Of a stretch of 28,287 nucleotides of DNA, positions 1 through 28,287 are shown piece after piece. Positions within the stretch are counted from its first letter, which is position 1; every line of letters begins with the position of its first letter. Both the position numbers and the translations under genes were made by a program. The notes below the pieces were generated by a model. The model did not search any database. It had not been told where the DNA came from and saw only the letters and a list, made by a program, of their open reading frames with translations. The stretch comes from Bryobacteraceae bacterium. Its GTDB lineage: Bacteria > Acidobacteriota > Terriglobia > Bryobacterales > Bryobacteraceae. The stretch is from the NCBI GenBank assembly GCA_030036985.1, contig JASHSD010000109.1:1-28287 (forward strand). Reading direction: 5' to 3'.

Positions 1-26
1 AATCAGTTAATCAAGGAGCCATGTAA

Positions 27-1028
27 ATGAACAAAGCCGATCAGGATTACGCGCAGCCGCTGGGTCTCGACGTCGGGACCAGCCGTATCGTAGCGGCGCG
101 CTTCATCGACAAAAAATATCAGTACGAATCGCAGCTCAACGCATTTATCACATTGCCGTATTCGGCTCTGGCGGAAAGTATGTTGCGGCGCGACAACGTT
201 TTCCACGAGGTCCGGCACGGGGAAATCGTGGTGGCCGGCGACGATGCCGCGAAATTCGCCGAGGTCTTCCATGTCGAGACGCGGCGGCCGATGGCGAACG
301 GCGTACTGAATCCGCGCGAGCCGCACAGTCTGCCGGTAGTGCGGAGCATCGTCGCCAAACTGATCGGAACGGGCGCAAGCGCGAAGCAGAAGGTTTTCTT
401 CAGCGTGCCGGCGCCGGTGGAAGGCAGCGACAACTCGATCGCTTACCATCAGGCCGCCGTCGGACAAATTCTGACGGATCTGGGTTACGTCGCCACGCCC
501 ATTACCGAAGGATTGGCCGTGGTCTTCGGCGAACTTGCCGAGACCAATTTCAGCGGCATCGGCATCTCCTGCGGTAGTGGTTTGTGCAACGTCTGCCTGG
601 CGGTGCTTTCTGTTCCCGTGATCTCCTTCAGTGTGTCCAAGGCCGGCGATTTCATCGACAACCAGGCCGCGCTCGTGACGGGCGATCTGGCCATCCGCAT
701 GCGGCTCGAGAAGGAAAAATCGTTCCACCTGAACGGGTTTACCGGCGACAGGGTGCACGATGCGCTGAATGTTTACTACCAGGAAGTGCTGGTGAACCTT
801 GTGCAGACGCTGCGCAGGCAAATTTCATCGGCCGAACGCCGCCCCAGTTTCGACCAGGCGATTCCGCTGGTATTGAGCGGAGGAACAGCCGTACCGCAGG
901 GTTTCCTCGATCAATTCACGAAGGTCCTCCGGAGTCATGAATTGCCGGTCAGGTTGTCGGAGGTGCGCCTCTCTCCCGACCCGCTCAACTCCACGGCCCG
1001 CGGCGCACTGATGGCCGCGCTCTGCTAA
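27..1028 (+). CDS. Actin-fold (ASKHA; MreB/MamK/ParM-like) ATPase
   Basis: 333 aa ORF with phosphate-1 motif GLDVGTS, phosphate-2-like GISCGSG, adenosine motif VLSGGTA and C-terminal connect-2 STARGA. ATG directly follows an upstream TAA (24-26), suggesting it ends an operon entering from the left. Confidence 0.8.
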   Translation: MNKADQDYAQPLGLDVGTSRIVAARFIDKKYQYESQLNAFITLPYSALAESMLRRDNVFHEVRHGEIVVAGDDAAKFAEVFHVETRRPMANGVLNPREPHSLPVVRSIVAKLIGTGASAKQKVFFSVPAPVEGSDNSIAYHQAAVGQILTDLGYVATPITEGLAVVFGELAETNFSGIGISCGSGLCNVCLAVLSVPVISFSVSKAGDFIDNQAALVTGDLAIRMRLEKEKSFHLNGFTGDRVHDALNVYYQEVLVNLVQTLRRQISSAERRPSFDQAIPLVLSGGTAVPQGFLDQFTKVLRSHELPVRLSEVRLSPDPLNSTARGALMAALC

Positions 1029-1041
1029 GTTCACATTGGAC

Positions 1042-1059
1042 ACGCGACTTCAGTCGCGT
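1042..1059. terminator. Short GC hairpin between convergent genes (possible bidirectional terminator)
   Basis: ACGCGAC-TTCA-GTCGCGT perfect 7-bp stem between the convergent stops at 1028 and 1132. No clear U-tract. Confidence 0.3.
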
Positions 1060-1101
1060 CTCGGCAACGCTCTTACTGGGCCGCGAGCCGCGCGTCCAAT
1101 T

Positions 1102-1130
1102 TTACTGAGCCGCGCGCGTAAGCAAGCGGT
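1102..1130 (+). repeat. REP-like intergenic repeat unit
   Basis: TTACTGAGCCGCGCGCGTAAGCAAGCGGT, with a partial degenerate copy just upstream (TTACTGGGCCGCGAGCCGCGCGT, ~1074-1095). From memory it resembles the GAGCCGCG..AGCGG intergenic repeats of Acidobacteria/Planctomycetes; not verified. Confidence 0.35.
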
Positions 1131-1131
1131 T

Positions 1132-2133
1132 TCAGAATTCGACCGGGTGAGGTTTCAGTTCCCCTCTGCTGTACATCCGCGGAAGCGCGGCGTCGTTGTT
1201 CTCCCACACGATGAGCATCGAGCGCTTGGGCGAATAACCCTTATGGCGAATATCGGCGGGCATGGCGGCCACATCGCCCGCCTTCATGGTGACCTTCGCG
1301 CGCGGCGCGCCGGTGTTCTTGTCGTCCACATCCCAGATGATCTCGTCGGTGGCCTGAATAAACCACTCCACGCGATCGTTGCCGTGCATGATCGGAAGCG
1401 CATGCTCCTCGGTGGTGGCGCAGAACTGGCTGTCATGCACGCAGGAAACCACCGAAGGATTCCACGTCACGTCCGACCGCGAAACATACGCGAACATGTT
1501 GAACGCATGCACCTGGCCTTCAAAACCGGGCGCCGCGTGAATCTCCGGCAGATCCTGCGGCACATCCGTGAACTGGCGGTTGACCGGGTAGCCGTCGATA
1601 TCGGTGCGGTACCCGAGATCGCCGGGCAGCCCAACCATCCTGGTCGCCACCATCCGCTGCCGCTTGAGCGCTTTTGTGTTGCTGCCGTGTTTGCGCCCAT
1701 AGGCAAGGCCCGTTTCATCCGGCGCGGCGTAGGGATCGAAGCCCTCGTTGGTCCAATCGTCCAGCATGGCCTCGAAGACCTTCCTAAGGTCGGGCGAATC
1801 GAAGTTTTCGACGAAATCGCGATGCGCCTTGCGGAAGGCGTCGTTGAACATGCCGATGAACATCTCGACCGTGCCGTAGTGGTTCAATGTGCCGAAGACG
1901 TGATCGAAATTCACCGTGCCATAGAAAAAGCCCCAGCCGACATCGCGCATCAGCGCGCGCAGGAAGGCGTCGACCGGCATGATGTGCTGATTGCCGGGAT
2001 AGTGGATGTGGGCGAAATACTGGTCGCGTTCGAAACGAAAACTGCCGATCGCGAACGTCTGATAGCCAAGCGGATTGGCAACGGGATTGGCGATGATCGC
2101 CGCCTTCGATGGGGACATTGTTTGCGTGGCCAT
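1132..2133 (-). CDS. hapD: Hydroquinone 1,2-dioxygenase large subunit (HapD/PnpD/HqdB family)
   Basis: Start reassigned to ATG 2133 (MATQTM, AGGGAG RBS), 333 aa. Family signatures FLRALMRDVGWGFFYGTVNFDHVFGT and cupin Fe(II) ligands in LPIMHGNDRVEWF...IRHKGYS. Confidence 0.88.
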   Translation of the reverse strand: MATQTMSPSKAAIIANPVANPLGYQTFAIGSFRFERDQYFAHIHYPGNQHIMPVDAFLRALMRDVGWGFFYGTVNFDHVFGTLNHYGTVEMFIGMFNDAFRKAHRDFVENFDSPDLRKVFEAMLDDWTNEGFDPYAAPDETGLAYGRKHGSNTKALKRQRMVATRMVGLPGDLGYRTDIDGYPVNRQFTDVPQDLPEIHAAPGFEGQVHAFNMFAYVSRSDVTWNPSVVSCVHDSQFCATTEEHALPIMHGNDRVEWFIQATDEIIWDVDDKNTGAPRAKVTMKAGDVAAMPADIRHKGYSPKRSMLIVWENNDAALPRMYSRGELKPHPVEF

Positions 2134-2165
2134 GCGGTTTCTCCCTGTGAATGCCGGCCCAACTT

Positions 2166-2666
2166 CTAGCCTTGGGTCTGGCAGATTTCGTTCCAGCGCT
2201 GGATCGTGAAATCGCCGAGGATGGTCTGCTGCAGCATCACGCCGGGTTTGGCGCTGCGGAACTGATAAGCCGCCCCTTTCGGCAGCAGGGTCATGTGGCC
2301 GCGGCGGGCCTTCACCCATCCCATCTTTGTTCCTTTGGGTTCGGCGTCGAGCTGCACCGAGCCTTCCTTGCCTTCGGGCACGAGCGGCTCGTCAGGCTGC
2401 AGCAAGTGAACCTCGATTTCGCCATCCATCACCAGTACGGCTTCGTCATGCGCGTTGGAATACCACGGCGAATCGCCCTCCGCGCGGATGGCTTCGATAA
2501 CGTACTTCAGATTCTTGCCCACTGCGACTTTTTCATACGGTTTCGATTTGGACGCCACTTCGAAGCAATTGGAAAAGCAGTAGTGCTTGGGATCGGCGTC
2601 GATGACCTGGACGCCGCCCTTTTCATAATGATCGAGCGAGCCGAAAACCGTGTGATAACCGCCCAT
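2166..2666 (-). CDS. hapC: Hydroquinone 1,2-dioxygenase small subunit (HapC/PnpC/HqdA family)
   Basis: Start reassigned to ATG 2666 (MGGYHT, AGGAGG RBS), 166 aa. TVFGSLDHYEKGGVQVI..DPKHYCFSNCFEVASKSKPYEKVAVGKNL, directly upstream of the large subunit. Confidence 0.85.
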   Translation of the reverse strand: MGGYHTVFGSLDHYEKGGVQVIDADPKHYCFSNCFEVASKSKPYEKVAVGKNLKYVIEAIRAEGDSPWYSNAHDEAVLVMDGEIEVHLLQPDEPLVPEGKEGSVQLDAEPKGTKMGWVKARRGHMTLLPKGAAYQFRSAKPGVMLQQTILGDFTIQRWNEICQTQG

Positions 2667-2827
2667 TTCGCGCCTCCTGATGTTCGTGGACAATGCAAGG
2701 TTATGCGAAAACCGGGTCGGTGGCTTGCAGAAATCCGGCAGGATTGAACAGAATCATGCGGAGGACAAATATTGCTTCGACCGTTGCACCATCGTGTCCG
2801 AACGTCGAATCAGTGAAACTGTTGAAC

Positions 2828-2887
2828 TGGTGCCCAGGGCGGGACTTGAACCCGCACCCTCCTTGCGGAAGAACGGATTTTAAGTCC
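2828..2887 (-). tRNA. 3' fragment of tRNA-Leu(TAA), not a complete gene; att-site duplication
   Basis: Minus strand reads GGA-CTTAAAA-TCCGT (anticodon TAA), long variable arm with GCAA loop, T-arm GCGGG-TTCAAGT-CCCGC, acceptor 3' strand CCTGGGC-A-CCA. Sequence 5' of this (plus 2888 onward, AAACCATTCATTTTAC) has no D-arm or 5' acceptor strand. Confidence 0.9.
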
Positions 2888-3126
2888 AAACCATTCATTT
2901 TACATCAGTTATTGGCAGTCTGCCGGAGTTACCCAGAGTTATGCAGACATTGGACTTGCAGCGTCCGGTGCCCTAGCTGAGTTTTGATCAGATCCGACGA
3001 TTTCGGCGGAGTTCGCACACTACCCGCACACAGCCCGGCACGGCCGTATTTGCCGCATCTGGTCTAACCCCGGGCCGTCGCGAAGTTCGTTTGATGAGAT
3101 TGTTCAACGCGGGTTATAAATCTGGT

Positions 3127-3369
3127 ATGTCCTCTCCCGGCGCCAGTTCATTTTCGTCTGAAGGCAGCACTCGTCTACGGCTTCTTAACGTAAAAGAGGT
3201 AGCCAAGAGACTCGACCTATCGCTCCCGAGGGTTTACGAACTGGCCCGCGGTGGCATCCTTCCAGTTGTACGGCTCGGGAGACAGATTCGCGTGGACGAA
3301 GGCCGCCTGATCGCGTGGATCAATGACGGCGGAAGGGCGTTGCCGGGCGGCTGGAGGCGCGACCCCTGA
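3127..3369 (+). CDS. Excisionase / HTH_17-type small DNA-binding protein
   Basis: 80 aa from ATG 3127 (start uncertain; ORF opens at 3091). LLNVKEVAKRLDLSLPRVYELARGGILPVVRLGRQIRV is the typical xis/MerR-like wHTH pattern, ~240 bp inside the att fragment. Confidence 0.8.
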   Translation: MSSPGASSFSSEGSTRLRLLNVKEVAKRLDLSLPRVYELARGGILPVVRLGRQIRVDEGRLIAWINDGGRALPGGWRRDP

Positions 3370-4646
3370 TGTCTACCGGATACATCTCAAGGGGGTAAGG
3401 CGGCTACGGATTCAAAGACAGCGATGTGTCCCTGTCAGCCTTGGCCTCGGCAACAATGGTCCACGGTGGTCAATTGGGTCGCCACCGCCTCAATCAGTTT
3501 CGCGGCCGAGGATTCCGGGGATGAGTAAAAGTGGGTCCACCCAGAGAGCTGTGTTGGTCCAGTGATAGTTACAGCTATTTCGACTGCCGCTGCGGCGCGC
3601 GTGGCTGGCGGAGTTTGGCCATGATTACTAAGGTCACGGTTTCGGTTTCGTGGAATACCCGAACCGCTAATTTCGCTCTGTGGTGGCCCGTGAATGCGTG
3701 CATGTGTGGACCGCGATCCATCTAGTACGCCAGACGCACGTTGCGGAGGAGGGCTTGGCTGATGTTGTCAGCCATAGTAAGTGAAGTCGCAGCGTGGACT
3801 GCACTACGCCGTTTTGGAGCAGCGGATGGAGAAGAATCCCGATCCTGTTTATGGGCCCGGCTTCCGCTCGATCCATGCGACCGTGGACTATCGGGGGTTA
3901 AGGCAGTACATCCGTTCGTTGCAGGCATCGTAAAACGTTTCTGATTCAACTTTCTGCCGCTTTGTTCCGAAAACGGGACCCGGGTCGCATATGCGTGCAT
4001 GGCCGAAGCGTGTTTCGCTTCGGCTTCCCCGGTTCAGGCTCGCGAGTGCAAAGAAAGGAACTTTATGAGATCCACACTCGCAGTTGCCTCTCTTGTCGCG
4101 ATTGACATAAGCCGGTTTTCTACGACTACGTCCGAGCTTGTTGCCGGAAGTCTGTCGCTGGGGCGAGTTTTATTGGGAAACGCGCGACACTTTCCTCGTT
4201 GGCGTCGCGCTGCTGCCGTGCGCCGATGCATTGCTCGCGCCGGCAGCGTTGTACGCTACGAGCGCCTCGGTGAATTCCAGCGGGCCTCTGCAACGCCCGG
4301 CGTGACGTAGTGATAGCTGTGCTGCTTGGCTTTCTGCGTGACGAGGAAGAAGACGAAATATGTGTGGAGAGCATTAGCGGGCCGGTGCAGCTTCCTCGGA
4401 AATCGAGGAATGGCGAGTCAGTCGGCCAGCGTTTTCGGGCCTCCACGCCCTCGTGCCAGAACGAGGAAGATACGCGCCGGTTTTTACATTTTGCCCAAAG
4501 CCGCCGGTCAGACCTGCTCATTTCGGCCGAAAAATCTCTCCGATACGACGTATAGCCAATTGAGACGCTGAGTGGCCGATTAACCCGGCCCTCAAGCGTC
4601 ATCGCTGAAAATCCGCGCCTCAATGCGTGGATGGAAGGAGTTGGCT

Positions 4647-5484
4647 ATGCACATTTCGCCCACCTGGGTTCTGCGAACAGTTGGTCTCGCAGCGTCGCTG
4701 AACGCTCATTTCGCTTTCGCTGCTGACGACGGATTTCATTTCGGGCTGGAACTCCGCCCGGTGGAAATCCAGTCCTTCCCCGACTATCTGCCGCAAATTG
4801 GCAATATCTCCGTCTCGCTTCGCACGGTGCCGATCCATTCCGGTGATCCGGGCGCAGGCAATCCCGCCGTCGTTCCCGCGAACGCGGTCCAGCCAGGATC
4901 GTACGTGCCCTTCAGCTTCTCTGCGGCGCCAGAAATCGGATATCAACCTTGGACCTTCCGTGGAGGAGTGATTTTCTCTCCCGCCGCGCTGAGACCGCAG
5001 CCCGAGGAAGCATCCTCAGGCTCAACACAAGAGTTCAACTACATTCAGGGTGGCAACAGCCGCGGCTACGGCGCCGCACTGGTTTACTATGCGGGACTCG
5101 TCCGTCCGGCCCGCACGTCCGGCGTCTTCGGCGAGGCCGAAATTCGCTTGGACGCCGGCTTTTCAGTCATCCTCGGCTACCGGCGCTCGACTGAGAACGT
5201 CGAAATTCAGCAGGGCTGGGACCGTTATGACGCCCTCGAGACGTACAAGACGCTGCGGCTTTCTTCGGATGCGCTGCAACAGCCCTATGCTGGGATTCGC
5301 TGGATTGTGCGCTCCGGGCAGGTGTTCAACCCGAGCGTGTACTTCGTCGGAGGCCCGGCGCTGCTTGCTGACACGCCCAACCCCTTCGGCAACGGGAGCC
5401 ACAATTCAGTACGCGTCGAACCCGTATTTTATCGGGGTCGGCGTTAGTCTCGCGTGGGACTGGCACAGCGGTAGGAAGCAGTGA
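4647..5484 (+). pseudogene. Exported outer-membrane beta-barrel-like protein, frameshifted near the 3' end
   Basis: ATG 4647 with AAGGAG RBS and a signal peptide ending AFA. Alternating amphipathic strands (FHFGLELRP, WTFRGGVIF, FSVILGYRR, PYAGIRWIV). The frame stops at 5447, while a barrel-type terminal strand PYFIGVGVSLAWDW lies in an overlapping frame ending at 5484. Confidence 0.6.
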
Positions 5485-5628
5485 GGTATTCCCGATGCGA
5501 AACCTGAAAATGATCGGGCGACCCGCGACCGGACTCACCCGCACTGACTGCGCCCCAGGCCAGCGTGCACGCGACTTCTCGCAACAGCGGCGAGAGCGCT
5601 GCAAGAGAGTGTGCGCTCCGAAGCGACT

Positions 5629-5656
5629 TGTGATAATCTTAACAATCCCGTTTGTT
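5629..5656 (+). promoter_or_regulatory. Possible extended -10 element and AACAA-N6-TTGTT inverted repeat upstream of the E2/JAB/E1 operon
   Basis: TGTGATAAT at 5629-5637 and AACAA-TCCCGT-TTGTT at 5641-5656, upstream of the GAGGTG RBS of the gene starting at 5674. Confidence 0.25.
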
Positions 5657-5673
5657 TTGAACGAGGTGTATCT

Positions 5674-6345
5674 ATGGCACTAATCATTCCATTGACGCAG
5701 TGCGCCTCTGGCTCTGAGCCCAACACGGACAATGAAGCCCTGAAGGAAAAGCGCCGCAAAATTAAGGAAGCGCTGCTGAACAACCAGCAGATCAAGGTGA
5801 CACCTCAGGGGAATTTGGCGACCAACCCCCAGGATACTGGAATCGTCGTGCCGGAAGGGAAGCTGGCTTCGTTTTACTGGTATGAAGCTGATCCTGACCT
5901 TTATCGCGCCGAGATGGAGGCGATGCGAAGGTACTTTCCCACGTTCCGGCTCGACAAGGAGTCCGACGGACGGTTGTCTTGGGTCGGTCCAGTGACGCCG
6001 GGACTGATAGGAAGGCATCCGAGAACCTATACACTCCAAGCTGTGTACGACCATTCGCATCCTTCGAATGATACCTACGGAGGTTCCGTGAAGGTATACT
6101 CGGTCGATCCCGACCTGGAGGAAGTGGCGGACGGCGAGAGAATACCGCATACGCTCCGGGACAGCGAAAACGAACTTTATATTTGCACGGCGCGAAAAGA
6201 GGATGTCAGGGCGGGAACAAGCGCTGGTAGTACGGTCACAACGGCCGCGGTTGCAATTAGCTGGGCAGTAAAGTGGCTATCCGTCTTCGAGCTTTGGTTG
6301 AATGACGAGGTTTCTGACGAAGAGTTTCAGGGGCATGCATTCTGA
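5674..6345 (+). CDS. Prokaryotic E2 (ubiquitin-conjugating fold)-like protein with ~65 aa N-terminal extension
   Basis: Start reassigned to ATG 5674 (GAGGTG RBS), 223 aa. E2-like succession: helix (LYRAEMEAMRRYFP), strands (LSWVG, YTLQAVY), HP turn, then IPH(159)...LYIC(171), matching HPN...GxICL with a putative catalytic Cys171 (6184-6186). JAB and E1 genes follow. Confidence 0.72.
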   Translation: MALIIPLTQCASGSEPNTDNEALKEKRRKIKEALLNNQQIKVTPQGNLATNPQDTGIVVPEGKLASFYWYEADPDLYRAEMEAMRRYFPTFRLDKESDGRLSWVGPVTPGLIGRHPRTYTLQAVYDHSHPSNDTYGGSVKVYSVDPDLEEVADGERIPHTLRDSENELYICTARKEDVRAGTSAGSTVTTAAVAISWAVKWLSVFELWLNDEVSDEEFQGHAF

Positions 6346-6351
6346 GGGACT

Positions 6352-7305
6352 ATGTTCTCAAGCCCCGCCATTTATCTCAGCGATCGATCCTACACGGACA
6401 TCCTGAATGAGACCTCCCAGCACCTCGACACGGAAACCGGTGGCGTGCTGATCGGGGAATGTCGGCAAAACAAGTGGTTCGTCGTCGAGTCGATTGATCC
6501 GGGGCCGAAAGCGGTTCTCCAGCACTCTTATTTTGAGTACGACCAAGCCTACGTCAATCACCTTTCCAACAAGGTGCGACGACGTTACGCGGCGCCCCTC
6601 AGGCTGCTGGGGCTTTGGCACCGGCATCCAGGTAGCTTCGATCGGTTCTCGGGGACGGACGACGGAACGCACCGCCGATACATTCAGCAATGCAACGGAG
6701 TCATCATCTCGGGATTGGTGAACATCGACCCGACGTTTCGCTTCACTTTTTATTTTGTTGACGGCGAGCCACCTCACCACCAGAGGACCGACTACGCTGT
6801 CGGTGACCAGCATTTCCCGCCCGATCTTCTGCGGACCCTCGATGAGCGGACGCTTATTGGCAGGGTGAACGGATCTTCTGATCTGCCACATAGACCAGTC
6901 CAGGAACTGCAGATCATCGACAAGCGCCCGGCATCTTCCGCACTGATGGAACACATTGTGAATCCGATCAGGGATTTGTTTGGCGTTCAAACTCAAACAA
7001 CCGCTGTCGATGCGAGGGAGATGCCCCAAGCAGTCGTTGATGGCGTTGCGAACGTGGCTCTGGAAATGCTCGACGAGGAGCTCGCGTATCTCGACTCGCA
7101 GCGGGATTTTGAATACGAACTAGAGATGTCCCCACGCGGCGTGCTACTAACGATGCAGAAGCTTTCTGGCTTTAGGGGCGCTGGACAAGGCGTGAGATTC
7201 TTATTTACGGTCGAGGATCAGCAGCGCATCGTCAGGTACGGAACCCACTCATATGCGTTTCGCAAGGGAATTGTCGAAGAAGTCATTGGGCAGATGTTTT
7301 ACTGA
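6352..7305 (+). CDS. JAB/MPN+ (JAMM) metalloprotease with C-terminal extension
   Basis: Complete JAMM motif: E28 (ETGGVLIG) and H90-x-H92-x7-S100-x2-D103 (LGLWHRHPGSFDRFSGTDD). About 170 extra C-terminal residues are unassigned. Confidence 0.9.
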   Translation: MFSSPAIYLSDRSYTDILNETSQHLDTETGGVLIGECRQNKWFVVESIDPGPKAVLQHSYFEYDQAYVNHLSNKVRRRYAAPLRLLGLWHRHPGSFDRFSGTDDGTHRRYIQQCNGVIISGLVNIDPTFRFTFYFVDGEPPHHQRTDYAVGDQHFPPDLLRTLDERTLIGRVNGSSDLPHRPVQELQIIDKRPASSALMEHIVNPIRDLFGVQTQTTAVDAREMPQAVVDGVANVALEMLDEELAYLDSQRDFEYELEMSPRGVLLTMQKLSGFRGAGQGVRFLFTVEDQQRIVRYGTHSYAFRKGIVEEVIGQMFY

Positions 7306-7320
7306 CGGTGAAGCACTCTT

Positions 7321-8469
7321 GTGGCCAAAGATCGTGGGTATAAGGTCCTCCTTCCTGTCGAAATCGTCAACGGCCGCGTAACCGGGCCGCTTTACGGCTA
7401 CCACCATCCTGAAACCGGGGTGTTCAACGTAACCTCGTGCGGGGAGCTGTCTCCTCTTGAAACAGGTCGCCCGTGCGCGAGGCTCGGCACGCTCTCTGAC
7501 GCTTCCTCTGTGGCCGCTGGGGAGGGCGAAGGCCTGATTGGCCGCTACATTGACAACAAACCCGTCTTCACCTGCAGCGGGCAAGATTGCGAACTTCATT
7601 ATTACGCTCTGGTCCAAGATGTATTCTCCCGTAACCATGGAATCCTGGAAACCAGCGCCCTGCTTCACGCCAGGGCAGTAATCTCCGGCTGCGGCTCAGT
7701 CGGCAGCCAGGTGGCTTTGGATCTCGCGAGGTCGGGCGTGGGAAACTTTTTCCTGATCGATAACGATCAGCTCGCCTACCACAATCTATGCCGGCATCAG
7801 TGCGGGATCAGCGACGTGGGGCGGCTGAAAGTGGATGCCGTCAGGGACCGCATCCTGGAAATCAATCGAAATGCAAAGGTGCGGGTGGCACCCACCATCA
7901 TCGAGCGCATCGCCAAGGACGTGTGGGAAGCATGGCTCGACCATGACACTGTGATCGTCGGTTGCGCTGACAACCGCGAGGCGGACGTCTACGCGAACCG
8001 TCTTTCGCAACTGTACATGGCGCCCTTCGTGTCGATCGGTTTGTGGGAACGGGCCTTCGCCGGGGAGCTGTTCTGGAGCATTCCGGGAGAGACGCCTTGC
8101 TATTACTGCGCGTTCGGCGCAAAGACCAACAACCTGTCTTTCAGGCCCTCCCAAAACCGGAGAGTCTATACGACGGAAGAGGACCTGGGCAAACTGACCT
8201 TCGAGCCCGGCATAGCCGTTGATATCGGGTTCGTGACGAATATCGGCATCAAGATCGCGCTCGACCTGCTCGGCAGGGGCAGGCGTCCGATGCGTCTTCT
8301 TGACGACATCAAGCAATTCACGCTGGTCTGCAATACGACCAACGTCCAGGTCGCCGGAGACCTGCAGGAGATTTTCGACCATGCGCTGCAGGTGACGAGA
8401 TCCATCGACGTGGAAAAACATGAAGAGTGCCCGCACTGCCGCGTGGCCGGAAAAGGGCGTGAAGCATGA
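7321..8469 (+). CDS. E1-like ThiF/MoeB-family adenylyltransferase
   Basis: GTG start, 382 aa. GCGSVG nucleotide-binding loop, LIDND..HNLCRH, GRLKVDAV, GCADN, and Zn-binding C260xxC263 / C370xxC373. About 100 aa N-terminal extra domain. Confidence 0.92.
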   Translation: MAKDRGYKVLLPVEIVNGRVTGPLYGYHHPETGVFNVTSCGELSPLETGRPCARLGTLSDASSVAAGEGEGLIGRYIDNKPVFTCSGQDCELHYYALVQDVFSRNHGILETSALLHARAVISGCGSVGSQVALDLARSGVGNFFLIDNDQLAYHNLCRHQCGISDVGRLKVDAVRDRILEINRNAKVRVAPTIIERIAKDVWEAWLDHDTVIVGCADNREADVYANRLSQLYMAPFVSIGLWERAFAGELFWSIPGETPCYYCAFGAKTNNLSFRPSQNRRVYTTEEDLGKLTFEPGIAVDIGFVTNIGIKIALDLLGRGRRPMRLLDDIKQFTLVCNTTNVQVAGDLQEIFDHALQVTRSIDVEKHEECPHCRVAGKGREA

Positions 8470-11400
8470 GCAACGGGGGCAGCATGAACGCCGCGCATGA
8501 TCGGCGCGAGACGGAGTTGTGCGGCATCGCTCTTCTCGGGCAGCATTACTCGACTTTTTGCCAGAATCCCGCGAGGGTCAGGCGGGAAATTCTCTTCTTC
8601 ATCGACCATCGCTGGCGTCTGGCCGAGGATGAAAGGCAATGGTGCGCCGGCCTGCTGTCCGAAGATGACGGCGAGGCGCGCGATGGTGTCGGCCTTGTTC
8701 GGCAAATGGGCAGTGTTCTCGCGCCGGAGGACCTTACCGGACTGGCCCAGTGCCTGGGCTGGTTTGACGCAGGCGATGGAGCCATGCAGTCTTTGCTGCG
8801 CGATCTACTCGCCGGAGCACAGTCTCCGGTCGCGCACGGGGAACTTTTTCCTGAGCCGGTGTTGACGGCTTTTGGAGTGCTGGGCACCGATCCGACGCTG
8901 GACGCGGACGCGGTGAACCAGATCTATAAGCAGAAGATGAAGGTCCTGCATCCGGATGCCCGTGTCGGCGTCGAACTCAACGCGCGCGAGAGCGCTGAGG
9001 CGGATTCAGTCGTGAGACGGCTGACTGACGCGCGAGAGACGATCAGAGCGCATTTCGAGACAATGAGCCGCGCGTCATCCGGCCCGACCGGCCGGCCGCC
9101 GCCGGCGGAGCCAATGGAAGACGACAAGACGTGGAATCTCACGGCGCGCACGCGCGAACTCGGGCAAAGGGTCCAACAAACAATTGAAGCGGCCCACGAG
9201 ATCATTAGGGAAACCGATCAGCGAATAGAAAACGCCCGCAACAAGCGGCAGGCAGACATAGCGGCTATAAACAATCTGGCGGCGCCCCCCCGGCAGGAGG
9301 CCGAGCACCTTTTGAGCAATGCACGCGCGCATCTGACGGCACAGGGCGCCGAAGTGGCGGTGCTCCATCGACCGGATTATCGCGGGGCGGGGCCAGCCGG
9401 AACGGATCTGCGCGACGCGCGCGCGGCCATATCCAGCCTGAAATCGCTCGTTGAGGATCAAGTTCTCAAGGCTTCGAAGCCCAAGCAGGCGTGGCGTCCC
9501 AACAGTGACGGAGGCGGCTGCGCAATGGTGATCGTCGCGATTTTTGCGGGCGCGATCGGCGCCAATCTTGCCGGCAACTTCCTGGGTTTCCTCGCCGGTT
9601 TTGCCGCCGTCTGCGGCGGCGTCATGTGGTGGCTTCACCACGATCCTGTTTCACGGCTGCGGTCCGTGTCTTCGGACGTCGAAGGGCGCGGGTATCAGGC
9701 GCTCGCCATCATCGACCAGTACACAAGAGAAACCACCGCCCGGGCGGACGCGGAACTTCAATCGGCGGAGCAGCGATTTCGCAGTGAAATCGCCCAACTC
9801 GACCGGTCCTTGCAGGGCCAGGCGGCGGAGCTTCAGCGTGAGATTGCATCCCTTTGGGCGGATGCGCGGTTTTCATGCGCGGAGTGGAACGCGGCTGACT
9901 GGGACAAGTGGCGTCCCTCGTCGGCTCCGGCGTTCGCGGCCCGTTTTGCCACGCTGACCGCTGAAACCGCCGACCTCGGCCGTCGCCTGACAGCAAATTT
10001 GAGCTTCGTCGTTCCAGCCCTGGCGCCTTTCCCGGAAGGGCGCGCCCTTCTGCTCAAGGTCTCGGGGGCCGCGAAGGACGGCGCGGCGAAGGCCATCCAG
10101 TCCGCGCTGGCCCGCCTGCTGGCGACGATCCCGCCCGCGAAGCTGCGCTTCACATTCATCGACCCCATCGCGCTCGGAAGCAATGTCGCGGCCTTCATGC
10201 CCTTGGCCGACCACGAAGAGTCGCTCGTTACCAGCCGTGCCTGGAGCGAGCCGCATCACATCGAGCAGCGCCTCGGCGATTTGACCGAGCACATGGAAAC
10301 GGTCATCCAGAAGTATCTGCGCACCGAGTTCAAATCGATCCATGACTACAACGAGGCCGCCAAGGAAGTCGCGGAGCCGTACCGGTTCGTCGTCGTGTTC
10401 GATTTTCCGGTCAACTTCACCGACACGGCGGCCCGTCGCCTGATCAGCATCGCGCGGAATGGCGCGCGCTGCGGCGTTTATTGTCTGGTCGTATGCGACA
10501 GCGGCAAGCCGCTGCCGTACGGATTTTCCCTCGATGAATTGCGACGATCATCCAGCGTCATTGAGGCCCCCACCGGCAAGCCTGAGACCGAACTAAGCTG
10601 GGCGGACCCGGACTTCCAATCCTGGCGCCTACAGCTTGACGCGGGCGCGCCGCGTGCGATCTTGGCGCGTGTCATCGGCGCGGTCGGCGGGCTCGCGAAG
10701 GACGCCATGCGCGTAGAAGTGCCGTACAGCAAGCTGCTCTCGCTTGCACAACTGGGCAACGGGAACTGGTGGAAAGCGACGACTGCAAAATCGATTCGCG
10801 TGCCCCTCGGCCCGACGGGCGCGCGCAAGCTGCAATATCTCGTGCTGGGTGAGGGCATGGGCCATCATGCGCTGATTGTGGGCCGGCCCGGTTCGGGGAA
10901 AAGCAACCTGATGCATGTCATCATCACCACACTGGCGTTAACCTACCCGCCGGAGGAGATCAGGCTATACCTGATCGACTTCAAGAAAGGCGTCGAATTC
11001 AAGTGCTACGCCGACTTTAAGCTGCCGCACGCGGAGGCGATCGCCATCGAGAGCGAGCGCGAATTCGGGCTGAGCGTGGTCGAGCGTCTCGACGTTGAAC
11101 TGAAGCGGCGCGGCGACCTTTTCCGCGGCGCGGGATCGGCCAATATCACCGAGTACCGGGAGAAGACAGGGCAGCAGATTCCCCGCGTCCTGCTGCTGGT
11201 CGATGAGTTCCAGGAATTCTTCACGCAGGACGATCAGGTCGCGCGTCAGACCACGCTGATCCTCGACCGCCTGGTGCGGCAAGGACGCGCTTTCGGCATT
11301 CACGTCATACTGGGATCGCAGACGCTGGCGGGCAGCTACAATCTTTCCCGCAGCACGCTCGACCAGATGGCCGTGCGCATCGCCATGCAGTGCAGCGAGG

Positions 11401-12473
11401 CCGATTCACGGCTGATCTTGTCGGACGACAATCCGGCGGCACGGTTGTTGTCGCGGCCGGGCGAGGCGATCTACAACGCGGCGAGCGGCCTGGTCGAGGG
11501 AAACAACCTGTTTCAAGTGGCGCGGTTTTCCGAGGAGGACGGCGCCGAGTGCCTAGCGCTCGTCGGGCGGATCGCGCGCGATTCGGGCAGGAGGGTCGGC
11601 GTGCCCATTGTTTTTGAGGGCAACGAACTTGCGCATATGGTCGATTGCCGGAAGCTGCGGGATCTCCTCGGCGCGGCCGACTGGCCGGAGCGGCGGAGCG
11701 TCGAACTGCTGCTCGGCGATCCGATCGCGATCAAGGATCCCGTGGCCGTGCGCCTTCTACGGCAAAGCGGGAGCCATCTCCTCATCCTGTCACGCGACGA
11801 AGCGGAGGGCGTGGGCATGTGCGTTGCGTCCGTCGCCAGTATCCTGCTCCAGCAGCGGCCCGGGGATGCGCAGGTCTTCATTGCCGATTTCACGCTGGCG
11901 GACAGCGAATGGGCCGAGCGCGCCGAGGATATCGAGAAGCATTTCCCGCACCAGATCAAGGTGCTGAGCCGCCAGCGCGAAGTCGCCGACGCCGTCAAGA
12001 CCATCGCCGAGGAGGTCAGGCGCCGGGGCGACCCGCCTCCGGAGCGTTCCAGCATCTATCTCGTCATTCAGGGAATGCACCGCGTGCGGGTGTTGCGGGG
12101 CGACGACGAGTCGTTCGCTTACGAGGATGACCGCTCGACCCCGGCCGAACATTTCGCGGCGATATTGCGCGACGGCCCCGAGGTCGGGATACATGTGATC
12201 GCCTGGTGCGATACGTACGCGAACGCTGGGCGCGTCGCCGACCGCCGGATGATTACGCAGTTCGGCCTGCGAGCGGGCGGCGCGATGAGCGCGGACGATT
12301 CGATGAATTTCTTCGATGACGCGGCAGCCTCACGCATCGACAAACCGCATCGCATCATCTTCTTCGAAGAGGAGCGACCGGGCCAATTGGAGAAGTTCCG
12401 CCCTTATTCAATGCCACCGCGCGATTGGCTGGAAGAGGTCGGGGGACGGCTCCGCGCGCGGACGGCTTCTTGA
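8466..12473 (+). CDS. EccC/EssC-like FtsK/SpoIIIE ATPase with N-terminal helical + DnaJ (HPD) domain and two TM helices
   Basis: 1335 aa, ATGA overlap with the E1 stop. J-domain YKQKMKVLHPD (HPD 8949-8957), coiled coils, TM hairpin (~9520-9635). One intact ATPase (Walker A GRPGSGKS 10881-10904; Walker B LLLVDEFQ; GRAFGIHVILGSQ) is flanked by two degenerate FtsK-like repeats. Confidence 0.9.
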   Translation: MSNGGSMNAAHDRRETELCGIALLGQHYSTFCQNPARVRREILFFIDHRWRLAEDERQWCAGLLSEDDGEARDGVGLVRQMGSVLAPEDLTGLAQCLGWFDAGDGAMQSLLRDLLAGAQSPVAHGELFPEPVLTAFGVLGTDPTLDADAVNQIYKQKMKVLHPDARVGVELNARESAEADSVVRRLTDARETIRAHFETMSRASSGPTGRPPPAEPMEDDKTWNLTARTRELGQRVQQTIEAAHEIIRETDQRIENARNKRQADIAAINNLAAPPRQEAEHLLSNARAHLTAQGAEVAVLHRPDYRGAGPAGTDLRDARAAISSLKSLVEDQVLKASKPKQAWRPNSDGGGCAMVIVAIFAGAIGANLAGNFLGFLAGFAAVCGGVMWWLHHDPVSRLRSVSSDVEGRGYQALAIIDQYTRETTARADAELQSAEQRFRSEIAQLDRSLQGQAAELQREIASLWADARFSCAEWNAADWDKWRPSSAPAFAARFATLTAETADLGRRLTANLSFVVPALAPFPEGRALLLKVSGAAKDGAAKAIQSALARLLATIPPAKLRFTFIDPIALGSNVAAFMPLADHEESLVTSRAWSEPHHIEQRLGDLTEHMETVIQKYLRTEFKSIHDYNEAAKEVAEPYRFVVVFDFPVNFTDTAARRLISIARNGARCGVYCLVVCDSGKPLPYGFSLDELRRSSSVIEAPTGKPETELSWADPDFQSWRLQLDAGAPRAILARVIGAVGGLAKDAMRVEVPYSKLLSLAQLGNGNWWKATTAKSIRVPLGPTGARKLQYLVLGEGMGHHALIVGRPGSGKSNLMHVIITTLALTYPPEEIRLYLIDFKKGVEFKCYADFKLPHAEAIAIESEREFGLSVVERLDVELKRRGDLFRGAGSANITEYREKTGQQIPRVLLLVDEFQEFFTQDDQVARQTTLILDRLVRQGRAFGIHVILGSQTLAGSYNLSRSTLDQMAVRIAMQCSEADSRLILSDDNPAARLLSRPGEAIYNAASGLVEGNNLFQVARFSEEDGAECLALVGRIARDSGRRVGVPIVFEGNELAHMVDCRKLRDLLGAADWPERRSVELLLGDPIAIKDPVAVRLLRQSGSHLLILSRDEAEGVGMCVASVASILLQQRPGDAQVFIADFTLADSEWAERAEDIEKHFPHQIKVLSRQREVADAVKTIAEEVRRRGDPPPERSSIYLVIQGMHRVRVLRGDDESFAYEDDRSTPAEHFAAILRDGPEVGIHVIAWCDTYANAGRVADRRMITQFGLRAGGAMSADDSMNFFDDAAASRIDKPHRIIFFEEERPGQLEKFRPYSMPPRDWLEEVGGRLRARTAS

Positions 12474-12492
12474 GACGAAAGGTTGATTTCAT

Positions 12493-12777
12493 ATGCCTCA
12501 ATCCGATATTCATGTTGACCCTGACCGCCTGTTGGCCATCGCCGAGGAACTGAGCATGTTTTCGGGCGACATCAGGACCGAGTTAACCGTGCTTGACGGC
12601 GAGCTTGCCCGGCTGGGGCGCAGCTGGCAGGACGAGGAATACACGAAGTTCAAGCGTGCGATTCAGCCGCTGCGACGGGTTCTGGACGAATTCCAGCAGG
12701 AAATCGCGCGCAGCAAGCCGGACATGTTAGCCGACGCCGAGGCGATTCGTGTCTACCAAAGACTTAAGACCCCCTAA
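12493..12777 (+). CDS. WXG100/ESAT-6-like protein
   Basis: 94 aa helix-turn-helix pattern with central SW45QD..Y..F and an N-terminal VDPDRL motif; directly downstream of the FtsK ATPase. Confidence 0.8.
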   Translation: MPQSDIHVDPDRLLAIAEELSMFSGDIRTELTVLDGELARLGRSWQDEEYTKFKRAIQPLRRVLDEFQQEIARSKPDMLADAEAIRVYQRLKTP

Positions 12778-12782
12778 AAGCC

Positions 12783-13055
12783 ATGCCATCCGCCATCGTC
12801 ACACCAGCTGAACTCGTCGCCTTCGCGCGGCATCTTTCAAAGACCGCGGATAGCGTCGCCAAGCGCCGCAACAAGGCCGCCCGGCTCGTCGGCGATGCTC
12901 GAAGCGTCTGGAAGGACGCCAAGTACGACCGTTTCCGCAAGACGTTCGATCAGACCGTCAAGGACCTGGACCGGTTCGTCAGGCTTGCGGAGGACTACGC
13001 CCAGTTCCTGGAACGCAAGGCCGGACTGGCGCGCAAGTATCTTGACAACCGGTGA
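12783..13055 (+). CDS. WXG100/ESAT-6-like protein
   Basis: 90 aa; N-terminal VTPAELVAFA and central VW43KD..Y..F; tandem partner of the previous gene. Confidence 0.8.
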   Translation: MPSAIVTPAELVAFARHLSKTADSVAKRRNKAARLVGDARSVWKDAKYDRFRKTFDQTVKDLDRFVRLAEDYAQFLERKAGLARKYLDNR

Positions 13056-14035
13056 CGACGGTGCGAGACAGCGCCAAAGTCCGGAGCGAAGCCATCGCCG
13101 CGTTCGAGACGGCGCTTGGACGGTTTGCTGCCGCCGCTCTTGAACGCGCCAAGGCGGCGGAGACGACGCTGCGGCGGACGACGGGCCAGCTTGAGGAACG
13201 CCGGGCCGCTTTGCGCCGCGAAATGTCGCGTCTGCGCGACGAAATCGAGAACGCCGAAGAGGATGACGAGATAAGCCACGCGCGGCGGCAATACGAAGAC
13301 GCGGAGGAAGCGCTGTCAAACCTCGTCAGGTGGCAGCGGAATGTCGAGGCAACCGCCGCTTCCTATCAACGTGAAGCGGCCAAGCTGCAGGATCTGGGCA
13401 CCGGCATGACCGCCGAGGCGCGCGCAGCTCTGCGACGGGTCCTTGAAAACCTGGGGGCTTACTTCGCCTTACAAAAAGACGGGGCCGTGATCGGCCGTAC
13501 CGGCGGGGCTCTCGCTGCGGACCGCGCGGGACCCGAAGCGGACGGCGATCCGCGCCGCATTCGCGCCGTGGCGTCCGTCCTCCTGTCCCTGCTGGCCTTA
13601 AGGCGGGAAGCCTGGGACAACGCGGCTTCGCCCAATGCCAGGCTGGAGGCTCTGCAGGAAGCCGAAAACCGCATCGCGGATGTGACGGGGCGCCCGGCGC
13701 TGCCGGTGTTGCCGGCGGCGCTTGAGGCGCAAGAATACGGCGTATGCGACGGCGAGACAATCTGGATAAACGATGAGCACCTCGGACCCGGAAGCAGTCG
13801 CGAGATGATCAGAACGATCGTCCACGAAGGGCGTCATGCGTATCAATATTACGTTTGCGCTAACGCGGCGGCGCATGGCGATGCTGCCGAAGTCGAGGCC
13901 TGGCGGACGAATCTCTGCCAGTATGTGGAGTGGAAAGAGAATCCTGCGCGGTACGCGAGCCAGCCGGTTGAGGCCGACGCTTTTGCCTGCGAGGACGCGG
14001 TGATGGAGGTTTACTTGAACGAGGGAGGTGACTAG
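13052..14035 (+). CDS. Helical-hairpin (WXG/LXG-like) N-terminus fused to a zincin metallopeptidase-like domain; candidate effector
   Basis: GTG start with GTGA overlap, 327 aa. About 140 aa of coiled coil, then IWIN...TIVH258EGRH262AYQY and a downstream QPVEADA (third ligand Glu). Confidence 0.75.
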   Translation: MTTVRDSAKVRSEAIAAFETALGRFAAAALERAKAAETTLRRTTGQLEERRAALRREMSRLRDEIENAEEDDEISHARRQYEDAEEALSNLVRWQRNVEATAASYQREAAKLQDLGTGMTAEARAALRRVLENLGAYFALQKDGAVIGRTGGALAADRAGPEADGDPRRIRAVASVLLSLLALRREAWDNAASPNARLEALQEAENRIADVTGRPALPVLPAALEAQEYGVCDGETIWINDEHLGPGSSREMIRTIVHEGRHAYQYYVCANAAAHGDAAEVEAWRTNLCQYVEWKENPARYASQPVEADAFACEDAVMEVYLNEGGD

Positions 14036-14388
14036 TGGAAACCGGGAATTCGACGGGCCGACGCCTTGATCCAGTCGTGATAGCGGCTCGGCTTGTTGAG
14101 GAGTTCGGCTATTCGCCCGCCAGCGCCGAAATCACAGCGCTTGACCTGACCAACTGTTCTTCAAAGGTATGGGATGAGTTCAGCCGCTGGTGGCAAACAG
14201 GCGCGCTTGGCCCGCCGGAGGTCGAGGGGTTCTCGGCGGCGCAGCTGGTCCGCGATCACTCCCTCCTTCCGCCGGCCGCCTTTCTGATGCTCGACTGGCT
14301 CTTGAGAGACCCATCCGCCGCCAAGGCAGCGCTCGCGCGCGGATATGACTCGGTGGGTCATGGGCCCGCCGGGAGGAGGGCGCGGTGA
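14035..14388 (+). CDS. Small helical hypothetical protein; candidate immunity/inhibitor of the upstream peptidase
   Basis: 117 aa, GTG start overlapping the upstream TAG by 1 nt, with a GGAGG RBS. The function is inferred from position only. Confidence 0.6.
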   Translation: METGNSTGRRLDPVVIAARLVEEFGYSPASAEITALDLTNCSSKVWDEFSRWWQTGALGPPEVEGFSAAQLVRDHSLLPPAAFLMLDWLLRDPSAAKAALARGYDSVGHGPAGRRAR

Positions 14389-14476
14389 GATCAGGACAGA
14401 AAAGTTATCCGGGGCGGCGCGGGAGGCCTTGGCGCATTTTTTGGACTGGCTGCGGCCAGCTACGCAGGGATGAGTC

Positions 14477-14689
14477 ATGAGCCGAATGCGGGACCTTCAT
14501 GCGGAGGCGCGGGCGGAGTGGTCGCGCCTGCAGGAATGCTGGGAGGAGGCCCGCAGTCAGTGGCAGGATGACGTTGCTGACGAGTTCGAGCGGCATCGCT
14601 GGCGGGCCTGGGAGGAGCGCGTGCCGGTCTTCCTCGACGCATTGGAAAAGCTGGAGGAAATCACCAGCCGCGCTCTCAGGGAAACATAG
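14477..14689 (+). CDS. Short WXG100-like helical protein
   Basis: 70 aa, all-helical, with QW29QD..A..F, the same W-x-D turn motif as the two upstream WXG100-like genes. Confidence 0.6.
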   Translation: MSRMRDLHAEARAEWSRLQECWEEARSQWQDDVADEFERHRWRAWEERVPVFLDALEKLEEITSRALRET

Positions 14690-14828
14690 GCACATCTTTT
14701 GAAGAGAGTCAGTTATTCTTCCAGCGCGCGTTATCGATTGACGGCGCGGGCAGTCAAGGCATGGCGTCCTCGGCGGAACCCAACGTATCCCGACAAGATC
14801 CCGCAGTGTCGCTACGCTTGCATCAGCT

Positions 14829-15329
14829 CTAACAATTGGAATCGTTAACACGCGGACGCGGGCGCAGCCGGTAACCGAACTTTCGCGAACTTTGTATCAT
14901 CCCGCGGGGCTGCTGCTCCCCGGGGATCTCGAGCTGGCGCCCGAGGCGATATACAATTTGCTGGAGCGCACGCTTGCTCACCGGGCGGCCGGTCCGTTTC
15001 CGTACGGCCTCAAGCAGGTTGTCTAGTGTAATCCAGCCCTGCGCCTTGAAGAGAATGTCGAGGACCTGTGCCAGACTCTTTGTCAGCGAAAGTGTTTGCC
15101 CCCCGACGGACACCAGAACGCGCCCCGGCACAGTAACTCGGCCGGTTCTGCCGACGCCTAGTTCGAGGCGTGGATGCAAAGCATCACGTACGGCCTCCAG
15201 ATCCGATTTCGCCCGCACCATCGCTCGATAACCCTGCCGATAGCATTCGAGAGCCTTTTCCACGCTCAAGGCTGCACGATCGACCAGAACGTTCAACTGC
15301 CCCTTTTCGCGGGTGCCGAGGGACGTCAC
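14829..15329 (-). CDS. OmpR/PhoB-type winged-helix DNA-binding protein lacking a receiver domain
   Basis: C-terminal LSLTKSLAQVLDILFKAQGWITLDNLLEAV..SKRALQQIVYRLGRQL..IQSSRKFGYRL matches Trans_reg_C. The N-terminus is a short helical segment. Divergent from the 15536 operon. Confidence 0.75.
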   Translation of the reverse strand: MTSLGTREKGQLNVLVDRAALSVEKALECYRQGYRAMVRAKSDLEAVRDALHPRLELGVGRTGRVTVPGRVLVSVGGQTLSLTKSLAQVLDILFKAQGWITLDNLLEAVRKRTGRPVSKRALQQIVYRLGRQLEIPGEQQPRGMIQSSRKFGYRLRPRPRVNDSNC

Positions 15330-15366
15330 GGATATAACTACGAAAGGAATCCCCCTTTTTTCTGCT

Positions 15367-15386
15367 AGGTCACTGGAAGATGACCT
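15367..15386. promoter_or_regulatory. Palindromic candidate operator AGGTCA-N8-TGACCT
   Basis: Perfect 6-8-6 inverted repeat in the divergent intergenic region 15330-15535. Confidence 0.35.
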
Positions 15387-15535
15387 CTGCGCGGCAGCTT
15401 ACGGTTTTTGCACACCGGCACTAAAGAAAAATTACGCGCAAAACCGAAAAACAATCCGGGGCCCGCGTACTAGCTCTCGAGCCGGGCTGCTTTTGCGGCG
15501 TTCGCCCGGCCCGAATCTTGACGAGGGGGGAATGC

Positions 15536-16348
15536 ATGTTTCGAGGAGTTGTCGTTCTTTCTCTGATCGCGGGTGGTCTTGCGGTCGTAGCATATGTCAA
15601 CAACTGGGCTCCGTTCGCCGGAGAGACCCGATCGGTCGCCGCCCATTCCGGGAGCGCGCCCGCGGAGAAGTTTTCCGCGGACGCTCGACCAACCTCTGGT
15701 TCCCCGGGCGATTGCCGTGCTTACAGCGTATTTATTGATCCCACCACATCGACCCGGGACAGAGTAAATTACAAGCCGGAAATGGACAAGTTCATGAATC
15801 GGCTCCATTCATGCGACAGCGTCAGGGTTGGGCGCGTTGCGGACCGCACTTCAGATGAGGCTTGGGTGCTGCCATGGCAGGAGCTGCCTGTAGCCGATCC
15901 GAACGCCGGAGTCGTCGATGACACCGAGTTCAAGGTCAAATACCGAAAGGCGAAAAGCGCGATTACTCGGGCGGTGGACCGCCTGCTCGCGGAAGAATCG
16001 CCGGCGCTCTCGACAGATGTTCTGGGGCTTCTGCTGCGACTCTCGCCTGACCCCGGGCGAATCAATGTGCTCACGGTGCTTTCGGATGGCCTGGATACCA
16101 AGACCATCGAGAACGCATGTATAACGAAGCAGTCGATTCAGGGTCTGTTGGATAAGGCTACCGCTCGCCTCCAGCCCCGCGGGGGGCTGCTCGCTGGCTT
16201 CAGGGAGGTTTTCTGGGTAATGCCGACGAATGCAGGCCGCCAGAACTGCAATGCGCTACAGGAACAGCGCCTTTTTTGGCCGCCCATTCTGGAAGCCGAA
16301 GCTGCGCCGGGCAAACCGGGCATCCACTTCGACACGAACGTATTCTAA
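15536..16348 (+). CDS. Exported/membrane-anchored VWA-like (MIDAS) protein
   Basis: Start reassigned to ATG 15536 (GAGGGGGG RBS), 270 aa. N-terminal hydrophobic anchor and MIDAS-like VFIDPTTS...STDVLG...LTVLSDG. Four Cys could form disulfides. Confidence 0.7.
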   Translation: MFRGVVVLSLIAGGLAVVAYVNNWAPFAGETRSVAAHSGSAPAEKFSADARPTSGSPGDCRAYSVFIDPTTSTRDRVNYKPEMDKFMNRLHSCDSVRVGRVADRTSDEAWVLPWQELPVADPNAGVVDDTEFKVKYRKAKSAITRAVDRLLAEESPALSTDVLGLLLRLSPDPGRINVLTVLSDGLDTKTIENACITKQSIQGLLDKATARLQPRGGLLAGFREVFWVMPTNAGRQNCNALQEQRLFWPPILEAEAAPGKPGIHFDTNVF

Positions 16349-16358
16349 CGAGGCTGCC

Positions 16359-16898
16359 ATGAACGATAAGGAACTTTTTTTCAGTAAGACCGAGTCGCAT
16401 AAGCCGCAGGTCATAGAGATCGCGTCCGAAGCCGGTCTTCACGACCTCGACTCCGCGGCAGCGCGCGAAATGATTTCGAAATGGGTCATGGAGGACGCGA
16501 CTGCTGTGGGGCTCGAGCCTTTGTCCAGCGTGGGCGCCCTTAAGAACCGGTTGACCGCCCTCGAATCTCGCCAGGATCTCCATCGCCGACGGATCGCGCT
16601 GGCCCTCGGCCGGTTTGTGGGCACGGCGTCCAAGGCGGCGCACACCAGATCAGGCCGCATATTCGAGGGCGCGATGGATCTCGGTTCGATGGCGGCGAGA
16701 CCCACCTCGCTCGCGTTGCTCTTTCCGCGGGTCGCTTTCGTTCGGGGCGCTTTGGGGCGGGCTGAGAAAAAGGACGCTGAACGCCATCAGATTCGCGCAG
16801 TCGCTTCCGAGACCCTGCTCGCACTGTACGAACATTATCGGATTCGCGGCGCCGCTGCGGCGACGCCGGACGCCAAGATAAAGAAAGTGAGGACGTGA
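16359..16898 (+). CDS. Hypothetical helical protein
   Basis: ATG 16359 with GAGG RBS, 10 nt after the VWA stop; 179 aa, predicted helical; ends 6 nt before the next gene. Confidence 0.6.
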   Translation: MNDKELFFSKTESHKPQVIEIASEAGLHDLDSAAAREMISKWVMEDATAVGLEPLSSVGALKNRLTALESRQDLHRRRIALALGRFVGTASKAAHTRSGRIFEGAMDLGSMAARPTSLALLFPRVAFVRGALGRAEKKDAERHQIRAVASETLLALYEHYRIRGAAAATPDAKIKKVRT

Positions 16899-16904
16899 AC
16901 CACC

Positions 16905-18014
16905 ATGCAAGCCGAAACTCGCATTGAAGCGATGATTGAAACGATCGACAATCTGTCAACGGAAGAAAGCGTCAATCAGTGTATGCTCGGAATCTCCGCG
17001 GCGCTCGACTCAGTGCGCAGAGAAGCTCAGCGGCGCATCTCGTCGGCGTTGATTCGAGCTGCAAGCGATTTCCGCGTGTGCCTGGACGAATGGCAAGCCG
17101 CGCGGGCGGCCTGTGCGGGCATCGAGGCTTCAATGAAAGCCCTTGGCCCAGTCGGGGTCATCGTTGCGCTCGTTGCGCTCATCTATCTGGCCGCCGCATA
17201 TGCGGGGTTCAGGACAGAGGATATTCTGACAGCCTCTCTGGCGTACCTTCTCAATCTGAAAGCGAATGATTCTGCTGCGATCTGGCTCCGGATAGCGTTC
17301 GCGGCTAGCCTGCTGCTGTTTGAATTCCTCATCGTCCGCCTGCGTCTCCTTGACGATCCGTGGCCTTTGCTGCGGGATTCCACGCCGGAGGATGCGGCGC
17401 GGCGAGGCTACCGGGCGCGAGTCGCAGCCGGAGTCATCATCATTGCCGCCATGCTCGCAACCGGGGCACTGCAGCTGCAGTCTATCGTGAAGATGGCACC
17501 CACTCGCGAACAGGCAATGATCATGAAGAGGGATGCGGCGAATCCCGAGGCGCCACCTATCCCCGTCGACGAGAAAGTGGTGGGCGAAGCCGTGCTGTGG
17601 TTTTCCATCTGCGTGCTCTTCTCAAGCGGCTACCTCGCCGCGGCAGGCATACGCGACTTAAAGCGTTGCACAGCCGTGTTCTTCCTCCGGTTCCGTTCGC
17701 TGAAGGACTGCACGAAGCGGCTCGAAGCGAGTCGCGCAAAGCTGGACAATGTGGCTGCGCCGGCGCTGGCTGGGGAGTTGGCTTCGTGCGGCCTGCCGTA
17801 CGTCTGGCTCCTGGCACCCGAAGTCACCGAAATGAGGATCGAGGGGCTTTCAGGCGAAAAGATAACGGTTCCCGGTATCCTGGAGGCGGCCGAAAAGGAA
17901 AGTCAGGTTTATGAGGCTCACCAGCGGCACATACTCGAGGATGCAAGAGCGCGCCGGCGTTCCCCCAGATCCGCTCTGGAACGGGTTGACCTGACGCTTG
18001 GAGAAGAGGCCTAA
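16905..18014 (+). CDS. Four-TM membrane protein with flanking coiled coils
   Basis: 369 aa with four hydrophobic segments (VGVIVALVALIYLAAAYAGF; AAIWLRIAFAASLLLFEFLIV; VAAGVIIIAAMLATGAL; AVLWFSICVLFSSGYLAAAGI). Confidence 0.75.
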   Translation: MQAETRIEAMIETIDNLSTEESVNQCMLGISAALDSVRREAQRRISSALIRAASDFRVCLDEWQAARAACAGIEASMKALGPVGVIVALVALIYLAAAYAGFRTEDILTASLAYLLNLKANDSAAIWLRIAFAASLLLFEFLIVRLRLLDDPWPLLRDSTPEDAARRGYRARVAAGVIIIAAMLATGALQLQSIVKMAPTREQAMIMKRDAANPEAPPIPVDEKVVGEAVLWFSICVLFSSGYLAAAGIRDLKRCTAVFFLRFRSLKDCTKRLEASRAKLDNVAAPALAGELASCGLPYVWLLAPEVTEMRIEGLSGEKITVPGILEAAEKESQVYEAHQRHILEDARARRRSPRSALERVDLTLGEEA

Positions 18015-18581
18015 TGCGGGCTGAGCTGCGACCGTCAGTACGGGCCAGCCTGCGGGTCACTCAACCAGATAACAGTTTTATTCAGACGAAGAATGTGCTG
18101 GATGAGAGGAAACAACGGTCCGGCAGCACCGGGCGGATATCTGCGCAAATAGGCCGGCCCGGACCCCTCAATACGCCAGTCTCGACGTCGAGCAGAGCTT
18201 GCAAGTAGTTCGCGAGCAGTGCCGTCTCAAACCCCGCGCTCGCGTTGTCGACACAACAGATTACGACGTCAGCTTTCTTGATCGCGAGAACGATTGGATA
18301 TCGGGACCGGAGCCATCGGAGCCGTCACCACGCGCGGAGGGGCAGTCTGCCGGTGCGGCCACTGTAGAAATGACGGTCCTCGAAGCGAGGGTAGCGGTGG
18401 CCGGGCTGATTGCGGAAGAGACCTTGGAAGGTGATACAAAGTCCATCGCGGCGGACAGGGCCGTTAGACCCCCAATGGGATGTTCGAGACGAATGTTACC
18501 GTAGAGCTGTGTCTGTATCGCAATCACTCCTCGATTGCGGACAGGCAGTTAGTGCGCCCTGAGTTGTCGTCAACAGCAAGG

Positions 18582-19244
18582 TTAAATCGGACGCGGGCGG
18601 CCTGGCGTGCGCATGGCTTGGTCCCGATCCCACATTCCCCCTGCTAATGTCGTCAACGAACTCGGGAAGAGGAAGCCGAAGATCGCGCCACCCAGACTAG
18701 GCAACTGCCAAATCGCGGTCACGAGAAGGCCCATGGGAATGCCCACTATGAAAGGCAGGATCAACATAAGCTTCTCGCCCGCTCCGTCCCGTCGTGCGCC
18801 ACTCGTTAGCAACCGACCTATGCACAGGGCAATCGTCACGGACCCCGCCAGTCCGATCACTGCACACGATAAAAAAAAAGCCGTGCCGTACTCACGTGCG
18901 AAATGCTGCACCAGTTGCCTATCTCCAATCGCCACGGCGCACAGCACACCTGAATACGCCAACCAAATTATGGATCCGTTCGCCAAACAATGCCAGAGAA
19001 CGTTGATTCGGAGCGATGTCGCATTGTCCCGGACGCGAATCCCCATGCCAAGCCGCTGCCCAATCGCCAGTCCGACAAAACCCACCATTACCGAGACCCC
19101 GAGCGCCAAGGCACCAGATCGTCCGAGTTTCGCTAACTCGTCAAGTCGTTCGAACCTTAGATGCCAGTGGGCCTGCGCCGCGCGAAAAGCTGGCCAGCCG
19201 CAGCCGAAGAAGCCCACGGTGCCGAGGAAGCGGCAAATTCCCAT
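18582..19244 (-). CDS. Multi-pass membrane protein
   Basis: About six hydrophobic segments. Start uncertain: ORF is open to 19328; ATG 19244 was chosen to avoid a head-to-head overlap. Confidence 0.6.
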   Translation of the reverse strand: MGICRFLGTVGFFGCGWPAFRAAQAHWHLRFERLDELAKLGRSGALALGVSVMVGFVGLAIGQRLGMGIRVRDNATSLRINVLWHCLANGSIIWLAYSGVLCAVAIGDRQLVQHFAREYGTAFFLSCAVIGLAGSVTIALCIGRLLTSGARRDGAGEKLMLILPFIVGIPMGLLVTAIWQLPSLGGAIFGFLFPSSLTTLAGGMWDRDQAMRTPGRPRPI

Positions 19245-19298
19245 GCATAGAAACGGAGTGTCACCAGTCACTACGCCGCTCCGAAATCCGCTTGTGCC

Positions 19299-19847
19299 AT
19301 GCTTTTCAGTCGACCTATTGTGTATCATTACAACGATAAATTGTCACCTGTGAGACTGTCGGCTGCTGCTTCGAGGAACTTTCGCCCTAGCCCTCTGTCC
19401 ATCGTGCACTATTCGTTCGGAATCGGCTACGCCGCAGTGGGCGCTTTCTTGATTTGGCGTTCGCCTCATTTCAGCTGGCCTGCTGGCATTGGCGCCACTT
19501 CTTCGTTCACAGGGCTCTGGATGTTTCTGACGACGCGAAGCGTCCGCAGAAGCTGGTGCGTCATCACGCCAGAGAAAGTCTCCATCGTGGGCGTTCGCCA
19601 GCACTCCAATCTGCCGTGGAACGAGATGCTCGAAATCGTTATCCGCGAACGTGCGAGCGGAATAATCCCCGGTCGCGCAGATCGGCAGGTGGTATTCCGT
19701 CCCGTCGGCGGTCTGGACCACCCGTTCAATTGCTCCGTTCTTGCGGAGTCAGACGAGCGCGCGTTTCTGGATGAGATTCGGACGCATGCTCGGTGCGCAA
19801 TTCGCGTTGTGCGGGACGCCGCAGCGACGGCGAAACCGTGGAAGTGA
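19299..19847 (+). CDS. Two-TM protein with a bacterial PH-like C-terminal domain
   Basis: Two hydrophobic helices, then CVITPEKVSIVG..NLPWNEMLEIVI, a bPH-type pattern. The true start is probably downstream (e.g. GTG 19350). Confidence 0.55.
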   Translation: MLFSRPIVYHYNDKLSPVRLSAAASRNFRPSPLSIVHYSFGIGYAAVGAFLIWRSPHFSWPAGIGATSSFTGLWMFLTTRSVRRSWCVITPEKVSIVGVRQHSNLPWNEMLEIVIRERASGIIPGRADRQVVFRPVGGLDHPFNCSVLAESDERAFLDEIRTHARCAIRVVRDAAATAKPWK

Positions 19848-19856
19848 CGCGGAATC

Positions 19857-20498
19857 TTAGTCGGCGCGGCCGAAGAAGATCCGCCAAAGGACATGTAAGG
19901 TTCCGCTCAAAAACCCGGTTCCTGTTCGCATCCACGCCTTGGAGTCTTTTGCAAGGACCGCGGCGCCGTCTGGGTTGAACTCTCGTAGCGCATCAACCAA
20001 AATTGATTTGGCGGCAGAATCCCAGTGCGCGTAGATTCCAGTGGCGTGTGCGTACGGCGCTACGCTGACTTCGCGCGCCAAAATCCTCGCGCCGCGGGTG
20101 GCCAATTCCCGTGGGTTCCGCCGCAGATTCTCGAGATCGACGGTTGCAGGCAGGTGAATACTGATGGTCGTCGGCCGCAGATGGATCAGATGTTCCAGCG
20201 CCGTCATTATGAGCGGGACTGGATCAGGGCGCTCCCGGATATCGCGGAAAGCATAGACAAGGCAGTAGGCGAGATCCGGTCGATACGCCGCCGCGAGGTG
20301 GAAGGCGACATCGCCGTGGTCCTGCCACCGCGACGGCTTGTCAGCCATTCCGTAAAGGCTCCAAAGCCTTTTGGCCTCCTGAAAGAGGTCAAGGCCAGCT
20401 TGACGACACTGGTGGCCCCCCGCCCGTGGGATGAGTTCCCCCGCCTTTGCATTCGCTTTTGCCCACCGTGCGGAGTCAGACTGGTCTACTTCCGCCAT
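19857..20498 (-). CDS. Hypothetical alpha-helical (TPR-like) protein
   Basis: Start reassigned to ATG 20498 (MAEVDQ, AAGGA RBS), 213 aa. Helical pairs such as AGLDLFQEAKRLW..GDVAFHLAAAY. Confidence 0.55.
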   Translation of the reverse strand: MAEVDQSDSARWAKANAKAGELIPRAGGHQCRQAGLDLFQEAKRLWSLYGMADKPSRWQDHGDVAFHLAAAYRPDLAYCLVYAFRDIRERPDPVPLIMTALEHLIHLRPTTISIHLPATVDLENLRRNPRELATRGARILAREVSVAPYAHATGIYAHWDSAAKSILVDALREFNPDGAAVLAKDSKAWMRTGTGFLSGTLHVLWRIFFGRAD

Positions 20499-20962
20499 CG
20501 CGGATCCTTTCGCAAAACTTGGAGTTTGCTGTGTCCGCGCCGCGCACTTATTCTCGTCGTCGGCGTCGCTCCCAAAGCCAGTGGGATGGCCGTACAGAGC
20601 CGAGTCGATAGGGATCTGAGGGAGAGCGCGGTGCCGGCCGGATAAAGTGACGGTTCGCCCACGAACCAGGCACAGACTGCGCCAGCCAGCGCAGCCGCCG
20701 CTAGCGGCAGGGCCAAATGTAGGGTGGCCCGGTTCGGGGACTGGTCGGCAACGCGCAATGCCAAGTAGATCGTGCTGCCGAGCACCTCTCCAGCACCAAG
20801 CGTCAGCAGCAGGTGAACCAATAACGCTTTCCCAGGGTGAAGAAGGGCATACCAGGGATGCGCCACGAATAGCGGAAAATGAATCAATCCCGCAGCCATC
20901 CAAATAACCCCTCCATTCGCTAGATAAATGGCGTATCGCGCGCCTTCGTTCGGTCTAAACAC
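20486..20962 (-). CDS. Small multi-pass membrane protein
   Basis: 158 aa, GTG start overlapping the CHAT gene stop by 8 nt; three hydrophobic segments. Confidence 0.5.
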   Translation of the reverse strand: MFRPNEGARYAIYLANGGVIWMAAGLIHFPLFVAHPWYALLHPGKALLVHLLLTLGAGEVLGSTIYLALRVADQSPNRATLHLALPLAAAALAGAVCAWFVGEPSLYPAGTALSLRSLSTRLCTAIPLALGATPTTRISARRGHSKLQVLRKDPRWRK

Positions 20963-23900
20963 GGTAATTACCTTCGATTAGCTCGATGTCGCGCAACACG
21001 CCCTTCGACAGGGTCAGACACTCCTGGCATTGCGCCGGGGCCTTCCCCCGAGTGGCGCACCCCGGGCAAACCAACTCACCTTGGGGGCCATTTCGGATTT
21101 GCTGCTGCGCCATATCGAGAGCGCGAAGTGCCTCGGACTTGGCGGCAGTCGTATCATTCAGGGCAGCGTACGCGGAACCCATATTGCGATGTGGCATGGA
21201 ATAGTCGCCGCGCGCGATCGCTGTTCTCCCGGCGTCGACCGCAGCGACGAGCAGCGCCTGCGCCTCATGGCGCGGTGTTGCGGCGTCGATCGCCAGCAGG
21301 TAACGCCGGGCACAGAGTGTATTCCAGACTGGCGGCGACGTCGCGTCCAATTCAAGAGCCTCTTCCATTCGGGCAATACTCTCGCGCAGTTTGCCTGTCT
21401 GGCGGAACACCTCGGCCTCGAGGTTCAGGACATGGTGTTTCTGATCAGCGGTAAGAAGCAGTTCCTTAGCCAGAGTGAGCTCTCTTTGCGCATGCTTCCA
21501 ATCCTTTTCTCCAATCAGTTTGCCGGCCCAGAAGATCCGGTGCGGGGCGAGCTCAAAACTTGGATCGGCGGCAATCTTCTCCCAATGTGCAATGCCTTCG
21601 CTCGTGTCGCTATCCTCAGGGCTTGGGACCGTAGACAGGTCCCGCTGCTCAAGGGCAAAGCCCTTCCGCAACCAGGCAAGGTTCTCGTGCGGGTCGTTTC
21701 CCAAAGAGCATAAATTGCACATCGCCTTCCAGTAGCCTGGATCGAGTGTCAGCGCGCGATGGAAGCATTCGCGGGCCTCGGCAACGCGGGCGAGATCCAT
21801 ATAAGTGCAGCCCAGGGTATAGTGCGCGCGAGGACTGTTCAGGTCCATCTCAAGCGCCTGGCAGTCGTATTCGAGGGAGCGATCCGCCTGTCCCAAGAGG
21901 GTGTGGGCCTCACCTAGGCAGGCGAGCACGTGCCGGTTGGGGCCCCAACGGACGAGCGCATCCTCCAACATCCGCAGCACGTCCTCGTACCGCTTCTGCT
22001 CAAAGGCCGTCTTTGCCTGTGCGAGAAGATCCAACTGTTCTTGGGGGGAACTCTGAGCGCTCGACAGCACCAGAGGTCGCCATGAGAATCCGGATTCGGG
22101 TGCCGGAACAAACCTTTCTTCCGCAGCCTCGGCTGCCGTCCAGGCCGCTCCCCAAACCACGAATCCGGCCCAGTGCAGTGGATGGTTCGGATTGTGCTCC
22201 ATGGCTTCTTTGAACAGAGCGTTTCCCGGGACGCCGAGGCGCCGCTCGTATCCGGCGATATCACCTATGCTCAACCGGCGCACATGCGAGATGGCAGAGC
22301 CGAGCGCTTGCGCCACGGGTTCGCGGTCGGAGAGGAGGCGTTCGTAGAACCGCTCCATCAGGATCATCGGGCACTCCTGGAGGACCTCCCAAAGGGTAGC
22401 TACAACTACCGAACAGCCCAGCGCGAGGAACGCGGCAGGAAGGCCCGCGAACTCCCCCGCCGGATCGTGAGGCGCAACTCCGCTGCTGCACCCGTTTACA
22501 ATCACCGCTGTCCCACCGCGGACTGCGCCGCTTTGGAGCAAGGTCCGAGCATCCGTCTCACCGCCCGCCGTGTCCAGGTGGGAATACCATGGGTGGCGGT
22601 GGTCGCTGAAGGCGTGGCCGCTATAGTGCAGCCACAAGGTTTTGCGCAGCCCGTGAAGCACTGCCTCTTGCGTGGCGGCGCTTCTCGGTAGCCGCGTCAC
22701 CGCGACGCCGTGTCTCTCCGCGAGCTGTTGGACCGCGTCCACCTCGCGGGAGCTGCCGGGCATCTCACCGTCTGGATTGTCGACGAGAAGCATCTCCGAC
22801 GGTCGACCGACGGCGCGCCGAGATGCCTCCAGGAGGACGCCGCTGCTGGGGGCAAGCGAAACTAGAATCCCTTCCGGCACGCCGACATGCAACGGCAGGC
22901 GGCTCAACAGCCCCTCGGGTATCAGAGCAACGCGGGAGATGCCCATCCTCACGAGGGTCTCGGCGATCGAGCCGGCGCGTGAGGGCGAGCCGAAAATGTC
23001 TTCGCGAACCGAGCGGACCAGACCAGGCAGCGCGTTGATCCAGGCCTTGCGAGCGTTTCCCGGAAACGGGAGCTTCTTTTCCAAGGCATTCGCGAACGCG
23101 TTGTAAGCGGCTTCGTATGTCTTGACCGCCTTCGGCGGTTGAGATGAAGAAAACGATGACAGTAGCCAATAAATCGGGCGCGCGGCGGTACGACAGATCA
23201 GCATCACCGCAAGACCTCCCTCACAAAGGCTGAATTGCAGCACGGCAGTGCGATCGTCGGGAAGGCGGGCGAGGACGGTTTCAAGGGAAGGAGCGCCGCG
23301 CTGGATCAAGTCCGCCAGCTCCGGGCGTTCTGCGATGGCTTTGCTCACCGCACGCCTCCAGCCCTCCTCGGCCTTGCCCATCACGGCCCAGCCGCCGTGG
23401 GCCACATCAGGCGTTCTCCCAGCGGCTTCGGATTGGAGAAAAGCTCGTTTCTGCTCAGCTTGCGCCGCCTCGAGCTCGCGGCGCGTCTCGGGAGTGAGGT
23501 CGCGCATGGCGTCGGACGAGACGAGGATGTCAAGCAGGCCTCGGGCCTTGAACCGCTCCGAGAATTGAAAGGCACGGGCAAACCAATTGACAGCGTGCGA
23601 AGGGTCGTCGGTAGCCAGCCGAAGGCAGGATTCGACGAGACGTGGGAACAAGCGATGATATCGCCTGCGAAGGAGCGCGCGATCGGCAGGGCGCGAGAAT
23701 GGGAGGTCCCGGCGCTCGATGAGACCGATGATGAATTCGTAGTCCCGTTGGGCTTCCTCCCAGCGACCAAGATCCCAATACGCGTCTGCGCGGAGCGCCA
23801 GCACTTCCATGCTCTCGTCATAGTCGCCGTGCATCGGAAGCCCCCGAACCGCTTCGTCGATGCCCTCCATTGCTTGGTGAATCAGGATGTCGCGTTCCCC

Positions 23901-25145
23901 CGCGGAAGTGTCCTTATTGCGGCTGAGAAGAAAGAGCGCGCGGCTGCGCATGGCCTTGTCGACCAGAATCTGTTTACCTGGGGAGGACTTCTCCGCTTCC
24001 GCGAATTGCTCGGCAGCCGCTTTCCAGTCGCCCGACATAAAAGCGCACCGGGCCAAGGTGCCCAGCAGGTTCGCCCGCTGTGCATCAAAATGGTCTCGCG
24101 GAATGTTCGGATGAGGTCGGCCGAGCGTGTTCAGAGCCAGGTTGGCGAGGCGTCGGCACTCTAAGAGCGCTTCTTGTGCTTTCGGCGAGCTCGGAGTTAG
24201 TAAGGCCCAGCGCCGTTCGTGACACATAGCTTGATTCCCGAGGAAGCGCGCAACAAAAAATGGCTCGGTGAGGCGCTCATGGATCTCGATCGCGTCACCC
24301 AAGTGCTTCAGGGCGTAGTCGAGATCCTGTAAAGTGCCAAGCGCCCACTGGATGCGAGATAGCGCGACCAGAGCATTGGCCTCAGCCCGCTCGTCCCGCA
24401 GATTCCGGGAAAGCTTGATGGATTCCTCTAGCGCGGCTGCGGCGTCGGTGTGGCGGCCGGAGCGCTCGAGACACTCACCCATGTTCTGAAGCACTCGGTT
24501 GTACTGGTCCATGCGGCCGCATTCCTGCCACGCTTGCCCGGCCTCCTGATATAGCGGTATGGCAGCCTCGTACTCCCGTGCGAGCATTTTCTTCTGTGCG
24601 GCACCTTCGCTGACCCCGGCCGTCTCCAAGACCGCGGGAGGCATGCGGCTAGCGCCAACAGGAACCCGAAGCGCGAGTTGTTTTTGAAACTCGAGGCGGT
24701 CTTCGATCTCGAGCGCAGCCAGCGGCGCCACCAAGTGCTCTGCGGCGCGACCGATGAGAAGCAGATCCGGGGACAACGTCAGCAGTCGTCGAACTTGGTG
24801 ACAACGGGAAAACCCGGGTGGAACGCTCGAGCGCGAACCAAAGCGGGGAGGCGGCGGTGCGATCAGAAGCAGGAGCCCACGAACCGAGGGATACAGAGTC
24901 TGAGTGGCGGCAATCGCATCCCAGCGGACCAGCCCAATAACCGCATCGCGCCGGCGAAGCCGGACCTCGTCGTTGTCGTTCTCTAGGCGGAATCGCGATA
25001 AGTAGATGTTGCGCGCGCATGCCCAGACGACGTAAACGGCGACCACGGGCACTAGCCAGGTCCAGCCGCCGCCTGCGGCGCGGGAGGCCACCGCAACGGC
25101 GCCACCCAGCGTAAAAGCGGTGGCGAATCTGCGTTTCAGTTTCAT
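20955..25145 (-). CDS. Membrane-anchored TPR-CHAT (caspase-like cysteine protease)-TPR protein
   Basis: 1396 aa. N-terminal TM pair + PH-like segment, then TPR repeats, AFQFSERFKARGLLD pre-CHAT helix, and a CHAT domain with dyad H844 (LHYSGHA, 22614-22616) and C886 (VNGCSSG, 22488-22490). Also FLALGCSVVVATLWEV and HPLHWAGFVVWG, further TPRs, and a terminal CPGC..CQEC. Confidence 0.92.
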   Translation of the reverse strand: MKLKRRFATAFTLGGAVAVASRAAGGGWTWLVPVVAVYVVWACARNIYLSRFRLENDNDEVRLRRRDAVIGLVRWDAIAATQTLYPSVRGLLLLIAPPPPRFGSRSSVPPGFSRCHQVRRLLTLSPDLLLIGRAAEHLVAPLAALEIEDRLEFQKQLALRVPVGASRMPPAVLETAGVSEGAAQKKMLAREYEAAIPLYQEAGQAWQECGRMDQYNRVLQNMGECLERSGRHTDAAAALEESIKLSRNLRDERAEANALVALSRIQWALGTLQDLDYALKHLGDAIEIHERLTEPFFVARFLGNQAMCHERRWALLTPSSPKAQEALLECRRLANLALNTLGRPHPNIPRDHFDAQRANLLGTLARCAFMSGDWKAAAEQFAEAEKSSPGKQILVDKAMRSRALFLLSRNKDTSAGERDILIHQAMEGIDEAVRGLPMHGDYDESMEVLALRADAYWDLGRWEEAQRDYEFIIGLIERRDLPFSRPADRALLRRRYHRLFPRLVESCLRLATDDPSHAVNWFARAFQFSERFKARGLLDILVSSDAMRDLTPETRRELEAAQAEQKRAFLQSEAAGRTPDVAHGGWAVMGKAEEGWRRAVSKAIAERPELADLIQRGAPSLETVLARLPDDRTAVLQFSLCEGGLAVMLICRTAARPIYWLLSSFSSSQPPKAVKTYEAAYNAFANALEKKLPFPGNARKAWINALPGLVRSVREDIFGSPSRAGSIAETLVRMGISRVALIPEGLLSRLPLHVGVPEGILVSLAPSSGVLLEASRRAVGRPSEMLLVDNPDGEMPGSSREVDAVQQLAERHGVAVTRLPRSAATQEAVLHGLRKTLWLHYSGHAFSDHRHPWYSHLDTAGGETDARTLLQSGAVRGGTAVIVNGCSSGVAPHDPAGEFAGLPAAFLALGCSVVVATLWEVLQECPMILMERFYERLLSDREPVAQALGSAISHVRRLSIGDIAGYERRLGVPGNALFKEAMEHNPNHPLHWAGFVVWGAAWTAAEAAEERFVPAPESGFSWRPLVLSSAQSSPQEQLDLLAQAKTAFEQKRYEDVLRMLEDALVRWGPNRHVLACLGEAHTLLGQADRSLEYDCQALEMDLNSPRAHYTLGCTYMDLARVAEARECFHRALTLDPGYWKAMCNLCSLGNDPHENLAWLRKGFALEQRDLSTVPSPEDSDTSEGIAHWEKIAADPSFELAPHRIFWAGKLIGEKDWKHAQRELTLAKELLLTADQKHHVLNLEAEVFRQTGKLRESIARMEEALELDATSPPVWNTLCARRYLLAIDAATPRHEAQALLVAAVDAGRTAIARGDYSMPHRNMGSAYAALNDTTAAKSEALRALDMAQQQIRNGPQGELVCPGCATRGKAPAQCQECLTLSKGVLRDIELIEGNYRV

Positions 25146-25166
25146 CGATTCCTTTCTCCGACGATC

Positions 25167-25592
25167 CTAATCCGGATATTCGACCGCGACAGACCGCAAC
25201 TCGCGCGACCCGCGCGCGCACGTGGCCAGCGGGTAGGAGCAGCCGCAGTAGACGTGACCGCAGCGGACGCAGAACGACCCCGGCGACATACGCCCAGCCC
25301 GCAGATCCGAGCTTCGCATGAATATGCCGGGCATGCCCAGGCGCCCAGCGAGCTCGCTGCCGGACCGCCGATTGACCACCGGGCGGCGGCACGCCGCGCA
25401 CGACCTGCCGCGCACAGCGCGAACGCAAGAGAACGAGGAAGCACCAAGGCTCATCAGCGCCAGCCCGCCAAGCGAGCCGCCGAGGCCGAGAAAGTGAAAG
25501 CCTACAAATGGCGCCGCCAGCAGGACGAAAAGAAACGCGCATCCGCCAGCCGAGGGAGGGGGAACCGCCGAGGGCAACATTGTCCAGACCAC
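25167..25592 (-). CDS. Small membrane protein with Cys-rich (putative Zn-finger) C-terminus
   Basis: 141 aa. Two hydrophobic segments, then CAAC...CVRCGHVYCGC...C. Sits 21 nt upstream of the CHAT gene on the same strand. Confidence 0.5.
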   Translation of the reverse strand: MVWTMLPSAVPPPSAGGCAFLFVLLAAPFVGFHFLGLGGSLGGLALMSLGASSFSCVRAVRGRSCAACRRPVVNRRSGSELAGRLGMPGIFMRSSDLRAGRMSPGSFCVRCGHVYCGCSYPLATCARGSRELRSVAVEYPD

Positions 25593-25632
25593 CTTGCTAC
25601 GCTGTAGGACGATTGAGCCAGAGTATTTTTTG

Positions 25633-25665
25633 GTAACATGCTCCTGGATACCAGAATTTGGTTAC
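25633..25665. promoter_or_regulatory. Nested dyad GTAAC-N6-CTGG-N3-CCAG-N6-GTTAC in the divergent ECF/CHAT promoter region
   Basis: Two symmetric inverted-repeat pairs share one centre (25649) within an 85-bp divergent intergenic region. Confidence 0.35.
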
Positions 25666-25677
25666 TGAGGCAATCAC

Positions 25678-26286
25678 GTGTCACCGACGCCAAACCCGAG
25701 CTGGATAGTCCTACGCGACCGGGCGGTGCGGGGCGATATCGCTGCGGCGGCGGAATTGAGCCAGCAGATTTGGATCAGGGCCTATAGGGATGCCTACAGT
25801 GTGCTGCATGACCCAGGTGCTGCGAAAGACGTTGCGCAGGACACTTGGATCAAAGTGCTTCCGAGGTGGCCTTTCTTTGAAAACGATGGGCAATTCAAGA
25901 AGTTTGTCGATATAACCGCTCGAAACGGTGCAATCGACGAACTTAGGAGAAGGAGACGTGGGGGCGGACCTCCGCTCCGGGCGGAGGGGGATGACATCGG
26001 CGGCGTCGAGCCACCCGATCCAGGGCTAGGTCCTGAGGACACCGCCTCGAATAATGAGAGAAGGCGGCGACTCTACGTTTGTATCCGACAGCTGGACGAC
26101 TTGGAGCGTAAGATCGTGCTTCTCCGCCAAGTTGGGTATACCAACCTGGAGATTGCCGCGACCCTGACTCCGCCCCTGACGAACCAGAAAGTCGGCGTGG
26201 TGTATCATCAGGCGGCCCAAAAACTGCGGCGCTGTATGGAAAAAGAGGTCATGATGCCGCGTCCTGATGTGATGGAGGCCGTGTAA
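25678..26286 (+). CDS. ECF-type RNA polymerase sigma-70 factor
   Basis: GTG start, 202 aa. Region 2 AKDVAQDTWIKV..FVDITARNGAIDELRRR and region 4 LYVCIRQLDDLERKIVLLRQVGYTNLEIAATL. Confidence 0.92.
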   Translation: MSPTPNPSWIVLRDRAVRGDIAAAAELSQQIWIRAYRDAYSVLHDPGAAKDVAQDTWIKVLPRWPFFENDGQFKKFVDITARNGAIDELRRRRRGGGPPLRAEGDDIGGVEPPDPGLGPEDTASNNERRRRLYVCIRQLDDLERKIVLLRQVGYTNLEIAATLTPPLTNQKVGVVYHQAAQKLRRCMEKEVMMPRPDVMEAV

Positions 26287-27059
26287 TGGGCGACGAAGAG
26301 CTGGCGCTCGATGATTTGAGCATGGAATTCGGCGATGTCACCGCCACCCTCGGAAATCTCTCGGCCGGCCACTGGCCTGATGAGGATCTGTGGCTTCTGG
26401 CGGTGACGCCCGCCGCCGATCTGACGGCTGCGCAGCGAGAGTTTCTTCACGGTCACGCGTTGGATTGCCGTTCCTGTTATCGCGCTGTCGGCGACTTTCG
26501 CCACGCGAATGTGAGCTCTGTCGAAGTCCCGACCATACCGCCGGCATTGGGAGACGCGATGGCCGCAATGATGGTCGGGTGGCAGGCGCAGCGCGTGGTC
26601 TTTGCGATAACTGTTCTTTCCGGGGGCATTTTGCGTGTGCGACAGCCGAGGGCGGGCTCGGCGGCTAGATTCAGGAGCAAGGCGACCGATTACGATGCGG
26701 TAGAATTCGCGCCCGGCCAAGCCGCCGAAATCCCGACACCATTCGGCAGTTTCCTTCTTCTGCTGGTGATTACGCCGACTGAAGGTTACTCGGGACGGTT
26801 CAGCCTTCAATTGAAGCCCGATGAGGGGGCAGACCCCACCGACTTGGAGCCTCTGGAGTGTCTGCTTCTTGATAGCGGCGGTAATGTTCTTGGCTCCGCC
26901 TCATTTTCTCCGGCTGGATTCTCGTTTCCAAAGCACGCCGCGCTCGATCCGGGTACTTACAAGCTGGTGTTGCGCACGAAAGCGAAGGGCGAGCTTATCG
27001 GCGAGGTCGAGATCGAGCCTGACACCGAGAGTCTGTCGCCGAGTGCCGCCGAGCCATAG
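26286..27059 (+). CDS. Zinc-binding (ZAS/zf-HC2-like) anti-sigma factor with beta-rich C-terminal domain
   Basis: TAATG coupling to the sigma gene. H29...H57xxxC61xxC64 (GHWPDEDL..HGHALDCRSC) and a beta-sandwich-like C-terminus (LDPGTYKLVLR). Confidence 0.75.
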   Translation: MGDEELALDDLSMEFGDVTATLGNLSAGHWPDEDLWLLAVTPAADLTAAQREFLHGHALDCRSCYRAVGDFRHANVSSVEVPTIPPALGDAMAAMMVGWQAQRVVFAITVLSGGILRVRQPRAGSAARFRSKATDYDAVEFAPGQAAEIPTPFGSFLLLLVITPTEGYSGRFSLQLKPDEGADPTDLEPLECLLLDSGGNVLGSASFSPAGFSFPKHAALDPGTYKLVLRTKAKGELIGEVEIEPDTESLSPSAAEP

Positions 27060-27555
27060 AACGACGCATCGCTATTTCGATTCGAGTCGGTGACCCGGTT
27101 CATCTGCCTCGCCCCGGTAGTTAGAGCCCAAGAATTTCCAGGAATATACTTCCACTCCAGGCGCTTTATAGTCGGCAGCATGTAATCCTCGCTCCCTTGA
27201 CCCGTTGGCGCGCCGACCCTCCGAGGTGGATAGCCGGCCAGGCGTTCGAGATGCGGAGGCATGCTAAGCCCCCCGGGATGATCGACAGTTTATCTCCGGC
27301 AGCACCTTGAACAGCTCATACGGGAACAGCAGTTCGGTCGCGAGCTCAAAGAGCCTGAAGATTCGTCCTCAGGCGATTTTACGCAGATTCCCGATCTCAA
27401 ACGGGTGCAGTGGGACTAGCTCAGGACTAGCCCAGGGTGGTTCCGGAACTGGGCGGGGATAGGTGATCGCCCGATCGCCTTGCTCCGAACTGAGGTCGGG
27501 GACGGAGCCGATTGCCCGCTGGCGGGCTACTGGCTCAGATTCGCTGGCGCGCTCG

Positions 27556-27810
27556 CTACACCGAACGGCTACGTTTCCCGCAGAATCGGCCAACCAGAAA
27601 GCAGGCGGTAGTAAGAATCCAGACCGGCGGGCCAGCCTTAAACCCGAGCTTGTTCTGCATCCACAGAACTACCCAGACCGGCGCGCCGGCGAAGAACATC
27701 TCCGACAGGCTTAGAGTAAGAAACATGTTCCGTCCCTTCTTCCCTAGGTTGAAGCCAAGATACGCGTATGAGATGCAAATGAACGCAACGCCAACATGGG
27801 TCCAGTTCAT
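27556..27810 (-). CDS. Small three-TM membrane protein
   Basis: 84 aa, hydrophobic, with an ATGA overlap with the upstream gene's stop. Confidence 0.5.
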   Translation of the reverse strand: MNWTHVGVAFICISYAYLGFNLGKKGRNMFLTLSLSEMFFAGAPVWVVLWMQNKLGFKAGPPVWILTTACFLVGRFCGKRSRSV

Positions 27811-28287
27811 GCGGCGGCAGCCTTCCCCGCGCCAGTCTTTAGCATCCTTCTCAAAGCTGAAGCGATGTGGTTCTCGTCGGTAACGGCACCCCAGAGCAAG
27901 GTGCCGCAGACGATTTCCGTGCTTATCTCACCGAGGGTGATCTTGACGTCCGCTTCATCCGGCTCGACGATGATTTCAGCCCCCTGGAGAGCCAGCCCGG
28001 CACCGAAGCTGGCCGGCGTCATTTCCCGGCCGTCGAGGTTGCGTCCGTGCCCGCACACGAATACCTTGCGGCCGCGAATCTGCGGGACCAGTTGACGACA
28101 GGCCATGTGCGCACGCCAGAGAAGGATGTTGGTCAACACAAGGGGCCCCATGATAACGGCATATTCCGATAATGGCAGGGGCCGCGCGTGCTGAAAGATA
28201 AAGATGTGACGGCTCCAGCCGAGCGCAACTTGTCCGGCCAACGCGGCAGTCAGAACGCCTCGCCGGAGCCGAGGATCCTTCCAGTCT
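27807..28287 (-). CDS. Membrane protein, 5'-truncated by the window edge
   Basis: Frame is open from the window end (DWKDPRLRRGVLTAALAGQ...) to the stop at 27807. Hydrophobic segments precede a soluble beta-rich tail. Confidence 0.5.
   Translation of the reverse strand, partial: DWKDPRLRRGVLTAALAGQVALGWSRHIFIFQHARPLPLSEYAVIMGPLVLTNILLWRAHMACRQLVPQIRGRKVFVCGHGRNLDGREMTPASFGAGLALQGAEIIVEPDEADVKITLGEISTEIVCGTLLWGAVTDENHIASALRRMLKTGAGKAAAA

Follow-up and report, generated by a model that had tools for sequence, protein, structure and literature searches.

The window analyzed here, a stretch of 28,287 nucleotides, comes from a peat-soil Acidobacterium, the source of a mobile island that carries an operon of nine co-oriented and tightly packed genes. 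Their order is tag fused to E2, JAB, E1, J domain fused to an EccC-like ATPase, WXG100, WXG100, helical hairpin fused to an HExxH toxin, probable immunity gene and WXG-like gene. The gaps between the first eight genes are 6, 15, -4, 19, 5, -4 and -1 nt, and 88 nt separate the eighth from the ninth. All nine ORFs of the first-pass annotation are present with the coordinates and gaps it gave, and the catalytic motifs that it described as intact are in place in the E2, JAB, E1, ATPase and HExxH proteins. In a consensus scan inside the block, promoter-like and terminator-like sites were no commoner than in shuffled sequence. The operon and its features are as follows.

5674-14689, + strand: operon of nine genes
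5674-5868, + strand: probable modifier (tag) built into the E2 product, residues 1-65, ending IVVPEGKLA (homologue conservation, repeats, free ORFs)
5869-6345, + strand: E2-like core of the Cap2 E2/PF26395 type, catalytic Cys171, HPS(N) at 129-132 (PADLOC E2 models, E 5e-13)
6352-7305, + strand: Cap3-like JAB/JAMM metallopeptidase; its C-terminal extension of ~190 aa is variable (PF14464, E 2e-7, above gathering score)
7321-8469, + strand: E1-like adenylating enzyme of the ThiF/MoeB/Cap2-E1 type, with an N-terminal domain of ~100 aa (ThiF, E 8e-30)
8466-9080, + strand: adaptor fused to the ATPase, residues 1-205, conserved N-domain and J domain, HPD at 162-164 (homology to a stand-alone J protein)
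9081-12473, + strand: EccC/EssC-like T7SS-type ATPase core (FtsK_SpoIIIE, E 8e-32)
9522-9638, + strand: hydrophobic hairpin of the ATPase, aa 353-391, within the core
12493-12777, + strand: WXG100 protein 1, 94 aa, W-x-D variant (PF06013, 31.2 bits, cut-off 27.3)
12783-13055, + strand: WXG100 protein 2, 90 aa, W-x-D variant (PF06013, 31.3 bits, cut-off 27.3)
13052-14035, + strand: polymorphic toxin (AF2 pLDDT 90.6)
14035-14388, + strand: probable immunity protein, 117 aa, 1-nt overlap with the toxin gene (co-occurrence with the zincin toxin)
14477-14689, + strand: WXG-like protein 3, small and helical, 70 aa, invariably the module's last gene (all modules)

Cys171 of the E2 is invariant in 25/25 homologues, H129 and P130 vary little or not at all, and Pfam PF26395 (E2-CBASS) is recorded on E2 homologues. 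Every E2 also begins with a leader of ~65 residues ending in an invariant PxGKLA, in which P60, G62, K63, L64 and A65 are unchanged in all 25. This unit is tandemly repeated at two other loci (L010 and L025), with a variant motif repeated at a third (L024), and free-standing ORFs of the same kind end at GKLA (L019, L022), GKLAT (L014) or GKLASF (L012). Since it occurs elsewhere as a separate ORF stopping at GKLA or as tandem repeats, the E2's own N-terminal leader is probably the modifier. An AF2 model of the tag has a helix at residues 18-35 and short strands (pLDDT 85-91), with residues 63-67 forming a low-confidence linker.

The JAB protein also matches the PADLOC JAB model (E 6e-12) and, partially, NCBIfam Cap3 and 6A-MBL cap2_3; its residues E28, H90, H92, S100 and D103 are invariant in 19/19. 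The E1 is matched by PADLOC E1-E2 models down to 3e-27. Its G123-x-G-x-x-G128 motif and C337 are likewise invariant (19/19 for the motif), and the zinc site C260/C263/C370/C373 is retained in 17-18 of 19. The E1 stop codon overlaps the ATPase start by 4 nt (ATGA), which points to coupled translation.

The N-terminal part of the ATPase is an adaptor that is 39% identical (E 7e-49, ATPase residues 13-202) to a stand-alone protein of 195 aa whose gene directly follows E1 in L028, and it is homologous also to the proteins following E1 in L029 and L030. The J domain scores E 0.0045 in the window protein, below the Pfam cut-off, whereas DnaJ scores E 1e-5 on the stand-alone L028 protein and a profile of adaptor sequences matches solved J domains at E 2e-4. 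By homology, then, the J-domain protein of ~200 residues that follows E1 in these three stand-alone cassettes corresponds here to the in-frame N-terminus of the ATPase. Sister ATPases carry other exchangeable domains at the same position: S1, GYF+L12, Clp_N, Sel1, WD40 and kinase. The core consists of a helical stalk, the hydrophobic hairpin, a degenerate FtsK domain (a second, weak FtsK match lies at aa 533-660), an active FtsK domain (aa 775-1005; Walker A GRPGSGKS at 806-813, Walker B D913/E914) and a degenerate C-terminal domain. The closest solved structures are EccC (1e-35), EccC5 and YukB, and NCBIfam EccCa/EssC/EccCb models match the protein partially, below their cut-offs. We found eight J-bearing ATPases, seven of which entered the tree, where they form one clade (SH-aLRT 100). 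Across the eight proteins, which have diverged to as little as 56% identity, the fusion stays in frame, and the HPD motif and catalytic residues are all retained.

WXG100 proteins 1 and 2 are present in all modules, and the 70-aa product of the last gene is itself weakly WXG-like (NCBIfam WXG100_ESAT6, E 0.009). The protein encoded directly after WXG100 protein 2 had been taken for a fixed peptidase component, but it turned out to be a polymorphic toxin, with a C-terminal domain that is exchanged among sister operons. Its N-terminal part, a long helical hairpin (aa 2-142) of LXG-like form followed by a linker, is constant and is joined to at least four different C-terminal domains. [quoted passage not shown] In the sister operon L032, a ParB-like domain stands in its place. 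Between the window and L032, nucleotide identity is 71% from E2 to the first WXG100 gene, homology is lost across the toxin, and it returns in the last gene. Judged from these alignments, toxins have turned over among sister operons while the enzymes stayed. The small gene after the toxin probably behaves as its immunity gene: it occurs only with the zincin toxin (in the window, L001/L002 and JGI 3300075153) and is absent alongside the ParB-like toxin of L003, L004 and L032, and also from JGI 3300041809 and the P0015 contig, where gene sizes suggest a ParB-like toxin. Its 117-aa product has no family match in Pfam, PADLOC or NCBIfam.

Comparison of gene content across loci showed that the operon is a chimera of two separately mobile cassettes. 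Cassette A is a conjugation set related to Cap2/Cap3, with E2, JAB and E1 as separate genes. Cassette B is a minimal "mobile T7SS-like" module comprising a membrane-anchored EccC-like ATPase, in which one ATPase domain is active, a pair of WXG100 proteins, a hairpin-led toxin and a third helical protein. The two are joined by an in-frame fusion, through which the J adaptor now forms the cytoplasmic domain at the N-terminus of the ATPase. Cassette A ranges from Methanosarcina to cyanobacteria and occurs without module B at no fewer than 14 loci in eight or more phyla, with a stand-alone J adaptor gene after E1 in L028, L029 and L030. In the majority of E2-JAB-E1 cassettes there is no FtsK at all, so the enzymes can do without it. 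Module B also occurs without cassette A, its ATPase then bearing other N-terminal domains, and L003, L004 and the P0015 contig carry the core T7SS-like module.

Four distinct operons share this gene order, with proteins 61-83% identical, which bears out the suspected synteny: besides the window, the full order is found in L001/L002 (a Vicinamibacterales MAG), JGI 3300041809 and L032/L033, with E2 79-83% and ATPase 61-67% identical. The coupling in this lineage arose once, as the single clade indicates, and therefore its four operons are not independent evidence. An Oscillospiraceae contig has the same E2 and ATPase families adjacent in a different order, with an ATPase that aligns over 762 aa (E 1e-44) followed by a two-unit tag fused to E2, JAB and E1. 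This pairing is independent of the window lineage. The recurrent order, the in-frame J fusion, the single J-ATPase clade and the Oscillospiraceae adjacency thus substantiate the proposed link between the two halves. In one copy, E2 and JAB were lost to a transposon, and the ATPase gene is split too.

The RecA of the host is 95% identical to a Bryobacteraceae sequence, and by this relatedness the host is a diderm, Bryobacteraceae-like bacterium. That the operon is island-borne agrees with an excisionase-like HTH_17 gene upstream, an integrase flanking a sister operon and the sporadic presence of the E2 in the phylum. Among 400 other genomes sampled from the phylum, none had the E2 and two had the ATPase core. 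No E2 relatives were found in IMG/VR, and a phage link was not seen there. Outer-membrane or other T7SS components were not found in the MAG (88% complete), so export past the inner membrane of a diderm host is left unexplained.

We next compared the operon with known systems. PADLOC and NCBIfam contain no system model uniting conjugation enzymes with a T7-like module, and we found no published description of an E2-JAB-E1 set paired with one, in line with the initial impression that no characterized system joins the two halves. Cassette A shares its E2, E1 and JAB lineages with Cap2 (an E2-E1 fusion) and Cap3 (a JAB) of type II CBASS, class 6b of Iyer et al. 2006 (PMC1779556). In CBASS, Cap2 activates a non-ubiquitin C-terminal tail, and Cap3 trims and reverses (10.1101/2022.03.31.486616); similarly, the probable substrate here lacks a classical ubiquitin fold and a JAB is on hand for trimming or reversal. 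In contrast to CBASS, the activities are separate genes in the order E2-JAB-E1, the window has no CD-NTase or nucleotide-sensing effector, the probable substrate is an E2-fused peptide ending GKLA rather than a partner-enzyme tail, the E1 crossover loop lacks a cysteine, and the enzymes are tied to a T7-like ATPase and its J-domain adaptor. Bil (BilABCD) and Bub operons resemble the locus in combining E1, E2, a deconjugating peptidase and a modifier on mobile or defense islands, but their Ubl is a free beta-grasp protein and their E2 is of CEHH type or diverged (10.1101/2023.09.26.559546; 10.1101/2024.11.21.623953). In the window no beta-grasp gene is visible, an E2 of the E2-CBASS type carries the probable modifier, and the operon runs into a secretion-type motor. 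A precedent for modifier and E2 in one polypeptide is found in FtsH ternary conflict systems, multi-component systems with chaperone-type ATPases in which the operon's JAB is predicted to release the Ubl from a Ubl-E2 fusion (Kaur et al. 2020, PMC7159879). Those systems, however, have a true Ubl, a RING-type E3, vWA-MoxR, FtsH and caspase effectors, and no FtsK/WXG module.

The T7-like core has already been noted in the literature. Zhang et al. 2012 (PMC3482391, Table 1 footnote 6) described "mobile versions of T7SS" with solo WXG proteins and a YueA-like ATPase of three HerA/FtsK domains, only the middle one active. ATPase layout, WXG partners, Gram-negative occurrence and mobile context all agree, whereas conjugation enzymes, J-domain adaptor and toxin cargo go unmentioned in that footnote. 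The same study limited toxins in T7SS neighborhoods to Firmicutes, Actinobacteria and Chloroflexi, but the present module has a polymorphic toxin in Acidobacteriota. With T7SSb, its LXG toxins and Lap targeting factors, and with T7SSc-j (PMC11217815; PMC9600955; 10.1101/2023.07.21.550046), the module shares a membrane EssC/EccC-type ATPase and WXG100 proteins. As in LXG loci, the toxin combines a helical N-terminal carrier with an exchangeable C-terminal toxin domain, small helical partners are encoded beside it and an immunity gene follows; the window toxin gives no match to the Pfam LXG model. Unlike these systems, the window has a single active ATPase domain and a diderm host, and it lacks EssA, EssB, EsaA, the ubiquitin-like YukD/EsaB and FHA domains. 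Moreover, the ubiquitin-like component of known T7SS is never conjugated and comes without E1 or E2, whereas both enzymes are present here.

The pairing hints at reversible covalent tagging as a possible switch for deploying the toxin. JAB would cleave the E2 precursor after Ala65 and free the tag, whose C-terminus would be adenylated by E1 and handed to Cys171 of E2. E2 would then link it to a target at or near the motor, for example the adaptor/ATPase, a WXG partner or an invader protein. The adaptor may keep the enzymes, and DnaK through the HPD motif, at the ATPase. We infer that tagging would change how the ATPase handles the complex of WXG proteins and toxin, most likely at the step of moving it across the inner membrane, until JAB removed the mark. 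The whole cassette would act, whether against phages or as an interbacterial weapon, as an accessory conflict system on an integrative element of a diderm Bryobacteraceae-like host. To this reading, a two-cassette chimera joined by fusion in which tagging switches the motor, we assign a probability of about 0.5. Several observations count against it. The AF2 model of the tag has no recognizable beta-grasp, Foldseek matches of the E2 (best to UEV/E2/BilB) are weak, and no cysteine is present in the crossover loop of the E1, from C263 to P296, so that the transfer chemistry may differ from that of Cap2. Most cassettes, sisters L001 and L032 among them, come with small membrane proteins that bear the motif I-N-E-R-G-E-F-V-R at the N-terminus, but none is encoded in the window.

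It is possible, if rather unlikely, that the T7-like half is instead the killing arm of an abortive-infection system, in which the ATPase, signaled by tagging, would unfold the immunity protein and WXG partners or strip them off, so that the toxin is freed inside the producer. Stand-alone cassettes do adjoin suicide- or defense-type effectors: TPR-CHAT proteases (L029, L030), an NB-ARC/TPR STAND protein with TIR-FHA, Macro and FtsK-LRR-Roc-COR (L019), a PBECR3 nuclease (L010), and an SbcC-like ATPase with HIRAN (L017). The variable N-terminal domains of the ATPase family resemble sensors, and the envelope-spanning parts that a diderm would use were not found in the MAG. Yet the ATPase retains the membrane hairpin and EccC-like layout, the cargo keeps a T7-export format (hairpin carrier, small helical partners, swappable toxin, cognate immunity), and neither E2 relatives nor a phage link were seen in the IMG/VR search.

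The two cassettes might also be independent systems lying side by side, the J-gene/ATPase fusion being a neutral accident with no regulatory meaning. Each is common without the other, their association in the window lineage has one origin, and unrelated systems are packed together on islands. We nevertheless consider this improbable, given the frame, HPD and catalytic residues retained in eight proteins down to 56% identity, the 4-nt E1/ATPase overlap, enzymes kept through toxin turnover, the separate Oscillospiraceae adjacency and the ATPase gene split in the copy that lost E2 and JAB. Less credible still, to us, would be a CBASS-like scheme with no separate tag, in which E1 activates a cargo C-terminus, such as a JAB-trimmed toxin ending NEGGD, and E2 joins the cargo to its target or the machine. 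Cap2 does so with CD-NTase tails (10.1101/2022.03.31.486616), and both the window toxin and its L001 orthologue end EGGD. However, a near-C-terminal GG is common throughout the zincin family in any context, sister operons with the same enzymes have a ParB-like toxin ending KTGKECE, and many enzyme loci have no toxin at all, whereas the PxGKLA unit is present on every E2 and also as a free ORF ending GKLA.

The nine genes at 5674–14689 share one orientation (forward strand) and are separated by gaps of 6, 15, −4, 19, 5, −4, −1 and 88 nt. They encode, in order, an E2 with a putative N-terminal tag, a JAB peptidase, an E1, an ATPase with an N-terminal J-domain adaptor, two WXG100 proteins, a predicted toxin, an immunity candidate of 117 residues and a 70-residue protein. 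Scans of the Pfam, PADLOC and NCBIfam libraries bore out the domain calls made in the first-pass annotation. The window is an entire 28.3-kb contig of a MAG from peat (6.6 Mb, 88% complete). RecA, encoded on a separate contig of this MAG, shares 95% identity with Bryobacteraceae sequences and therefore, provided that the binning is right, the host is a diderm Acidobacteriote. In a sample of 400 further genomes of the phylum, the E2 was found in none and the ATPase core in two. A search of IMG/VR returned no relatives of the E2, ARAGORN found no tRNA gene in the window, for which a putative tRNA-Leu 3' fragment had earlier been proposed as an island boundary, and a scan of the operon block for promoter and terminator consensus sequences gave nothing above shuffled sequence.

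We asked how the conjugation enzymes compare with their homologs. The E2 matches PADLOC E2 models (E = 5e-13), and its homologs match the Pfam family E2-CBASS (PF26395); fold searches with the E2 model returned UEV/E2 structures, as weak matches only. The peptidase matches PF14464, and the E1 is of the ThiF type (E = 8e-30). Conservation across relatives agrees with the earlier reading that the catalytic E2 cysteine, the JAMM motif and the GxGxxG and zinc sites of E1 are intact. The E2 residue C171 is kept in 25 of 25 sequences, the JAB residues E28, H90, H92, S100 and D103 in all 19 relatives, and the E1 GxGxxG motif likewise in 19 of 19, with the four zinc cysteines present in 17–18 of 19. 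The crossover loop of E1 (window 7321–8469), between C263 and P296, has no cysteine. Outside the motifs named so far, C337, Y283, R275 and R280 of E1 are conserved in 18–19 of 19 relatives, C337 and Y283 being invariant. The tag may pass from the adenylate straight to E2, or it may travel via an unusual residue.

These enzymes are of a known, Cap2/Cap3-type kind, and the conjugation half forms a cassette of its own that is widespread. Relatives of the E2 occur at 19 genome loci in hosts that include Vicinamibacterales, Cytophagales, Thiomargarita, Planctomycetia, Ignavibacteria, Campylobacterota, Victivallis, cyanobacteria, Melainabacteria, several Clostridia and one Methanosarcina. Wherever all three genes could be read (16 of 16 loci), they are separate genes in the order E2, JAB, E1. 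Some stand-alone cassettes lie beside conflict-type genes, encoding TPR-CHAT, NB-ARC/TPR, TIR-FHA, Macro, FtsK-LRR-Roc-COR and PBECR3 proteins or an SbcC-like ATPase with HIRAN; others adjoin housekeeping genes. A small membrane protein is encoded after most cassettes. Its cytoplasmic N-terminus carries a conserved motif, [IF]-[DN]-[DE]-x-G-[EQ]-[FI]-[VI]-R (as in MPINERGEFVR); beyond this come a low-complexity linker, a single transmembrane helix and an outer domain that varies (PEGA, MORN or Laminin_G_3). Its positions are as follows.

Locations of the partner membrane protein
Loci L010, L011, L013, L014, L016, L017, L020, L021 and L026: directly after the E1 or J protein gene
L028–L030 (stand-alone cassettes with a separate J-domain gene): directly after the E1 or J protein gene
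L001 (sister operon, Vicinamibacterales MAG), 11714–12994: partner membrane protein
L032 (sister operon), 18558–19232: partner membrane protein
L032 (sister operon), 19317–20672: partner membrane protein

The sister operons L001 and L032 carry one or two such proteins after their last gene. Neither a motif scan nor tblastn found a membrane protein with the I-N-E-R-G-E-F-V-R motif in the window. The partner may be a target or an effector of the cassette.

The other half of the operon centers on an ATPase of 1335 residues belonging to the FtsK/SpoIIIE proteins (PF01580, E = 8e-32). Its closest solved relatives are not the DNA translocase FtsK but the T7SS ATPases EccC (1e-35), EccC5 and YukB; the EccCa, EssC and EccCb models gave partial matches below their cut-offs. 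A hydrophobic hairpin (residues 353–391) precedes a degenerate FtsK domain (533–660), an active one (775–1005, with Walker A at 806–813 and D913/E914) and a degenerate C-terminal domain. Both WXG100 proteins score above the Pfam gathering threshold and below the NCBIfam cut-off, and both have W-x-D in place of W-x-G. The ATPase search recovered more than 120 relatives, mainly from metagenomes of Planctomycetota, Acidobacteriota and Verrucomicrobiota, and in every context inspected the ATPase gene is followed by those for a 94-residue WXG protein, a 90-residue WXG protein, a protein of ~305–330 residues and one of ~70 residues. The part of the ATPase that precedes the membrane hairpin varies. 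It can be a J domain, as in the window; among relatives P0007–P0120 and in the loci L003 and L004, which have the T7-like module without conjugation enzymes, it may also be GYF with ribosomal L12 and IF2_N, S1, Clp_N, Sel1/TPR, WD40, a Ser/Thr kinase or a zinc ribbon. Since many of these exchangeable domains bind translation or proteostasis factors, the ATPase N-terminus is suggested to be an input or sensor position. The operon lacks EccB/D/E, MycP and EssA/EssB/EsaA, none of its products matches YukD/EsaB (PF08817), and searches of the 88%-complete MAG did not find YukD/EsaB, EccB (PF05108), YukC/EssB (PF10140) or WXG100 genes beyond those of the operon. The label "minimal" type VII module, applied from the sequence at first sight, is for this reason a fair one.

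The 327-residue toxin is modeled by AF2 (pLDDT 90.6) as a long helical hairpin (residues 2–142), a disordered linker and an alpha/beta zincin domain (167–323). In an exhaustive sequence search, the hairpin domain was paired with at least four kinds of C-terminal domain, and the HExxH...QPxExDA domain formed the C-terminal end of many proteins that are otherwise unrelated; the two halves of the toxin are thus separable. In fold searches, the toxin model matched generic helical hairpins and, weakly, PprI/IrrE, neither match being decisive. The 117-residue gene overlaps the toxin gene by one base and is present only where the toxin domain is a zincin. It is absent where the C-terminal domain is ParB-like, as shown in L003, L004 and the sister operon L032, and also where a ParB-like domain is inferred from gene sizes, namely in the sister operon JGI 3300041809 and in the P0015 contig, which has the module without conjugation enzymes. 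As judged by this pattern among homologs, the toxin and the 117-residue gene follow the logic of polymorphic toxin–immunity pairs, arranged like LXG toxins and their small helical partners. The toxin differs from LXG toxins in having no LXG domain (PF04740 has no match on the toxin or elsewhere in the MAG), but shares with them the constant carrier, variable C-terminal domains, small helical partners and an immunity gene.

How are the two halves joined? In the stand-alone cassettes L028, L029 and L030, E1 is followed by a gene for a ~200-residue protein that has a conserved N-terminal domain and a J domain. Residues 13–202 of the window ATPase align with the L028 protein at 39% identity (E = 7e-49). 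Therefore, the ATPase has acquired the cassette's fourth gene as an in-frame fusion, at the position that other domains take in sister ATPases. A profile of the adaptor sequences matches solved J domains (E = 2e-4), and HPD is invariant in five J-domain homologs, so that by sequence the adaptor qualifies as an Hsp40-type J domain. The Pfam DnaJ model remains below its gathering score (E = 0.0045 for the window protein, 1e-5 for the L028 homolog), and a metagenome scan with the adaptor profile returned one marginal locus. Eight J-bearing ATPases were found. In a quick maximum-likelihood IQ-TREE run that included seven of the eight, they form one clade (SH-aLRT 100) nested among ATPases with no J domain, indicating that the joining happened once.

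The synteny of E2, JAB, E1, FtsK and WXG genes does recur. The window shares the full order, E2-JAB-E1-J::ATPase-WXG-WXG-toxin-(immunity)-70aa, with the sister operons L001/L002, JGI 3300041809 and L032/L033. Between the window and L032, nucleotide identity is 71% from the E2 start through the first WXG gene; homology is lost over the toxin (zincin versus ParB-like) and regained in the last gene. An independent pairing is present in an Oscillospiraceae contig (L024), where an ATPase of the same three-domain family (762 residues aligned with the window ATPase, E = 1e-44) directly precedes a two-unit tag::E2, JAB and E1. A decayed copy, JGI 3300075153, has a Mu/Tn7-like transposon (rve, AAA_22) in place of E2 and JAB but keeps E1, and its J::ATPase gene is split into ORFs of 799 and 538 residues.

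We also considered what the cassette might conjugate. The E2 proteins have in common a unit N-terminal to the E2 core that ends in an invariant P-x-G-K-L-A. This unit is duplicated head to tail in loci L010 and L025, and in L024 as a variant motif. In a Marvinbryantia (L019) and a Methanosarcina (L022) locus it is a free-standing ORF with the stop codon right after GKLA; free ORFs ending in GKLAT and GKLASF occur in L014 and L012, respectively. The tandem copies and free ORFs argue that the unit is a separable polypeptide and, together with the invariant PxGKLA, lend support to a separate earlier proposal that the E2 leader is the modifier. In the AF2 model, the window unit consists of a helix and short strands at high confidence, with residues 63–67 as a low-confidence linker; no beta-grasp fold was seen in the model. 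Cap2 adenylates the non-ubiquitin tail of a CD-NTase, which Cap3 trims and also releases from conjugates (10.1101/2022.03.31.486616). By analogy with this, JAB would release a tag of 65 residues that E1 and E2 then conjugate. Compared with ubiquitin-like conjugation cascades, E1, the catalytic E2 cysteine and the peptidase are all present and conserved; the modifier ending in GKLA is a candidate, proposed by comparing homologs. The Marvinbryantia locus (L019, 7206–19504) is a conflict-type island with NB-ARC/TPR, the free tag ORF, E2, E1, FtsK-LRR-Roc-COR, Macro, a 90-residue WXG-like ORF and TIR-FHA. JAB was not detected in this locus, which coincides with a tag that needs no trimming.

Neither half fits the full definition of CBASS or of T7SS. 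The enzyme domains are homologous to those of type II CBASS, but there Cap2 is an E2–E1 fusion accompanied by a separate JAB (Cap3), whereas the operon has three genes. PADLOC matched no cyclase or effector among the operon proteins, and for SMODS (PF18144) the window contig gave no match and the MAG none that passed the cut-off. With T7SS the operon shares an EccC/EssC-type ATPase with a hydrophobic hairpin and WXG100 proteins, but not the further conserved membrane components or the YukD/EsaB ubiquitin-like protein. The T7-like half is a mobile module, known but scarcely described so far, that carries a polymorphic toxin. A "mobile T7SS-like" module appears in a footnote of Zhang et al. 2012 (PMC3482391, footnote 6), and the operon agrees with it in its degenerate, active and degenerate ATPase domains, in its Bryobacteraceae-like host and in the integrase, excisionase or T4SS genes that lie beside copies. 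Genes flanking copies also include transposases. The combined architecture has no system model in PADLOC or NCBIfam and is not included in operon classes 6a–6e of Iyer et al. 2006 (PMC1779556), and among the papers searched we found none joining WXG100, EssC or T7SS with E1/E2/JAB, Cap2 or Cap3. Each half is of a known kind; of interest are the adaptor's physical fusion to the motor, the candidate peptide tag made on E2 and the Gram-negative host.

We propose that JAB releases the tag from its E2 precursor, after which the C-terminal Ala of the tag would be activated by E1 and carried by C171 of E2. The adaptor domain of the ATPase would recruit the enzymes to the motor and, via the J domain, DnaK as well. 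Once the tag is linked to the motor, the WXG/toxin cargo or an invader protein, deployment of the toxin complex would be switched, with translocation across the inner membrane as the most probable output, and JAB would reset the tagged state. We give this whole chain a probability of roughly 0.5. A narrower formulation, in which a reversibly conjugated, E2-fused GKLA tag of ~55–65 residues and non-ubiquitin fold, wired through the adaptor to the T7-type ATPase, turns toxin export on and off, is more tentative.

The strongest competitor of the whole chain keeps the toxin in the producing cell, to be released there in abortive infection; this is rather unlikely. Export is slightly favored over intracellular release. 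Less likely still is that the two halves are merely adjacent: each does occur apart from the other, in the stand-alone cassettes and in the modules without conjugation enzymes, but such a reading has to be set against the in-frame adaptor fusion. It is quite improbable that the cargo itself is the conjugation substrate. The toxin does end in GGD, which we considered as a specific substrate mark and rejected, as a GG end is common across the zincin family.

If tag-switched deployment is correct, the operon would provide the first case of a secretion-type machine under the control of ubiquitin-like conjugation, here in a Gram-negative host, and diderm phyla would join those in which T7-like modules deliver polymorphic toxins. 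Nearly every type VII system includes a ubiquitin-like protein for which conjugation has never been observed and whose role is debated (PMC11217815). In this operon, the T7-type motor is physically fused to an adaptor that belongs to a real E1/E2/deconjugase set, which makes tagging control of T7-type export directly testable in a nine-gene operon. To our knowledge, the bacterial ubiquitin-like pathways known so far are the CBASS, Bil and Bub defense systems. That field would be widened if a cassette with a short, E2-born peptide modifier plugs into very different effector arms; those seen with it are membrane proteins, CHAT proteases and the secretion motor.

Several other genes in the window deserve mention. 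A TPR-CHAT protease of 1396 residues (20955–25145, reverse strand) adjoins an ECF sigma factor gene. TPR-CHAT genes (~800 residues) also follow the stand-alone E2-JAB-E1-J cassettes L029 (4495–6888) and L030 (13846–16251). However, phmmer revealed no specific similarity between the window protein and these two; it was rejected as a member of the system and, on this sequence comparison, its gene is treated as a separate system. At the left end of the contig, a gene at 27–1028 (forward strand) strongly matches Pfam Volactin (E = 2e-77). It is followed by unannotated genes and by an HTH_17 excisionase-like gene (3091–3369).

Follow-up and report, generated by a model that had tools for sequence, protein, structure and literature searches.

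A candidate protein tag without the ubiquitin fold, encoded ahead of its own E2 in an E2-JAB-E1 operon of a Bryobacteraceae bacterium

Introduction

The question raised by this locus is what its E1 and E2 would conjugate. The window, meaning the whole stretch of DNA that was analysed (28,287 nucleotides of contig JASHSD010000109.1), comes from a fragmented MAG of a Bryobacteraceae bacterium that is 88% complete, and contains an operon encoding an E2, a JAB peptidase, an E1, an FtsK/EssC-like ATPase and WXG100 proteins. An earlier note on this DNA had pointed out that no gene of the operon encodes a small protein ending in Gly-Gly, and this was borne out: none was present among the open reading frames, and the small downstream genes belong to the WXG100 family. 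The note went on to propose that the first 65 residues of the E2 protein may be a built-in modifier, and named a separate ubiquitin-like gene elsewhere, serving this E1, as grounds for rejecting the idea. Across the operon and the rest of the genome there was neither a second copy of the unit nor a cassette-adjacent Gly-Gly protein, and the operon offers no rival candidate for the modifier, which supports a polyprotein. The reading favoured here is that 5674-6345 encodes a polyprotein in which a tag of about 53 residues and a short cap precede the tag's own E2, the tag being cut by the JAB, activated by the E1 and conjugated by the E2. We regard this as probable, with considerable room for doubt.

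The locus and its operon

Translation of positions 5674-6345 (forward strand, as are all features given below) yields a protein of 223 residues, in which a 65-residue leader (5674-5868) ends in ...GIVVPEGKLA and is followed by the E2 core beginning at SFYWYE, identical to the reading in the earlier note. The start was placed at the ATG at 5674 because homologues share that methionine and a GAGG lies upstream of it at 5664-5667; a GTG at 5611 was considered as start codon and ruled out on the same grounds. The UBC-fold E2 core occupies residues 66-223 (5869-6345) and was delimited by PADLOC, AlphaFold and a fold match. Behind it lie genes for a JAB/JAMM metallopeptidase of 317 residues (6352-7305; Pfam Prok-JAB and PADLOC JAB models) and a ThiF-type E1 adenylating enzyme of 382 residues (7321-8469; Pfam ThiF, 7.8e-30, PADLOC E1-E2 models and an alignment of 64 E1s).

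The second part of the operon opens with an FtsK/SpoIIIE ATPase of the EssC/EccC-like type (1335 residues, 8466-12473), recognised by family scans, whose N-terminal region weakly matches the DnaJ J domain. It is a candidate effector or target of the cassette. Two WXG100-family genes follow at 12493-12777 and 12783-13055 (Pfam WXG100, E = 2.8e-7 and 2.4e-7), and then, at 13052-14388, a 327-residue helical HExxH protein with a coupled 117-residue gene, both known from their open reading frames and translations. The sole family match here in Pfam is a weak SprT-like one, and the two genes are a candidate cargo toxin/immunity pair. No tRNA was detected in the window by ARAGORN.

Conservation and predicted form of the leader

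The earlier note had proposed checking whether PEGKLA is conserved at the domain junction, and it is. Gly62 and Ala65 are invariant among 63 full-length homologues, with Pro60, Lys63 and Leu64 at 90% or above, and the same holds across 92 units; in the 63 homologues the conservation of the PxGKLA junction equals that of the catalytic residues, including Cys171. The leader is kept in homologues down to 45% identity, and its conservation is far above chance. Its tail, GIVVPEGKLA (residues 56-65, 5839-5868), conforms to a consensus (I/V)xVPxGKLA, invariant across units in its Gly and Ala, and the predicted JAB cut falls after Ala65. The terminal residue is thus an Ala after G-K-L, not Gly or Gly-Gly. 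Within the helix that follows from the models described below, Arg27 and Leu34 are nearly invariant. At the other end of the leader an N-terminal cap, LIIPLTQCA (residues 3-11, 5680-5706), is a degenerate copy of the tail motif in the form (I/V)x(I/V)PxGxLA; its Pro6 is at least 90% conserved in the 92 units, and the cap is absent from some free-standing units. It may be a second JAB site.

As to form, the earlier note had left open a divergent beta-grasp domain or a Pup-like tag. When AlphaFold was applied to the whole protein (63 sequences), leader residues 1-16 and 39-66 had pLDDT values below 50 and the sole element was a helix at residues 21-35; with the leader alone (92 sequences) the mean pLDDT was 59.7, the pTM was 0.24 and the sole element was a helix at residues 19-35. 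On these two runs a beta-grasp fold of the leader is not supported, and that reading was rejected. The Pup-like half of the suggestion stood, because the models show no beta-grasp and one helix in a disordered chain. As modelled, the tag is a basic amphipathic helix (residues 19-35, 5728-5778, from AlphaFold and conservation) within an otherwise disordered chain. A Pfam scan of the leader gave no WXG or LXG features and no match of any kind, the best score for a free-standing tag in the ESM Atlas was 0.84, to an unrelated eukaryotic cluster, and a PDB search with the family sequence profile gave nothing meaningful. With no beta-grasp and a mean pLDDT at that level, recognition by the E1 would therefore need the tail and the helix. 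For a free modifier we know of no precedent for such recognition, although it is known for CD-NTase tails.

A disordered chain with one helix is also typical of inhibitory or docking peptides, and a cap that repeats the tail motif looks as though two sites needed filling. Both features would suit a non-covalent regulator that is never conjugated, either a pro-peptide or pseudo-substrate holding the E2, E1 or JAB off until its removal, or an adaptor with a tail that plugs an active site or links the enzymes to the effector module. We consider such a role unlikely on the evidence of gene arrangement and of the enzymes that is set out in the next two sections.

Distribution and gene arrangements

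The cassette ranges over about ten bacterial phyla and one Methanosarcina, its carriers including gut Bacteroidota and Firmicutes as well as picocyanobacteria. Like defence systems, it is located on mobile islands with interchangeable effector genes. Cultured carriers include Prolixibacter bellariivorans ATCC BAA-1284, Olsenella uli, Bacteroides congonensis, Dysgonomonas and Synechococcus. The earlier note had named a poorly conserved or missing leader as one outcome that would count against it; of 60 species genomes, 58 have the unit, 58 of the loci have a JAB and 57 an E1. The E2-JAB-E1 cassette is widespread, and the unit is an obligate part of it.

In some genomes the unit and the E2 are separate genes. 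Fusion to the E2 is the commonest state (40/60 genomes), and in 12/60 the unit is a gene of its own with its stop exactly after the Ala (L034, L035, L039, L042, L043, L044, L046, L049, L067, L069, L072 and L077). Four more of the 60 genomes have split units ending one or two residues past the Ala, and in two the split unit carries a Cys-rich extension that would need trimming. Free tag genes encode 55-70 residues, end in ...GK(L/H)A-stop and lie directly 5' of a leaderless E2 starting M(A)SFYWYE, followed by the JAB and the E1 (e.g. L001, L015). A profile search of 1.84 billion representatives matched 229 clusters, and among the 153 library proteins analysed, which comprise the best 150 of those clusters and earlier short matches, 34 stop exactly at the Ala, 16 stop within three residues and 42 run into the E2 core. 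On a tree of the E2 core the fused and split states change about ten times, with at least three of the changes forced by well-supported branches. From these separate genes that stop at that Ala it follows that the leader is most likely a new tag without the ubiquitin fold. A regulator would have no obvious need for an exact end residue, yet 34 clusters and 12/60 genomes stop at an invariant one.

Units are also repeated. Two stand in tandem before the E2 in 15/60 genomes and three in one, and two library proteins (P0107, P0108) have three units each. Within a protein the units share 90-100% identity in at least six cases, whereas the mean from protein to protein is 45%, and such nearly identical tandem copies are left unexplained by a regulatory role. 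The unit is thus shown to be an autonomous, conserved and repeatable module whose natural C-terminus is Ala. With natural gene splits at the proposed cut and repeats like those of polyubiquitin, the earlier note's reading of a built-in modifier made as a polyprotein with its E2 is supported.

Some loci fit less well. One split form (L009) ends in ...GELR, and tag and E2 occur as pairs with no JAB or E1 nearby in L013 and L024; both observations weigh against the polyprotein, and the pairs would suit a regulator. Three Treponema loci (L003-L005) were considered as a clean split and rejected, the tag reading frame being out of frame after LVVPP; they also lack a nearby JAB, carry a second remnant of the tag downstream, and were treated as decayed copies and excluded from the evidence. 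Natural fusions of the tag to an E1 or a JAB were looked for, and none was found.

The cassette is frequently accompanied by an FtsK-like gene on its own strand, in 23/60 genomes and also here, and type VII substrates are in general small helical proteins with recognised C-terminal tails. The unit could on that account be a secretion signal or co-secreted substrate of the EssC-like ATPase, and so part of the operon's type VII-like half, not of its conjugation half. Against this, 37/60 loci have the unit with E2-JAB-E1 and no FtsK-like gene, with other accessory genes such as those for DUF805 membrane or MORN-repeat proteins; the unit travels with the E2, not with the ATPase, and the leader has no WXG or LXG features. 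We consider this alternative very improbable.

The E2, JAB and E1

The core was identified as an E2 because PADLOC E2 models match it (E = 3.7e-13), a precomputed annotation assigns PF26395 ('E2-CBASS') to this protein and nearly all of its homologues, and its best fold match is 8yjy_B, the CdnG-bound Serratia E2, with probability 1.0. A local Pfam scan gave no match to that family even at E = 10, and a local NCBIfam scan gave no family for the E2. It has an HPxN-like motif at residues 129-132, and its catalytic Cys171 (codon 6184-6186) does not vary among 63 homologues. In the JAB, Glu28, His90, His92, Ser100 and Asp103 are 98-100% conserved (64 homologues), and the enzyme is predicted to serve in both processing and deconjugation. 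The nucleotide-binding and Asp/Arg motifs of the E1 are conserved among 64 E1s. Its crossover loop, from the zinc-site Cys pair to the EPG motif, has no cysteine except at one position in two of the 64 sequences, and Tyr283 within the loop is 100% conserved.

All three enzymes retain their catalytic residues and look active. This bears on the regulatory role discussed above, in which a complete and catalytically intact E1-E2-JAB set would have no substrate. Two regions without family assignment could alter the picture: the additional N-terminal domain of the E1 (about 100 residues) and the C-terminal region of the JAB (about 180 residues), the latter giving a probability of 14% (P = 0.002) against the E2 core in hhalign.

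The enzymes also bear on a further alternative, in which the E1 modifies the C-terminus of the unit, a precursor peptide, as a peptidyl-adenylate or thiocarboxylate, with no transfer to proteins. Export or use of the product would then fall to the FtsK-like ATPase or to another module. Small peptides are known substrates of E1-family enzymes: the E1-like MccB makes a peptidyl-adenylate on the microcin C precursor, and ThiS and MoaD, which are thiocarboxylate sulfur carriers, work without any E2. A small unit with a fixed C-terminus and an E1 whose crossover loop lacks cysteine would fit. However, an E2 with an invariant Cys is present nearly everywhere and is mostly fused to the unit, which is sensible only if the activated carboxylate goes on to another carrier; MccB requires a C-terminal Asn for its chemistry, and there are no rhodanese, sulfurtransferase or cofactor-synthesis genes in the loci read. 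We hold this to be very improbable.

Relation to known systems

A modifier-E2 polyprotein that is cut by a JAB is not a new idea, as it is known from the Type I Bub system, where a Ubl-E2 polyprotein (BubAB) cut by a JAB peptidase has already been shown (PMC11601596). The locus described here is like Type I Bub (6E.1) in that a single polypeptide carries the modifier N-terminal to its E2 (PMC11601596), in an operon JAB/JAMM peptidase for freeing the reactive C-terminus (in Bub the work of the JAB domain of BubCD, predicted here), and in an E1 crossover loop that lacks cysteine and has an invariant Tyr (Y370 in BubCD, Tyr283 here). It differs in that BubA consists of one to three beta-grasp domains with a Gly end, whereas the tag is predicted to be disordered, has about 53 residues and ends in Ala; in that the catalytic residue of BubB is a Ser (plus His and Asp), in contrast to the invariant Cys171; and in that JAB and E1 are fused in BubCD and encoded by separate genes here. 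No DUF6527/BubE protein, the serine protease of Bub, was found among ten operon proteins scanned against Pfam.

By sequence, all three enzymes are nearest to the E2, JAB and E1 models of CBASS type, with the JAB matching Cap3-type and the E1 Cap2-type models best, and the best fold match of the E2 core is likewise in an E2-CBASS structure (8yjy). CBASS also provides a case in which Cap2 activates a C-terminal tail that lies outside any beta-grasp protein (PMC11601603). Cap2 is, however, an E2-E1 fusion, whereas the E1 and E2 here are separate, both matching Cap2-type models, and activation would act on a small dedicated peptide in place of the signalling enzyme. Neither a CD-NTase nor a nucleotide-activated effector was found among the ten operon proteins (against Pfam) or among the E2, JAB, E1 and ATPase (against PADLOC and NCBIfam).

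The gene order tag-E2-JAB-E1 matches the order in which the Bil components are listed, BilA (Ubl), BilB (E2), BilC (JAB) and E1. The head-to-tail arrangement of nearly identical units, which would have to be separated by a peptidase, recalls polyubiquitin. BilA and ubiquitin, however, have the beta-grasp fold and a Gly end, and BilD, unlike the E1 here, has a catalytic cysteine.

Pup, of the Actinobacteria, is deamidated by Dop and ligated through a side-chain carboxylate by the glutamine-synthetase-like PafA, with no E1 or E2. The tag is similar to Pup in size, disorder (as seen here in AlphaFold models), helical propensity and the possession of a defined reactive C-terminal residue. The two share no sequence similarity, Pup ending in GGQ or GGE and the tag in GKLA, and the tag is linked to an E1, an E2 and a JAB, with no protein of the PafA/Dop-like family found among the operon proteins in Pfam.

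Finally, a small protein of the ubiquitin world beside an EssC-like ATPase and WXG100 genes is also seen with YukD, EsaB and TsxB (PMC11217815). Those proteins are folded beta-grasp domains that are not conjugated and occur without E1, E2 or JAB (PMC11217815), and the tag is unrelated to them in sequence and predicted structure. The literature searched, which took in only a minority of subscription-journal papers, contained no account of the tag, nor of a type VII-like module linked to an E1/E2/JAB set.

Proposed pathway and its significance

From conservation, gene arrangement and the likenesses above we infer JAB cleavage, E1 adenylation, a thioester at Cys171, conjugation and the nature of the target, along the following lines. 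The JAB would cut after Ala65, with a further cut possible behind the cap, giving a free tag and an E2 core with SFYWYE at its N-terminus. The ThiF-type E1 would adenylate the Ala65 carboxylate, and the tag may then pass through an ester on Tyr283 of the E1, in the manner of BubCD, before forming a thioester on Cys171 of the E2. The E2 would move it to an amino group of a target, a step that the JAB could reverse. Candidate targets are found in the variable downstream module, which here comprises the EssC-like ATPase, the WXG100 proteins and the helical HExxH protein; an invading element could also supply them. Weighing against the polyprotein, besides the exceptional loci, are the missing beta-grasp, the Ala in place of a Gly end, a conserved cap that has no role in the model, and a fragmented, incomplete genome that leaves some chance of a Ubl gene elsewhere.

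The broader proposal is that this is the first E1-E2-JAB system with a modifier that is not a beta-grasp protein, the modifier being a peptide about 50 residues long, intrinsically disordered and with Ala as its last residue, made as a poly-tag-E2 polyprotein, and that here, as at about 40% of loci, a type VII-like export ATPase is wired to the system. Given that wiring, covalent tagging would gate protein export or toxin delivery. This is put forward tentatively, at slightly less than an even chance of being correct in full.

To our knowledge every free modifier that is activated by an E1 and transferred by an E2 has the ubiquitin beta-grasp fold. If the proposal is true, E1-E2 chemistry would be independent of that fold, and a disordered tag in the style of Pup would be joined to enzymes in the style of ubiquitin. 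Trypsin should in that case leave a diagnostic Leu-Ala remnant on modified lysines, and the cultured carriers make the cassette directly testable. Since its effector genes are swappable and it lies on mobile islands, the cassette points to a family of conflict or defence systems that has yet to be described.

The operon and its first gene

ORFs and their translations delineated a tight operon on the + strand of the window. The first gene (5674-6345; ATG at 5674, with GAGG ahead) encodes a protein of 223 residues, and its translation agrees exactly with an earlier description of residues 1-65 (5674-5868) as a leader preceding an E2 core. Pfam, PADLOC and NCBIfam scans identified the genes that follow as a JAB peptidase (6352-7305), a ThiF-type E1 (7321-8469), an EssC/EccC-like FtsK/SpoIIIE ATPase of 1335 residues (8466-12473) and two WXG100 genes (12493-12777 and 12783-13055). 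A small protein ending in Gly-Gly, which the same description had found to be missing, is indeed absent from the genes of the operon. Next comes a helical/coiled-coil protein of 327 residues carrying a zincin-like HExxH motif (HEGRH; 13052-14035), coupled by a one-base overlap to a 117-residue gene (within 13052-14388, + strand), and the two look like a candidate cargo toxin/immunity pair of the type VII-like module. Upstream of the cassette (tag, E2, JAB and E1) lies a small ORF with helix-turn-helix, excisionase-like sequence (3091-3369); ARAGORN found no intact tRNA in the whole window, and the cassette may sit on an integrated element.

The 223-residue protein matched the PADLOC models of CBASS-type E2s at 3.7e-13 and carries PF26395 ('E2-CBASS') in precomputed annotation; a local Pfam scan gave no match. 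AlphaFold places a UBC-like domain at residues 66-223, for which the closest PDB fold is 8yjy_B, the CdnG-bound E2 of Serratia (probability 1.0). This core starts at SFYWYE, immediately after the tail of the leader.

Conservation and form of the leader

A search of 5.8 billion proteins yielded 91 homologues with identities down to about 42%. Across the 63 that are full-length Gly62 and Ala65 are invariant, while Pro60, Lys63, Leu64, Arg27, Leu34 and Gly46 are at least 90% conserved, a level equal to that of the catalytic Cys171. From its N-terminus the leader has a short conserved cap, an acidic turn leading into a basic helix, then a short run of hydrophobic residues and a variable polar loop, and finally the tail (I/V)xVPxGKLA that abuts the E2 core. 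The cap repeats the tail motif in weaker form, (I/V)x(I/V)PxGxLA, and is degenerate in the window's own clade (LIIPLTQCA).

Two folds had been suggested for the leader, beta-grasp or Pup-like. In the AlphaFold model of the whole protein pLDDT is below 50 at residues 1-16 and 39-66 and only a helix at 21-35 is built within the leader; modelled alone from a 92-sequence alignment the leader gave a pLDDT of 59.7 and a pTM of 0.24, again with a single helix (19-35). Neither model contains a beta-grasp, and that option was rejected. The Pup-like option was retained, since low model confidence suggests a disordered tag with one helix, whose predicted physical form resembles Pup rather than ubiquitin.

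Fused and separate tag genes

In a Humimicrobiaceae MAG the E2 begins MASFYWYE and a separate 69-residue gene ending ...VPEGKHA-stop is found 24 nt upstream. In a Planctomicrobium genome the gene encodes 70 residues and ends ...VPQGKLAT-stop, and two metagenome contigs have genes of 66 and 55 residues ending ...GKLA-stop ahead of the E2. When 61 species-representative E2-carrying genomes were scanned with HMMs built from our own alignments, 60 gave a strong E2 match; among these the unit was fused singly in 24, doubly in 15 and triply in one, and was a separate gene with its stop exactly after Ala in 12, 1-2 residues past Ala in four and after a Cys-rich extension in two, with no unit found in the remaining two. 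Fused and split forms require about 10 changes on the E2-core tree (at least three forced by well-supported branches), and one peptide bond has therefore repeatedly been the breakpoint.

A wider survey, in which the leader profile was run against 1.84 billion representatives, returned 229 clusters at an E of 0.001 or better. The best 150 of these, together with earlier short matches, made up 153 proteins for analysis: 42 run on into an E2 core, 34 end exactly ...GKLA, 16 end within three residues of this point, 31 have other sequence after the unit (zinc ribbons, DnaJ-type CxxCxGxG fingers and fragments among them) and 30 are partial or truncated. The leader is very probably a module in its own right, whose C-terminal Ala is functional.

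Five of the Ala-ending proteins have an N-terminal domain before the unit (P0189, P0196, P0209, P0220 and P0237; 141-275 residues, the unit being the last 55 and ending exactly ...KLA), which may be cargo carried on the tag. In others (P0101, P0139, P0214, P0248 and, at L048 and L051, the gene upstream of the E2) what directly follows ...GKLA is not an E2 but a zinc finger of the DnaJ type (CxxCxGxG), a zinc ribbon or some 365 residues of other sequence, an arrangement that recalls ubiquitin-ribosomal-protein fusions. The tail half of the profile matches eight times in a giant protein of 4633 residues (P0111).

Two units occur in 10 of the 91 first-round homologues and in many Bacteroidota genomes, and three in some. 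In at least six cases the units sharing a protein show 90-100% identity, compared with an average of 45% between proteins, the same pattern as in polyubiquitin genes. Such a pattern calls for a peptidase to part the head-to-tail units.

JAB, E1 and the proposed relay

Per locus, the unit was present in 58, JAB in 58 and E1 in 57 of the 60 genomes. Glu28, His90, His92, Ser100 and Asp103 of JAB are 98-100% conserved in 64 sequences, as many as were used for E1, which keeps its glycine-rich loop and Arg/Asp motifs. Apart from two sequences at a single position, the crossover loop of E1 lacks cysteine, and Tyr283 within it (codon 8167-8169) is invariant in all 64 homologues. BubCD shares this arrangement, and there the tyrosine, Tyr370, carries the Ubl as an oxyester (PMC11601596). 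Unlike in Bub, the E2 here retains an invariant cysteine. By analogy, Tyr283 would pass the tag to this cysteine in a mixed oxyester-thioester relay, and we know of no such relay having been described.

The earlier note proposed that JAB releases the leader after Ala65 and that E1 activates it and passes it to Cys171. Its observation of the leader was confirmed, and the proposal withstood all the comparative tests that sequences afford. It is rather probable that JAB cuts the leader off, E1 activates it and Cys171 carries it to targets; the main alternative, a regulatory or pseudo-substrate peptide that acts non-covalently, we consider unlikely. The conserved cap, the tag and E2 pairs that lack E1 or JAB, and the unassigned N-terminal region of E1 and C-terminal region of JAB do not follow from this scheme.

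Some loci depart from this arrangement. Tag and E2 pairs at L013:5140-5911 and L024 are on contigs without JAB or E1, with a free tag ending ...GKLA or ...GKLASF and a vestigial tail-like motif at the E2 N-terminus; these may be remnants, or may work without an E1 as E2-only CBASS does. The termite-gut Treponema loci (L003-L005), probably decaying copies, have a frameshift after LVVPP where the tag ORF runs into E2, with a second remnant of the tag downstream, E1 upstream, no JAB and an adjoining Cas2 gene. Bacteroidota and Methanosarcina loci (L067:9419-10633, L054, L058-L062, L070, L079 and L080) have a second, E2-core-like domain at the JAB C-terminus (HMM scores 19-90), also seen in some transmembrane neighbours. 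For the window's JAB, the C-terminal region (residues ~135-317) gave only a weak match to the N-terminal half of the E2 core (hhalign P = 0.002, probability 14%).

Known systems, context and distribution

The Aravind group predicted JAB-released Ubl-E2 fusions (PMC7159879), later demonstrated in Type I Bub (PMC11601596, PMC11601603), and the polyprotein idea is therefore already known. In contrast to those fusions the tag here is short, predicted to be disordered and Ala-ended, the E2 is cysteine-type and of the CBASS family, JAB and E1 are separate genes and a type VII-like ATPase is often linked. Garrett, Higginson and Palmer, in surveying type VII variants, mention ubiquitin-fold proteins of the YukD kind alone, with no E1, E2 or JAB (PMC11217815). 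No paper on this tag was found in a literature search that lay mostly outside subscription journals.

What stays constant in the loci is the tag with the E2-JAB-E1 triad; the genes around it differ. An FtsK-like ATPase is on the same strand in 23 of the 60 genomes, accompanied in the window by WXG100 genes; it is downstream in Acidobacteriota, Firmicutes and Actinobacteriota and upstream in most Bacteroidota. One locus has five DUF805 membrane proteins beside the cassette, and another has MORN-repeat and unknown genes in an island with integrases and a primase-polymerase. Carriers include Acidobacteriota, Bacteroidota, Cyanobacteria, Planctomycetota, Firmicutes, Actinobacteriota, Spirochaetota, Campylobacterota, Chloroflexota, Thiomargarita and one Methanosarcina. 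This patchy, mobile spread with swappable effectors is the distribution of conflict systems.

Follow-up and report, generated by a model that had tools for sequence, protein, structure and literature searches.

The present analysis indicates that one ORF of the window (the whole stretch of 28,287 nucleotides analysed here), ORF 8466-12473, is probably a fusion of two units that are found apart elsewhere. The first unit (residues 1 to ~203) is a small class-C J-protein made of a six-helix domain and an HPD J-domain. The second one (residues ~207 to 1335) is an ATPase with a membrane anchor; it falls into the "mobile T7SS-like" family, which is associated with solo WXG100 genes. The start codon of this ORF overlaps the stop codon of the upstream E1 gene (ATGA) and the ORF is translationally coupled to this gene. 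Judging from its sequence, the gene appears to physically join chaperone, tagging and export machinery. It belongs to a compact operon of eight genes, from an E2 gene through a gene encoding 117 aa (Table 1), in a host genome that carries two full-length Hsp70 genes.

Table 1. Features of ORF 8466-12473 and of the neighbouring genes (nucleotide positions in the window; residues of the ORF protein in brackets)
Feature	Position	Strand	Description	Basis
Upstream conjugation cassette	5611-8469	+	E2 (5611-6345), JAB peptidase (6352-7305), E1/ThiF (7321-8469)	
Whole ORF	8466-12473	+	1335 aa; probable fusion of a J-module with a membrane-anchored three-domain FtsK/EccC-like ATPase	
N-terminal domain of the J-module (1-116)	8466-8813	+	Six helices; conserved E41, W59, C60, W99	AF2 model, module alignment
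J-domain (127-203)	8844-9074	+	Helix I 130-139, helix II 147-161, HPD 162-164 (nt 8949-8957), long helix III 173-200	
Linker region (204-350)	9075-9515	+	Pro-rich linker, then helical region	
Hydrophobic stretch (351-390)	9516-9635	+	Gly/Ala-rich, 40 residues, read as a two-helix membrane hairpin	Hydropathy, flanking charges
Repeat 1 (500-765)	9963-10760	+	Degenerate FtsK-like P-loop domain; pseudo-Walker A LLLKVSGAAKDGA (528-540), no catalytic Glu	
Repeat 2 (766-1040)	10761-11585	+	Sole predicted catalytic domain; closest to EccC D1	
Walker motifs of repeat 2	10881-10904; 11190-11210	+	Walker A G806-S813; Walker B LLLVDEF, D913-E914	
Repeat 3 (1041-1335)	11586-12470	+	Degenerate FtsK-like domain; LLILSRDEAEG (1105-1115) in place of Walker A	
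Downstream T7-like cargo set	12493-14388	+	WXG100 (12493-12777), WXG100 (12783-13055), 327-aa protein (13052-14035), 117-aa gene (14035-14388)	

An earlier note on this DNA had proposed that the protein carries a J-domain with an intact HPD motif, and several lines of evidence bear this out for a domain that is real, though divergent. With the single protein, Pfam DnaJ (PF00226) scored 14.9 bits (E 0.03, residues 136-170 aligned with profile positions 3-37), and 19.9 bits (E 0.005) in a scan of its own genome, both values lying under the Pfam gathering threshold (27.8 bits); the best family member reached E 3.1e-4 and DnaJ was the top Pfam family in all 14 module members. When a profile of 14 module sequences was compared with the PDB, the 49 matches with E<=1 were all J-domains, among them Sec63 and Tim14 (best E 2.2e-4, HPD in register). 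H162, P163 and D164 are invariant across the 14 aligned sequences (identity 21-62%), and helix II reads A-[FY]-[RK]-x-x-[ML]-x-L-x-HPD, a pattern that fits canonical J-domains free of gaps. The AF2 model of the J-module (pLDDT 81.6) places the HPD in a loop between helices 147-161 and 173-200. Residues 130-202 of this model match the folds of Tim16 (Z 7.6, rmsd 2.1, 61 aa), 1wjz (Z 7.2), HscB (Z 6.6) and xRbj (Z 6.4), with Foldseek local probabilities of 0.85-0.96 against J-domain structures.

The N-terminal helical region noticed earlier was recovered in the AF2 model as six helices, and this domain is a candidate docking surface for conjugation enzymes or their clients. The tentative TerB/DjlA likeness was not supported: TerB (PF05099) gave no match, either at E<=1 in an hmmscan of the ORF protein or at E<=10 across the genome. 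The weak fold match with the TerB-like structure 2ou3_B (Z 7.1, rmsd 4.6, 131 aa) is in the range expected of helical bundles, and a TerB/DjlA origin of the domain was not retained.

Homology with J-less members of the motor family starts around residues 200-207 (residues 207-1332 match L001 and residues 199-1332 match L002). Coiled-coil-type Pfam matches to the ORF protein are weak. Hydropathy delineates a single hydrophobic stretch with basic flanks (residues 351-390); the relatives P0008 to P0010 have two separate TM segments. From this hydropathy profile, the stretch is read as an N-terminal two-helix membrane anchor, in agreement with the hairpin predicted earlier. If it forms a hairpin as in these relatives, the J-domain and the ATPase domains lie on the same side of the membrane.

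The repeats of the motor are related to each other (hhalign, repeat 3 with repeat 2, E 1.4e-12; repeat 1 with repeat 3, E 6.8e-8), and the AF2 model of residues 470-1335 (pLDDT 87.8) matches D1-D3 of EccC (Foldseek E 1.4e-35, aligned over 740 residues). Repeat 2 matches EccC D1 (hhalign E 1.3e-31) and the FtsK motor (Z 31.5), and the best EccC match of repeat 3 is D2 (hhalign E 3.8e-10). Repeat 1 was considered as a candidate counterpart of the EccC DUF domain. Its position would fit (~415 aa from the hairpin to the active Walker A vs ~400 aa in EccC), but it has no sequence similarity with this DUF (hhalign E 0.55), and structure comparison by Foldseek and fold alignment shows that repeats 1-3 are collinear with D1-D3. 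The description of three FtsK-like repeats with an active middle one thus stands, since Walker A and B are found in repeat 2 only, but this arrangement is common to the whole family and is no special feature of the window protein. Indeed, GxxGSGKS and hhhhDEFQE are confined to repeat 2 in the 72 aligned family members out of 72, with repeats 1 and 3 degenerate throughout the family.

This family includes more than 500 relatives, mostly from Planctomycetota, with a patchy spread over Planctomycetota, Chloroflexota, Bacteroidota, Proteobacteria and Acidobacteriota. Of 80 loci examined, 57 have a WXG100 gene nearby and lack a tagging cassette. The family was already recorded as a mobile T7SS-like ATPase (Zhang et al. 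2012, PMC3482391, Table 1 footnote 6), and the window motor is the three-domain, middle-active YueA-like ATPase with solo WXG of that study: it has the tandem domains, Walker A/B in the middle one only and an adjacent WXG100 gene. No experimental work on this ATPase family with solo WXG100 was found in the literature searched. The N-termini of the family carry various domains: FHA in L004, a Ser/Thr kinase in L036 and DUF5685 in L011. A dedicated Hsp70 adjoining the motor was also considered and rejected: of the 81 loci of the family considered, hrcA-grpE-dnaK-dnaJ immediately precedes the motor in L004 alone. Since this is a classical heat-shock operon separated from the motor by a gap of at least 369 bp, this proximity may be due to chance; the L004 genome has a second Hsp70.

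Upstream of the ORF, the E1, E2 and JAB proteins match PADLOC models of defence-associated E1-E2/E2/JAB, and the order E2-JAB-E1 is the same in three other loci (L022, L081 and L098). No E3 (RING) was found in the cassette, and a xis-like HTH gene lies upstream. On the other side, the two WXG100 genes are directly downstream of the motor ORF and the 327-aa protein is helical, WXG-headed and has a HEGRH motif. Other T7SS membrane components had no Pfam match among the window ORFs scanned, and the YukD and EccB HMMs had no match in the host genome (88% complete). In the open-access papers searched, neither T7SS-type ATPases nor E1/E2/JAB operons are described with a J-domain.

The J-module (first ~200 residues) also exists as free proteins of 189-211 aa; in the module profile search, free proteins of 189-209 aa cover profile positions 7-197 (E 6e-52 to 3e-13). 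In L098, from another acidobacterial genome, the order is E2-JAB-E1-J (211 aa)-115 aa-TPR-CHAT, with J as a separate gene and with no FtsK or WXG gene around the cassette. In P0054, the only E1-J fusion of this kind, the module lies at the C-terminus of an E1 whose E1 part is 59% identical to that of the window and whose J part is just 29% identical. Three more free J-proteins are paired with E1 orthologues, a pairing that is based on contigs of equal size. Since the J-protein is free-standing elsewhere, fused to E1 in P0054 and encoded in the order E2-JAB-E1-J in L098, it belongs to the tagging cassette. The J-domain did not originate with the motor: in other genomes, the J-protein is encoded by a stand-alone gene, the fourth in a ubiquitin-like tagging cassette of the E2-JAB-E1 type.

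The fused proteins of the window, L022 and L081 (one extra locus from the metagenome scan) form a clade (SH-aLRT 99) nested within J-less relatives, and the three loci share the order E2-JAB-E1-J_FtsK-WXG-WXG-327aa-117aa. The J-motor fusion is therefore a single derived event in a small clade that comprises these three and close metagenomic proteins. At least seven fused proteins retain an intact HPD, with module identity as low as 49%. The earlier suggestion to look at whether the fusion tracks with E1/E2/JAB thus received a positive answer, in all three loci with context, but these co-occurrences are not independent because the fusion arose once. Generic J-domains aside, the module was found in none of 400 Acidobacteriota genomes, 400 genomes of the same class (including five of the same genus) and 300 Planctomycetota genomes, and it was not found in nine of ten genomes holding J-less motors. 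The E2 had no match among 400 Acidobacteriota genomes, and no close relatives of the E1 were found on plasmids.

How the fused protein could work may be proposed as follows. The motor would oligomerise in the inner membrane, and repeat 2 would provide the energy to handle or export both WXG100 proteins and the WXG-headed 327-aa protein. At the cytoplasmic face of the motor, the J-domain would recruit DnaK-ATP and trigger hydrolysis, DnaK clamping the polypeptide there, and the helical N-domain would dock tagging enzymes or their clients. Tagging, chaperone action and motor would converge on the same proteins in a single place. The prevailing view is that T7SSs export their cargo in the form of folded helical dimers, so there is no obvious need for an unfoldase, which counts against this mechanism. 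An acidobacterium is a diderm, for which passage across the inner membrane alone does not amount to secretion. Furthermore, since the L098 cassette has no FtsK/WXG module, the primary job of the J-protein may be unrelated to export. A broader proposal, which we consider improbable as a whole, is that the J-protein supplies the target recognition otherwise missing from a new Ubl tagging system: by means of DnaK, it would seize non-native or foreign proteins and deliver them to E2 (as in ubiquitination assisted by Hsp70/CHIP), the fused form would pass tagged or chaperone-held proteins to the T7-like motor for export or disposal, and in relatives the same sensor cassette would fire a CHAT protease.

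Somewhat doubtful, though possible, is that the J-module serves the tagging cassette only, for example by handing DnaK-bound non-native proteins to E2 in a CHIP- or E3-like way, the fusion to the motor being neutral or a mere tether with no role in cargo. The free J gene adjoining E1 in L098 without FtsK/WXG genes, the fusion of the module to E1 itself in P0054, the lack of an evident E3 in the cassette and the restriction of the motor fusion to one small clade all fit this explanation. However, the retention of the fusion and of the HPD in the at least seven diverged proteins mentioned above, and the unchanged gene order of the three loci, argue for selection on the tether.

It is unlikely that the locus has nothing to do with secretion and is an anti-phage or conflict module whose tagging cassette (with J as sensor or adaptor) would control swappable effectors, either the FtsK-like ATPase with its WXG/zincin set or the TPR-CHAT protease found downstream of the same cassette in L098. 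The PADLOC matches, the xis-like gene and the sporadic distribution of the module, with no occurrence in the same-class genomes, agree with such a role; the related Ubl cassettes Bil and Bub act in phage defence (PMC11601596), and Ubl-E2/JAB/E1 sets with caspase-like effectors were described in conflict systems (PMC7159879). Nevertheless, the motor family is linked to WXG100 in loci devoid of a tagging cassette, and the best matches of the motor are T7SS ATPases.

The J-domain could also recruit DnaK to remodel the motor itself (assembly, disassembly or activation), like auxilin/Hsc70 on clathrin, rather than to act on cargo or tagged clients. Regulatory domains (FHA, Ser/Thr kinase and DUF5685) recur at the N-termini of the family, in parallel with the FHA domains of EssC. 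EccC activity is known to be controlled by multimerisation, which Rosenberg and co-workers reportedly described in 2015 (structures 4nh0 and 4n1a). This explanation has a low probability, as it fails to account for the same J-protein beside the motor-less E2-JAB-E1 cassette of L098. Finally, it is very unlikely that the J-like region has lost the ability to engage Hsp70 and plays a structural role as a helical domain of the Tim16 type: such J-like domains have lost the HPD and, despite the Tim16 top fold match, a sub-threshold Pfam score that covers helix I to HPD only, an unusually long helix III and the absence of helix IV from the AF2 model, the HPD is invariant in the 14 diverged sequences and helix II through HPD follows the canonical pattern.

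A fusion of a J-protein of the tagging cassette with a T7-like motor, in which the J-domain is predicted to recruit Hsp70 to the motor, would matter for two reasons. Ubiquitin-like tagging by Bil and Bub was only recently shown to work, and how targets are chosen without an E3 is an open question; the presence of a dedicated J-protein within a tagging cassette suggests that Hsp70 picks them. Furthermore, this natural fusion ties a widespread motor of the "mobile T7SS-like" type to a chaperone recruiter and a tagging cassette. Through it, both target choice and motor function could be addressed by a handful of point mutations (H162Q, K812A) in an eight-gene operon.

Compared to known systems, the window motor is closest to the family of Zhang et al. 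2012 (PMC3482391), with which it shares three tandem FtsK-type domains, Walker A/B in the middle one only, an adjacent WXG100 gene and a patchy distribution. Unlike this family, it carries a complete N-terminal J-protein and is translationally coupled to an E2-JAB-E1 cassette, neither of which is mentioned for the family in the papers searched.

With EccC and EssC (YukB), the motors of T7SSa and T7SSb, the window protein shares an accessory N-terminal region, a two-helix hairpin, a stalk and tandem FtsK/SpoIIIE domains, as well as a WXG100 pair and a larger WXG-headed protein encoded alongside. In structure comparison, its repeats 2 and 3 align with the D2-D3 pair of either protein (Z 28, ~490-500 residues). 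However, a J-module replaces the cytoplasmic FHA domains that precede the hairpin in EssC, and the motor lacks about one domain, with ~943 residues following the hairpin compared to ~1225 in EccC (~280 fewer), as the earlier note had anticipated in calling it a shortened T7 motor. It has one Walker A/nucleotide-binding site compared to three in nine EccC sequences. The core partners of EccC and EssC (EccB/D/E/MycP, EsaA/EssA/EssB, YukD) had no Pfam match in the window ORFs scanned, the genome-wide search concerning YukD and EccB, and a further difference is the diderm host.

As in DjlA from E. coli, Sec63 and Tim14/Pam18, an HPD J-domain is placed at a membrane machine, where it is expected to raise the local Hsp70 concentration. 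The J-domain of the window protein would face the cytoplasm, the ATP-containing cis side of a motor with its own ATPase, whereas Sec63 and Tim14 are trans-side import ratchets; the TerB domain of DjlA is undetectable in the window protein.

Lastly, E2, JAB and E1 are encoded in a single operon, as in Bub/6E and Bil (Ye et al. 2024, PMC11601596) and in the Ubl-E2+JAB+E1 sets of Kaur et al. 2020 (PMC7159879), and the cassette of L098 is paired with a CHAT (caspase-like) protease, to be compared with the caspase-like effectors of the latter study. Type I Bub (6E.1) consists of a Ubl-E2 fusion, a JAB-E1 fusion and a DUF6527 serine protease (PMC11601596). In the window, JAB and E1 are separate genes, in contrast to the BubCD fusion, and DUF6527/BubE was not found among the ORFs scanned; the cassette is thus distinct from this type. 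While PMC11601596 and PMC7159879 mention neither a J-protein, FtsK nor WXG100, the cassette of the window includes a dedicated J-protein.

The 1335-residue protein encoded by the window was previously read, from sequence alone, as a J-domain carrying an intact HPD motif and joined to an EccC-like ATPase. The Pfam evidence for this J-domain, considered alone, is weak: DnaJ matches the protein with 14.9 bits (E 0.03, profile positions 3-37, from helix I to HPD), below the cut-off of 27.8 bits, and a six-frame genome scan gives 19.9 bits (E 0.005), with four canonical J-proteins ranking higher. The assignment of the region of residues 127-203 is nonetheless secure because three lines of evidence beyond Pfam (profile searches, conservation and structure) support it. 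With a profile of seven close homologues, J-domains account for five of the six best PDB matches, with HPD in register (CbpA, E 0.018). When distant relatives were added (A5 profile, 14 sequences, 21-62% identity), all 49 PDB matches at E<=1 were J-domains, including RabJ (2.2e-4), CbpA, auxilin, Sec63, DnaJ, HscB, Sis1 and Tim14, and DnaJ ranks first among Pfam families for each of the 14 members. H162-P163-D164, A135/F136 (helix I) and A189 (helix III) are invariant in the J-module alignment, and the helix II pattern aligns without gaps to canonical J-domains. For residues 1-215, AF2 (pLDDT 81.6, pTM 0.78) predicts helices at 130-139, 147-161 and 173-200 and places HPD in the loop that joins the last two. 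Structural comparison of residues 130-202 ranks J or J-like domains first: Tim16 (Z 7.6, rmsd 2.1, 61 aa), 1wjz (Z 7.2), HscB (Z 6.6), xRbj (Z 6.4) and 2ys8 (Z 6.3), and the local J-domain probabilities from Foldseek are 0.85-0.96 for the 1-215 model.

Residues 8-116 make up a six-helix domain of their own. The TerB-like N-terminus tentatively proposed earlier is not supported: HMM searches of the protein and the genome scan gave no TerB match, and the weak fold match (Z 7.1) lies within the noise for helical bundles. For part of this domain, profile searches also give weak matches to Rpn11/PSMD14, the proteasome deubiquitinase, in its C-terminal helices (E about 0.6), a resemblance that is probably due to chance, though curious beside a JAB gene.

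The motor has a single 40-residue Gly/Ala-rich hydrophobic stretch with basic flanks (residues 351-390), which we read as a membrane hairpin; both termini and the ATPase domains would therefore be cytoplasmic. Two separate TM segments are found in distant relatives. The only Walker A/B motifs are at residues 806-813 (GRPGSGKS) and 909-915 (LLLVDEF), in repeat 2. Profile-profile comparisons relate repeat 3 to repeat 2 (97.7%, E 1.4e-12), repeat 1 to repeat 3 (94.6%, E 6.8e-8) and, in register, repeat 1 to repeat 2 (E 0.09), which shows, at the level of sequence profiles, that the regions flanking repeat 2 are true paralogous domains. The single active repeat claimed earlier is thus present but is not peculiar to this gene: in 72 of 72 aligned family members, repeats 1 and 3 have degenerate motifs at the corresponding positions, and the trait belongs to a family that Zhang et al. 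(2012, PMC3482391) had noted as a mobile T7SS-like ATPase. More than 500 relatives of the motor occur in species-representative genomes, mostly of Planctomycetota, with some in Chloroflexota, Bacteroidota, Proteobacteria and Acidobacteriota, and a WXG100 gene lies nearby in 57 of the 80 fetched loci. Over their first ~500 residues, family members are mostly helical and domain-less. Occasional accretions occur in apparent extensions counted from the first in-frame start codon (FHA and lipoyl-like domains in L004, a Ser/Thr kinase in L036, DUF5685 in L011); on these apparent gene starts, regulatory domains seem to gather at the N-terminus of these motors. Among 81 family loci, dnaK-dnaJ adjoins the motor only in L004; this may be a chance adjacency to the heat-shock operon, and another Hsp70, which scores better, is encoded elsewhere in that genome.

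The start codon of the J-motor gene overlaps the E1 stop (ATGA), and between its own stop and the first WXG100 gene lie 19 nt that include a GAAAGG box; the E2, JAB, E1, J-motor, two WXG100, 327-aa and 117-aa genes therefore form one tight operon. The 327-aa protein has a helical N-terminal half and a HEGRH motif close to its C-terminus, and in four other loci (L001, L002, L004 and L011) the WXG pair likewise precedes a homologue of this protein's N-terminal part. The window is an entire 28.3-kb contig of a 6.6-Mb MAG that is 88% complete, and a Vicinamibacterales (Acidobacteriota) MAG is the closest named relative.

Coordinates of the features in the window and in homologous loci
Feature	Locus	Position	Strand	Remarks
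Volactin-matching ORF, 333 aa	window	27-1028		Pfam Volactin (actin-like), E 2.2e-77; left contig end
E2	window	5611-6345		
JAB	window	6352-7305		
E1/ThiF	window	7321-8469		
J-motor gene, 1335 residues	window	8466-12473	+	
Stretch with weak Rpn11/PSMD14 matches	window	8520-8741		residues 19-92
WXG100	window	12493-12777		
WXG100	window	12783-13055		
327-aa gene	window	13052-14035		
117-aa gene	window	14035-14388		
TPR-CHAT-TPR gene, 1396 aa	window	20955-25145	-	about 6.5 kb past operon end
Cassette and CHAT locus	L098 (G766:C21)	9513-15925		E2, JAB, E1, free J-protein, 115-aa ORF, TPR-CHAT protease
Apparent Ser/Thr protein kinase fusion	L036	857-3646		
Apparent DUF5685 fusion	L011	2674-4479		
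hrcA-grpE-dnaK-dnaJ and J-less family member	L004	3615-13687	same for both	the four genes directly upstream of the family member (apparent FHA + lipoyl-like N-terminus); Pyrinomonadaceae MAG

Homology to J-less motors begins at residue ~200-207, the exact end of the J-module. The three fused loci with context (the window, L022 and L081) share the order E2-JAB-E1-J_motor-WXG-WXG-327aa-117aa, and in a quick IQ-TREE phylogeny built on the ATPase part their proteins group in one clade (SH-aLRT 99), with the J-less L001 as sister, both lying within an eight-member subclade with WXG genes downstream. The fused trio is nested among J-less relatives, so the fusion is a single derived event, the direction of which we infer from midpoint rooting. 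The suspected tracking of the J fusion with the E1, E2 and JAB genes is therefore real but counts once. The open-access papers searched describe neither a T7SS-type ATPase bearing a J-domain nor an E1/E2/JAB operon that includes one.

With the N-terminal profile as query, a full HMMER scan over 1.84 billion representatives revealed free-standing proteins of 189-209 aa covering the whole J-module (profile positions 7-197, E 6e-52 to 3e-13) and a single protein, P0054 (586 aa), in which the J-module follows an E1. The latter represents a more remote relative of this cassette, since its E1 part is 59% identical to the window E1 over 379 residues and its J part merely 29% identical. The genome with the J-less motor L003 carries, on another contig, locus L098, which encodes an E2 and an E1 that are 57% and 52% identical to those of the window, with a JAB gene between them, and a free J-protein of 211 aa that overlaps the E1 end, followed by the 115-aa ORF and an 801-aa TPR-CHAT protease, which is 25% identical in parts to the 1396-aa protein of the window; this locus has no FtsK or WXG100 gene. 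For three more free J-proteins, the longest contig equals in size that of an E1 orthologue (60,822, 16,404 and 3,311 bp), which suggests the same linkage to E1. The E1 family is large (558 proteins at E<=1e-20). Neither the J-module nor the cassette was found in 400 same-class genomes, among them 5 from its genus and 70 from its family, and this sporadic distribution fits a mobile island.

Since a free J-protein adjoins a CHAT protease in L098, we suggest that the cassette and J-protein are a regulatory or sensor unit connectable to different effector sets. Anatomy, family membership, modular origin and operon coupling are shown; the probable mechanism built on them is that the motor would oligomerise in the inner membrane, where repeat 2 would drive the handling of the WXG100 pair and of the 327-aa protein, which is WXG-headed. 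On the cytoplasmic side, the J-domain would recruit DnaK, of which the source genome has two full-length copies, and the helical N-domain would offer a docking site for the tagging enzymes or their clients. Two alternatives remain serious: the J-protein may serve tagging alone, or the locus in its entirety may be a conflict system and not one for secretion.

For residues 470-1335, the AF2 model (pLDDT 87.8) agrees with the crystal structure of EccC D1-D3 (Foldseek E 1.4e-35); its repeats 2-3 can be superposed on the D2-D3 pairs of both EccC and EssC (Z 28), and its repeat 2 on the FtsK motor (Z 31.5). In sequence, the nearest EccC domains are D1 for repeat 2 (E 1.3e-31) and D2 for repeat 3 (E 3.8e-10). 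Repeat 1 resembles no EccC domain well. The post-hairpin part of EccC is about one domain longer, in agreement with the shortened motor proposed earlier.
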